DNA of 62,790 bases from NCBI GenBank assembly GCA_021432655.1, contig MU271180.1, positions 232,980 through 295,769 on the forward strand, given 5' to 3'. A program made the translations under genes and the position numbers. The notes below the pieces were generated by a model, which searched no databases, had not been told where the DNA came from, and saw nothing but the letters and a program-made list of their open reading frames with translations. Position 1 is the stretch's first letter. Each line of letters opens with the position of its first letter. Shown piece after piece: positions 1-62,790 of this stretch. The DNA comes from Atractiella rhizophila (taxonomy: Eukaryota).

Positions 1-9839: not shown

Positions 9840-12480
9840 TTTGGATGTGGAAGATCATCTTGAGATCAAAGATTTGGGCCATCAAGGCGAAGCTTTTCAA
9901 TGGACTAACTTTGAATTTGAGCAAAACATCAATCAAGAGGAGGATGCTCATCAAAATCCATTACCTCCACCACCTGCTGTTGAGCTGGGAGACGATGAAT
10001 TCTTCAATCTTTGCTTGTATCAGTGGTTCTGAGAACATCCTGGGGTCACACAGATTACTGTGACGATTTACTCCAAACTTTGCACCATTTTAATCTTTAC
10101 GATGATTTATGCTCACGATATCTTAACGAGAACTGGGCGAAAAAGCTCACAAATCTTGAAGGAAATGAGTGAGGTTGTTGCATTAACTCTTGTATATCTT
10201 ATACTGGTAGGTATAAAGATACTCTGAATTACCCCCACTGTGGCGAATCAAGATATGATGAACAGCATTTGGTGAAGAGAAAGAAGGTTCCACACAAGAC
10301 CTTCATTTGGCTTCCCATTGCTCCTCGTATTCAGGCAATGTATCGGGCATCATTTCATGCTGAAGCCATGCTATACTGTGCGAGAGCAACTACGGTAATG
10401 TGAGCAAATGCTGATAAACCGATTGAAGACTACATTGACTCTGAAAACTACAAGCTACTTCTCCAAAGGTTTTTTAACGATGATCGGGATGTTGCTTTGC
10501 TTTTTTCCTCTGGTGGAGCTCAAATCTTTCGTGACTAACACTCACACGCTTGGCTTGTCATGCTCTTGAACTTGAATTTATCTCCAGAGGAAAGAGTCAA
10601 AAAACATAAAATGATCCTCATTCTATTATTCCGGCACCAAATAATCCAAAGGATATCTGTACTTTCATTCAAGAGCCACTGAAGGAACTGAAGGCATTTG
10701 TACCTGGGGTGAGAAGGAGCAGGAATGGTTCACTTGCCATATCTATCTTCTTCTAGTCGCTGCTGATATGCAAGGAAGCTCAAAATTTTCTTGCACTGTA
10801 GGCCTACGAGGCAGGTGTGGTTGTAGCTTTTGCTACCTCATCAGTTATTACACAGGAAAGAGTGGATACTATTATGCTTTTGAGAATCCAAATGATGACT
10901 TTGAACTTGGGATAACAAGATGAAGGAAGAATGGGATCCGCAAAGTGCAATATTCGAGAGAGTTGCCACCTGCCGAGCGTACAGATGATACTTATGGACC
11001 AGAAATGACACAGCTTTTGCTTCCAAATCTCAAGATGAGGCAGCAAAGCTTACCACCAGGTTTGGAATCATCTGAAAGACTCCTTTTACAAGCTTTGACA
11101 CTTTTACCTGGCCATACTTCTTCCAGATCGATACTATGCATTTGTTCTTCCAACTTGTTACACTTTCCATGTTCAAAATTTGGCATGGTGATGAGCAGAT
11201 GGGCTTGAATGGGACCGAAGATTTTATCATCCCAGACGAAGGGTGGAAGGGGAGTGGTAGGCGTCAAAACTACATTTGAATCTACATAACAAACTCTTCG
11301 TACTAGGTGCATTAATGGAAAATGCCCTCGATTTTGGCCAGCAGCCTTTGGTGAGTGACCACGAAATATCTACACTGCTTGGACTCCCTACAAGAATAAA
11401 GATTGGGCTCAATGGTGCTTCATTTGGTCTCGACAATTTTTGCCTCATTTTTTACAGCCAAAATACCTGGACCACTGGCTCAAGTTTGTTACAGAAGTAA
11501 TAATTGCTTGCCAGACACAGATCACTCATGAGGAACTTCTTGAGATGAAGCGACTCTTTGAAGAATTTCATGATGGGTTTATGCTTCTTTATTATCAGCG
11601 GAAAATCAAGCGGATCAAGATGTGTCGAATGACTCTTCATCGCCTTGTACTTGTCTATGACTGTATTCTGGAAATGGGATCTGTCTGGGTCTATTGGCAG
11701 TATCCCATGGAATGGTTGATCGGTCAAATGGTTCAATCTCTCCAGAATGTCACACAGTATACAGCAAATTTAGCACGTCTCATGCTTCACCACGAGCATG
11801 TCAATATTGTCAACTGGCTTCATCCATTACCCAAAAAACTGCCATATCTCGTGTCCCTTTTCACAAGAGTATTTGGGATGACTCTTGCTTTCTAACTGTC
11901 AAGAGGGAGAAAAACCCATCTTTGCACAAGTCACCTCGAGAAGCCCTTGTCCGATATATTTATTGGCAACATAACCAACAAGATTTCTTCGGTCTGGATG
12001 AAGACGACATGGTGTCACAGACATCTTCATGCAGCGAGGGCCACACCAACCCTCTCCGAAATGCTTTGCTGAAAACTACGAGTGCAATGTCTACTTCGAT
12101 AGAATACAGCATCCATTCAGCAATGTCGATGGGCAGGGGATCACTGGTAGAGGAAGTCAAAGTATTGTTCACTAAACTGAAGGAGATTGTTCGATGGGGA
12201 ACCCTCAAGCTGACGACAAGCAAGCAGACCATTCATTCCATGTGGACGGAGTCTGGATGGAAGCGTAAGGAGCTCACTAGAAGCGCAACTTGTGTTGCTA
12301 TGAGTACCTTTGATACTGTGCAAATGGAGGCACTCATATAGGTGTTTAACAAGTTCACTGATCGGGGAACTGAGAGCGACAAGCTGAGAATACACTTTGC
12401 TGTCATCCAGTTCTACCTCACTTGTCGTTTTGAGGATCAATTCTTCCAGCTCACATATGTCACAGTAGCAGATGATCTAG
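9840..12480 (+). pseudogene. CACTA/En-Spm-type (Transposase_21/tnp2, DUF4218-like) transposase remnant
   Basis: Fragments such as WLPIAPRIQAMYR and YYQRKIKRIKMCRMTLHRLVLVYDCILEMGSVWVYWQYPMEWLIG; many stops and frameshifts. Confidence 0.75.
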
Positions 12481-12567
12481 ATGGAGAGGTCTAGCAAGGC
12501 AACTTATCTTGTAGGTTCTATAATGACACATCACAGCACAACCGCTTTGTTAACATTGCAACCATTA

Positions 12568-13059
12568 AAGGTCTCCGTCACCCTCCTCAATTGGCCCGCC
12601 TTCGAGTCCTCCACCAAGAGCTGGAGCGGATTGGTCCCCTCCCCAAGCGCAGAGGACGTCGCCGGTCACATCTTCTTTAGGTTTGGATTTGGACCTGGTG
12701 GAAGCGGGAGGAAGTGGGTGGAAGCGAGGATTCAGCTTGGAGGGAAGCCACATTTGAGGGAAAGTCAGGCTAAGTTGGGCAGCCCGCTGGTGTTGGATAA
12801 TCCCCATTTCGTGAAGCCGGAAATGGTGATGAAGCTTGATGATGTTATGTTTAGGGATTGGGAGGTGGAACTGGAGTTGGAGATGGGCCTCATTAAGGAT
12901 GAAGACGAGTGAGATGAGTGTGGAATGCGTGTCATAACTTTTTGTCTCATTCACTCAGAATGCCATTTCCTCCGTCTCGATGGTCCCGAGTGTGAATAGT
13001 ACGCCATCATGCTAAACCTGCCAGTGATGAGTCGCGAAGTGGAGTTATCTCGCAAATTG
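12568..13059 (+). repeat. Left part of an inverted segmental duplication (12568-13059 plus 20218-~23050 versus ~33170-36510)
   Basis: Reverse complement of ~36015-36510 (GKPHL.ESQAKLGSPLVLDNPHF..LEMGLIKDEDE); homology resumes at 20218 after the transposon. Confidence 0.9.
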
Positions 13060-15194
13060 CATCATGAAAAAAAATTCTGACTGGCCAAACCGGATCAGGC
13101 CATCTTATCCATCAGACCTTAAGAGGACGGTCAGGAGTGATCAGTGATGGTAACATTATGACGAGTCGTTAGGTCCAAAATGATCAGAGCGTCACCAGCG
13201 CAAAAGAGTGGCAGGATCAGAAACGAGTCTGGCGGCGATCAGAACTCAGGCTCTAATGCATCAGGCTCCCGTCAGATACGGGTCAGGTAACTGTCAGAGT
13301 CCGATCAGAACTCTCCGAGCTATTTATCACAGCCCTATCAATTGCTGATCACCCAATAAGACTACCGATACCTGATCCTAAACTGCTGGTTCACTTGCCC
13401 TTATAGCTTGTCTGCTGCCTTCTGCAATTGATAACGTTATTAATCTACTCCAAATTGCACACTATGCTATGTATCCCCGCAATGTACATCGATTGCCCAG
13501 TGCTTCTCTGCACTCCACTCTCTTCTCTCCATCAACAGCCCTTCTAATTACTCCTTGTCACATAATACCGATGGATGTCGTAAGAAACGAGGTCGTTGCC
13601 GGAACTAGATGGCTGGAGCGCAGTATTGGTCGCAAAAGCCAGACAATCAGTGTTTGTGTAGCATGGGTAAGCAGACAAACGTACGCGAGGATGGTAGAGT
13701 TTCGGCCAACACTAGCAAAATAAGAAATTGCTTTAATCACATCTGCCAGTGAGTCTGGTGACGAGACGAAGTTGGTAAGTCATTGAATGTCGTAGTCAAT
13801 ATCGCCTGTTGACTCACATGGTTTAGGGAAATTGGAGAAGACTAGGGTAACAAAGATGAGGAAAGTGGTTTTTGTCGAACAGCTGTAACGTCATGGACCG
13901 TGTCGGAAGGAAGGAAGGAGGAAGAAGAAAGTTGGTGACCGCGTAGGACTGGGATCAAGACAGAACTGTTTGACAAAGGGCATTAGACCTGTGAGTGGAA
14001 AAAGGGAGAGAACAAACGAGACAAGAACCGGGTGGATTGTTCAGCAGTGGGGTCAGGACACCAGCCTTGCAACGAGGTGATTGTTCGCCCATCACCACCT
14101 GCCTTCAAGATGCGACATCACCGCCTGCATTCGAGATTGTGAGAAAGTTATCACATGAACAAAATATCCATAGAACTCGCGAAAACGATTGCAGATGAAT
14201 GTTCACTCACTAAACTGAGACGAGAGGCGAATTCCAAATTGGAGACCACCTGGAAATGTGTCTGAAATAAAACGTCAGTTTGCTTCAAAAGTGTCAGCTT
14301 AACATCAGGTTCAAAGCTGGAAGCTGCGGGTACCCACTCTTAAACATAAAAAGGCGTACTTCGCAAGTTCATCAATCCTACCCGTTTGCTACCGTACTTT
14401 GCCACCAGGATTTTGCTGCCTACCACCGACATATCTTAGCCATGATAGCATCATTTTGAATTGAAAGGTGTCTGTGCTAGGGAAGGAGCAATGAGCTGGA
14501 AGAGAACAATAGGATTGGAATGGGGCAGTGAGGTGGAACGGAACTTGGTCGAAGAAATTTGTCCAGCTGGAACTAGTACCCTTAGGGGTTGTATCTCTCA
14601 CGTCATGTTCCTCTCCTCAATCTCCTCACTTGCGCAAGGCTTGAATGATCTTCACATCTATTGCATGAAAATTGCCACATGAACTAGGAAAAGAATGGGA
14701 AAGGGAATGTAGATGAGAAGGTGGATATTAGATGGAGTGCCGGATGTGGGCAGTGTTTGTGGCCATGTGGGTAGTTCTTTGTCGCAGTCACAGTGCCAAT
14801 AAGGGATTGGAGATGTGCCTCTTAAACTTTATTTCGTTTGAACCATTAGTGAGGACATATCTGATGTGTGGGATATCCCATCATTGTTTGCAAGATTACA
14901 TGCGTCAAATGAGCTGCTCCAACGGTTCGCAATGGACCCGCGTCGTAGGATGGATCTCTATCTCTCCTACTGTGAGCCTGAGCGCAATGCTAATGGCCGC
15001 GGTAGCTTCATTTGTGATTGAAAATATCTGCTAATACTGTTTGGGAATATACTTGCAGCTGAAAAGTAGTTGTCTGGTGCCGGCTCAGTTTACGCTCTGC
15101 ATGCAGATTAGTTTGAAGAGTAAGCTGAAGACCTTTGTTTGGGTTCAATGCTCTATGTACAAAGAAGATTCGAGTTCCCGAAGTCTTTCATACA

Positions 15195-16209
15195 TTACTC
15201 TGCATCCTTGTCTCCTTGCTCCTCCGTAAAATCCATACCAAATCCATCCAAAATATCTTGATCCTTGCCTGTTTCATCTGGTTGGGTACTGGTGGAGTCC
15301 CTCAAATTGTCCTGAGGGAACACTTCTCTATTCCAGAGCTGAATAAGATTGTGGAATTTGTCCACATGTTGTTCTTGAAGGCTTTCGAGCAATCTGACCG
15401 TACGTTGAAAATGGTCATGGTAATTGTTTACCTGCTCCATATTTGGGAGGATTGGCATTCTTCCTTCAGCAGCAAATACAGGATCTGCGGTTAAGGCGTA
15501 ACGTGCCTGCTTAGCTTTGAGAATGAGCTTAAAGTCATAAATGAGAGGACAAACAAGAGTTGAGCAGTAGGCCATTAGCGGAATTGAAATCTTGAAGATG
15601 GAAAGTTCTTTGCCAATAGTAGAAGCTCGAGCTTTCTCAGTTGTGCTATTGATGGCTGCTAACCCATGAATGATGATGCGTGCAACCTATTTTAACATCA
15701 GCAATCAACTATAGATAACATTCCGGAAACACACCTTGAATAAAGCTGCAGATCGGAGATATGCGCCCGCTTTGATTGCCTTCAATCTGTGACCTCCAAC
15801 CTCTGTGCAAAAATGTTCTCGAACCTCATGACCCATGGGTGATACAAAAGCACTGATGCTTTTCCGGCATGATATGCTTGAATCTTTGCCAGCTTGGTAG
15901 GTGCGATAGGTATAACCCGAGTCGAGTGACATCGTTTTGAGGGAGGTTCACTGCTGGCACAGTGTGCGATATCTTGCAGAGCATCCAGTTGCTCTTGCAT
16001 TTGGGCACGCTCTTCCTCCCACTGCTGGCGTTCGTCGTCCCTTGCTGCAACGATGTTCTGAAGAAGACTGAGCTCTCTTCTTTCATCATTTAACTATGCT
16101 CTGTCTCTAACCTATTTCTTTTCAACAAAAGGAGACAACGCACCTGTGCTTTCACCAACCTATATTTCCGCTTATAAACTCTTTCTGGATTGTTTTCTTG
16201 GTCCAACAT
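15195..16209 (-). CDS. Transposon accessory protein, DUF6698-like, intron-containing, possibly disrupted
   Basis: Coiled-coil N-terminus, then AYLRSAALFK..RIIIHG..ISIPLMAYCSTL/ARYALTAD..NYHDHF..LIQLWNREVFP, resembling DUF6698 (IAY..RFALS..WWN.VF). One in-frame stop near 15782. Confidence 0.5.
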
Positions 16210-16399
16210 GATATATCGTTTTAATAGATTTTGAGAAGTTCAGACAAACGATGTTGTAGAGAAGCAAGAGGCTGGCGCTTTTGAAGGTTTCGGCAAGGGA
16301 AAACAAGTGTGACGTCAAGATACACGTCACACGTCTATCAAAACAACAACTTCCTCCCTCCTGATTAAACTTTCTTCTGCATCCACAGACCCCCTTGAG

Positions 16400-19300
16400 A
16401 TGGCTCCTCGCTATACTAGAGTCAATGCAGTCAAGAAACTACCGAGCAATCAGGCAGAATGCCCTGATTGTCATCAAATATTTTCATACGCAAAAGGTGG
16501 CCTTAAGAATCATCGTGCCAGTCAACATCGTGTTGTCCCCCAAGAAGCTGGTTGGAAAGCAGTCAAAGTAGATGGAAGGAAAGTAGGACGGTATGAAAAT
16601 GTAAGAATGGTGCTACTCAGTTGTGGAAAATGTGCTAAAGTATTTAAAGGTCCCGCACACAAACTCTGAATCAGACATATCACAAGAATTTGAAGATGAT
16701 ATTTTAGTACCCTCCTTTCATGGGACAGAAGGGAATTCCGTTTCACGTGTGTTCTTCTCCTGTTAAATTGGGTGAATCCAAAAAGTTAATGGGCAAACTG
16801 GCTAGCCATTAGGTCTATTACTAGGGTTGAGCCGTCATGGACTCCATCCCTCCACCGCGCATCTTCTGAAGTCTCCTCTACGCCGGCAAACAACAGATCA
16901 TCCCCCTCTTCACCCGTTTCCAGTTCGGATGAAGAGGATGATGTAAATCTCAAGGAAGAACTGGGTGGTCCATACTTTCAATACCACCATCCCGATTCAC
17001 GGCGCCATTGCAAATCTACAAATCCCACCGGCACCTCTAATAAGCCACCAAGTCTGCCTCCTTATCATCCATTCAAAAGTGAGGTTGACTACGACATGGC
17101 TGCTCATACATTTTTTCAAGGCATGACACAATCAGATACAACGGCTTTTTTTCGAAACCTCAAGAAATGCGGGCTTGCTGAATTCAACTTGGATTCCTTC
17201 AAGCATTTGAGAGAGACATTGCAAAGGGATAAACGAAGTGTGATGGCATGAGCCCAGAATTTCTGCTTCAGGCCATTTATACTGATATGAAAAATAGTTC
17301 CATCATCACATCGTTTCAGCTGAGTATGGCGGCAACGCCATCAAGCATCATGTCTATATACGTGATCCTATTGAGATCGTGAAGGAAGTAATCCGTGACG
17401 ATACTGTACGGGAGTCTATGCAGTTCTACCCGGTCAAGGAGTTCAAACGCACTGACGAAGTTCCAAGTCGCAATGTGAGAACTTATGATGAGCTGTGGAC
17501 AACTAGACGCTGGTGGAGATATCAGGTTTGCGTTATTTTCCCAGCTTGTATTGATTATATACTCAATAGCACTGTAGGATTCACTGCCCAATACCAATGG
17601 TTGTATCGGAGCTATCATTTTTTACACAGATGGGACGAGTGCCGTCAAGTTTGGGCAGAAAACCGTGCATCCCATGTATATGTGGCTTGCAAATGTTCCC
17701 CTGCGAGAAAGGAGTGGAGATAGCAAAGGAGGATGCCAACTCATTGGATTTCAACCTGAAGTAAGGTCTCTCAATGTTTATAGTTCCTTCCATCTAACTA
17801 GCAATATTGTAGATTGTTGGAACAGATAAGCAAAAGAAGGACAAACTATTTCGCCAATATAAGCGTTCGGTATACCACAAAGTCATTGGTATTGTCTTGA
17901 AAGCCGTCCGCCGATATGAACGAGTAGGGTTCAGGGTGCAAGTTGGCCAGAACTTCGATAAACTGATATTTCCACGCATTTTCTTGGTCCAAGCAGATCT
18001 AGCTGAGTTGTGAGAACATTTCCAATTTAACAAATCTTCTACTTAACAATTCTAGATACACAATCCTCCTATTACTCGGTATTGGCTCCGAATTTCGGTG
18101 TCCAATCTGCCTTGCACCTAAATCCCAGCTGCACAACTTATCGCAACATTTTCCCAAGCGATGTCAGCAGCAGGTTCATCGTGATCTTTGTCGCTATGAA
18201 GAAACACAGGAAGCAAGCGAGACAGTGACAGCAGTAAGGGAACTGACAAGCAGCTCTTCTCTTCGGCCGGAAACGGTATGTTGTGCCTCCCTGTTCTTGA
18301 CTGCTTCTCCTAGAGCTGAAGTCCTTGGAGAATAGTCAGCTTTCAGCCGGCTGAAATGCAGTGATATCTATGACTGCATTGCCGCTGATCCCTTGCATGT
18401 CTTTGGCGGCTTGTACAAAGATCATGTCACGCGCAAGATCTTCGAAAAACTCTCAAGCGTACAGAAGGAGAAAATCGATTCATAGTATGTTGCTATTCTG
18501 CCCTTTACATGTGCTGAAGTATTCAATCGGCAGCCTCAGTTCCCTACCAACATTTGGCTCGCTATGACATGTTCCAAAACGGGGCCTGACGAACTTAGAA
18601 AGCTTTACGTGCATGGAGATCCAAGATGCGATGAAGGCACATATTTCCTTGTTGCAGCAGCCACAGTTCTACGAGTTGAACATTCACTACAGGCTTTAAT
18701 TGTAGGCATGATTGGGATCCTTCCTGCTGAACTCGAACAAGAAGTCGTTCCAGCCTTACGAGACCTTGCGGCTTTTGAGGTCCTTGTAAAAATGCACGTT
18801 CAGGACAAAGACAGAATCAGTGTCCTTCGACATGAGAAACTCGCAGCTGTTGAAGCTGCTTTGAAGGTTCACTAAATTCTCTTCTCTCTCCGGTTAACTT
18901 TCATTTAGCTGATGACGATAAAAGGTCCTTAGTGAACATTTCGGAATGTCGACGAAGTTTCCGAAAGGGCATCTTCCACAGCACTTCGTTGACCTCGTTG
19001 CCGAAGGTGGAACTCTGGACCATCAACTACAGCACATGGCGAACGATCCCACCGCCCACTGAAAGAGCACATTATAGCCCGTTCGCTTCACAGCACCATA
19101 GCAGGGGAGACAGAACTCTCTGTAAGCTGCTATGCACCTTTAACACTTTGCAAAGGCATTGACCCGTACTTGTATCAGATGGCTCAACGTGCGTTCGAGA
19201 TGATGCAACTTCAAGCCATTGGCCGCCGTATCGAAACAGCAAAACTCATGCAACAGGACCATTGCGAAAACGAGCGAGCGGTGCCATGTCGCAGGAGGCG

Positions 19301-19967
19301 AGATCCCATCGAACAGTCCCCTTTGTGTGGCGAGTCAAGAACATTTAACCTTCAGACTTACTTTGACAAATTATCCGCTGAATTCGAAACACGCCAGGAC
19401 CTGGTATCTGATCTCCGCCTGTTCCTACTTCGACTTCTGGATCCTTCAGCTCCAGCGCCGGTGCGTCAAGAGCGATTACCTCAGATTGATGATTCTATGG
19501 TTTGTATTTTGCTCACTTCATGCCACCACTGATACTGGCTTCCCAAAATTCAGGTTCGAGACTATACCCTCTTCCGCTGCCCATTTACTTCGTTGATTGA
19601 TCAAAGGAGCTATGAAGATTACATCCGATGCCATCCGAACTGGCAGAAGAAAGAGCCACGATATGACGACGCTATTCTGCAAAATAACGACGGCACCACT
19701 TCGTTCGGACGTCTTGTTCGGTTACTTTCTTGTTATGTTCAAGGGAGGGACTTTCGCATCATTGTATTTCACGAGTATGCTTGGATTGGCAGGCACCAGG
19801 TATCTGGCATGCCGTTTGTACGCGACGGAGACCGCTTCAGCTTTGCTCTTACAGACAACGTCGTGCGAAGTTGTTACATTCAGCCAGACCCCATCGAACA
19901 CAGATTTTATCATATTAATGATCTTGCGGAGGCTGATTTATTTCTACACTTGAAACACCTTGTCTAA
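16400..19967 (+). CDS. Plavaka transposase, multi-exon, with N-terminal C2H2 zinc finger
   Basis: CPDC..LKNHRASQH; PYHPFKSEVDY; YIRDPIEIVKE; RTYDELWTTRRWWRYQ; IIFYTDGTSAVKFGQKTVHPMYMWLANV; IRCHPNWQKKEPRYDDAIL..GRL. Confidence 0.85.
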
Positions 19968-20439
19968 AGTTGATCTCTTGCATATGGATTCCTATTGTTG
20001 ATTGCGAACCCATGAAGTAATAAATATACCATTTCAACAAGCTTAGAAATTTCAAGCTATGTATGACGTGATCAGAACCTCAGCAAAGCCCACCAGACAG
20101 AGAGCAGCCTATCAGGTACATATCAGACCGATTTAGGGCCTGATCAGTCTCTGCTCAAGCAGTGCCAGCCGTCAGTATCCATCAGGCGGTGATCAGTGAG
20201 AAAGGATTTTCGTGATGTGCCCGTACCCTGAGGCAGCAGAAAACGGAATGATGAAAGTCGTTCCCGCAGGAATAGAGCGTGCTGGAGGCCAAGCTGTAAA
20301 GGAGAGAAGAGGGCGACGTTCCACCGATGGCAGGATATCAGGATATCATGTTGTTCGATCTTTCGAGTCAAATGACTGGGACAGCGCACCACGTAATATT
20401 AATCATCCAGTCTCCTGCTTTGACTCATCTCTCCTCTAG

Positions 20440-23008
20440 ATGACGAAGAGGAAGACAAAGAAGACTGCAATGAAGAGAGGATCCCCGCCACCACCTGCCA
20501 CTCCCGACTCGATTCAAAACACAAAGCAAAAATATCAACAAGAGGCAACATCAAGAACGGTACCACCAAACTTCAAACCGTTGCAGCGCAACCTGCCACT
20601 AGGTGAAAAACTCGACATGGAATCACCCGTTGTGGTGTTGGAGGATCTACGGCCAAACATTAACATACCTGAGGTCGAACTGCCACTCGAGCTAACAACG
20701 TATAATGCAGCGGACTGGAAGGATGAGAACTCGATTAAAACTTGGATGGATGAGCTGTATCGCGTGAGTAATCACAGTTGATTGAGCACCATGAATGAAG
20801 ACACGGTCTAGGTCGTGCGCAAGGAAAAGTCCAGATACTGCCAAGGTGGTACACGAATGCAGTTGTCAGAGAATCTGTCGACCAAGGATTCTTCAAAGCT
20901 GGACGGAATCTTGGTCCACCATGAGATCGACCCTCCTGTGAAGGCGTACTCGAACATATCGCTGGCATTAGAATTCAGAGACCATCTTGAGAATGCTGGT
21001 TCGCACGAGAACACCCAATTAGCACGAAACGCTGCCTACACTCTCGGGGCGAGACCTCGCTGTTTTGTCTGGACTCTGTTGATTGATACAGCTGGAGATA
21101 AACATTACTCTTGGGTTAATAGTATGCGTGGTGGGCACTTTCAGGGAAAACCAAAACGCCTCGAAGACCATTTCAAAGAAGTCGCGCAGACCATCGCAAG
21201 GTTTGCGAAAGCGAGCGAGGAACAAATCGGATTTCTCAACATCTTTGATCACGATCCAGCGTGGCACTTCACCTGGGAGGTAGGCTGTCGGTCTCGAACT
21301 GAGGAGCCCGCCTCCAAAAACTCTTCCCTCTCAAGTTCCCGCGCCAGGCCACCCAACGACACCATGCCTTCAGCTGAGCTACCGTCCTCATCTGACAGCA
21401 TGCCGTCTTCCAATATGCTCCTTCCTTCGCAATTCATCCCAAGCCCAATCACAAATTTAAACTGGACCTAAACGGATGTTTGAAGGGATGGGATGTTGTC
21501 GGCAAGAGTTCCGAGTTTAAGCCCAACTGGGTCCAGGAAATTCTTTTTCGTTCATACTCTATTGCTGGTAGAGGAACACAAGTTTGGATATGCGAGCTGG
21601 AAGGAGGTGGGTATGGTGTCATTAAGCATGTATGGCTGACGGAGGACGTGTTGAAAAGGTTGGAGGAGCACGTAAAGCAGTTCAATGTTTGGAGGGAGCT
21701 TTGGAAGGACCAACCGCCACGAAATCTCGATGGATCGCCAGCAGATGCGACGGATTTGGAATGGCTTCGACACACTCCTCGTCTCATTCTTTCTCAGCCT
21801 AATCTTTCAACCAGAAAAATCCTGTCCAAAAATGCACTCTGGAATGGTGGCGATGTTTCGGAGGTCATGGAGACAGACCTAATTCCCGTCCTCATCTACA
21901 ATTCTACGGCCGGCCTCCCTCTTTCTTCAGCTGAACGTCTTGACGATGTGCTCGACGCGTTCAAAGGTGTCTTGACGCGTACGGACTTTCTTGTTGTTTT
22001 GGGGCTTACCTTGATTTGTTGTCAGAATTAGCCATGTTAAACGATCACGACCTTATCCATCGCGATGTTTCCTATGCCAACATCTTTATTCGCGAATTCC
22101 AGACGAACAGTGATGACGGGAATGCTCCAGCTGTCGGATGGCTGAATGATTTCGATTTCTCGATACGACGGGAGAAGGACAAGGGCGAACACCCTTCAAA
22201 GCCACATCCAATCTCAGTGAGTAGCTTGCCCTCGCCTGCATAGGCTTATTCTTGACCTTTCATTAAGGGAACCTTCCCATTCCTATCTCGATGCGTACTG
22301 AACGCGTTGACGGAAGAAGAGCCTCCGTACGAGCAGTCGGTTATGGATGACATCGAGTCCGTAATCTACTGCGTTATCTACTTTTTCTGCAATTTCTATC
22401 CGGACGCTGAAGGACGGCTCGTGAGGCGAGATTGGAGCCGCAAGCCGGACACACCAACAGGAGAAGGCTCTGGAAGGACCTTCAGTGGTTCCAGGGACCT
22501 GGAACAGAATGCCGAGGCGGATGAACGATGCTCGTCACATCACAGCGTCAAATCCGTGAAGGAACGATCCTCACCCCTCCACGGCGCCAAATCTGCAAAG
22601 GATCGATACTCGACACTTCGGAACATCATATCCGCAAAGGAAAAATCCTCACCAATTCACAGCGTTGAATCCGTTCCCCAGAACATTGACTATCCACTCC
22701 AACCGTGGTTGACTTTGGATAGTGCCTTCGACGCGAAATTAGTTCTGCTCAGCAAGTTGAAGTTGTCACGTTTTGCCAAAAATTTGAGGAAACATCTGGT
22801 CAACGATGGGAGTTGGAACGAAGACCACGTCACACGTCTACTCTGGGAACTCACTCAACCGCTTCAATTTCTGCCGGGAGAGGAGGAGAATAATTGGGCT
22901 GCCCTCTTTCCCGATGGATGCGACGAAAAAACAGTAGTTAAGGGCATTGTTGGAAAGATGGTGGACGCTTTGGAGCGGGGAAAGAAGAGATTTAATGGGA
23001 AACTGTAA
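20440..23008 (+). CDS. FunK1-type protein kinase, copy B; one homopolymer frameshift at ~21445
   Basis: GRGTQVW, HRDVSYAN, GWLNDFDFS, DDIESVIY; same intron positions as copy A. Confidence 0.85.
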
Positions 23009-23982
23009 GTTGCCTTCGTCTCCATCAGCTGAACGAGGTATAACGTCCACACCAGTGATCCCTCTGAAGAGTTCGACTTTGAACCTGCCTCGTAAGAGAT
23101 CAGTGGCATCCCAAAACAGGGCTTTGCGTTGGTTTTTTCCCATGCGGTTGTTTCCCAATGCACTTGCAGAATTGGAGTCTTGCGACATTGCTTACATTTA
23201 ACTGCATGATGTAAAAATACAGTCTTTCAATTTTATATACATTTCCCTCTTTCAAGTAAGCTCCTCCGTTCGCACACTTCCGCGAATGTTCACCCTCGAT
23301 ACTCATATGGATAATTTGAATGTCGTGCGGCTTAAGTGAGTGAGAAGGGCAGGACACATGCTTTCTCGGAAGGAAAGACGCACTCCTGTCGTAAAGTTAG
23401 CCAACAAGGAAGGGCAGAGGAAGGGCTGATAACAGCGGAAGTCACCACCTACATATCTTGCTTCTGTTTGATCACATTTTGTTCCTGCCTTTCGTTCCGA
23501 CGGTTCATTATCGCAAGAAATGGGTGCCTGAACGAGTCCTCAATCGGTGCGGGCCGCCACACGCGAATAACACCTAGGAGTTTGAGCAATTGTGGAGGGT
23601 CGGAAGCACACCAAACTACTGTGCTCACTGCACTACGATAAGGAGTGGAAGATCCCAAGTTCCCTGGAATCCCAGCGATCAATATTGTTGGCCATTCATT
23701 CAGGATTCGCCCCACGACTGATCGCTTCCACCTTCACGCGATTCGGTGCCCCAAATAGCACACTAGGTGCGAGGTGACGTCCGAGAGCTGTCGTGGGTGC
23801 CGCCATTGGAGCCATATAAAAGGACGATTTGAGCTTGCGTTGCGGCTGGTTCATACTCGTCACTGATTCTGACTGAATACGACTCGGAAGACAAAGCCAG
23901 AATAAGTAAGTCTTCTGCACCATGCCATGATTGATCAAAAGAGAAGAGAGGATCGACCTTTCTCCTGATCCCGATCACAGGA

Positions 23983-24326
23983 ATGAAACTCGCCCTCCCC
24001 GTCGCCTTCCTCTCCCTCTTCGCCTCCATCGCGCTCTCCTCTCCCACTCCGGAACCGATCCTGTCGCCCGAAGAGGCTGCAAGGCTGTTGAATCCTCGTT
24101 CGTGCTGCGGGTGCGATCTTCTCTCTTTCTTTTCTTGGTTGGAGGGATGCCGTATTGACTCCTTTCTGGTGGCGGCAGGGAACTGCCTTACACTTGGTAA
24201 GTCGACTGCACTCGTTCACTTGGTGGAGCTTGAGAAGAGCTGGAGGAGAAGAAGAGTTTGAACTGACTTTTGATGGTCGATGGATGGTGATGGTACAGCT
24301 GCATCGTTGGATCTTGCTGCGGTTAA
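23983..24326 (+). CDS. Small secreted cysteine-rich prepropeptide, 57 aa, copy 2 (exons 23983-24110, 24179-24196, 24299-24326)
   Basis: Protein identical to copy 1; splice sites conserved; four synonymous exon differences. Confidence 0.8.
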
Positions 24327-25353
24327 GCGACGGTGTTTGTTGTGGCTGATGGATTTGGAGGATAGCGAGAGTCGTAAAACTCGTTGTCTACGCCTTGCCT
24401 TCATGGCAGATACACAAAGCACCTAGCTCGTTGTGCTTGTTGACCCAATTTCATCGCGTTTTGCAACATTCATTAAGCGCAGGATGTGTGGATGGATAGA
24501 CTCAGATGGATTGACACGACTGACACGACTGATCGATAGCGTGCCAGGAACAACTTTGACAAACCTGAAAAATCTGATACAAGAGAAATATTCCAGGACC
24601 AGTTCATCCATCGCAATGTCTCGCTTGAATCTTTTGAATTTCTGGAAGGTGAGAGAAAATGCACATAGATTCGTCCTCTCCATTCATAGCATAAACACGC
24701 AACCTGGACATAAGTTATATCAAGCATATCCTCATTACTAGATAGCAGTCACCCTTCACTCAAACCTTCATTCAAAATACTTTCTCAAAAGGACCGCATC
24801 TCATGTCAAAATTATAACATGAAGACGATATACATCTAGCGCCATTTCACCCTCTGCCTGATTTGATTCAGAAAGCGCCTCCAATACTGTCAATTATCAT
24901 CGAAATCATCCTTCATTCACCGTTCTCATCTGAACTGACCAGCGACCTATCCAATATTGAATGCAATAATCCCATTTCCAACTTCATCCCAGGACATGCA
25001 TACCTTGCTTCAAGTTCAACTTTTCTCACATTATGTTGTTTCGATTGGGAGTGGGTATGTTTCGAGAAGACTGAAAGAAGAGCCGCACGGATCTCAGATT
25101 GCTGCCGACGAGTTGCCGGTGGGTAACATCTTCTTCTTGGTCCCCTATCACAACTCTTCTTCCGAGTCTCCTTGCTGCGTCTTAATCGTACGGATTCGAT
25201 TGCTGATCAGCGAAGTGATCGCTCTCACGTAGGCGAAGAGCTAGGCAAGGCAGCCTGTTAGGGAGAGAAGGCTTGGGTAGGTAATCACTCAGTACTATAC
25301 TCCTTCTCAGCGCAAAGGATATCGATAAAGGGTTCTCCATATCTATATCCACA

Positions 25354-27327
25354 ATGGCCAAACCAAAACACCCGCCCACCGAGCTCTCCCTCTTCTGGGA
25401 TCCAGCCTCCCGGCAGCTCTCCTTCTCCCCTCCCTCCTCCTCTCCTCCCTCTCCGCCGTCCTCTCCCCCGCCCACACGGCCCCGCGGCACCTCCACACCG
25501 GTGCACGCCGTCGTCTCCTCTCTCACCCACACCGGGGGCAGTCCGCGGCCTGCTCCGGCCGTGGCACCTTCTTCGGGTCACACGCCTGCGAGTGGAGGAG
25601 GAGGAGGAGGAGCGAGCACGCCAAGTAGGCCGAGGACGGTCGCGCCTCTCCCCTCGAGTGCTTCGAGACCGCGCACCGCTGGCGCTCAAGCTTCGTCGTC
25701 CACCTCCAACCTCACGCGACACGGCGCGTCCGCCTCCACCCCGTCTGCCGTCCTTCCTTCGACCTCTACTGCCACCACCACTCCCGCCACCGCCACTAGC
25801 ACCACCAGCGCCATTATTAGTAGTAATAACAATAATACGAACGCTCAGCCCAACCCTACACTCTCAACGCAGCGTCCCCTCCACCTAGGTAGCGCGCTCG
25901 GTCTCACGCCCACCACCCCAAGCCCAAGCGCAGGAACGGGTCTACACGTCCCTCTCCCCCTCCCTCCCTCCGACCCTTCCCCACAACACCCTTCTCTCGG
26001 GACTGGCGCGTTCGGTGGCAGTCGTGTGTTCGACGGCGCCAGTATGGGCATGGGCATGGGTATGGGAGGGAGTGGATTCGGCCTTTTGGGAGGATTAGGA
26101 GGAGCAGGAGGCGGACTTTCGAGCTATCTTTATGAGCAGGGCTTGCTGAAGGGAGGGATGAGCGATTTGGAGGTTAGAGTGTGGCCGTGGGGGAGGGGAT
26201 ATCGGTTCGTCTTCCTGTTCCTTCACACTCTCTCCTCTAGTTCTCTGTATTTCTTTGGTGCGAAATTGAGAGAGCCTTGTTTTGGGATTGGGGTTGTGTG
26301 GAATGTTGGGTTTGGGGATGTGAGATCGGTTCTGGCGCGTTTGAGCTGGAGAACGAGTTCAGCCACTTGACCCAAAGTTCGAAGAGTGGACTGGGACCGA
26401 ATGGCGCGTCAAAGCGACCTTAGTCAAATGGACATGGAAATGGAAGGCAAAGTAATGAGTGATTTTTCAAAGTGGTTGCCCCGTTCATACCTTTCTGTCT
26501 GCGCGGAGAAGGAAAGCGTGATCGTGGATTGTTGACGCGTCGCGCCGTTTCACCGCGCTGGACCTCAGGTACACAACGCAGTGGGCACAGCGTTGAGTGA
26601 TTCGGGGCAGAGATAGATTTGGATCTGTTCTACTTCGCTGAAAAAGATTTGGATTTATATGGCGTCTTGGAGTAAGCGATGTCCCATAAAGTGCGAGTTG
26701 GATTTGATTCTCGTGAATTTTCACGATGTTCTTTGTGATTTCGCTTCTCGATTTCTTTCGAGAGTCTAAAGCGCTACTGGTGCCCTGTATGTTGTATATG
26801 CGATTATATCTGTCCTTTTCTCATTCTAAATACAGATCACAGGGCTGGCGCGACTCTATGTATCTACTTTGACCTCCAGTGTTCTGTCCGCACAAGTATC
26901 GTGCAGACTCGAGGTCACGAATGTCGTGGCAGTTCACCAGCTTTAAACCTGGTGTCATGATGGATGATATCCCTCTCACTTATGAGGCAGACGTCTGACG
27001 TGAGTATATTTGTGTGAACAGGGTGCATCGTCTTGTGCTTGGACAATCCGAATTCTTCGCGAGCATGCTACAAGGCGGGTGGAGAGAATCAGGAGCGCGC
27101 GGTCGCCAACCAGGATTTCGATCTCGCGCTGACGTGAAAGGCAAAGGCAAAGCGCGGACGCGCTCTCGAGCTTCATCAGTCTCTTCCAACTCTTCAGCCA
27201 CCTCCTCCAAGGCGTCCGTCCATCCCAACGTCCCAGAAGACGACTCGTCCTTCCTCACCCTCCACTTCGAAGGTCCGGCCAGTCATCAAATCACACGCGC
27301 GGCGTTCGAGTACTGTCTCGGACACCT
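25354..27327 (+). CDS. BTB/POZ-domain protein of a conserved fungal family, 5' part, cut by the assembly gap (intron 26205-27021)
   Basis: Spliced YLYEQGLLKGGMSDLEVRVWPWGRGYRVHRLVLGQSEFFASML..ITRAAFEYCLGHL; the remainder is recoverable from the mirror block. Confidence 0.8.
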
Positions 27328-27352
27328 NNNNNNNNNNNNNNNNNNNNNNNNN
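27328..27352. other. Assembly gap, 25 N
   Basis: Run of 25 N. Confidence 1.
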
Positions 27353-28300
27353 TCGTTCCTAAACGTCTTCTTTCTGCTTGTTTTGATTTATTCGTATTGT
27401 TTACTACTTGAAGAGTCTACTGGGGGTACTGTTAACACGTGGAGTCCCTTAGGGTGAAAGGTGGACGTGTTGTAGTCGTAACCTATAAGCCCAGCAGAGT
27501 GAATGGCCGTGGCCGTGGCTCCATAAGAAGTGAAGAGTTCGAACACGAGAAGGTAGGGGTCGAAACACTTTGTCGCTTACTTAGCCCTGGTCTGCGTTTG
27601 ACCCACTCACGGCACGGAGGTAAAGGACAGTCAGCTGTTTCTGTTGTGTCTCTTCTTTCTGGTATGGGTTATTCAAAGACCGTCTACTACTGAGTCTTCT
27701 GTTCTGTCCTATCGTAAAGAAGACAGCTGTGTCCACTTGGTGCTAACGTGTAGCTCTACCTACCTCTAGCAGTGGAGTTTTCGCGAGAGAAGAGGGCTAG
27801 GCCTTAGGTCAGCTGGCTCTCCTACGTTCCGTCGAGCGTGAAGGGCCAGCACTTCGACCGGCGCTAGCAGGGAGAAGCAAAGCCGCTACCTCTATATGGA
27901 TAAGTGAGGCACTCCTGCCTAGTACTTCCCTCTTCCTTCGCATGTGTTCGACTTCAACGAAGTGAGCAAGCTGAACTTCCACTCTGGAACTGTTCGAAGG
28001 CCTCATATGCTTTCAAACCTTCTTTCGAGACAATGAGGAAACGACGAATGTGGTGTCTTGACGTGTCTCTTAGCCATTCCGAGTATGCGTGAGCAAGGAA
28101 GGAAGCTCAATTTGCTTGACACACCAGTTATTTCAACTTGCTAATACCGCCAGCTATTCCTCTTCTATCGCCTGTCGCGGTCGCCCTTCCCTGAGCCCCT
28201 ACTCCATTACGCTGCTCCGACAGTACCGCCTCCTCTCCTTCGCTCTTCAGTCTTTCTGAGCAACAGTAATCATGCGGGTTGAGGTAGCGCTTCGTGTAGT
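27353..28300. other. Reversed-but-not-complemented copy of the BTB gene 3' end (mirror sequence, probable artefact)
   Basis: Reading the + strand backwards gives AYEPYRFSVQF..VYLHRR..TALTQFASGPDSFAVSQSWGWKSTSLRSEEYL..SLRCTIVMGVI* with GT-AG introns; stop at 27416-27414. Confidence 0.85.
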
Positions 28301-28573
28301 ATGGCGTCTCCAACTTATGTGTCCGTGGTACTTCGTGAAGCTTTGCAGAACTGTGGTTCTAGCTATAGGAAGCTTTGGTCGAAAACTTTTTGGTTTTTAG
28401 AGTATGTGAGTTTATAAGCGTCCTACAGGTCACTTAGCTCGTCGCTTACTTAGACTTGCTAACTTTAGAAAACGGTCCTTGTGAAAGTCGGTAGGTCTCT
28501 CTTATAGCGTCCTGTAGAATAATTGCAGGCCTACCGGTCAATATCCGTGTATCTAGCATGTGCTATAAGTTGT

Positions 28574-31500
28574 TATTTGTGCAGTTGACCTGTATTCAAT
28601 ATAGTTCGTATAGGAGTAGTGATCTATCGTCAGTGGGAGGAGTGGAAGTAAGTTTTATGAAAGAGTTTTCCTGGCGTAGAGTGCAGTTTTAATATTGTAC
28701 TTCTGCTATATGTAGATCGCGGTAAAGTGGGAGACGGACTAAACTAAGTCTTTCGCGGAGGTTATGACAGTTAATAGTAGCTTTAGTAGGAAGTAAGTGG
28801 CAAGAGTGGACTTGACTGGTCGCTGGATAGGTTATAACTTACGTTATTAGGGTAAAGGTTGAAGTAGGGTCCTGTACGTATGGAACGAAGTTCAAGTTGA
28901 AAAGAGTGTAATACAACAAAGCTAACCCTCACCCATACAAAGCTCTTCTGACTTTCTTCTCGGCGTGCCTAGAGTCTAACGACGGCTGCTCAACGGCCAC
29001 CCATTGTAGTAGAAGAACCAGGGGATAGTGTTGAGAAGAAGGCTCAGAGGAACGACGCAGAAATTAGCCTGCCTAAGCTAACGACTAGTCGCTTCACTAG
29101 CGAGAGTGCATCTGCTTCTCGATCCGTTCCGTCGGACAATCCCTCTCTTCCGAACCCATCCATTATTGAGTCGTGATATGAGGAAGAGTCGCGTTTCCTA
29201 TAGCTATTTCCCAAGAGGTTTAGATATAGGTGTTACCGGTTTGGTTTTGTGGGCGGGTGGCTCGAGAGGGAGAAGACCCTGGGTCGGAGGGCCGTCGAGA
29301 GGAAGAGGGGAGGGAGGAGGAGAGGAGGGAGAGGCGGCAGGAGAGGGGCGGGTGTGCCGGGGCGCCGTGGAGGTGTGGCCACGTGCGGCAGCATAGGAGA
29401 GAGTGGGTGTGGCCCCCGTCAGGCGCCGGACGAGGCCGGCACCGTGGAAGAAGCCCAGTGTGCGGACGTTCACCTCCTCCTCCTCCTCCTCGCTCGTGCG
29501 GTTCATCCGGCTCCTGCCAGCGCGGAGAGGGGAGCTCACGAAGCTCTGGCGCGTGGCGACCGCGAGTTCGAAGCAGCAGGTGGAGGTTGGAGTGCGCTGT
29601 GCCGCGCAGGCGGAGGTGGGGCAGACGGCAGGAAGGAAGCTGGAGATGACGGTGCTGGTGATGGCGGTGGCGGTGATCGTGGTGGTCGCGGTAATAATCA
29701 TCATTATTGTTATTATGCTTGCGAGTCGGGTTGGGATGTGAGAGTTGCGTCGCAGGGGAGGTGGATCCATCGCGCGAGCCAGAGTGCGGGTGGTGGGGTT
29801 CGGGTTCGCGTCCTTGCCCAGATGTGCAGGGAGAGGGGGAGGGAGGGAGGCTGGGAAGGGGTGTTGTGGGAAGAGAGCCCTGACCGCGCAAGCCACCGTC
29901 AGCACACAAGCTGCCGCGGTCATACCCGTACCCGTACCCATACCCTTCCTCACCTAAGCCGGAGGACCCTCCTAATCCTCCTCGTCCTCCGCCTGAAAGC
30001 TCGATAGAAATACTCGTCCCGAACGACTTCCCTCCCTACTCGCTAGACCTCCAATCTCACACCGGCACCCCCTCCCCTATAGCCAAGCAGCAAGGACAAG
30101 GAAGTGTGAGTGAGGAGATCAAGAGAGATAAAGAAACCACGCTTTAACTCTCTCGGAACAAAACCCTAACCCCAACACACCTTACAACCCAAACCCCTAC
30201 ACTCTAGCCAAGACCGCGCAAACTCGACCTCTTGCTCAAGTCGGTGAACTGGGTTTCAAGCTTCTCACCTGACCCTGGCTTACCGCGCAGTTTCGCTGGA
30301 ATCAGTTTACCTGTACCTTTACCTTCCGTTTCATTACTCACTAAAAAGTTTCACCAACGGGGCAAGTATGGAAAGACAGACGCGCCTCTTCCTTTCGCAC
30401 TAGCACCTAACAACTGCGCAGCGCGGCAAAGTGGCGCGACCTGGAGTCCATGTGTTGCGTCACCCGTGTCGCAACTCACTAAGCCCCGTCTCTATCTAAA
30501 CCTAGACAAGATGAAGCGACTTTTTCTAAACCTAAATATACCGCAGAACCTCATTCGCTACAGGGTATTTCACGCTCAACCTAAACTAAGAGCACTTAAA
30601 AGTGCTACAAGAAAAACTAAAGCGAAGAGCTAAAGAAAGCTCTCAGATTTCGCGATGACCACGGGACATACAACATATACGCTAATATAGACAGGAAAAG
30701 AGTAAGATTTATGTCTAGTGTCCCGACCGCGCTGAGATACATAGATGAAACTGGAGGTCACAAGACAGGCGTGTTCATAGCACGTCTGAGCTCCAGTGCT
30801 TACAGCACCGTCAAGTGGTCGAAAATTTGGACCACAGTACTACCTACTATAGGGAGAGTGAATACTCCGTCTGCAGACTGCACTCATATAAACACACTTG
30901 TCCCACGTAGCAGAACACGAACCCGTTAGGCTTAAGAAGCGCTCGTACGATGTTCCGCCCACCTCTCTTAGTCCTCGCGCGCCAGCGGTTGGTCCTAAAG
31001 CTAGAGCGCGACTGCACTTTCCGTTTCCGTTTCGCGCCTGCGCGAGAGCTCGAAGTAGTCAGAGAAGGTTGAGAAGTCGGTGGAGGAGGTTCCGCAGGCA
31101 GGTAGGGTTGCAGGGTCTTCTGCTGAGCAGGAAGGAGTGGGAGGTGAAGCTTCCAGGCCGGTCAGTAGTTTAGTGTGCGCGCCGCAAGCTCATGACAGAG
31201 CCTGTGGAAATACCAGTAGGAGGGAGCAACAACGAGGGAATAACCCGATCCTGAGTTGGTGAGCGACCTTGTGGCGAACCTGGCCGAAAAGTACGTAACC
31301 GTCTGCAGTCCCTAAGGCTCGTGCTACTCAACGAATGGGACCTGCTTACCCACGTTGGACTGCCTAGTCCAGGAGTAGGGCGCTGAGGAGTCAAGGAGGA
31401 AAAGAGAAGAGCGATGGCGCTGAATGGAGAGCTATGGCGGAGACCAGGTCTCGCACTACCGATACTATGTCTTGTCGTAGTGGGGAAAGTGATAGGAGTG

Positions 31501-32520
31501 AATAGAGTCCAAGAGCGAACCGGTTCCCCAATGTCCGACCAGCCCCTTTTCTTCTTTCTCTTAGTCCTACGGCACCGGAACTTCCTCAGCCATCAACCGA
31601 AGGGTTGTTGCAAGAGCTAGGATGGCGCAGGTAGAGAAGGCCTCGACCGCTAAAGAAAATGCCGGGTTAAGTTCTTTCCCACCCTCTTAGCACGCGCACG
31701 ACCAACCGTTTTACCCCATCGCTGTAGGAAGGCTAGCTTCTCGTCGAAGTTCTAGGCGATAGCGCGGAGTTAGTTCACGCTTGGTGCGCTTTGGAGGTAG
31801 TTATGGAGTGTGTAGGACAGATGCGCGCTACCGTCACAGACTTCGCGGGACTGGAGTCTCAAACCTCCTCGCCTCCCCAAGGGCGATCGACCTAAGCGCC
31901 ATAATAGTCGTCGCTGCGGAAGAAGTACTCATTGGAGCCACGACTGTGAAGGTGTTCGTTGTACCGTCCACCACCGCTTAAGCTAGCTATAAGACATCGT
32001 TTCTCTCACCAGCTGGAAGCAGCCTTTCTATCCGTTAATCCACAGCGCCTTCTAGCAAACCGACTTAGAGAACGCAGCTACCTATACAGGAGTAGATAGC
32101 TACCCCTTTTCAGAGCTCCGTAACTAAGACATCTGCCCTGCCTAAACGAACGTCTGCTTCTACTCCTCGCTCTTAAGTTTCGAGACAAGCGTCTACCCTA
32201 GATAATGAGCGTGAACTGCAAAGAAGTTAACCTCTTTTAGCCGTTTCTGTACACAGGATATTGACCGGTTGGCATGCAATTATTCCTTCAGGACGCCTTC
32301 CGAGATACCTACCGGCTTCTCAAGTTCCGTTTCTAAGGTTAGCGGGGTTTTACGTAAGCGACGAGCTAAGCTGCTACCTGTTGGTCTCTTCCTCCCTCTC
32401 CTACTCAACCCATAAAGCTTTTTAGATCAAAGCTTCCTCTCGCTGGAACCCCTATTTCTGCAAAAGCTTCACCAAGTACCACGGACACCTAAGTTGGAAT
32501 GCCATACACGGAAGGCGCAG
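28574..32520. other. Complemented-but-not-reversed copy of 24691-27327 plus the continuation of the BTB gene (probable artefact)
   Basis: Base-wise complement of 28574-31208 nearly equals 24691-27327 (offset ~3881). Past 31208 the complement reads GHLYGHPPSLLLPYWA..ATPQFLLSLLATATYLSIP..FFYGPIQERVGESCACWLAKWGSDILPIEE..WIRGIISSDAFF. Confidence 0.95.
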
Positions 32521-33215
32521 CCTCGACCGGCATGATTACTATTGCGTCCTTCTTTGTTGCATGTGCATTTGCTAGCAATAGGATTACTAATGACTTTACT
32601 CAGGCTTCTGTTTTCGTCCTCTTTGCAAGTCTGGTCATTCTTCTTATCGTACACTTTCAGCTAGATTTTTGTGGAATCTTCAATTGTACCGTTCCAACCA
32701 ACATGTCGTGCATTTAAGCACGAGTTGTCTGTTATGTTTCTTGAGGCGCATACGAATAACGACTTAGGCTCATTGGCACTGAAATAACTGACCAGACATC
32801 GTCGCAATTCAATTCTCCATCCTGGACGAGGTTGGGCAATATTGTTATCTCATCTATTAGGCTTCTGTCGTACCTTTCTCTCCTGCCACTTTGTGGAGTC
32901 AGTGTGGTTTCCTAAGTGGGACTGAGGGTACACGACGTATTCTAAGTAACCCGTCTAACTTAAGGTGCTTGTGAGGGAATGTTAATGAGGCAGCTTGCGT
33001 GCTGGGCCAAAATTCAAAATAAGACTGTATTTCTGCAAAATGCAATTGAATACAGGCGATGTGTGCAAGGCTGCATGTGCACTCGAAAAGAACCACAGGG
33101 ATGCAAAGTCCTGTTTGGGATGTAGCTGCGCTATTAGCATGGCTAAAGGCCGACCTCTTCAGAGGGATCACTAGTGGACGTTATACCTCGTTCAACTGAT
33201 GGAGACGAAGGCAAC

Positions 33216-35800
33216 TTACAGTTTCCCATTAAATCTCTTCTTTCCCCGCTCCAAAGCTTCCACCATCTTTCCAACAATGTCCTTAACTACTGCTTTTTCG
33301 TCGCATCCATCGGGAAAGAGCGGACGCCAATAAATGCCGTTTACAATATCTTCCGACTGAAGTTGAAGTGGCCGAGTGAGTTCCCACAGTAGACGTGTGA
33401 TGTGATCTTGGTTCCAACGCCCATCGTCGACCAGATGTTCGCTCAGAAGATGGGTAAAAGCTGGTAAATCCGTTGGTTTGTTGAGCAGTAGTAATTTCTC
33501 GCTAAAGGCACTTCTCAGAGTCAACCACGGTCGGAGTGGATAGTCAATGTTCTGCGGAACGGATTCAACGCTGTGAATTGTTGAGGATTGTTCCTTTGCG
33601 GATTTAGCGCTCTGAAGTGTCGAGGATCGATCCTTTGCAGATTTGGCGCTATGAAGCGTTGAGGATCGTTGCTTCGCCGATTTGGCGCTCTGCTGTGCGG
33701 AGGATTGTTCATTCCCCTTGACATTCTGTTCCAGGTTCTTGGAACCACTGAAGGTCCTTCCAGACCCTTCTCCTGTTGGTGTGTCTAGCTTGCGACTCCA
33801 ATCTCGCCTCACGAGCCGTCCTGTAGCGTCCGGATAGAAATTGCAGAAAAAGTAGATACAGCAGTAGATAACTGACTCGATGTCATCCATAAGCGACTGC
33901 TCGTACGAAGCCCCTTTCTTCTTCAACGCCTTCAGTACGCATCGAGACAGGAATAGGAAGGTCCCCTGAATGAAGGGTCAAAGAACAAACATCCAGGGCG
34001 AGGGCAAGCTGCTCACGGAAAGTGGATGTGGCTTTGAAGCATGTTTGCCCCTGTTCTTCTCGCGTCGTATCGATAAGTCGAAATCATTCAGCCACCCGAC
34101 AGCTGGAGCATTCCCGTCATCACTGTTCGTCTGGAACTCGCGAATAAAGATGTTGGCATAGGAAACATCTCGATGGATAAAGTCGTGATCGTTCCACATG
34201 GCTAATTCTGTTAACACGTCAAGGCAAGCCCAAAAACAACAAGAAAGTCCGTACGCGTCAAGACACCTTTGAACGCGTCGAGCACATCGTCAAGACGTTT
34301 AGCTGAAGCAAGAGGGAGGCTGGCCGTAGAGTGGTAGGTGAGGACGGGAATTAGGTCTGTCTCCATGACCTCCGAAACATCGCCGTCATTCCAGAGAGCA
34401 TTTTTGGACAGGATTTTTTATGGTTGAAAGATTAGGCTGAGAAAGAATGAGACGAGGAGCGTGTCGAAGCCATTCCAAATCCGTCGCATCCGCTGGCGAT
34501 CCATCGAGCTTTCGTGGCGGTTGGTCCTTCCAAAGCTCCTCCAAACATTGAACTGCTTTACGTGCACCTCCAACCTTTTCAACACGTCCTCCGTCAGCCA
34601 TACATGCTTAATGACACCATACCCACCTCCTTCCAGCTCGCATATCCAAACCTGCGTTCCTCTGCCGGTAATGGAATATGAACGAAATAGAATTTCCTGG
34701 ACCCAGTTGGGCTTGAACTCGGAACCCTTGCCGACAACATCCCATCCCTTCAAACATCCGTTTAGGTCCAGTTTAAATTTCTGATTGGGGCTTGGGATGA
34801 ATTGGGAAGGAAGGAGCATAGTGGAAGACGGCATGCTGTCAGATGAGGATGTTAGCTCAGCTGAAGGCATGGTGTCGTTGGGTGGCCTGGCGCGCGGGAA
34901 CTTGAGAGGGAAGAGTTTTTGGAGGCGGGCTCCTCAGTTCGAGACCGACTGCCTACCTCCCAGGTGAAGTGCCACGCTGGATCGTGATCAAAGATGTTGA
35001 GAAATCCGATTTGTTCCTCGCTCGCTTTCGCAAACCTTGCGATGGTCTGCGCGACTTCTTTGAAATGGTCCTCGAGGCGTTTTGGTTTTCCCTGAAAGTG
35101 CCCACCACGCATACTATTAACCCAAGAGAAATGTTTATCTCCAGCTGTATCAATTAACAGAGTCCAGACAAAACAGCGAGGTCTCGCCCCGAGAGTGTAG
35201 GCAGCGTTTCGTGCTAATTGGGTGTTCTCGTGCGAACCAGCATTCTCAAGATAGTCTCTGAATTCTAATGCCAGCGATATGTTCGAGTACGCCTTCACAG
35301 GAGGGTCGATCTCATGGTGGACCAAGATTCCGTCCAGCTCTGAAGAATCCTTGGTCGACAGATTCTCTGACAACTGCATTCGTGCACCACCTTGGCAATA
35401 TCTGGACTTTTCCTTGCGCACGACCTGGAGCACCGTGTCTTCATTCATGGCGCTCAATCAACTGTGAATCACTCACACGATACAGCTCGTCCATCCAAGT
35501 TTTAATCCAGTCCTCATCCTTCCAGTCCGCGGCACTATACGTCGTTAGCTCGGGTGGCAGTTCGACCTCAGGTATGTCTATGTTTGGCCGTAGATCCTCC
35601 AACACCACAACGGGTGATTCCAAGTCGAGTTTTTCACCTAGTGGCAGGTTGTGCTGCAATGGTTTGAAGTTTGGTGGTGCCGTTCTTGACTTTGCCTCTT
35701 GTTGACATTTTGACTTTATGTTTTGAATCGAGTCGGGAGTGGCAGGTGGTGGCGGGGATCCTCTCTTCATTGCAGTCTTCTTTGTCTTCCTCTTCGTCAT
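33216..35800 (-). CDS. FunK1-type protein kinase, copy C; several homopolymer frameshifts
   Basis: GRGTQVW, HRDVSYAN, GWLNDFDLS, DDIESVIY; inverted paralog of copy B including its upstream region. Confidence 0.85.
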
Positions 35801-36164
35801 CTAGAGGAGAGATGAGTCAAATGCAGGAGACTGGATGATTAATATTACGATGTGCGCTGTCCCAGTCATTTGACTCGAAACATCGAACACCATGATATCC
35901 TGCCATCAATGAAACGTCACCCTCTTCTCTCCTTTACAGGTTAGCCTCCAGCACGCTCTATTCCTGTGGGAACGACTTTCATCATTCCGTTTTCTGCTGC
36001 CTCAGGGTACAGGCAATTTGCGACATAACTCCACTTCGCGACTCATCAGGTTTAGCATGATGGCGTACTGTTCACACTCGGGACCATCGAGACGGAGGAA
36101 ATGTTGTGATGAACAAACGAGAATGAATGAGACAAAAAGTCACAACACGCATTCCAAACTCATC

Positions 36165-37080
36165 TCACTCGTCTTCATCCTTAATGAGGCCCATCTCCAA
36201 CTCCGGTTCCACCTCCCGATCCCTAAACATAACATCATCGAGCTCCATCGCCATCTCCGGGTTCACAAAATGGGGATTATCCAACACTAGCGGGCTGCCC
36301 AACTTGGCCTGACTTTCTTTCAAATGCGGCTTCCCCCTCCCCAAGTTAAATCCTCCGTTCCTCCCACTTCCTTCCGCTTCCACTGGGTCTAAATCTAAAC
36401 CTAAAGAAGAGGTGACGGGCGACGTCCTCTCTGCCTGCGCTTGGGGAGGGGACCAATCCGCTCCAGCGCTCGGTGGAGGACTCGAAGGTGGGCCGATCGA
36501 GGAGGGTGACGGTGCTGGAGGGAGCAGATCATCATTCGAAACGTCCGTCTTGATCCCTAACAGCCTTCGCAGCTCCCTATTCTCCTTTTCAAACCTGTGC
36601 CTCTCGCTCTCTCGCTCTAAAGTGCTGTCGTATTTCGTCAGTACGCCAGTCGAGCCGATGTACCCCAACTGAGCCTGATTCAGGTTTTGTATCGAATGCG
36701 AGGTTTGCAAAGGTGCCGTCTTTGCGCGTTGAGGTGACGTCGGCGCATGGAGTGGAGACGTGATCGGAGACAGGGGTTCGTCGTCCTCTCCCTCGAATTC
36801 CTAGTCGTTCAACGACCGCATCGTTTTCCTCAACAAAGTCGAGAGACGGTCCAACGATCGCTTCATCTCAGGCGGGAGCCCAGAAACGGATGCCGTCGAT
36901 CCTCTCCGCTCTAAATTGGATTGCTGGAGCTGTTGAGCGGATGGCGCCGACGCAGGTGAATCGTAAATCTGTGAAGAAGACGGGGAGAGAAGCCGTTGGG
37001 CTGGTTTTGTTCTTTGGAAGGTTCTCGTTCGTGTTCGAATTGGGAGTTGTAGGGGGAAGTGGTGAGGCTTGTTGCTGCAT
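36165..37080 (-). pseudogene. Hypothetical coiled-coil protein, frameshifted and probably truncated
   Basis: Broken ORFs including LERESERHRFEKENRELRRLLGI; 3' part duplicated at 12568-12912. Confidence 0.4.
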
Positions 37081-37427
37081 GTAATTGAGGAGAAGTGATT
37101 CGTAATGGCGGTGAAGTGCAAGTTCATGTTGTTGCGTTGAATGCTAGGGGAACACATCAGCACAATGTTCATGTTTGTCAGTTCTTAGTTTTGAAAAATC
37201 CTTCAAAATTCCACACCGCAATGTCTTTTCTAACCTCTAATCCCCAGCTTTGGATAATCATCTTCCTCTCACATGTGCCATTAAATAACAAAGGAGACAC
37301 GACTTTCATAATCAACTGGCAAAGGAAATCTTAGCGCCGTGCACGGGTTTACGCTGAAAATGAATAATCAGAAGCACTCATTGTTAGTGGTCCCCAGCAC
37401 CTCTATTTTCAACTAGTAATGATAACT

Positions 37428-37597
37428 GCAGGTTGCGCTGCAATGGTCTGAAGTTTACGGGCATCTTTCTTGGCGGCTCCTTGTTAATATTCTGGCTTTG
37501 CGACGCGACGGTAGAAACAAGTGGTGCCTGGATCGTATCCTCTTCAATTTTGTTGCCTTCAGATCAGATGGAATGAAATGACTTGGTCCGAACTTCT
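37428..37597 (-). pseudogene. Remnant of a kinase 5' end, homologous to ~48422-48641
   Basis: gcaggttgcgctgcaatggtctgaagtttac and gaaatgacttggtccgaacttct are shared with the 5' end of copy E; interrupted by the LTR at 37598. Confidence 0.75.
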
Positions 37598-38022
37598 TGT
37601 CAGGTTTGCATCTTACGCAAATCGGCGCCCGTTCGCCGGATTGCGTCTCCTATCGCCCATTTGCGTTCCCTGCTAATCGGCGCCCGTCGCCACTGCGTCT
37701 CCCGTCGCCTATTTACACGCAGTGCAAAACGGCGCCCGTTCGCCCGTTCTCCCGTTCTCCCGTTCGCCCATTAGCACCTACATCACCACTTAGCCCAATT
37801 GTGCCTATCCTCCTCTCATTAACTCCGCGTAATCCCACTGTCACTTCCCTTTTAGTTCTCTTACAGGTTTCATCTGCTCTCCTCTACACTCTGTGGCAGT
37901 GTTATTCCGCTTGTATATATAGATCAGAGAGTAGTGGAGGTGACCTTAGAGTATTCTCTTAGGTTTATCTCCACTACAGACGCATCGCCCGTCGGCGACC
38001 GCACATAGTGTCAGCCGTAACA
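37598..38022 (+). mobile_element. Solo LTR without matching TSD
   Basis: TGTCAGG...CGTAACA; TATATATA box; expanded cgcccgtt repeats; flanks CTTCT/ACACA. Confidence 0.85.
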
Positions 38023-38062
38023 ACACATTACAAACCAGCTGCAACTGAGACATTGAGTGAAG

Positions 38063-38411
38063 CGTTAGGGCTGACACTATGTGCGGTCGCCGATAGGCGA
38101 TGCGTCTGTAGTGGAGATAAACCTAAGAGCATGATATGACATGAAGACTAACCTGTAGTGGAGATAAACCTAAGAGAATACTCTAAGGTCACCTCCACTA
38201 CTCTCTGATCTATATATACAAGCGGAATAACACTGCCACAAAGCGTAGAGGAGAGCAGATGAAACATGTAAGAGAACTAAAAAGGAAGTGACAGTGGGAG
38301 TATGTGGAGTTAATAAGAGGAGGATAGGCACAATTGGGCTAAGTGGTGATGTAGGTGCAAATGGGCGAACGGGCGAACGGGCGCCGATTTGCGTAAGATG
38401 CAAACCTGACA
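38063..38411 (-). mobile_element. Solo LTR with 5-bp TSD TGAAG
   Basis: TGAAG at 38058-62 and 38412-16; reads CGTTAGG...CCTGACA with the terminal base mutated. Confidence 0.92.
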
Positions 38412-38951
38412 TGAAGCTGTCAATGTTGCCTTGTTGTATGAGGTGGTATTTTACGTGCTGATTATGGAAATGTGCTGATAACTTGAGGGAAAAGGATTTC
38501 AATTCACTGGCTCAGTATGATCCTCAGCTGGCCGCTACATCTGTAGATGTTACATGCAGCATTGAGAATCTGGTCAATACCTTCACCTTCATCCATACCA
38601 AACCTGATCCGTTGTGGTACAAGGTCAATGGAAAGCCGGTTATGAAGAAAATTGAGGTACCACTACCAATGCGACAAGAAAGTGCCGGATGCTGTTGAGA
38701 GGAGTTTCCATCAGTGTGCAATGGACATTTCCGCAGTCCCAGGTAAGTACTTAGTTCTCAATCTGCTCATGCAGCTCACATGAACATCAGCACACACGGC
38801 CAACATATCGAACGTAGCTTCTCAGATGGCAGATGGAGGGGAAATTGCCTCTTTTCTCCGCCTTTCAATGAAAGACAAGACTTTCCGCTCTGAGACCATG
38901 TTAAGATTGTGGCACAAGCAGGGCATCCTCCCAGTTTGCCTGGGCTTATAG
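38412..38951 (+). pseudogene. 3' fragment of an older hAT-like transposase (dimerisation region), possibly continuing at 42941-43020
   Basis: PDPLWYKVNG..EEFPSV..SERSFSDG motifs; interrupted by the younger hAT element. Confidence 0.5.
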
Positions 38952-39324
38952 CAGTGCTCCCACCATTACATTACAAAAAAATATATATGCAAGTAATGTA
39001 ATGCAACTTACATTAAATTTTAATGTAATTTTCACTGCTCGTAATGCATTACATCTGTAAGCACATTATGATTACAGGCCTGTCGAAAATATAGATTATA
39101 ATCATTATAATCTCATAGTGTAATGCGCAACTCAGCTTTCTTATAGCCTTTTGAGTGACCAATCTAACATCTACTGCCTGGAGTTCCGGCGTGACAATGT
39201 TCTGGGTTCTCAACTTCTCAGCATATGACAATCCCCTGCGGTTTCTTAGAATTTCGGAATCTTTGAACTGTCAACGTTCAGAATCAGAATCATTCCATAT
39301 AAAGTGTTTTTATTAGCACCCACC

Positions 39325-42300
39325 ATGACCAAGACCCACCGACATCTACCCCTCCTCCCACACAACCAGCTGCTATGGCGACTTTGACCCCAGTGCGGCA
39401 TTCTTCAAGGCCCAATCTTGGGACAAGCCCTATGGATCGTTCGATTTACACAGAGGATTCTCCTCCCTTGCCTCACCGTGTTTCTCTATCACTTTCAACA
39501 CCTAGTCACAACTCCTCTCCGACCTCAAGGCATTCTGCAACTCGAAGGATTCCTTCTCAGGTTAGTCCCAAATCTCATTGACTTCGAGCTTGTTGGTGAA
39601 TTGTGGGTATAGAATGTCCAAGGAAGTAGTGGGTCACCACTGATTCTAAGTGATTTGGAGCATTCCGTTACACAGATACCAGTTAAGGAAGCAGTATGTT
39701 CTCATGTCATATCTGATTTCAGTGTCTTATTCAATCAGCTATCGCCGTGGATTCCAAAGCGCTCTACCCTTGCTGCTAGGAGAGAGGCGCTCCAACCACA
39801 GCTGAAGAAGAAAGTAGGTTTTTGTTCATTGATTTCTTAGAGTTTCAAGTTAATTGATGGACGTGTAGAATGATACCTCAGCAGCAAAGAAGGACAAGAG
39901 AAAGCGTCGGCAGCCTCATACAGAGGAGGATGAATCTGAGGAGGAACTAGTGGCAGGCAACAAAATTGTATGTTTTTCTTTTTTCAGCAAATCCACATCA
40001 TACTAATATATAACCCTGTGAGAAGCAGACTGCGGTCAAGCTACCGAAGGGGAAGAGTTGGATGGAAGTGCACACAAGATTGAACAAGATTTCTGCCCCA
40101 GTGTTAGGGCGGACACTATGTGCGGTCGCCGATAGGCGATGCGTCTGTAGTGGAGATAAACCTAAGAGCATGATATGACATGAAGACTAACCTGTAGTGG
40201 AGATAAACCTAAGAGAATACTCTAAGGTCACCTCCACTACTCTCTGATCTATATATACAAGCGGAATAACACTGCCACAAAGCGTAGAGGAGAGCAGATG
40301 AAACATGTAAGAGAACTAAAAAGGAAGTGACAGTGGGAGTATGTGGAGTTAATAAGAGGAGGATAGGCACAATTGGGCTAAGTGGTGAAGTAGGTGCAAA
40401 TGGGCGAACAGGCGCCGATTTGCGTAAGATGCAAACCTGACACCCAGATGATTCTGAGGATGAGGAACTGGAGCGGAAGAAACCAAAGACAGAAAGCCGG
40501 AGAAGCTATGGTAGTGGTCAACTACAAATACTAGATCTCTACAAGGTGCGCAGATTGTCAGGGTTATGTGGTGGAGTGACTGAGCGATGTTCCCGGTGTT
40601 TAGTGGGTTGGAGGAACCAAATGGGAGGATTCTACTGAAGACAAACCTGCTGAATTCACCTGCAGGCAATGTGGGTACATCGGGCCTGTTGCTCTGGAAG
40701 GTTCTCAGTTCCGAAACTAATATGCTCTGTAGAAAGAAACGGAGTATGTCCACAAAGAGGTACTCTAATTGCAATAGTCATCTGCATGACTACCAAAACT
40801 GACACCTTGCAATTCAAATTGTCGGTCATGATCCACCTCCTCTCCCTGCTTCAAAGGTCCCAAAATCAGCACCCGGAGATCCATCTACCTTCGAAACCTT
40901 CAAGCTAGTTCCAAAGAAAGAAGTTGACCGCTTCTTCCGGAAAATGGTTGAGTGGATTATTCGGAGAGATCATGCATGGACTGTTGTTGAAGAAAATGAG
41001 CTTGAGCAAGCTATCAAGCTCCTGAAGCTATTGATGAAACTATAAGGTTCCACGATGGCAAGAAAGTGGGCTAGAAGATTATATGATGCATTGAAGGAGC
41101 AGGTGCAGAAAGAGTTGGACGAATTGATGGTATTTTCTTTTACAATGTTAGTCATTAGCTCACTTGCCTTAAAGGAGGACGATAAAGTTCACCTTGAGAC
41201 TGACATCTGGACCAGCCTGGGACAGATGCACATGATCATGGGGACGATTGGGCATTTCATCGATCAAGACTGGAATCGAAAGCGAAGGGTCCTTCGAGCA
41301 ACAGTGTTTCAAGAGTCGCATACTGTGCCGATGTTGGCAAAGCAATTAACGAAAGTTATTACCAATCATAATCTTGTGAAGAAGTTTGGTTTGTTTTTAT
41401 TCCTTTGTTTCACTTTGTCCTGACAGTAGGGGCACAGGAAATATCACTGAAGATTCCTGCTCTGTCAATCTCACCTCACTTCCTTTCCTTTCCACCCAAT
41501 TAAAAGTACAGCACAAGACACTTTGGGACCCAGATGACAACCACTCTTGGTGTGCAGCCCATGTCGTCAACCTTGCAGCCCAAGATGCAATTGCTGCCGC
41601 TGGAGTTGGACCTTTGTCTGATGAGATTGATGTCTATATGCTTGATAAGCAGTTGGGGGTTCTCACGAAGATTGTGAGGAAGCAACAGAAAAGCCAAAGG
41701 AGAAGGGGAAGGGGAAGGATAAGGATAACTCTGAGAAGAAATCTTTGGAGAATGTGGCCTGGCTTGTGATGAGGAAGGCTGGTCTGAAGCTGAGTCTGGT
41801 GATTGGGATACAGAACAACCTCAGCCTCTGCTTGTACAGGCAACTGGCATAATCAAGCAGTAGAAATGGAGTGTACAGGATAAGGTACGTTATTTTGTTT
41901 CATCAGGCAGCTTGATTAACTAGTAACATAGATTGTCAAAATCTCAAAGGCCATTCGGCGGACACATGGACGACGGAAGGCATTCCTCAAGGTTTCACAG
42001 AAACATTCGAAGCCAAAGGATCAGAATCTTCTCCTGCTCAAGAACAATACGACACGCTGGAACTCTACAAATAAGACCCTCCAATGTGCTTTGAGATTGT
42101 GGAAGGTATGACATTGAGCTTGAGTATTGATCTACCCAGTTAACTGCGTATATACTCTCATTAGGCAATTCACCACTTTTGTGATCTACCCTGGAGAGCA
42201 TTCTACAAGTATTGTCCTACTGAAGAGGAATAGAAGGAAATTAGGACTATGTCAGAGGGCCTTACTGTTTGTTGTTTCCTTGTTATCATATTGTCTGCTA

Positions 42301-42780
42301 ACTCGTTCCTCCGGCAGCCATTCCAGACAGTAACCGATGACCTTCAGGGCAATGACGTATTCCTTGGTGACATCCTGCCAGCTTTTCAACACCTTAATAT
42401 TACCCTCTCGGGGTTTCAGAAGGATGAGGCCATGTCGTTCTTCCATCCAAGTGTCGAGGCAGCTCAAAAGAAGCTGCTTAAGTACTATGACGAAATGCGG
42501 AAGCGGAGGAACTACATTCTTTCTACTGTTTGGCCACAATCTTGATCTCTGCAAGAAGCCCTGCTCATGATATCACAGCCTGTCATCCTGGGCACCGTCT
42601 TGACTTCTTCCGTGACAATTATGGTGAATCAGCCTTTCAGCGTGCTGAGGGGATCTTGAAAATGAATTCCATATTAACTCTGAGACACGAATGGCGATAC
42701 AGGAGCACACACTGGCTGAGACACTTACAAGCAAGGCTTGGATGCTACAGGGAGTTGGGATCCCAGAAGAATGGTAGTGG
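39325..42780 (+). pseudogene. hAT transposase pseudogene (boundaries approximate)
   Basis: ETDIWTS..IGHFIDQDW, WCAAHVVNLAAQDA, TTRWNST, KLLKYY, HPGHRLDFF; stops, frameshifts and an LTR insertion. Confidence 0.85.
40102..40442 (-). mobile_element. Solo LTR, 341 bp, with 5-bp TSD CCCAG, inserted in the hAT transposase
   Basis: CCCAG at 40097-101 and 40443-47; TGTTAGG...CCTGACA; nearly identical to 38063-38411. Confidence 0.95.
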
Positions 42781-43865
42781 GTAATTTAGGCATTATAATG
42801 CTTAGAATCTAATGCAATTACAATTACGGTAAAGCGGGCAGTGGACAAAGTAATATTGATTAAATTATAAGCCCCAAGGAGCACATTATGCTTGCTCAAA
42901 TTACATGACATTACATTATAATGTAATGGTGGGAGCGCTCACTTTTCGGGATGTTGAAGGCTGGGAAAGACCAAAGAAGAAGCAAAAGACCAATGAGAAG
43001 GAAGTGATATCCCTATGAGACTTCAGAGAACATTTAAAATTCAAATTGCGTTTTATTTTAACCCTAATCAGCAGTCAATTACAGCCACATTTACGCAACT
43101 TTGTCACCTTTGATACACCTCACCATGGGCTCCCCGCCTCCTCGTACGATTCCTCGCCGGGGGTACGGGGTCCCCGTCGAAGGAGACAAGGAGGGATTGC
43201 AGTCTGGACTTGGGGGTCACAAAACCACACGGTTACCCCCGCTTCCCCCTGCGGTGGACAGTGTCGATACCTTAGCGGTGGAGATATCCCTCCATGTACA
43301 TATCCAGAAGACCTAGGCAAAAGATCAGAGTGGCAGGTCCCAGAGGACTCTTTCAGCCACCCATTTCTTGTGACAATGAACCGTCGGAACGAAAGGCAGG
43401 AACAAAATGTGATAAAACAGAAGCAAAATGTAGTGCTGTGACTTCCGCCGTTATTCAGCCTTCCTCTGACCTCCCTTTGTTAGCTAACTATACAACAGGA
43501 GTGTAGTTTTTCCGTCCGAGAAAGCGCGCCGTAGTCATTCATTCAAGATGGTCGACATTCAAATGATCCATATGAGTATGGACGGTGGACATTCTCGGAA
43601 GCGTGAATGGAGGAGCTTGCTTGAAAGAGGGAATGTATATAAATTGAAAGGCTGTATTTTTACATCATGCAGTTAAATGTAAGCAATGTGGCAGGACTCC
43701 AATTCTGCACGTGCATTGGGAAACAACCGCATGGGAAAAAACCAACACAAAGCCCTGTTTTGGGATGCCACCGTGCTCTTACAAGGTAGGGTCAAAGTCG
43801 AACTCTTCAGAGGGATCACTGGTGTGGACGTTATACCTCGTTCAACTGATGGAGACGAAGGCAAC

Positions 43866-46212
43866 TTACAGCTTCCCATTAAATCTCTTCTTTCCCCGCT
43901 CCAAAGCGTCCACCATCTTTCCAACAATGTCCTTAACTACTGCTTTTTCATCGCATCCATCGGGAAAGAGCGGACGCCAATAAATGCCGTTTTCAATATC
44001 TTCCAACTGAAGTTGAAGTGGCCGAGTGAGTTCCCATAGTAGACGTGTGACGTGATCATGGCTCCAACGCCCATCGTCGACCAGATGTTGCCTCAGACGG
44101 TACGTAAAAGCTGGTAAACTGGTCGGTTTGGAAGTGTTGAGAAGAAGTAATTTCTCGTTAAAGGCACTTTTCAAAGTCAACCACGATTGGAGTGGATAGT
44201 CATCGTTCAGTGGAACAAATTTGACGCTGTGTATTGTTGAGGATTGTTCCTTTGCGGATTTAGCGCTCTGAAGTGTTGAGGATCGATCCTTTGCAGATTT
44301 GGCGCTATGAAGCGTTGAGGATCGTTCCTTCGCCGATTTGACGCTCTGATGTGCCGAGGATCGTTCATTCGCCTCGGCATTCTGTTCCAGGTCTTTGGAA
44401 CCACTGAAGGTCCTTCCAGACCCTTCTCCTGTTGGTGTGTCCGGCTTGCGGCTCCAATCTCGCCTCACCATCCGTCTTTTCGTGTCCAGATAGAAATTGC
44501 AGAAAAAGTTGATAACGCAATAGATTACGGACTCGACGTCATCCATAACCGACTGCTCGTATGCAGCGTCCTTCGTCATCAACGCTCTCAGTACGCATCG
44601 AGATAAGTATTGGAAGGTGCCCTTCATGACGGTCAACGAATCATCCTATGAAGGCGAGTGGCAAGCAACTCACTGAAAGTGGATGTGGCTTTGAAGCATG
44701 TTTGCCCCTGTTCTTCTCCTTTCGTATCGAGAAGTCGAAATCATTCAGCCATCCCACTACTAGAGCATTCCCGCCACCCGTATCCGTCTGGAATTCGCGA
44801 ATAAAGATGTTGGCATAGGAAACATCTCGATGGATAAAATCGTGATCGTGTAATATGGCTAATTCTGTCAGGAAGTTAAGCAAGCCCAAAACAAAATGGG
44901 AGCACGCACGAGTTAAGACACCTTTGAACGCGTCGAGCACATCGTCAAGACATTTAGCTGAAGAAAGAGGGAAGCCGGCCGTGGAATGGTAAATGAGGAC
45001 GGGAATTAGGTCTGTCTCCATGACCTCCGAAACATCGCCGTCATTCCAGAGAGCATTTTTGGACAGGATTTGTATGGTTGAAAGATTAGGCTGAGAAAGA
45101 ATGAGACGAGGAGCGTGTCGAAGCCATTCCAAATCCGTCGCATCCGCTGGCGATCCATCGAGCTTTCGTGGCGGTTGGTCCTTCCAAAGCTCCCTCCAAC
45201 CATTGAACTGCTTTACGTGCTCCTGCAACCTTTCCAACACGTCCTCCGTCAGCCACACATGCTTAATGATACCATACCCTCCTCCATCCAGCTCGCATAT
45301 CCAAACCTGCGTTCCTCTGCCGGCAATAGAATATGAACGAAATAGAATTTCCTGGACCCAGTTCACCATGAACTCGGAGCCATTGCCAACGACATGCCAT
45401 CCGTTCAGACATCCGTTTAGGTCCAGTTTAAATTTATGATTGGGACTTGGAACGAATTGGTAAGGAAGAAGCATAGTGGACGACGGCGTGGTTGCAGATG
45501 AGGACGCTGGCTGGACTGAAGGCACGCGGACGCTAGGCGACCTGACGCGGGACCTTGAGTCGGAAGAGTAATTCGTGAAGCCTGGCTCCTCAGTTCGAGA
45601 ACAACTGCCTACCTCCCAGGTGAAGTGCCACGCTGGGTCGTGATCAAAGATGTTGAGAAATCCGATCTGTTCCTCGCTCGCTTTCGCAAACTGTGCGATG
45701 ATCTGTGCGACTTCTTTGAAGTGGTCTTCGAGGAGTTTTGGTTTTCCCTGAAAGTGCCCACCACGCATACTATTAACCCAAGAGTAATGATTATCTCCAG
45801 CCGTATCAATCAACAGAGTCCAGACAAAACAGCGAGGTCTCGCCCCGAGAGTGTAAGCGGCGTTTCGTGCTAGTTGTGTGTTCCCATCCGAAGCAGCACA
45901 CTGAAGTTCGTCTCTGAATTCTAATGCCAGCGATATGTTCGAGTACGCCTTAACAGGAGGGTTGATCTCATGGTGGACCAGGATTCCGTTTGAAGAATCC
46001 CTGTTCGATGGATTCTCTGATAATTGCATTGCTGGATCACCTTTGCTGTATCTGGACTTTTCCTTGCGCGCGACCTGGAGCACCGCGACTTCATTCATGG
46101 TGCTCAGTCAACTGTGAATTACGCACGCGATACAGCTCGTCCATCCAAGTTTTAATCGAGTTCTCATCCTTCCAATCCGCTGCGTTATACGTCGTTACCT
46201 CGGGTGACAGTA
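43866..46212 (-). CDS. FunK1-type kinase unit D (core plus C-terminus, lacks N-terminus)
   Basis: Uninterrupted 485-aa ORF with GRGTQVW, HRDVSYAN, GWLNDFDFS; last exon ends GKKRFNGKL*. Confidence 0.85.
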
Positions 46213-48500
46213 ATGTTGCCTCAGACGGTACGTAAAAGCTGGTAAACTGGTCGGTTTGGAAGTGTTGAGAAGAAGTAATTTCTCGTTAAAGGCACTTTTC
46301 AAAGTCAACCACGATTGCAGTGGATAGTCACCGTTCAGTGGAACAAATTTGACGCTGTGAATTGTTGAGGATTGTTCCTCTGCGGATTTAGCGCTCTGAA
46401 GTGTTGGGGATCGATCCTTTGCAGATTTGGCTCTATGAAGCGTTGAGGATCGTTCCTTCGCCGATTTGACGCTCTGATGTGCCGAGGATCGTTCATTCGC
46501 CTCGCCATTCTGTTCCAGGTCCTTGGAACCACTGAAGGTCCTTCCAGACCCTTCTCCTGTTGGTGTGTCCAGCTTGCGGCTCCAATCTCGCCTCACCATC
46601 CGTCTTTTCGTGTCCAGATAGAAATTGCAGAAAAAGTTGATAACGCAATAGATTACGGACTCGACGTCATCCATAACCGACTGCTCGTATGCAGCGTCCT
46701 TCGTCATCAACGCTCTTAGTACGCATCGAGATAAGTATTGGAAGGTGCCCTTCATGACGTTCAACGAATCATCCTATGAAGGCGAGTGGCAAGCAACTCA
46801 CTGAAAGTGGATGTGGCTTTGAAGCATGTTTGCCCCTGTTCTTCTCCTTTCGTATCGAGAAGTCGAAATCATTCAGCCATCCCACTACTAGAGCATTCCT
46901 GCCACCCGTGTCCGTCTGGAATTCGCGAATAAAGATGTTGGCATAGGAAACATCTCGATGGATAAAATCGTGATCGTGTAATATGGCTAATTCTGTTAGG
47001 AGGTTAAGCAAGCCCGAAACAAAATGGGAGCACGCACGAGTTAAGACACCTTTGAACGCGTCGAGCACATCGTCAAGACATTTAGCTGAAGAAAGAGGGA
47101 AGCCGGCCGTGGAATGGTAAATGAGGACGGGAATTAGGTCAGTCTCCATGACCTCCGAAACATCGCCGTCATTCCAGAGAGCATTTTTGGACAGGATTTT
47201 TATGGTTGAAAGATTAGGCTGAGAAAGAATGACACGAGGAGCGTGTCGAAGCCATTCCAAATCCGTCGCATCCGCTGGCGATCCATCGAGCTTTCGTGGC
47301 GGTTGGTCCTTCCAAAGCTCCCTCCAACCATTGAACTGCTTTACGTGCTCCTGCAACCTTTCCAACACGTCCTCCGTCAGCCACACATGCTTAATGATAC
47401 CATACCCTCCTCCATCCAGCTCGCATATCCAAACCTGCGTTCCTCTGCCGGCAATAGAATATGAACGAAATAGAATTTCCTGGACCCAGTTCACCATGAA
47501 CTCGGAGCCATTGCCAACGACATGCCATCCGTTCAGACATCCGTTTAGGTCCAGTTTAAATTTATGATTGGGACTTGGAACGAATTGGTAAGGAAGAAGC
47601 ATAGTGGACGACGGCGTGGTTGCAGATGAGGACGCTGGCTGGACTGAAGGCACGCGGACGCTAGGCGACCTGACGCGGGACCTTGAGTCGGAAGAGTAAT
47701 TCGTGAAGTCTGGCTCCTCAGTTCGAGAACAACTGCCTACCTCCCAGGTGAAGTGCCACGCTGGGTCGTGATCAAAGATGTTGAGAAATCCGATCTGTTC
47801 CTCGCTCGCTTTCGCAAACTGTGCGATGATCTGTGCGACTTCTTTGAAGTGGTCTTCGAGGAGTTTTGGTTTTCCCTGAAAGTGCCCACCACGCATACTA
47901 TTAACCCAAGAGTAATGATTATCTCCAGCCGTATCAATCAACAGAGTCCAGACAAAACAGCGAGGTCTCGCCCCGAGAGTGTAAGCGGCGTTTCGTGCTA
48001 GTTGTGTGTTCCCATCCGAAGCAGCACACTGAAGTTCGTCTCTGAATTCTAATGCCAGCGATATGTTCGAGTACGCCTTAACAGGAGGGTTGATCTCATG
48101 GTGGACCAGGATTCCGTTTGAAGAATCCCTGTTCGATGGATTCTCTGATAATTGCATTACTGGATCACCTTTGCTGTATCTGGACTTTTCCTTGAGCGCG
48201 ACCTGGAGCACCGCGACTTCATTCATGGTGCTCAGTCAACTGTGAATTACTCACGCGATACAGCTCGTCCATCCAAGTTTTAATCGAGTTCTCATCCTTC
48301 CAGTCCGCTGCGTTATACGTCGTTAGCTCGGGTGACAGTTCGACCTCAGGTATGTCTATGTTTGGACGTAGATCCTCCAACACCACAACGGCTGATTCCA
48401 AGTCGAGTTGTTCACCTAGTGGCAGGTTGCGCTGCAATGGTCTGAAGTTTACAGGCATCCTTCTTGGCGTTGCCCCTTGTTAATGTTCTGGCTTTGGGTG
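46195..48500 (-). CDS. FunK1-type kinase unit E (N-terminus plus core, truncated at the duplication junction)
   Basis: 2128-bp direct repeat of ~44085-46212; reading ends RLRQHYCHPR* across the junction. Confidence 0.85.
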
Positions 48501-49638
48501 ACGCGACGTTACAGGAGAAACAAGTGGTGCCTGAATGCTACCTTCAAGTTTTGTTGTCTTCCGATCAGGTGTGATGAAATGATTGTTGTGATCATATTAA
48601 CGAGCAGATTGATGGGATGAAATGACTTGGTCCGAACTTCTCGATCACGATGCTGCCATCATCTGAAGACACCTGGCCATCCAACGTGAGTACTAGTCAG
48701 TGATCACCCTGGCTTTCATTCCTGTCGCCAACTCCTCTAGCACGAGCATCAGTTGTCTCGCTCCTGGCAATGTCGAAATCATTCACACTGAATTGCAACT
48801 TGGTGTTCACTTTCCTTCCTGCTCTCAGACCTTCTTCTTGCACCAAATTCTCAAAGACGATAGGTTTATCTCCATCGAAAACCGCAGCGGACCCTCCGCG
48901 ACCGGTTTCAGCACCTACCACCGCCAGCTCCTATGACATCTCAGCCACACTACACTCGCCATCGACAGAAGAGACGCCGCTTTTGGACAAAGATCTCCAC
49001 CCTCCACCCTCAAGCTCGGACCTCTGTTCCTTGCTTACTTTGACAGACAGAAAGTCATCCGAGAAGGCTCTCTCGCACGTCCAATACTGATAATTGGTGG
49101 CGGGTAGTGGGATTCTCTGGGATCGCCTGTTATGAGATCTGACAAGATTTTATATCTCACGTTTTGTTCTAGTGTTCGTGCTCCATTTGCAGAATTCTTT
49201 TGTTGCATAAGAACTCTCCAGCAATTTCATTACTAAACGCATCTCCAGGCCTTTGTTCTCGTCTATTTTCGTATCTTGCACATCCCTCGAGCTTTGTGCT
49301 ATCTCGACAACCCCATTCCAACCAACGCACCACCAAGGATATCCTCATCTGTTCTGTTCCCGGGGGTCACCAGTGCCTCGGAACAACTACCGAACAGTGC
49401 TGACTTTCGCACGCAAGCAACCGAGCTTCTAACTCTTGTACAAAGCAACTTACCTCGGCTCCTGCTGGCTCACAGTACACTTCAGCCGTGCAGAAGCCCT
49501 TCAGCGCCGTGGGAGTTGCAGGGGACGTTAACCGCTGGTTACCTCGTGTCCATTCGTTAAAAAGGAGAATGAGAACTGGCATCATGATAACTAGCCCGAC
49601 TCCACAATTTTCAGCGTACCACAGATCAGCGATCCGAG

Positions 49639-51752
49639 ATGAGCAGACCTAAACACGTACAACAGCTCCTGGACCTCATCCAAGGGTCTGTTGACCAACT
49701 CATCGCCGCGTATGATGAAGGAGGCGTCCCATTTCCAGATCTTGACGATTCTGAGACTCCTTTCGTGAGCCCCATTCCTCCGTCACCATTCCTTGGTTGA
49801 ATCTGTCATAGGCACCACAAATTGCCATGTCGCCTGCGGCTTTAGGAGCGAAAACTGTTGTAGGTCCAAGTTCATACCACTCCTGGTCACTAATTCATTG
49901 CTCAACCCGGGATCTAGGTACTAGCTGCATGCAATCAGCTCATGCAGCTTTGCGACCCTCCTGCAATGGCTAGTATCCGCGAAGCCTTCTCTGTGCGAGT
50001 CCAGTATCTATCAAATACTGTCTCCTCACCGTTCAACAATAGCTTCACTATCCGGCTTGCATGCGCGTTGCAATCGAAGCCCACCTTCCCGAACTTTTGG
50101 CCACTGCTGGATCTAAGGGTGTGCATATCGAAGAACTCGGAGCTAAAACCGGCATCGAACCTCGTAAACTAGGCCAGTCTATCGAATTTTGTGGTCTGAT
50201 GAAGTTGACTTGATGACTATCGCAGGACGAGTCCTGAGACTTTTGTGCACCAAGCACTTTTTCAAGGAGGTTCGACCGGACGTTTTCGCCAACAATCGAC
50301 TCTCAGTTTCCCTTTCCACTGGAAAAGATTTCGACGTTCTCAAGAATCAGAAGTAGAGACATTCTCACTCTTTACCTCAGCGTATACTCACATTTGTGGC
50401 TAGAGAGACTGACTGGTATGAGGATACAAACGGTGTGGCGGCCCTCCTAGCGGTATGCTTTTCAGATCAATGGCGATTCATAATAGCTGACAGCGTCTCA
50501 TCCTGATTCTAGCACACGTAAGATTCGTATTCTCAACAGACCGGAGGTAGCTAAGACTGGTCGTGTGGTTGCAGAACTGGTGACGTATATCAATACTCTG
50601 CTTACCTCTCCGAAATGCTTCGCACGCCAGAACTGAGCAAGTCGTACGACGTTAAAGACACCGGGCCCAAGCTCGCCAATCGATTCGATGGCGGAATGTG
50701 GGAATGGTTCTCCCAACACGAGAACCTCCAAAAGAGGTGCGTTAGATACCTCCAAAACAATAACGCTTAAGTCTAATATGTCTAGGTTCAATATGGCGAT
50801 GATTGGAACGAAGAAGTTTGGTAGTGACGACGAGATTTTGGAGGTGAGTCTTCTTCCAAGATGGCATGTACAATCTAATAAGCTGAGTAAGGCTTACGAA
50901 TGGGCATCCCTGCCGGTTCGCTCCTCCAACCTCAAATTCGCTAGTCGATACTAACTCCAGTTGATAAAGGCGAAGTCAACCATCGTGGACGTCGGCGGCG
51001 GATTGGGACATCAAGTCCAGATCCTCCGACGTGCACATCCTCAGCTCCATTGTTTGGTTCAAGACCTCCCCCAGGTCGTGAAGGAGGCGGAAGAGTACTG
51101 GAGGACGGAAGATGCCTCTGCCCTCGCTTCGAAGGAGGTTCAGGTGGTGGCAGGCAGCTTTTTCGACGAGATCATACCGAAAGATAAAGAGGTGTACTTC
51201 ATGCGCCAAGTGCTGTGAGTCTGCTTGATCCAGCTTCTGGCATCGATTGAGTGCGAGTTTGTGCTAGTCATGATTGGTCCCGAGAGGATTGTTTGAAGAT
51301 CCTAAGAAACGTCCATCAAGCAATGCCGTCGAAAAAGTCGCGACTCATCATCCTAGATAGAGTGGTGCGATACTGTTCTCCCGCATCCACACTTCCCCTG
51401 TCCGACGCCTACCAACCGCCTCTCGCGCCTCCCCCTCTCCTGTCCAACTTCGGGGCAGGGGTGCAGTTCCCCTATGTGCGTCTTTCCGTTCCTTGAGAGA
51501 ACGTGCCACGCGATCTAAGCCCATGTCCCCATGCAGACCCTTGACTTGCAAATGATGGCTGGCGTGAATGGTGAAGAGCGAACGTTTGGTGAATGGAGGA
51601 GCATGCTTGAGGAAGCGAACTTTAGAATCGAACGGTGCGCCGTGCACTCTCAGTGATGATTCTCAATTGCTGATTTGATCCCTGGTGGTTGCAGGTTGAG
51701 TGGCGACCTTCTTGGGTTTGGGACTGCTTTCATACTTTGCACGCCAATATAA
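49639..51752 (+). CDS. SAM-dependent O-methyltransferase (Methyltransf_2 family), many introns
   Basis: MSRPKHVQQLLDLI..; TIVDVGGGLGH, LVQDLPQVV, AGSFFD, VYFMRQVL/HDWS, LDLQMMAGVNGEERTFGEW. Confidence 0.9.
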
Positions 51753-51993
51753 CGAGACTCGATACAGAACTTATCTCTTCAATGAGAAGTGTAGTTAGAT
51801 GCCAATGATTATTTAGTTCAATGCATTTTTGCTAACGTTAAAGAGACAAACAACACGGTTTTGAGCACTTGAATCTCCAAGTGCGAGTACTATTTAAAAA
51901 AGTTATGCTTACTCTTCCCGATTTTTTGATGCCGTGAATCCGCCCGTCCATTTCATCCACAATAATTTATTAGGCGCCTGTAGGACACACATA

Positions 51994-53619
51994 ATGTGGC
52001 CCTTTACTTCCACTCCTGCGCCAGACTCTCCCCCGGCACAGTCGCCAACGCCCTCCCCAGCTCCAGCCACTGCATCATCCTGTCCTGTGCCCCACCACCT
52101 CCGCTCTTCCTACGACCATCCGCTCTTCCACCCGCCCACCGACACTCCAGCAGCACATCCACCCCAAGCGTCGGGACAGTCAGAGAGGGGAAGTGACAAA
52201 GGAAGAGACTGGAGAGACACGCTCTCCAAAGAACGCGTGGTCTCCTCCATCCCCCGTTCCTCGCTCTCCGTCCCCTCCTCCGAGGCCCGCTTCTCCCACT
52301 CGCACCCTTCCACATCGTCCGCATCAGCCAGCGATTCCAATACTGCGCCAGAAGAAGGAGGAGCGGGAGCGGGAGAAGCAAACTGGGTCTACCCCTCCCC
52401 GCACCAGTTCTACACCTCCCTTGTCTCCAAACACCCGCCATCTTACACCCGCACCGTGCCTCCGGAAACGGCGGAGTCTATCGTGCAGATTCATAATGCG
52501 GTAAACGAGAAGGTGTGGAGGGAGATACTCAAGTGGGAGCGCATGGTTGGGTCCACTGCTGGCGCAAGTGCTGGTGAGGATGTGCAGGGAGGCGGGGGTG
52601 GAGGTGGAGGTGGAGTGGAGGGACAGGTGAAGTTGGTGTCGTTCAGAGGAAGGGCGGGGGATATGACGCCGAGGGCGAGGTGGAGGAGTTGGATCGGGTT
52701 CGTTCTTCTCTTTCTTACCTCTGTCTTTCTTTCTTCACTTCTTTATGCCTTGCCTTTGGATGGTATTTGTTGGGCTGTGTGGGTGTATGAGAGGACGTGC
52801 CTCTCTTTCTTTCCCTTCTTTCCAACCCAGTCCTATGTTGTGGAAGGAAGGGAAGGAAGAGCAAGGGATTGTCTATACAGTGAACTGTGGCCGCCCCGAG
52901 TGCAGCGTCTACGTCCTATGTTTGGGTTATGGACCTTCGAAGCGCATATCTACATGGCATGAGGAAATAGTGGTGATGATACGCATAAGCATTGCGTAGA
53001 GTTTGACATATCCAAAGACATCACACAAACCAAGAGCTACACACTTCCTCAGCCAGCCTTAGTCCATCCTTCTGTCACGTAACGACCCCATCTTACGTAG
53101 ACTCTTTAACTCCCCACGCTTCGATTTCCATTTTCGCGTCCAAGATATAAATGCGGACGCCGCGCGCGAGCAGAGCACGCGTGGAGACCCATGACAAGAG
53201 AAAAAGACCTTTCTCCCTTGCCGTACCGTCAACTCGCCCTGAATTCCCACCTGCCGCATTGTGCGCATGCACTTGTAGCATAATGTGATGGCTGACGGCT
53301 GCACAGGTACGCACCCCCGTTCGATCGCCACGACTGGATCATCGAGCGGCCCCTCCCTCCTCCCTCTCCCACTCCCTCTCCATCTCTTTCACCCCAAGAA
53401 ACGACGCCGACGACGACGACCATGACGACGGACGATCGCAAACCGGCACAGATACGATACGTGATCGACTTCTACAAAGGCCGTGGGAGCGACCTCGCCT
53501 TCTTTTTGGACGTCCGGCCGGCGTTGGATGGCTGGGAGGGGGTGAGGATGAGGTGGGAGAGGTGGCGCGGTGCGGGAGCGAAGAGGGGGGTGGAGAGGGA
53601 GGAGGGTGGTGCGGTGTAG
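51994..53619 (+). CDS. CYT2: Holocytochrome c-type synthase, most like cytochrome c1 heme lyase (exons 51994-52697, 53307-53619)
   Basis: CPV heme motif, NWVYPS..QFY, IHNAVNEKVW.EILKWE, TPRAR, PFDRHDW, RYVIDFY, FFLDVRPALD. CYT2 versus CYC3 is judged from motifs only. Confidence 0.85.
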
Positions 53620-54148
53620 AAGGTTTGGGGAGGTGAGTGTGAGTGTAGATGATGGTGCCTTGGATTTATTTACACGCCCAGGTTGTTGTATTACGCAACT
53701 TGAACGGAGCTTGACCATTCAGCACCTCTCTCTCCTTCTTGTTCATAGCTTCTGAAGCGACTTTCTCGACGTAGTATTATAATCCCCTCCTGCAAGGGTG
53801 ACGCAGCATGAAAGGGTCTGAAGCTGCAAGTCTTGAATCGTTTTTACGGCAGTAATGTCCCATCCCTCATGCCGGTACTTTTGCCAAAACATATAGATGA
53901 AGGGCAAAGGCAAGGATACAGATACATGAATCGGTCCCAAAATGTTGAGATTAGCCCTTGAGATCTTTGAGTTCTGTGCCTAGCGGTCAGCGGTGGGACA
54001 AAGAATCGATCACGGTGGGAGAGTCTCTCCACTTTTTGGCCTACGTTCTCAACCGTTGATCTCCTCGTGATTGTTGACTAAGTAAATGACCTGAAATTGA
54101 ATCACTATGGACGTTTCTCAGTTACAACTACACCGGTTGCATTATTCC

Positions 54149-56568
54149 CTAATCCTTCGTTGTCACCAAAATCTCATCAGTCTGTACTCTGGCATTGTGA
54201 ACCATCTTCTTCAGCGTTTTCTTGTTACGCTTGATGACGAGTCCTAAAACTTTTATTAGAAATTGGAGTAGGCACTTTTGGTCATCCTTCTGGTCGAAAT
54301 CGACCACATCAATAACAGAATCGTTGGCAGACTGGTCCGTTTCAGGCGATAGGATATTTAGTCTTGAAAAGTATTCCGATAGATTATTCCTACGGTCTTT
54401 CGCGAAACCGTTTCGCATTTTCTTTGGGATGTAAAGCGCTCCAAGAAATTGGCGAAATACCAAAATGAGGGGACCAAGAATATCGATTTGTTCCAGGTCC
54501 TCCTCTGCGAATCCTTCGAAAGCTCCCAATATCTCCTGTACCTTCGCAGACCCTGCGTACGCTTGCCGGTACGACAGAACGAGCCTTTGTGCTAACAGTT
54601 GCGTTGCAGGGTCGTAGGTCAAGTGCAAGAATGTCTCGATTGTTAAAATATGGTAGAAGGATTCAACATCATGAATCAACTGATGGCGGGCGGCCTCAGA
54701 TCAAAGAGCAATGCAGCGAGAAAAAGGTATGTTCCGCACTTAACGTTGTTAGCCTTGTTGATCATAGGGGAAAGTTCGTACCGTTCGACTGTGACTGTCT
54801 GTTCTCAGTTTGGGATCTAATGTCACAGCAAAATCGAAGTCTCTTGTGATGCCCTTCACGCCATCCGCATAGTCTTCCAGACCAATGTTGGTGTTGCTGA
54901 TGTCGCGGAGAAGGTATCCCTTATCCAGAAGACCTAGGCAAAAGATCAGAGTGGCAGGTCCCAGAAGCGACAAGAACCAACCCTGAAGGCCACCGTAAAG
55001 TCCTTCGAGGAGTTCATAGGCATCCCGAAATGTGGAAAGAGGACGAACAAAGGGAGGACAAGGAAGTGTAATCTCTGTTTAGGATAAGATCGTTCCATCG
55101 CTGCTGCCTCCTCCGCCCCTTGCAACTCTAATTTTGTAGAAGGCGTCGCATGGGACGAGTTCTTGAGGGTGTAGCGAAGGTCTTTGCGCTTTTGGGGTAA
55201 CCACCATACGTCATCTTCAGAATGTGTCGCGAGCTCTTGAGGTTTTCGTACACTTGCGACTCAGGGACACGAGCCCCACCCGTGTACCCCCAGTTTGCCT
55301 TGACGAAATAAATCGTTTCAGGATTCCCTTTCTCTTACCCAACGAAGTATTTCCCTTTTCTTCCACAAACTGATGGGCGATAAATACCGAGTTTGCCCAC
55401 AACCAACTGCCTCGAAGATTGCTTATAAGGGGCAACAAGGGAGGGATGTGCAGCTCCCACACGTTGGAAGCGTCAGGAACACTAAATCCAGCCCCCTGGA
55501 CCAACTCTTTCTTGCCATTAAAGGCTGCAACGGCTTCCTCCGCGACATAGCCTTCGAGTTTGGTGAATTGATCGTCGACACCTTGGTTGCCTGAAGCATA
55601 CGCCGGGACCAAGCGGCAAAATTTGGCGAACTGGTCGTTCTCCTTGAATTCGAACTGGTCAGTGTAAATGATCTGTCTGGGACTCCAACGAACAGCTCTC
55701 GTCCCGGTAGTGAAAAACAGGATGAGAACGGATGACGTGCGCTGCTGGACATAAGTGAGATCCATAAAATAGGGGAGGATTCGCCGCAGCGCGTCTTCCC
55801 TCTTACTGCTCCACACGGAGGGGACGAAAGGTCCCTCTTTCGGTATTTCGCGTCCCCGAGCAGACGACAGTGCTTCCAGCACATTCGATCTAATTGGCGA
55901 TAACAGTCGTCTTCAGGTTTCAATTCCCCCCTCATCACAGCCGTAAAGTCAGGCTTATTGGAATCTGGATTTCCATCGTAATCGTTAGAATCGCTATATC
56001 TATGCACGTTCCAGAACTCCAATTCTGTCCTTTCTAATAGACAGTTCATGAACTCTGCCTGTAGCACCCAGCCCATTAAACTTTGCCCTCTCACTTGAAA
56101 CGAATGCTCACAATGTTGGAGTACATGTCTTTCTCCGCCTTTAGCTCCCCTTTCCCTCCCATCGTTTTTCGAAACTTTTTCAACCGCGACATGTCCACTT
56201 CGGCTTCGAGGCTGATATTTGCGCAATCTGGGAAAAACTCCTGAAGGAATCCACCGATGGTGGCATGGTAGAAATGGTTGAGCGTCTCCTTCGCGATTCT
56301 TTCTCTCTCCGCTTTTGGAAGCTCAGAAATTACTAGCACTTCGGGATGAACTTCTAGGAGGGGAGCTTCAGCTAAACCTGAGGGCATAGTACGTCTCGAC
56401 GATACTGTTGGTTATTATCAACAACGCCCACCTAATCAGAGATTTCAATTGGAAGTTCCTATCTATCTCTCGCGGCGTTCGCATAGCAAAACTCCTTCTA
56501 GAACTCTCGTCCACCCAAGAAAGAACCTGGAGGACAGAATGAAATCGATAGAGCGGAGCTTCCAACAT
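54149..56568 (-). CDS. Divergent FunK1-type kinase, copy F; frameshifted, possibly a pseudogene
   Basis: KPDF, GYLLRDISNTNI, GITRDFDFAV, IHDVESFYHIL; overlapping broken ORFs near 55880. Confidence 0.7.
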
Positions 56569-57104
56569 CCACTACGCAGCGTAGATGAAGGATCCTACCC
56601 GTCACGTTTGTTCACAAACGTGGAGTAGTTTGTGAATAGAAGAACGGCATAAATAAGGCCTTTCATGTCGGTAACTTGAAATCGGTTCAAATTCCATGAC
56701 AAATTCAATCATTAGCTTCTACTAGTACAGAATTGATGCGCAACTCCTTCTCACTCAAGTGACATGGTTGTACACTTTGTTTTCCTTCCCATCAGCCATG
56801 TCTCATCTTGGAGAAGACGAAGAGCACGACAGGGCGCTGCAGCACATTGAGCGATCAGGTACGTTCCGACAGAACTTCTGGGCATCACAACCGCAGGCGC
56901 AAAGCTAGTATTATGGTTTAGAAGAGCCTAATACCACGCATAATTTGATTCGTTGACCTATATATAAAAGACGTATGTGACATAAGCTGTCCGTCGGAGT
57001 CCTTGAAAATATCGAGTGAGCAATGCTCAGTGAGTACGCTATTGACTGACAACCACCGAACCGAGAAAGTTGCCCAAAAGTGAACTGAAAGATAAAGAGA
57101 GGAT

Positions 57105-58949
57105 CATGCTTTTGGCTTTTTAATTTTCGCTTTGAGGACTCTTAACTGTCTCCTTCGGACGTTCCAATCCACGAGATCGACCAACAAGTCGAGTATGAGC
57201 ACTATGAGACCGAGGGAAGCACTAAAAATTCCAATACTCGCAAGCGCTTAATGAATGTTAACATCAGCAATTCTTCCTCGACAGAGGGTAAGAATGCTTG
57301 CCTAGACCTGCGTTCCCTTCGATCCCTAGGTTCTGAACCGAGGCGGCGACGGCAGCGATTGCGACGAGGGGATTTACCAATTTCTTGAGTTTTCTCAGGA
57401 TGAGAGCGTAGAGGGAAGATTTCAGGTAAGTCCTGAAATACTTATATACATTCTGCTCCCCCTTTAGCTCGCTCCTTCGAATCCGATAATCTATCAGGGG
57501 AGTGCTAGATATGATAGAGAAAAGAAAGGAAAAGGACTAACAGGATGTCCATCTCGCCATCACTTTCTCGATCAGCTTGGGCAAGGTATTCGGGCTTCAT
57601 TATTCGATCAATTACAAACTGCCGATGTTTTATCTTTGGACGGGAAGACACTGTATTCACGATAATAGTGTCTTCGATCGATCCTCTGGCGACCAGTGGA
57701 TCTATTAACTTCCATGAACCAAAGCAAGTAAAAAAGCGCGACGTGTGACTTACTTCCATCAGGGTCCAAAGGATTAGCCCAAGCGGTAAAAGAGCTATAA
57801 ACCTTTAGCTCTGTCTCTTCACGTTGTTCATGAAACAGAGCAAGGTCAGCACCAAGGGTCGCTCCCGACCCATTCCTCATATGTCCCCCACCCGTAGTTC
57901 CACGTCCACGTCCCCTTCCGCGTCGGCCAGAGCCAAATGTCGGTGTACGCTGTACGTAGCTCTCAGGCTCTTCAGTCTGAGCCTCTCCCTCCTTGATAAC
58001 ACTATCACTTGACGGTCGTCCACCTCCGCCATGGATGGAGTTGGCGCGCGAGACCGGACGTCGAATGGCGGAGATGCGGGAGATGTGCCACTCGAAGGAG
58101 ACAAACTGTTTGAAGGCGAGAGCTGTTAAGAGCAGCGGAAGCAGGACAAAATAAAGAAGAACGAAGGAGAGTAAAAATAGGATAGGAAGAGCTTACCGGG
58201 AAGAAGAAATTATCCCACACTTCTTTGGCAGAGTAGAACTTGAGGTCTACCTTGGACGAACCAAAGTCTTGTCGCTTGATGCTCCATATTCGAGCTAAGC
58301 GTACGCATTCAATCTATCAGACATCCTTGCATACGGAGCGAAAGAGGGACCAGGGACCGGAGGGGTGAAACTTACGTCCATCTGCAAAGACCCCAAGGAA
58401 GCGCTCTTTGTCGTGTACGGGATCCGGCGCGGGAGTCACACCGAGGGGAGCTGTATCACAGAAAATTGTAAGCAAATCGTATAGGTAATTGGTACAGTCA
58501 CAGTCAAGCTAAACAGGGAGGAGAAGCAGATTGAAAAGAAGGATGAAGAAAGGGATGGGCAGCGCACTCAGACTGCTCCCCATTAAATCATGCAATGAGA
58601 GTCCATACTCCTGCAAAGCCTGCACAACACCTTTGTCTTGACTAGGGTTCATAGCTGTCGTATGTTGCCTCCGGATTGTAGCGTGCCTCTTCACAGGGCT
58701 TGTTGAGATGCTTGGGAGGCTGGCAGGGGTTCCAGCTGGAGTGGAGGGTGATTGTGGTGTGGGGGGCAGGGGTGATGTCTGGATGGTCTGCAAATCATAG
58801 AAGCCAGTCAGATAGTTGGATGCTGGTGTGAATACGCATAGAGACAGGTAGGCAGAGAGAGGATGGAGAGAGGGAGAAGATGGACCGACCAAGGAACGTG
58901 AAAGCCTGGCGGAGTTTGGATCGCTTAGTGAGCGCTGTCTCTTGGCCAT
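57105..58949 (-). CDS. Hypothetical multi-exon protein (3' end approximate)
   Basis: MAKRQRSLSDPN..; exon-like stretches KERFLGVFAD and DLKFYSAKEVWDNFFFP separated by GT-AG introns; family not recognised. Confidence 0.45.
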
Positions 58950-60261
58950 AGCTCGAGGAGGGGGGATGGTGTCTGTTCGAAATCCAGGGGTCGGAGGGCT
59001 CGTCGTCAGTAGTGGTAGGGTAGGGGCGGAGGGCGGGAAGGTGGTGCAATGGGACTCATTTCGAATCTGGGACAGCAAATAGTCAGACAGAGATATTCGG
59101 GACTCGAAGCCAGTGAGACAGACTCGGAAGGGAGCAAGGGGACATGTGAACGCATATTCGAACAGACTGACGGCTCTGTAAACTGGGACCTGTGCCTCAG
59201 AAGCAGAGATGGTATTTATCTTATTCACGCCACTGATTTATGGAGGTCTCAATAGAGCCTGCGGGAAAGCAATAAAGATAGGGCAGGTGGACAAAGGGAC
59301 AAAGCAATCTGAGGCAGGACACACACCGTCAAGAGTGTATTCCAGATTCCAGTCGGTCTTCTCATGAATTGAAGTTGTCAATGTTCGTATATTAATTCTG
59401 TATGCATGCAAAGATGTCGAAATCGTGAATCGTTCGTTGCTCAATCTTCTCTACAAATGCACTCTGTCTCACTGATGAGCTGAGATAGCAAGAGACTGCA
59501 AAACACAGACAAAGAACACGGAAGTAGTCTGTAACAAGCGATCCAGGTCGAGGTCGAGGGTACCTTAGTATTGGACTCTTTTCGCGATGATCAGCGGCGC
59601 CTACGAGAGTGACTGCAGAACAGGAGACTCACTGTCATAACATGGGAGACGTTGGCAAAACACCGCCAGACGCGATGCGGAAGGCATTGAAACGTCGGCG
59701 AATTCCTGAGCTAGACGCCACGTGGGATCTTCAGATTTTTCGACATATAATCAGCATTCCTCTTCAGCAAAGATGGTTGGTTGGTGGTGGAAAGTAACGA
59801 CGGTGGTCGAAGACCTGTTATTATTTACCAAAGACTCGGAAAACCTGTTGATTGCGTTCGCTTGTGTTATTTGTCCAATTGTTGTACCAGTCGCACTGTC
59901 GATGGAGGTGCGTTCGTGCAGTGCCTACCAATAGCTGTTCTGGTTTATGTTATTACGCTCGATGGAGGGTCCAGTTTTCTCATAACGCTGCTGTCAATCC
60001 TTCGAGTGTATACCTTAATCTTTCTGTAAAAAGGTCAGGACTTTCATTTTCAACCTGTAAGCGAGGCAACAATCTTCCAATATTAATATTATGAGGAGTT
60101 ACCAGGAGCTATGATATTTCTGCATCTACATCGCAAAAGCGGCATTCCCCTTGACAGAACTGAACCCTGTCAAAACACATTAGCCTTCGCCGACTTCAAT
60201 CTGCAATCCAACAACAACAATCAGCGTCTTCATCCACCACAACACACGCATACCATGTATG

Positions 60262-60474
60262 CTATCCAGCCCTCCACCGCGCAGCAGAAGCAGCCGCCCC
60301 TCCTCCCGCGACGACGCGATAGAAGACCCGCTCCCCCCTTCCCCGACCCTTTCGGAAGGACTCGTATAGAGCGAGCGAGGAGACGACCGCAAAGAGTCCG
60401 GCCCCTAGTAGGCGGCAGGTTGGACAGCCTATGCCTTCTTCGTTGGGCGAAGAAGTCGGATATTGTGGTGCCAT
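60262..60474 (-). CDS. Small membrane protein, DUF4536/DMAC1-like
   Basis: 70 aa with CPTCRLLGAG followed by a hydrophobic helix; divergent from the acyl-CoA dehydrogenase. Confidence 0.5.
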   Translation of the reverse strand: MAPQYPTSSPNEEGIGCPTCRLLGAGLFAVVSSLALYESFRKGRGRGERVFYRVVAGGGAAASAARWRAG

Positions 60475-60647
60475 CTTGAGGGAGGGAGTTAGTAGTTAGG
60501 GTTGCGGTCCATGACGTGAGGGTACCAACACCTTTCTTTGGAGAAGCCAGGACCTGAGCAGTATAACTCATAACCGTGACAAGGAACGCGCTTATATTCT
60601 AAGCGCACTCGCGAGACAATTTCGCCCTGACCAATACCTGTACATCG

Positions 60648-62790: not shown

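Follow-up and report, generated by a model that had tools for sequence, protein, structure and literature searches.

The window, a 62,790-nucleotide stretch of Atractiella rhizophila DNA, contains a FunK1-kinase-like paralog array with an inverted segmental duplicate, one copy of which is interrupted by an insert of 7158 bp (13060-20217); the other copy is unbroken. The insert and its target site comprise the following features.

13058..13059, plus strand: left target-site duplication (TSD) TG, present as a single TG in the empty paralog
13060..13070, plus strand: left terminal inverted repeat (TIR) CATCATGAAAA, 10/11 match to the right end
13093..13308, all plus strand: left subterminal zone with eight (G/C)ATCAG motifs (ATCAG:CTGAT 8:0 within 260 bp of the end)
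13309..15194, no strand: internal region without recognised coding content (Pfam, Rfam, tblastn, run contigs)
15195..16209, minus strand: accessory DUF6698-like gene with an open frame, annotated in A. rhizophila as the hypothetical protein P0007; five exons, 16209-16144, 16057-15824, 15785-15732, 15683-15432 and 15338-15198, followed by the stop codon
16210..16399, no strand: 190 bp separating the divergently oriented genes, from the gene models
16400..19967, plus strand: Plavaka transposase gene, spliced model of 13 exons, conceptual product of 972 aa
Transposase exons 1-5: 16400-16600, 16650-16746, 16806-17239, 17298-17525, 17578-17760
Transposase exons 6-9: 17813-18009, 18056-18275, 18336-18484, 18534-18636
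Transposase exons 10-13: 18693-18866, 18925-19121, 19179-19499, 19554-19967
18565..18567, plus strand: premature TGA at codon 581 (Arg in paralog P0002, in the same HVPKRG context)
About 19024..19026, plus strand: 1-bp deletion that shifts the frame, located between GGTLDH and TTAHGERSH
20070..20196, plus strand as at the left end: right subterminal zone with six NATCAG motifs (ATCAG:CTGAT 6:1 within 260 bp of the end)
20207..20217, minus strand: right TIR CATCACGAAAA, read inward; the published PlavakaB-1_AuSu starts with these 11 bases
20218..20219, plus strand: right TSD TG, read at the junction
36014..36015, minus strand: unoccupied target TG, inside the inverted paralogous segment 33151-36512

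The transposase gene and its lesions

The annotated A. rhizophila protein P0010 corresponds exactly, letter for letter, to exons 4-9 of the transposase model, and it passes the Plavaka HMM search that was named as a check in the original prediction (PF18759, 4.7e-33, 115.2 bits against a cut-off of 26.3, profile positions 68-322 of 325). The same profile matches three of the 18 element ORFs, which are consecutive exons (36.9, 26.7 and 19.2 bits), as well as the paralog P0005 (1e-36), and Plavaka is the only Pfam family found at E <= 0.01 for P0010 and its paralogs. A profile search of solved structures returned nothing relevant (best E 0.69), and among the best 150 representatives the transposase is at most 34% identical to all proteins outside A. 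rhizophila.

An alignment of 50 sequences shows no variation at D326 and C450 and at least 90% conservation at D431, C453, H610, H614 and E634. The columns D326, D431, C450/C453, H610/H614 and E634 correspond to D338, D443, C462/C465, H678/H682 and E702 of the conceptual window protein, which also has an N-terminal C2H2 finger. These residues form a D-D-[C(2)C]-[H(3)H]-E arrangement and are probably catalytic, judging from their conservation and from the description in Kojima 2025 (PMC12730594).

Joints in contigs of the sequencing run X3, a run of unspecified kind whose spliced contigs could in principle represent a DNA retrocopy, back five introns and four more exon ends. X3 record 19 joins 18367-18484, 18534-18634, 18691-18852 and 18922-19121 with 0 mismatches, and further GT..AG joints are found at 17523>17576 and 17760>17813. 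Relative to the window, one X3 contig has 11 nt deleted (18856-18866).

The transposase had been described as largely intact, which holds insofar as the 972-codon frame is open apart from two lesions and is 75% identical to a paralog. However, the spliced gene model, proposed as the check on intactness, places both lesions, the TGA at 18565-18567 and the 1-bp deletion, upstream of the catalytic glutamate. The public annotation of P0010 stops exactly at this TGA, and X1 and X3 contigs span 19024-19026 without a gap. The deletion puts E702 out of frame, and because both lesions precede the catalytic glutamate, the 13060-20217 copy cannot produce an active transposase; it lacks the uninterrupted transposase frame of an autonomous transposon. 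The CpG observed/expected ratio is 0.73 in the element versus 0.87-1.04 in its surroundings; CpG decay after insertion probably accounts for both the CG to TG change that separates the two TIRs and the change from CGA to TGA, judged by the Arg of P0002, that created the nonsense codon.

The accessory gene and its association with Plavaka transposases

P0007 maps letter for letter onto the accessory gene of the window. The Pfam family DUF6698 (PF20414, cut-off 23.7 bits) scores below its cut-off against both the window accessory ORF (2.4e-4, 21.3 bits) and P0007 (17.2 bits), and it matches P0008, a 50%-identical paralog, at 3.6e-16 (59.9 bits). X3 contigs leave the accessory gene uncovered; here as in other stretches, such a lack of cover carries no weight on expression. 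The 190-bp spacer that separates the gene from the transposase gene is presumed to be a bidirectional promoter. In the ESM Atlas, P0007 yields sub-threshold leads only, with one DUF6698 cluster row at 0.81 and a poor model (pLDDT 0.43).

The region 13309-15194 shows no credible Pfam family in the scanned ORFs, and its ORFs have no tblastn match in 80 metagenome Plavaka loci; among the 49 ORFs of 13060-16400 compared with these loci by tblastn, the accessory ORF alone matched. Neither Tet_JBP nor another credible cargo family is found in 18 + 52 element ORFs, and the scans of the element against Rfam and for tandem repeats gave nothing relevant.

Metagenome loci were scanned with a 10-sequence transposase alignment. 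A DUF6698-like module lies downstream of the transposase and on the same strand in 13 of the 18 loci whose downstream flank extends for 2.5 kb or more, upstream in none of 14 metagenome loci, and on the opposite strand in none; the iteration-2 E-values of the module search include self-hits of the sequences from which the HMM was built. Comparison of the window accessory protein with these metagenome companions by hhalign gives a probability of 95% (E 3.6e-8). The Pfam model of DUF6698 matched none of the first 12 metagenome ORFs at E <= 0.01 and three of 11 companion ORFs in a later scan at E <= 1. The module-bearing loci span transposase lineages that are ~25-30% identical, including L037, which has a PlavakaA 5' end. 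This association suggests that Plavaka elements are two-gene transposons.

The two-gene layout of maize En/Spm consists of TnpD and TnpA, a transposase and a second protein. By analogy, Plavaka elements may regularly have the DUF6698-like protein as their second component, which might bind the ends or regulate the element in a role like that of TnpA. We tentatively propose that a DUF6698-type gene is a conserved second Plavaka gene, shared by the A and B types from Pucciniomycotina to Agaricomycotina and as old as the family, whose product, together with the zinc finger of the transposase, may bind the one-stranded ATCAG repeats in the manner of TnpA, either pairing the ends or regulating the element; such a role is possible rather than probable.

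We consider it unlikely that the DUF6698-like gene has no functional part in the transposon and comes instead from the host, by capture or as a mere neighbour, or is an independent selfish gene with a tendency to lie near Plavaka. Such an origin would agree with the upstream, divergent position of the window gene, as opposed to the downstream, same-strand position of the metagenome modules, which may lie beyond the element borders, and with the known ability of Plavaka to acquire cargo genes, TET/JBP among them (Kojima 2025, PMC12730594); the lack of X3 contigs on the gene also points this way, though it is no evidence on expression. However, the window gene sits within borders fixed by an empty site and is open although the transposase is broken, and the metagenome association is directional and frequent (13/18 downstream versus 0/14 upstream) and holds across transposases of ~25-30% identity, including that of the PlavakaA-ended L037. 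If the DUF6698-type gene is indeed the second Plavaka gene, a domain of unknown function would acquire a biological context and Plavaka would be a two-component system. Should the link hold in curated consensuses, a large orphan basidiomycete protein family would be transposon-borne and Plavaka a two-gene element, with a bearing on how the genomes of mushrooms and related fungi are annotated.

The insertion site and the element ends

At the filled site, the sequence ...tcgcaaatTG (13058-13059) is followed by CATCATGAAAA (13060-13070) on the left, and TTTTCGTGATG (20207-20217) is followed by TG (20218-20219) and then cccgtaccctgagg on the right, whereas the unfilled paralog reads tgtcgcaaatTGcctgtaccc on the minus strand, with its TG at 36015-36014. 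Self-BLAST of the window reveals that both flanks belong to one duplicated segment: the left flank, 12575-13060, aligns with 36512-36013 (87.2% identity), the right flank, 20218-23075, aligns with 36015-33151 (91.6% identity), and the two alignments meet with a 3-base overlap. Over a global alignment the duplicates are 92.0% identical (3059 identical positions, 161 transitions and 104 transversions).

Contigs of the sequencing run X1 contain both filled junctions, the left one within record 1 (13031-15258, 0 differences) and the right one within record 8 (19200-20252). The stretch 17.5-20.25 kb shows a roughly 2-fold contig depth. One X2 contig has an empty-form joint, 13057>20218, with a shorter side of 26 and three letters that fit both sides; this joint is indistinguishable from that of the in-window paralog, and it is therefore not counted as an insertion polymorphism. 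The left 2 kb of the element occur only once in the run contigs, as does 13309-15194 at a threshold of 85% identity, and the evidence for mobility of the family consists of one insertion.

The two ends match at 10 of 11 positions, and the single mismatch, T versus C, lies within a CpG; given that the empty site sets these positions independently, an inverted match of at least 10/11 has a chance probability of P = 8e-6. In the whole window, CATCAYGAAAA occurs exactly at the two element ends only, and five more sites are found with one mismatch, giving seven in all versus 3.07 expected. ATCAG/CTGAT sites are concentrated near the ends, 15 of 37 lying within 7.3% of the element length (P = 1.7e-8), and the ATCAG:CTGAT ratio is 14:1 at the ends versus 9:13 in the interior. 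The left and right subterminal motifs share one strand, which makes the element ends structurally asymmetric, and this strand asymmetry is a testable candidate determinant of end recognition.

These results bear out the original prediction of a cut-and-paste insertion with CATCA TIRs, subterminal repeats and a 2-bp TSD: comparison of the filled and empty sites fixes the borders 13060..20217 exact to the base, the empty paralog placed on the minus strand near 36000-36022 has its TG at 36014-36015, and the junction and empty-site sequences agree, with TGC as a formally possible duplication.

Ends were also sought in the metagenome loci. Comparison of same-family loci by similarity borders gives PlavakaA ends only (TGTCAGAAATCT and TGTCGGAAATTTCT, in three family pairs). 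Pairs of CATCA...TGATG number 13 in 53 loci of at least 3 kb, versus 0-4 for eight control 5-mers, and were discarded because no pair spans its transposase match. B-type terminal words occur nine times versus ~2.5 expected, none being a demonstrated element end, and both occurrences of CATCAGCAAAA (L046 and L048) fall within the transposase match.

On the strength of the sequence features, the segment 13060-20217 very probably represents a single DNA transposon copy of the PlavakaB type (CMCT clade: EnSpm/Mirage/Chapaev/Transib/Plavaka) in A. rhizophila. It entered the upstream part of one duplicate copy, ~8% diverged, by cut and paste, duplicating TG and carrying two divergent genes, the 13-exon transposase gene and the open DUF6698-like gene. 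In this mechanism the transposase would bind the CATCA termini and the clustered ATCAG motifs and cut the element ends, and the target would be cut with a stagger of 2 bp. The dead copy would be mobile only if a paralog of the same end specificity supplied the enzyme.

At this one site a 2-bp TSD (TG) and a 3-bp TSD (TGC) are inseparable because the first base of the element, C, is also the next base of the empty site. It is nevertheless improbable that the same element has a TGC duplication and the ends ATCATG...CGTGATG, as in a classical EnSpm/CACTA element with a 3-bp duplication. The empty-form joint, where three letters can be assigned to either side, would allow it, and TSDs of either length are published for PlavakaB (PMC12730594), but such a duplication would put the two ends out of register by one base (ATCAT... 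versus CATCA...), with loss of the symmetric 10/11 TIR and of the CATCA terminus that defines the family; symmetric CATCA...TGATG ends arise under the 2-bp reading only. That no insertion occurred, and that 7.2 kb ancestral to both duplicates were lost at 36 kb by recombination through TG(C) microhomology, is very improbable: although 2-3-bp microhomology is common at deletion junctions and there is only one occupied and one empty site, the borders coincide exactly with a 10/11 TIR of the published PlavakaB type and motif-rich subtermini, a matching transposase is encoded within the segment, and its CpG content and GC are unlike those of the flanks.

Comparison with known transposons

The termini 5'-CATCA..TGATG-3' and TSDs of 2 or 3 bp define PlavakaB (Kojima 2025, Biology 14:1741, PMC12730594, December 2025), and Plavaka TIR motifs have been characterised in Marasmius (Hiltunen 2021, PMC8290104), so the earlier view of Plavaka as known chiefly from its protein domains no longer holds. 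The core finding, being already published for PlavakaB, is ordinary; what is new is the host, A. rhizophila (Pucciniomycotina), the same-strand ATCAG subterminal repeats and the DUF6698-like second gene. The literature search found no mention of DUF6698, no description of a DUF6698-like second gene of Plavaka, and no treatment of A. rhizophila together with transposable elements. The window, with its own empty site, confirms the published terminal structure for a new subphylum of fungi, and two annotated A. rhizophila hypothetical proteins, P0007 and P0010, are the genes of one dead transposon. CATCA termini and a 2-bp TSD in a transposase lineage ~25-30% identical to that of Agaricomycetes imply that this end type is old or was transferred.

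The PlavakaB-type insertion in Atractiella begins with CATCATG at 13060, ends with CGTGATG at 20217 and is flanked by TG/TG, in one insertion. Its ends are like the published 5' ends CATCACGAAAA, the start of PlavakaB-1_AuSu, and CATCAGCAAAA, and its 7.2 kb is near the shorter published families, by the incomplete printed lengths. It differs in its host, which belongs to the Atractiellomycetes (Pucciniomycotina); the Plavaka families of Kojima 2025 were reconstructed from Agaricomycotina, and the string 'Atractiell' is absent from the available text and supplement of PMC12730594. The supplement names a _TuBo family, with the host species given by code only. The Atractiella element further differs in having no TET/JBP gene, in being mutationally dead, and in its divergent DUF6698-like gene, of which the available main text of PMC12730594 makes no mention.

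The giant red-algal Plavaka elements of Bostrychia (preprint 10.1101/2025.02.11.637652) are 17-19 kb long and have three accessory genes, PAG1-3, described as methylase/SET and ParB-like/2OG oxygenase; the available text of the preprint gives TET/JBP as the only accessory gene of fungal Plavaka. The Atractiella element has accessory coding capacity in common with them, but none of PAG1-3 is seen here. PlavakaA belongs to the same Pfam family, has a 2-bp TSD and, in L037, also has a DUF6698-like module downstream, but its termini are TGT..ACA (PMC12730594), in contrast to the CATCA of the Atractiella element.

EnSpm/CACTA elements have CACTA or CAC..GTG ends and a 3-bp TSD, whereas the Atractiella ends are CATCA/TGATG and the TSD is most likely 2 bp, since 3 bp would need asymmetric ends. 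The accessory protein is also without shown similarity to TnpA, and the subterminal motif of the Atractiella element is one-stranded at both ends. In its general organization, the Atractiella element resembles EnSpm/CACTA in its cut-and-paste DDE transposase of the same clade, its short TSD and short TIRs, its clustered subterminal motifs and its two genes.

Insertion site and element ends

A 7158-bp block splits one of two inverted segmental duplicates, precisely between two TG dinucleotides.

13058-13060, filled site, left junction: ...tcgcaaatTG/CATCATGAAAAAAAATTC...
20217-20219, filled site, right junction: ...GGATTTTCGTGATG/TGcccgtaccctgagg
near 36014, minus strand, empty paralogous site: tgtcgcaaatTGcctgtaccc

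Self-BLAST of the window pairs the left flank (12575-13060) with 36512-36013 at 87.2% identity and the right flank (20218-23075) with 36015-33151 at 91.6% identity, and the two alignments meet with an overlap of 3 bases. Because long flanks are aligned on both sides, the likeness of the empty site is no isolated short match. In a global alignment, the flanks minus the insert are 92.0% identical to the paralog (3059 identical positions, 161 transitions and 104 transversions). Additionally, both filled junctions are spanned by contigs from two DNA runs of organism A. The predicted boundaries (13060 and 20217) are confirmed.

Read inward, the element ends are CATCATGAAAA and CATCACGAAAA, an inverted match at 10/11 positions (P = 8e-6 at positions set beforehand by the empty site), and the exact word CATCAYGAAAA is found in the window at the element ends and at no other site. 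In the empty site TG is followed by C, and the insert also begins with C, which makes 2 bp and 3 bp ambiguous at a single site; a 3-bp TSD (TGC), with the element ends shifted by one base, is nevertheless very unlikely, as symmetric ends come from the 2-bp reading only. With the 2-bp TSD, TG/TG, the block is a bounded insertion with TSD and TIRs.

The subterminal word (G/C/T)ATCAG, which is similar to the terminus itself, is concentrated near the element ends: the outermost 260 bp on the two sides together hold 15 of the 37 ATCAG/CTGAT sites of the element (P = 1.7e-8). The ATCAG:CTGAT strand ratio is 8:0 at the left end, 6:1 at the right end and 9:13 in the interior. The presence of the word on one strand at both ends is unusual, and it means that ATCAG points inward at one terminus and outward at the other, so that the ends are not equivalent. 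The CATCA TIRs and the 2-bp TSD of the original prediction are recovered in this analysis, and subterminal repeats are present. Judging from the family, the element would move by a DDE cut-and-paste reaction in which the target is cut with a 2-bp stagger, and the subterminal ATCAG words and a second protein may have roles of their own.

A mini inverted repeat, CATCATGctaaacctgccaGTGATG, lies ~30 bp left of the insertion (13005-13031) and is similar to the termini of the element. It is also present in the paralog (36040-36065, minus strand), where it is 6 bp shorter; these 6 bp are likewise missing from most run contigs. The repeat in the host flank may be due to chance or be a footprint left long ago.

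The transposase gene and the history of the copy

The Pfam Plavaka model (PF18759) matches three consecutive plus-strand ORFs among the 18 scanned, and P0010, the annotated product of the window itself, scores 115 bits against it, which supports the predicted Plavaka identity. The relatives returned by three word-indexed searches (4/247, 2/638 and 2/12 candidates) are all A. rhizophila hypothetical proteins. The gene model, for which A. rhizophila paralogs served as guides together with frame-preserving GT/GC..AG candidates and contigs of sequencing run X3 that skip short segments, has 13 exons and 12 introns of 46-60 nt, eleven of them GT..AG and one GC..AG. The following features are backed by X3.

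17526-17577, intron
17761-17812, intron
18485-18533, intron
18637-18692, intron
18867-18924, intron
16806, ~17239, 19121 and ~19499, exon ends

The joints of X3 are GT..AG, as expected from spliced cDNA, but could in principle derive from a DNA retrocopy. An X3 contig is without 11 nt (18856-18866), as is one DNA contig of run X2, which indicates that the X3 contig stems from another copy or strain with slight differences. The public annotation supports the gene model independently: the 296 residues of P0010 coincide exactly with residues 285-580 of the conceptual product.

The conceptual product has 972 aa. Across 628 aligned residues it shares 75% identity with the annotated paralog P0005; with another, P0002, the identity is 67%. 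In an alignment of 50 Plavaka sequences, all have D326 and C450, and conservation reaches 90% or more at D431, C453, H610, H614 and E634; the window equivalents are D338, D443, C462/C465 (CPIC), H678/H682 and E702, the same D-D-C(2)C-H(3-4)H-E layout that Kojima 2025 (PMC12730594) gives for the Plavaka/CMCT clade. The transposase belongs to the Plavaka family and has the conserved catalytic layout, and the window copy is broken. Codon 581 is TGA (18565-18567); P0002, which shares the ...HVPKRG... context, reads Arg at this position, and the annotated P0010 stops exactly at this codon. Additionally, one base is absent near 19024-19026, between GGTLDH and TTAHGERSH; an assembly slip was rejected, because contigs of runs X1 and X3 span this stretch without a gap. 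E702 is downstream of both lesions, so the window copy is unable to encode an active enzyme. The description of the transposase as largely intact therefore holds for the frame in general, over 972 aa, and fails at the TGA codon and the 1-bp deletion. A sequence-profile search of solved structures gave no relative of the transposase.

The flanking repeat is no classical transposon, and the insertion point is ~220 bp upstream of the unit common to all copies of this kinase repeat.

44644-46107 and 46772-48235, minus strand, best-preserved repeat ORFs, fungal protein kinase domain PF17667
44085-46211 and 46213-48339, head-to-tail pair of 2127-bp kinase units, 98.8% identical, one 488-aa PF17667 ORF each
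1701-5780, 20440-24502 and 33151-35800, degenerate copies of the 2127-bp unit

The remaining copies of the repeat are degenerate. The inverted duplicates have diverged by ~8%, and contigs of a second, nearly identical version of the right part of the element are ~0.4-0.5% off the window (4/1052 nt and 6/1251 nt), so the insertion probably happened after the segmental duplication. CpG observed/expected is 0.73 in the element versus 0.87-1.04 around it, a mild depletion. The TIR mismatch is a CG-to-TG difference, and the TGA codon, given the Arg of P0002, likely arose from CGA; both would fit decay of methylated CpG after insertion.

In contig depth over 17471-20252, the right part is at ~225-254 versus ~128-160 for the left in X1 (~2-fold), and there are variant contigs of the element that lack the 11 nt of 18856-18866 or a single base at 19849. 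Depth and variants point to a second near-identical partial copy, or to an allele or strain difference.

Elsewhere in the window, repeats of ~220-350 bp (95-97% identity, direct and inverted) could represent the termini of a further mobile element.

38061-38411 with 40100-40442, repeat pair
37751-37979 with 38381-38153, inverted repeat pair

An assembly gap of 25 N is at 27328-27352, and ordinary genes lie right of the repeat-rich part (51898-52959 and 62055-62453; cytochrome c heme lyase, PF01265, and an acyl-CoA dehydrogenase C-terminal domain).

A DUF6698-like companion gene

The element also contains an open five-exon gene on the minus strand (16209-15198), divergent from the transposase. 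P0007, an annotated A. rhizophila protein of 249 aa, fits it letter for letter, which also identifies the organism. Its last large ORF matches DUF6698 weakly and under the cut-off (2.4e-4); P0008, a paralog of P0007 at 50% identity, matches above the cut-off (3.6e-16). No Tet_JBP or other credible family is found in the left 3.3 kb of the element (52 further ORFs, minimum length 35 aa), and no conserved coding relatives are seen in the 2.1 kb from the left subterminus to the second gene. Among 49 ORFs of 13060-16400 compared with metagenome Plavaka loci, the accessory ORF alone gives a match.

A 10-sequence Plavaka alignment, searched against metagenome contigs, gave 598 pattern matches, of which 174 were confirmed; these loci are the best 80 of the confirmed ones. 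With P0007 and P0008 as tblastn queries, DUF6698-like sequence is found near the transposase in L022, L050 and L009. An HMM seeded with these three loci, P0008 and the window ORF (n=5) finds six more loci among 6926 ORFs of the best 80 of 174 loci (E 8e-16 to 2e-4), and a second round adds five (E 1e-12 to 1e-4), the second-HMM E-values of included sequences being self-hits to be disregarded. Within the best 80 of 174 loci, every companion match follows the transposase match downstream on its strand, after a gap of 1-7 kb. Where the downstream flank is 2.5 kb or longer, 13 of 18 loci have the module; where the upstream flank is that long, 0 of 14 have it upstream; and it is on the opposite strand in none.

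The Pfam DUF6698 model matches 0/12 of the first metagenome ORFs at E <=0.01, which counts against the link. Two checks that are independent of the self-built HMM speak for the link: 11 metagenome ORFs compared profile-to-profile with the two Atractiella sequences give 95% probability (E 3.6e-8, 102 columns), and Pfam DUF6698 matches three of these 11 (best 5e-7). The association thus appears general for Plavaka, with the Atractiella element differing in gene order. A position of the companion inside the element is shown for the window only, where the empty site defines the borders. The companion gene is the one lead worth following.

PlavakaA-type 5' ends occur at similarity borders of the same-family loci L010/L011, L019/L020 and L033/L037; one pair has TGTCAGAAATCT, the other two have TGTCGGAAATTTCT, and these match published PlavakaA termini (PMC12730594); L037, which begins with such an end, has a weak companion match (1e-4). 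L036 contains a 3.1-kb insertion (3225-6338) missing from the 96%-identical L021 (12969-12971), with a 3-base junction overlap, CTA; it begins with CTGTGAGATACAATG, the reverse complement of which is near the other end, and is probably another nested TIR element.

Comparison with published Plavaka elements

The premise that Plavaka elements are mostly known as protein domains is outdated by ends already published: Kojima (PMC12730594) defines PlavakaB by 5'-CATCA..TGATG-3' termini with TSDs of 2 or 3 bp, the Kojima supplement includes CATCAGCAAAA, CATCACAAAA and CATCACGAAAA among PlavakaB 5' ends, and according to Hiltunen 2021 (PMC8290104) Plavaka TIR motifs were characterised in Marasmius. 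The published end CATCACGAAAA is identical to the right end of the window element, which, judged by its terminal features, is a PlavakaB member. The feature is real and was accurately described, and it is a dead PlavakaB-type copy in A. rhizophila.

Among the best 150 of 788 representatives, seven are close (57-81% identity) and all others are at most 34% identical; of ten proteins assigned to a species, six of the close ones and P0015 are from A. rhizophila and the other three from Agaricomycetes. Kojima (PMC12730594) reconstructs Plavaka families from Agaricomycotina and treats Puccinia Plavaka-like elements as EnSpm with CAC..GTG ends, and 'Atractiell' is absent from its text and supplement. 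Host lineage, lineage depth and accessory gene are outside that paper, the main text of which has no mention of DUF6698 (PMC12730594; cells of the supplement table were covered up to 400 characters, so a protein in longer ones could have been missed), and no mention was found in the literature searched. According to the Bostrychia preprint (10.1101/2025.02.11.637652), TET/JBP is the sole Plavaka accessory gene in fungi.

Follow-up and report, generated by a model that had tools for sequence, protein, structure and literature searches.

A complemented but unreversed block beside an assembly gap in Atractiella rhizophila, best read as an orientation error in gap filling

In a 62,790-nucleotide stretch of Atractiella rhizophila contig MU271180.1 (assembly GCA_021432655.1), hereafter the window, the sequence on the right side of an assembly gap reads as a base-wise, same-direction complement of the sequence on its left side. 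This arrangement raises the question of whether such mirror-written DNA is present in the chromosome or was generated during assembly, and, in the latter case, which sequence of the organism is hidden in it.

Comparing the window by BLAST with its own unreversed complement (E<=1e-5), we observed a single pair of complement/mirror matches in the window, listed once per direction, namely 28546-31208 and 24661-27327. The base-wise complement of the former aligned to the latter in the same direction with 98.35% identity over 2670 columns (E=0; 34 mismatches and 7 gap openings), confirming the relationship to the region before the gap proposed in the initial annotation, and this alignment displays a systematic A↔T, C↔G exchange in the block. 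In normal orientation, the block showed no long match besides its own internal 300-base inverted pair, and it can be mapped to real sequence only once complemented or reversed.

For the detection of mirror-written sequence along the window, a third-order Markov log-odds score was trained on the sequence outside 20000-36100; per 100 bases, it amounted to +2.7 +/- 1.7 in 40 normal windows kept out of the training and to -2.6 +/- 2.1 in 20 block windows. The maximal mirror-scoring segment (27291-32491) adjoins the only N run of the window, a spacer of 25 N at 27328-27352, and reached a score of 136, the next best segment in the window scoring 9.9, indicating that a word-frequency log-odds scan detects blocks of this kind. 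The mirror zone begins at the spacer and comprises 5193 bases, from 27353 to about 32545. It had initially been placed between 28574 and 33150; its beginning lies at the gap, about 1.2 kb further left, and its end at about 32545, with 32546-33150 being normally oriented, such that the block exceeds the size first given.

The normally written sequence preceding the spacer (24691-27327, + strand; allele A) contains the 5' half of a fungal gene, as indicated by its ORFs, the position of the ATG and the match of a protein record over 27010-27327. The start codon is the ATG at 25354, we infer that the first coding exon ends at about 26205, and a later exon runs from about 27022 into the gap (open frame 27020-27327). 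When decoded, the mirror-written sequence from 31209 onwards carries on this open frame across the gap. The longest ORF of 31209-32545 measures 312 aa decoded versus 128 aa as written, and several frame switches, attributable to indels, interrupt the decoded reading; the count of intron motifs was non-discriminating (3 written versus 3 decoded).

Independent evidence for this junction was provided by KAH8920208.1 (P0001), an NCBI hypothetical protein of A. rhizophila (119-aa gene model) and the sole match from a search of 1.84 billion representatives. It matches the window at 27010-27327 and then decoded 31209-31247, its last 13 residues being found only at decoded 31209 and in none of the six written frames. 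The record thus runs from 27327 straight into decoded 31209, and therefore implies that unmirrored DNA joins there. Because its source implies two indels, the record must derive from a sequence other than the window; it also carries the allele-A base at 27043. Although it covers only 13 residues past the junction, this protein record is the best outside evidence that 27327 is joined to the decoded block. KAH8920208.1 itself is an off-frame fragment and not a full-length protein (its source implies a -1/+1 indel pair), which means that the public annotation of the gene is faulty as well. Its first four residues match 26679-26690, directly followed by a splice-donor-like GT. Searches for further relatives gave no longer homologue of exon 27020-27325 among 192 candidates, no homologue of exon 1 among 8000, and no full-length relative among 569 pattern matches in metagenome contigs, none of which was confirmed.

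The segment 31209 to about 32520 had initially been read as the part of a BTB gene missing at the gap. The frame continuity and the tail of KAH8920208.1 bear out the missing gene sequence, whereas the BTB label is without Pfam support: no BTB match (PF00651; E up to 10) was obtained for exons 27020-27325 and 26116-26205 scanned separately, and no BTB structure was present among 14 weak PDB matches. For the 102-aa exon, BTB clusters ranked second and third among the Atlas matches, with a score of 0.89, which is below the lead threshold of 0.9. The decoded text bears some resemblance to fungal BTB proteins.

The clean part of the block (28576-31208) is mirror-written and probably represents a second allele of 24691-27327. 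Over 24700-27327, allele A and the decoded block differ by 22 substitutions and 10 gap columns. In the decoded frame, eight of the ten coding substitutions leave the amino acid unchanged, compared to an expected fraction of 0.25-0.33 (binomial p 0.0004-0.003), in a sample of 10 sites only. For the nine exon-1 changes, synonymous codons in the six written frames amounted to 3/8, 0/8, 2/9, 2/8, 1/8 and 5/9, one written frame thus reaching 5/9. This synonymous excess suggests a second allele rather than the plain copy initially assumed, and, within the limits of this small sample, the mirroring probably took place only after the sequence had evolved as an ordinary gene. The initial annotation was also right in noting indels in the decoded text; besides the frame switches further downstream, the clean part contains four single-base indels, of which three lie in homopolymer runs. 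They look like long-read consensus errors, and the homopolymer indels fit an unpolished long-read consensus. In a word search of sequencing runs with 24750-27320, three of the 18 runs listed share 0.72, 0.66 and 0.62 of the words, values near the share of 0.75 between allele A and the decoded block, although they carry no weight in our interpretation.

The surroundings of the gap are rich in repeats. Copies of a FunK1-type kinase repeat, at least five at 86-90% identity, occur in both orientations (1701-5949, 20218-24695, 33021-36015 and 43343-48499), with Pkinase_fungal (Pfam) matched on ORFs of related copies, and these copies are a likely cause of assembly trouble. One copy of this 4.3-kb local family with fungal protein kinase sequence, R1 (20440-24695, +), ends where the unique gene region begins and is 89% identical to 1701-5949 and, inverted, 90% identical to 33021-36015. 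The latter copy, R2 (33021-36015, -; 90% to 23226-20218), is a probable false anchor for R1 reads. It is continued by a 500-base inverted repeat of 87% identity (12575-13060/36013-36512). In addition, the 3' part of the gene has two paralogous pieces in the window, a degenerate one at 214-865 (-), which served as in-window reference (tblastx to decoded 32313-32433, E=0.007), and a second 3'-end piece with flank at 48712-49326 (+; 81%, inverted, to 328-571); each of them adjoins the left end of a repeat copy.

Further features of the window were observed alongside. A head-to-tail duplicate of 2127 bases (44085-46211/46213-48339) differs by 25 substitutions and no gaps, both of its 488-aa ORFs match Pkinase_fungal, and 3 of the 11 changed codons are synonymous; it reflects either a tandem duplication of recent date or two haplotypes placed one after the other. 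The near-palindromic element at 37593-38416 (37751-38381 self-inverted), with partial copies at 40100-40442 and 9646-9835, looks like a non-autonomous transposon, and a 354-aa ORF at 51898-52962 (+) matches cytochrome c/c1 heme lyase (PF01265, E=1.7e-22).

The left part of the mirror zone (27353-28575) has a composition of its own, being a mirror-written mosaic whose parents, according to alignments and shuffle scores, are the end of R1 (about 23600-24690) and the 3' end of the gene. Its complement aligns to 23876-24636 (63%) and to the degenerate paralogous piece at 214-748 (62%). For the complement of 27353-28260, alignment to the R1 end gave a score of 200 (shuffle maximum 52) and alignment to the paralogous 3' piece within the window a score of 182 (shuffle maximum 44); between these two references, the score was 32. 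At base level, 328 of 351 positions within 28250-28600 match decoded 32200-32560 and/or the inverted R1 end (165 both parents, 110 the first only, 53 the second only, 23 neither). The first parent leaves 76 positions unexplained, of which 53 agree with the second (0.70; 200 control trials: mean 0.11, maximum 0.58). The two parents are unrelated, as decoded 32200-32560 scored 33 against the inverted R1 end and random controls reached up to 59. The blend signal exceeds controls at about 27640-28575, and 27353-27652 matches the repeat end at chance level only. A blend restricted to 315 bases was considered and dropped, as the alignments carry it further left; likewise, the garbled blend initially assigned to 28300-28570 is a blend of two sequences, but of larger extent. 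We know of no cellular process which mixes two loci at base level, and such a mixture is what a consensus program yields from two read sets.

At the right edge, the initial annotation had described a garbled blend from about 32550 to 33150. This description fits 32831-33150 (+), a normally oriented, graded transition into the repeat and a probable consensus blend (likeness to the repeat 0.63 versus a control maximum of 0.57), in which the number of matches per 100 columns to other repeat copies climbs from about 35 to above 90, the other copies matching each other at 71-95. It does not fit 32546-32830 (+), which has no repeat likeness (30 versus 44, chance level). Here, 32550-32702 resembles the flank behind the second paralogous piece (49195-49326; 63%, score 60 versus a shuffle maximum of 44), which suggests that 32546-32830 is probably the true 3' flank of the gene.

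How these segments are placed relative to each other became apparent when the block was read backwards. Together with the sequence from 32546 onwards, it is then collinear with the left locus in inverted orientation (24973 to 22633), the alignment scoring 1146 (30 controls: mean 642, maximum 722; 722 with 27353-28575 left as written). In this forced alignment, 28260-27653 and 32831-33150 clearly exceed the controls, 28575-28261 does not leave the control range, and 27652-27353 and 32546-32830 score no better than chance, while unforced local alignments extrapolate to a meeting point at about 23590-23700. The local matches were not recovered in an end-free global alignment to 48401-50300, and local alignments are accordingly the basis for linking the 3' end of the gene to 32546 and beyond.

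Taken together, these results indicate that the block is almost certainly an assembly artefact, in which a long-read gap-extension consensus was inserted reversed but uncomplemented, and is not DNA of the organism. The independent record, the substitutions favouring the decoded frame and the two-parent mosaic all support the orientation bug in gap filling proposed at the outset; it remains the best reading, and the most fitting description of the error is that the left extension of the right contig (27353-32545) was reversed without being complemented. We propose the following model. In the real locus, 27327 would continue into decoded 31209-32545, as the independent record indicates, and then presumably into the gene's 3' end and 32546 onwards. 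A gap filler would have used R2-anchored reads to extend the right contig to the left. Because this contig begins with R2, which is 90% like R1, it may have gathered R1 reads besides those of the true flank, the former leading, inverted, via the R1 end into the gene. Overlap of the two read sets would have given rise to the blend observed at about 27640-28575 and probably to that at 32831-33150; past this overlap, only R1-derived reads would be left, yielding the clean, probable second allele. Finally, the 5193-base extension, whose position behind the 25-N spacer is directly apparent, would have been written reversed and uncomplemented through a code error. The interval 32831-33150, blended yet unmirrored, is not accounted for by this gap-extension model.

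PBJelly, which writes exactly 25 N into overfilled gaps, is a candidate tool, its fit being limited to the 25-base default and the extension behaviour. PBJelly extends flanks, leaves Ns and makes overfilled gaps (PMC3504050), a minimum gap of 25 is the default in a PBSuite utility (PMC6240028), and the reported mean fill identity of PBJelly is 88-95% (PMC8848313). The clean part of the block is 98% accurate and thus above this range, suggesting that corrected reads or another tool may be involved. A literature search, with few subscription journals covered, retrieved no description of a reverse-without-complement bug in a gap filler, and the accessible portions of PMC6191289, PMC7872254 and PMC3640096 contain nothing bearing on the artefact.

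These observations also bear on a different origin of the same error, namely that the block was introduced after assembly, by hand or by a custom script applying reversal or complementation alone to a contig patch. The 98% accuracy of the clean part and the lack of a published gap-filler bug in our search would fit such a patch, and a different strain could account for the ~1% allelic difference. The mosaic and the geometry anchored on the repeats, however, argue for an automated read consensus, and we regard an origin by hand or script as rather unlikely. As it changes only who made the error, it is counted within the artefact verdict.

Within the preferred reading, the decoded block might alternatively stem from a recent paralogous duplicate elsewhere in the genome and not from the second allele of the locus. 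The window is rich in local duplicates of 86-99% identity, and pieces of the gene's 3' part are present twice more in it. Against this stand the low divergence (only 22 substitutions in about 2630 bases), the traces of the same upstream repeat end carried by the block, and the absence of a second 5' half within the window. A paralogous source therefore appears improbable.

To our knowledge, no polymerase copies in parallel orientation. The view that the block exists in the chromosome as written, through complement-without-reversal copying by a polymerase or repair process not known so far ('swinger' DNA, parallel-strand synthesis), has a precedent in the proposal of one author, whose examples include a 16S rRNA gene within the record of an insect mitogenome (PMC4942731), but we consider it negligible, since the block starts exactly at the N spacer, contains a base-level mosaic of two unrelated loci, carries substitutions favouring the decoded frame and is contradicted by the normal arrangement in KAH8920208.1, since the A↔T + C↔G rule equals a half-done reverse complement, and since, as far as the same source shows, only one exchange rule is found in DNA and the author alone reads records so. 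A rebuttal of the mitogenome case was not found in our literature search.

The artefact has direct consequences for users of this assembly. The ORFs of the block in its written form are biologically meaningless, and yet the assembly offers spurious ORFs of 250-270 aa; Pfam returned nothing for three long mirror ORFs. As to the concern that such ORFs may contaminate protein databases, none of 11 was found in partial look-ups that did not extend to spliced models or to the 5' parts of long ORFs: an exact look-up, which covered 10 of the 16 listed ORFs, retrieved none of the ten ATG-started ORFs, and one further ORF, 29342-29941 (-), had no match among 642 candidates; one ORF of the exact look-up set, 32499-32717, lies mostly past the mirror edge. 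Conversely, the assembly conceals about 1.3 kb of clean gene sequence and a blended 3' end from six-frame searches. The block contains no new biology, and its value is one of quality control. If it reflects a recurring software fault, other assemblies would hold such blocks, and published 'swinger DNA' records would have a mundane explanation.

In comparison with known systems, the block shares with PBJelly-type artefacts the one-sided extension by a residual N run, the surplus sequence and the indel-bearing consensus, and differs from them in its reversed, uncomplemented output, which the accessible parts of the respective reports (PMC3504050, PMC8848313) do not describe, and in an accuracy above their reported mean. 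The gene hidden in the block may be akin to fungal BTB/POZ-domain proteins (PF00651), to which the Atlas clusters (0.89, below the lead threshold) point, and it differs from them in that its separately scanned exons gave no Pfam match. Finally, the 'swinger' A↔T + C↔G DNA of Seligmann (PMC4942731) represents the same string transformation, likewise surrounded by sequence that is normal. It was interpreted there as a biological phenomenon, whereas the block described here is accompanied by an N spacer, a consensus mosaic and an independent normal record, making it a worked case against 'swinger DNA'.
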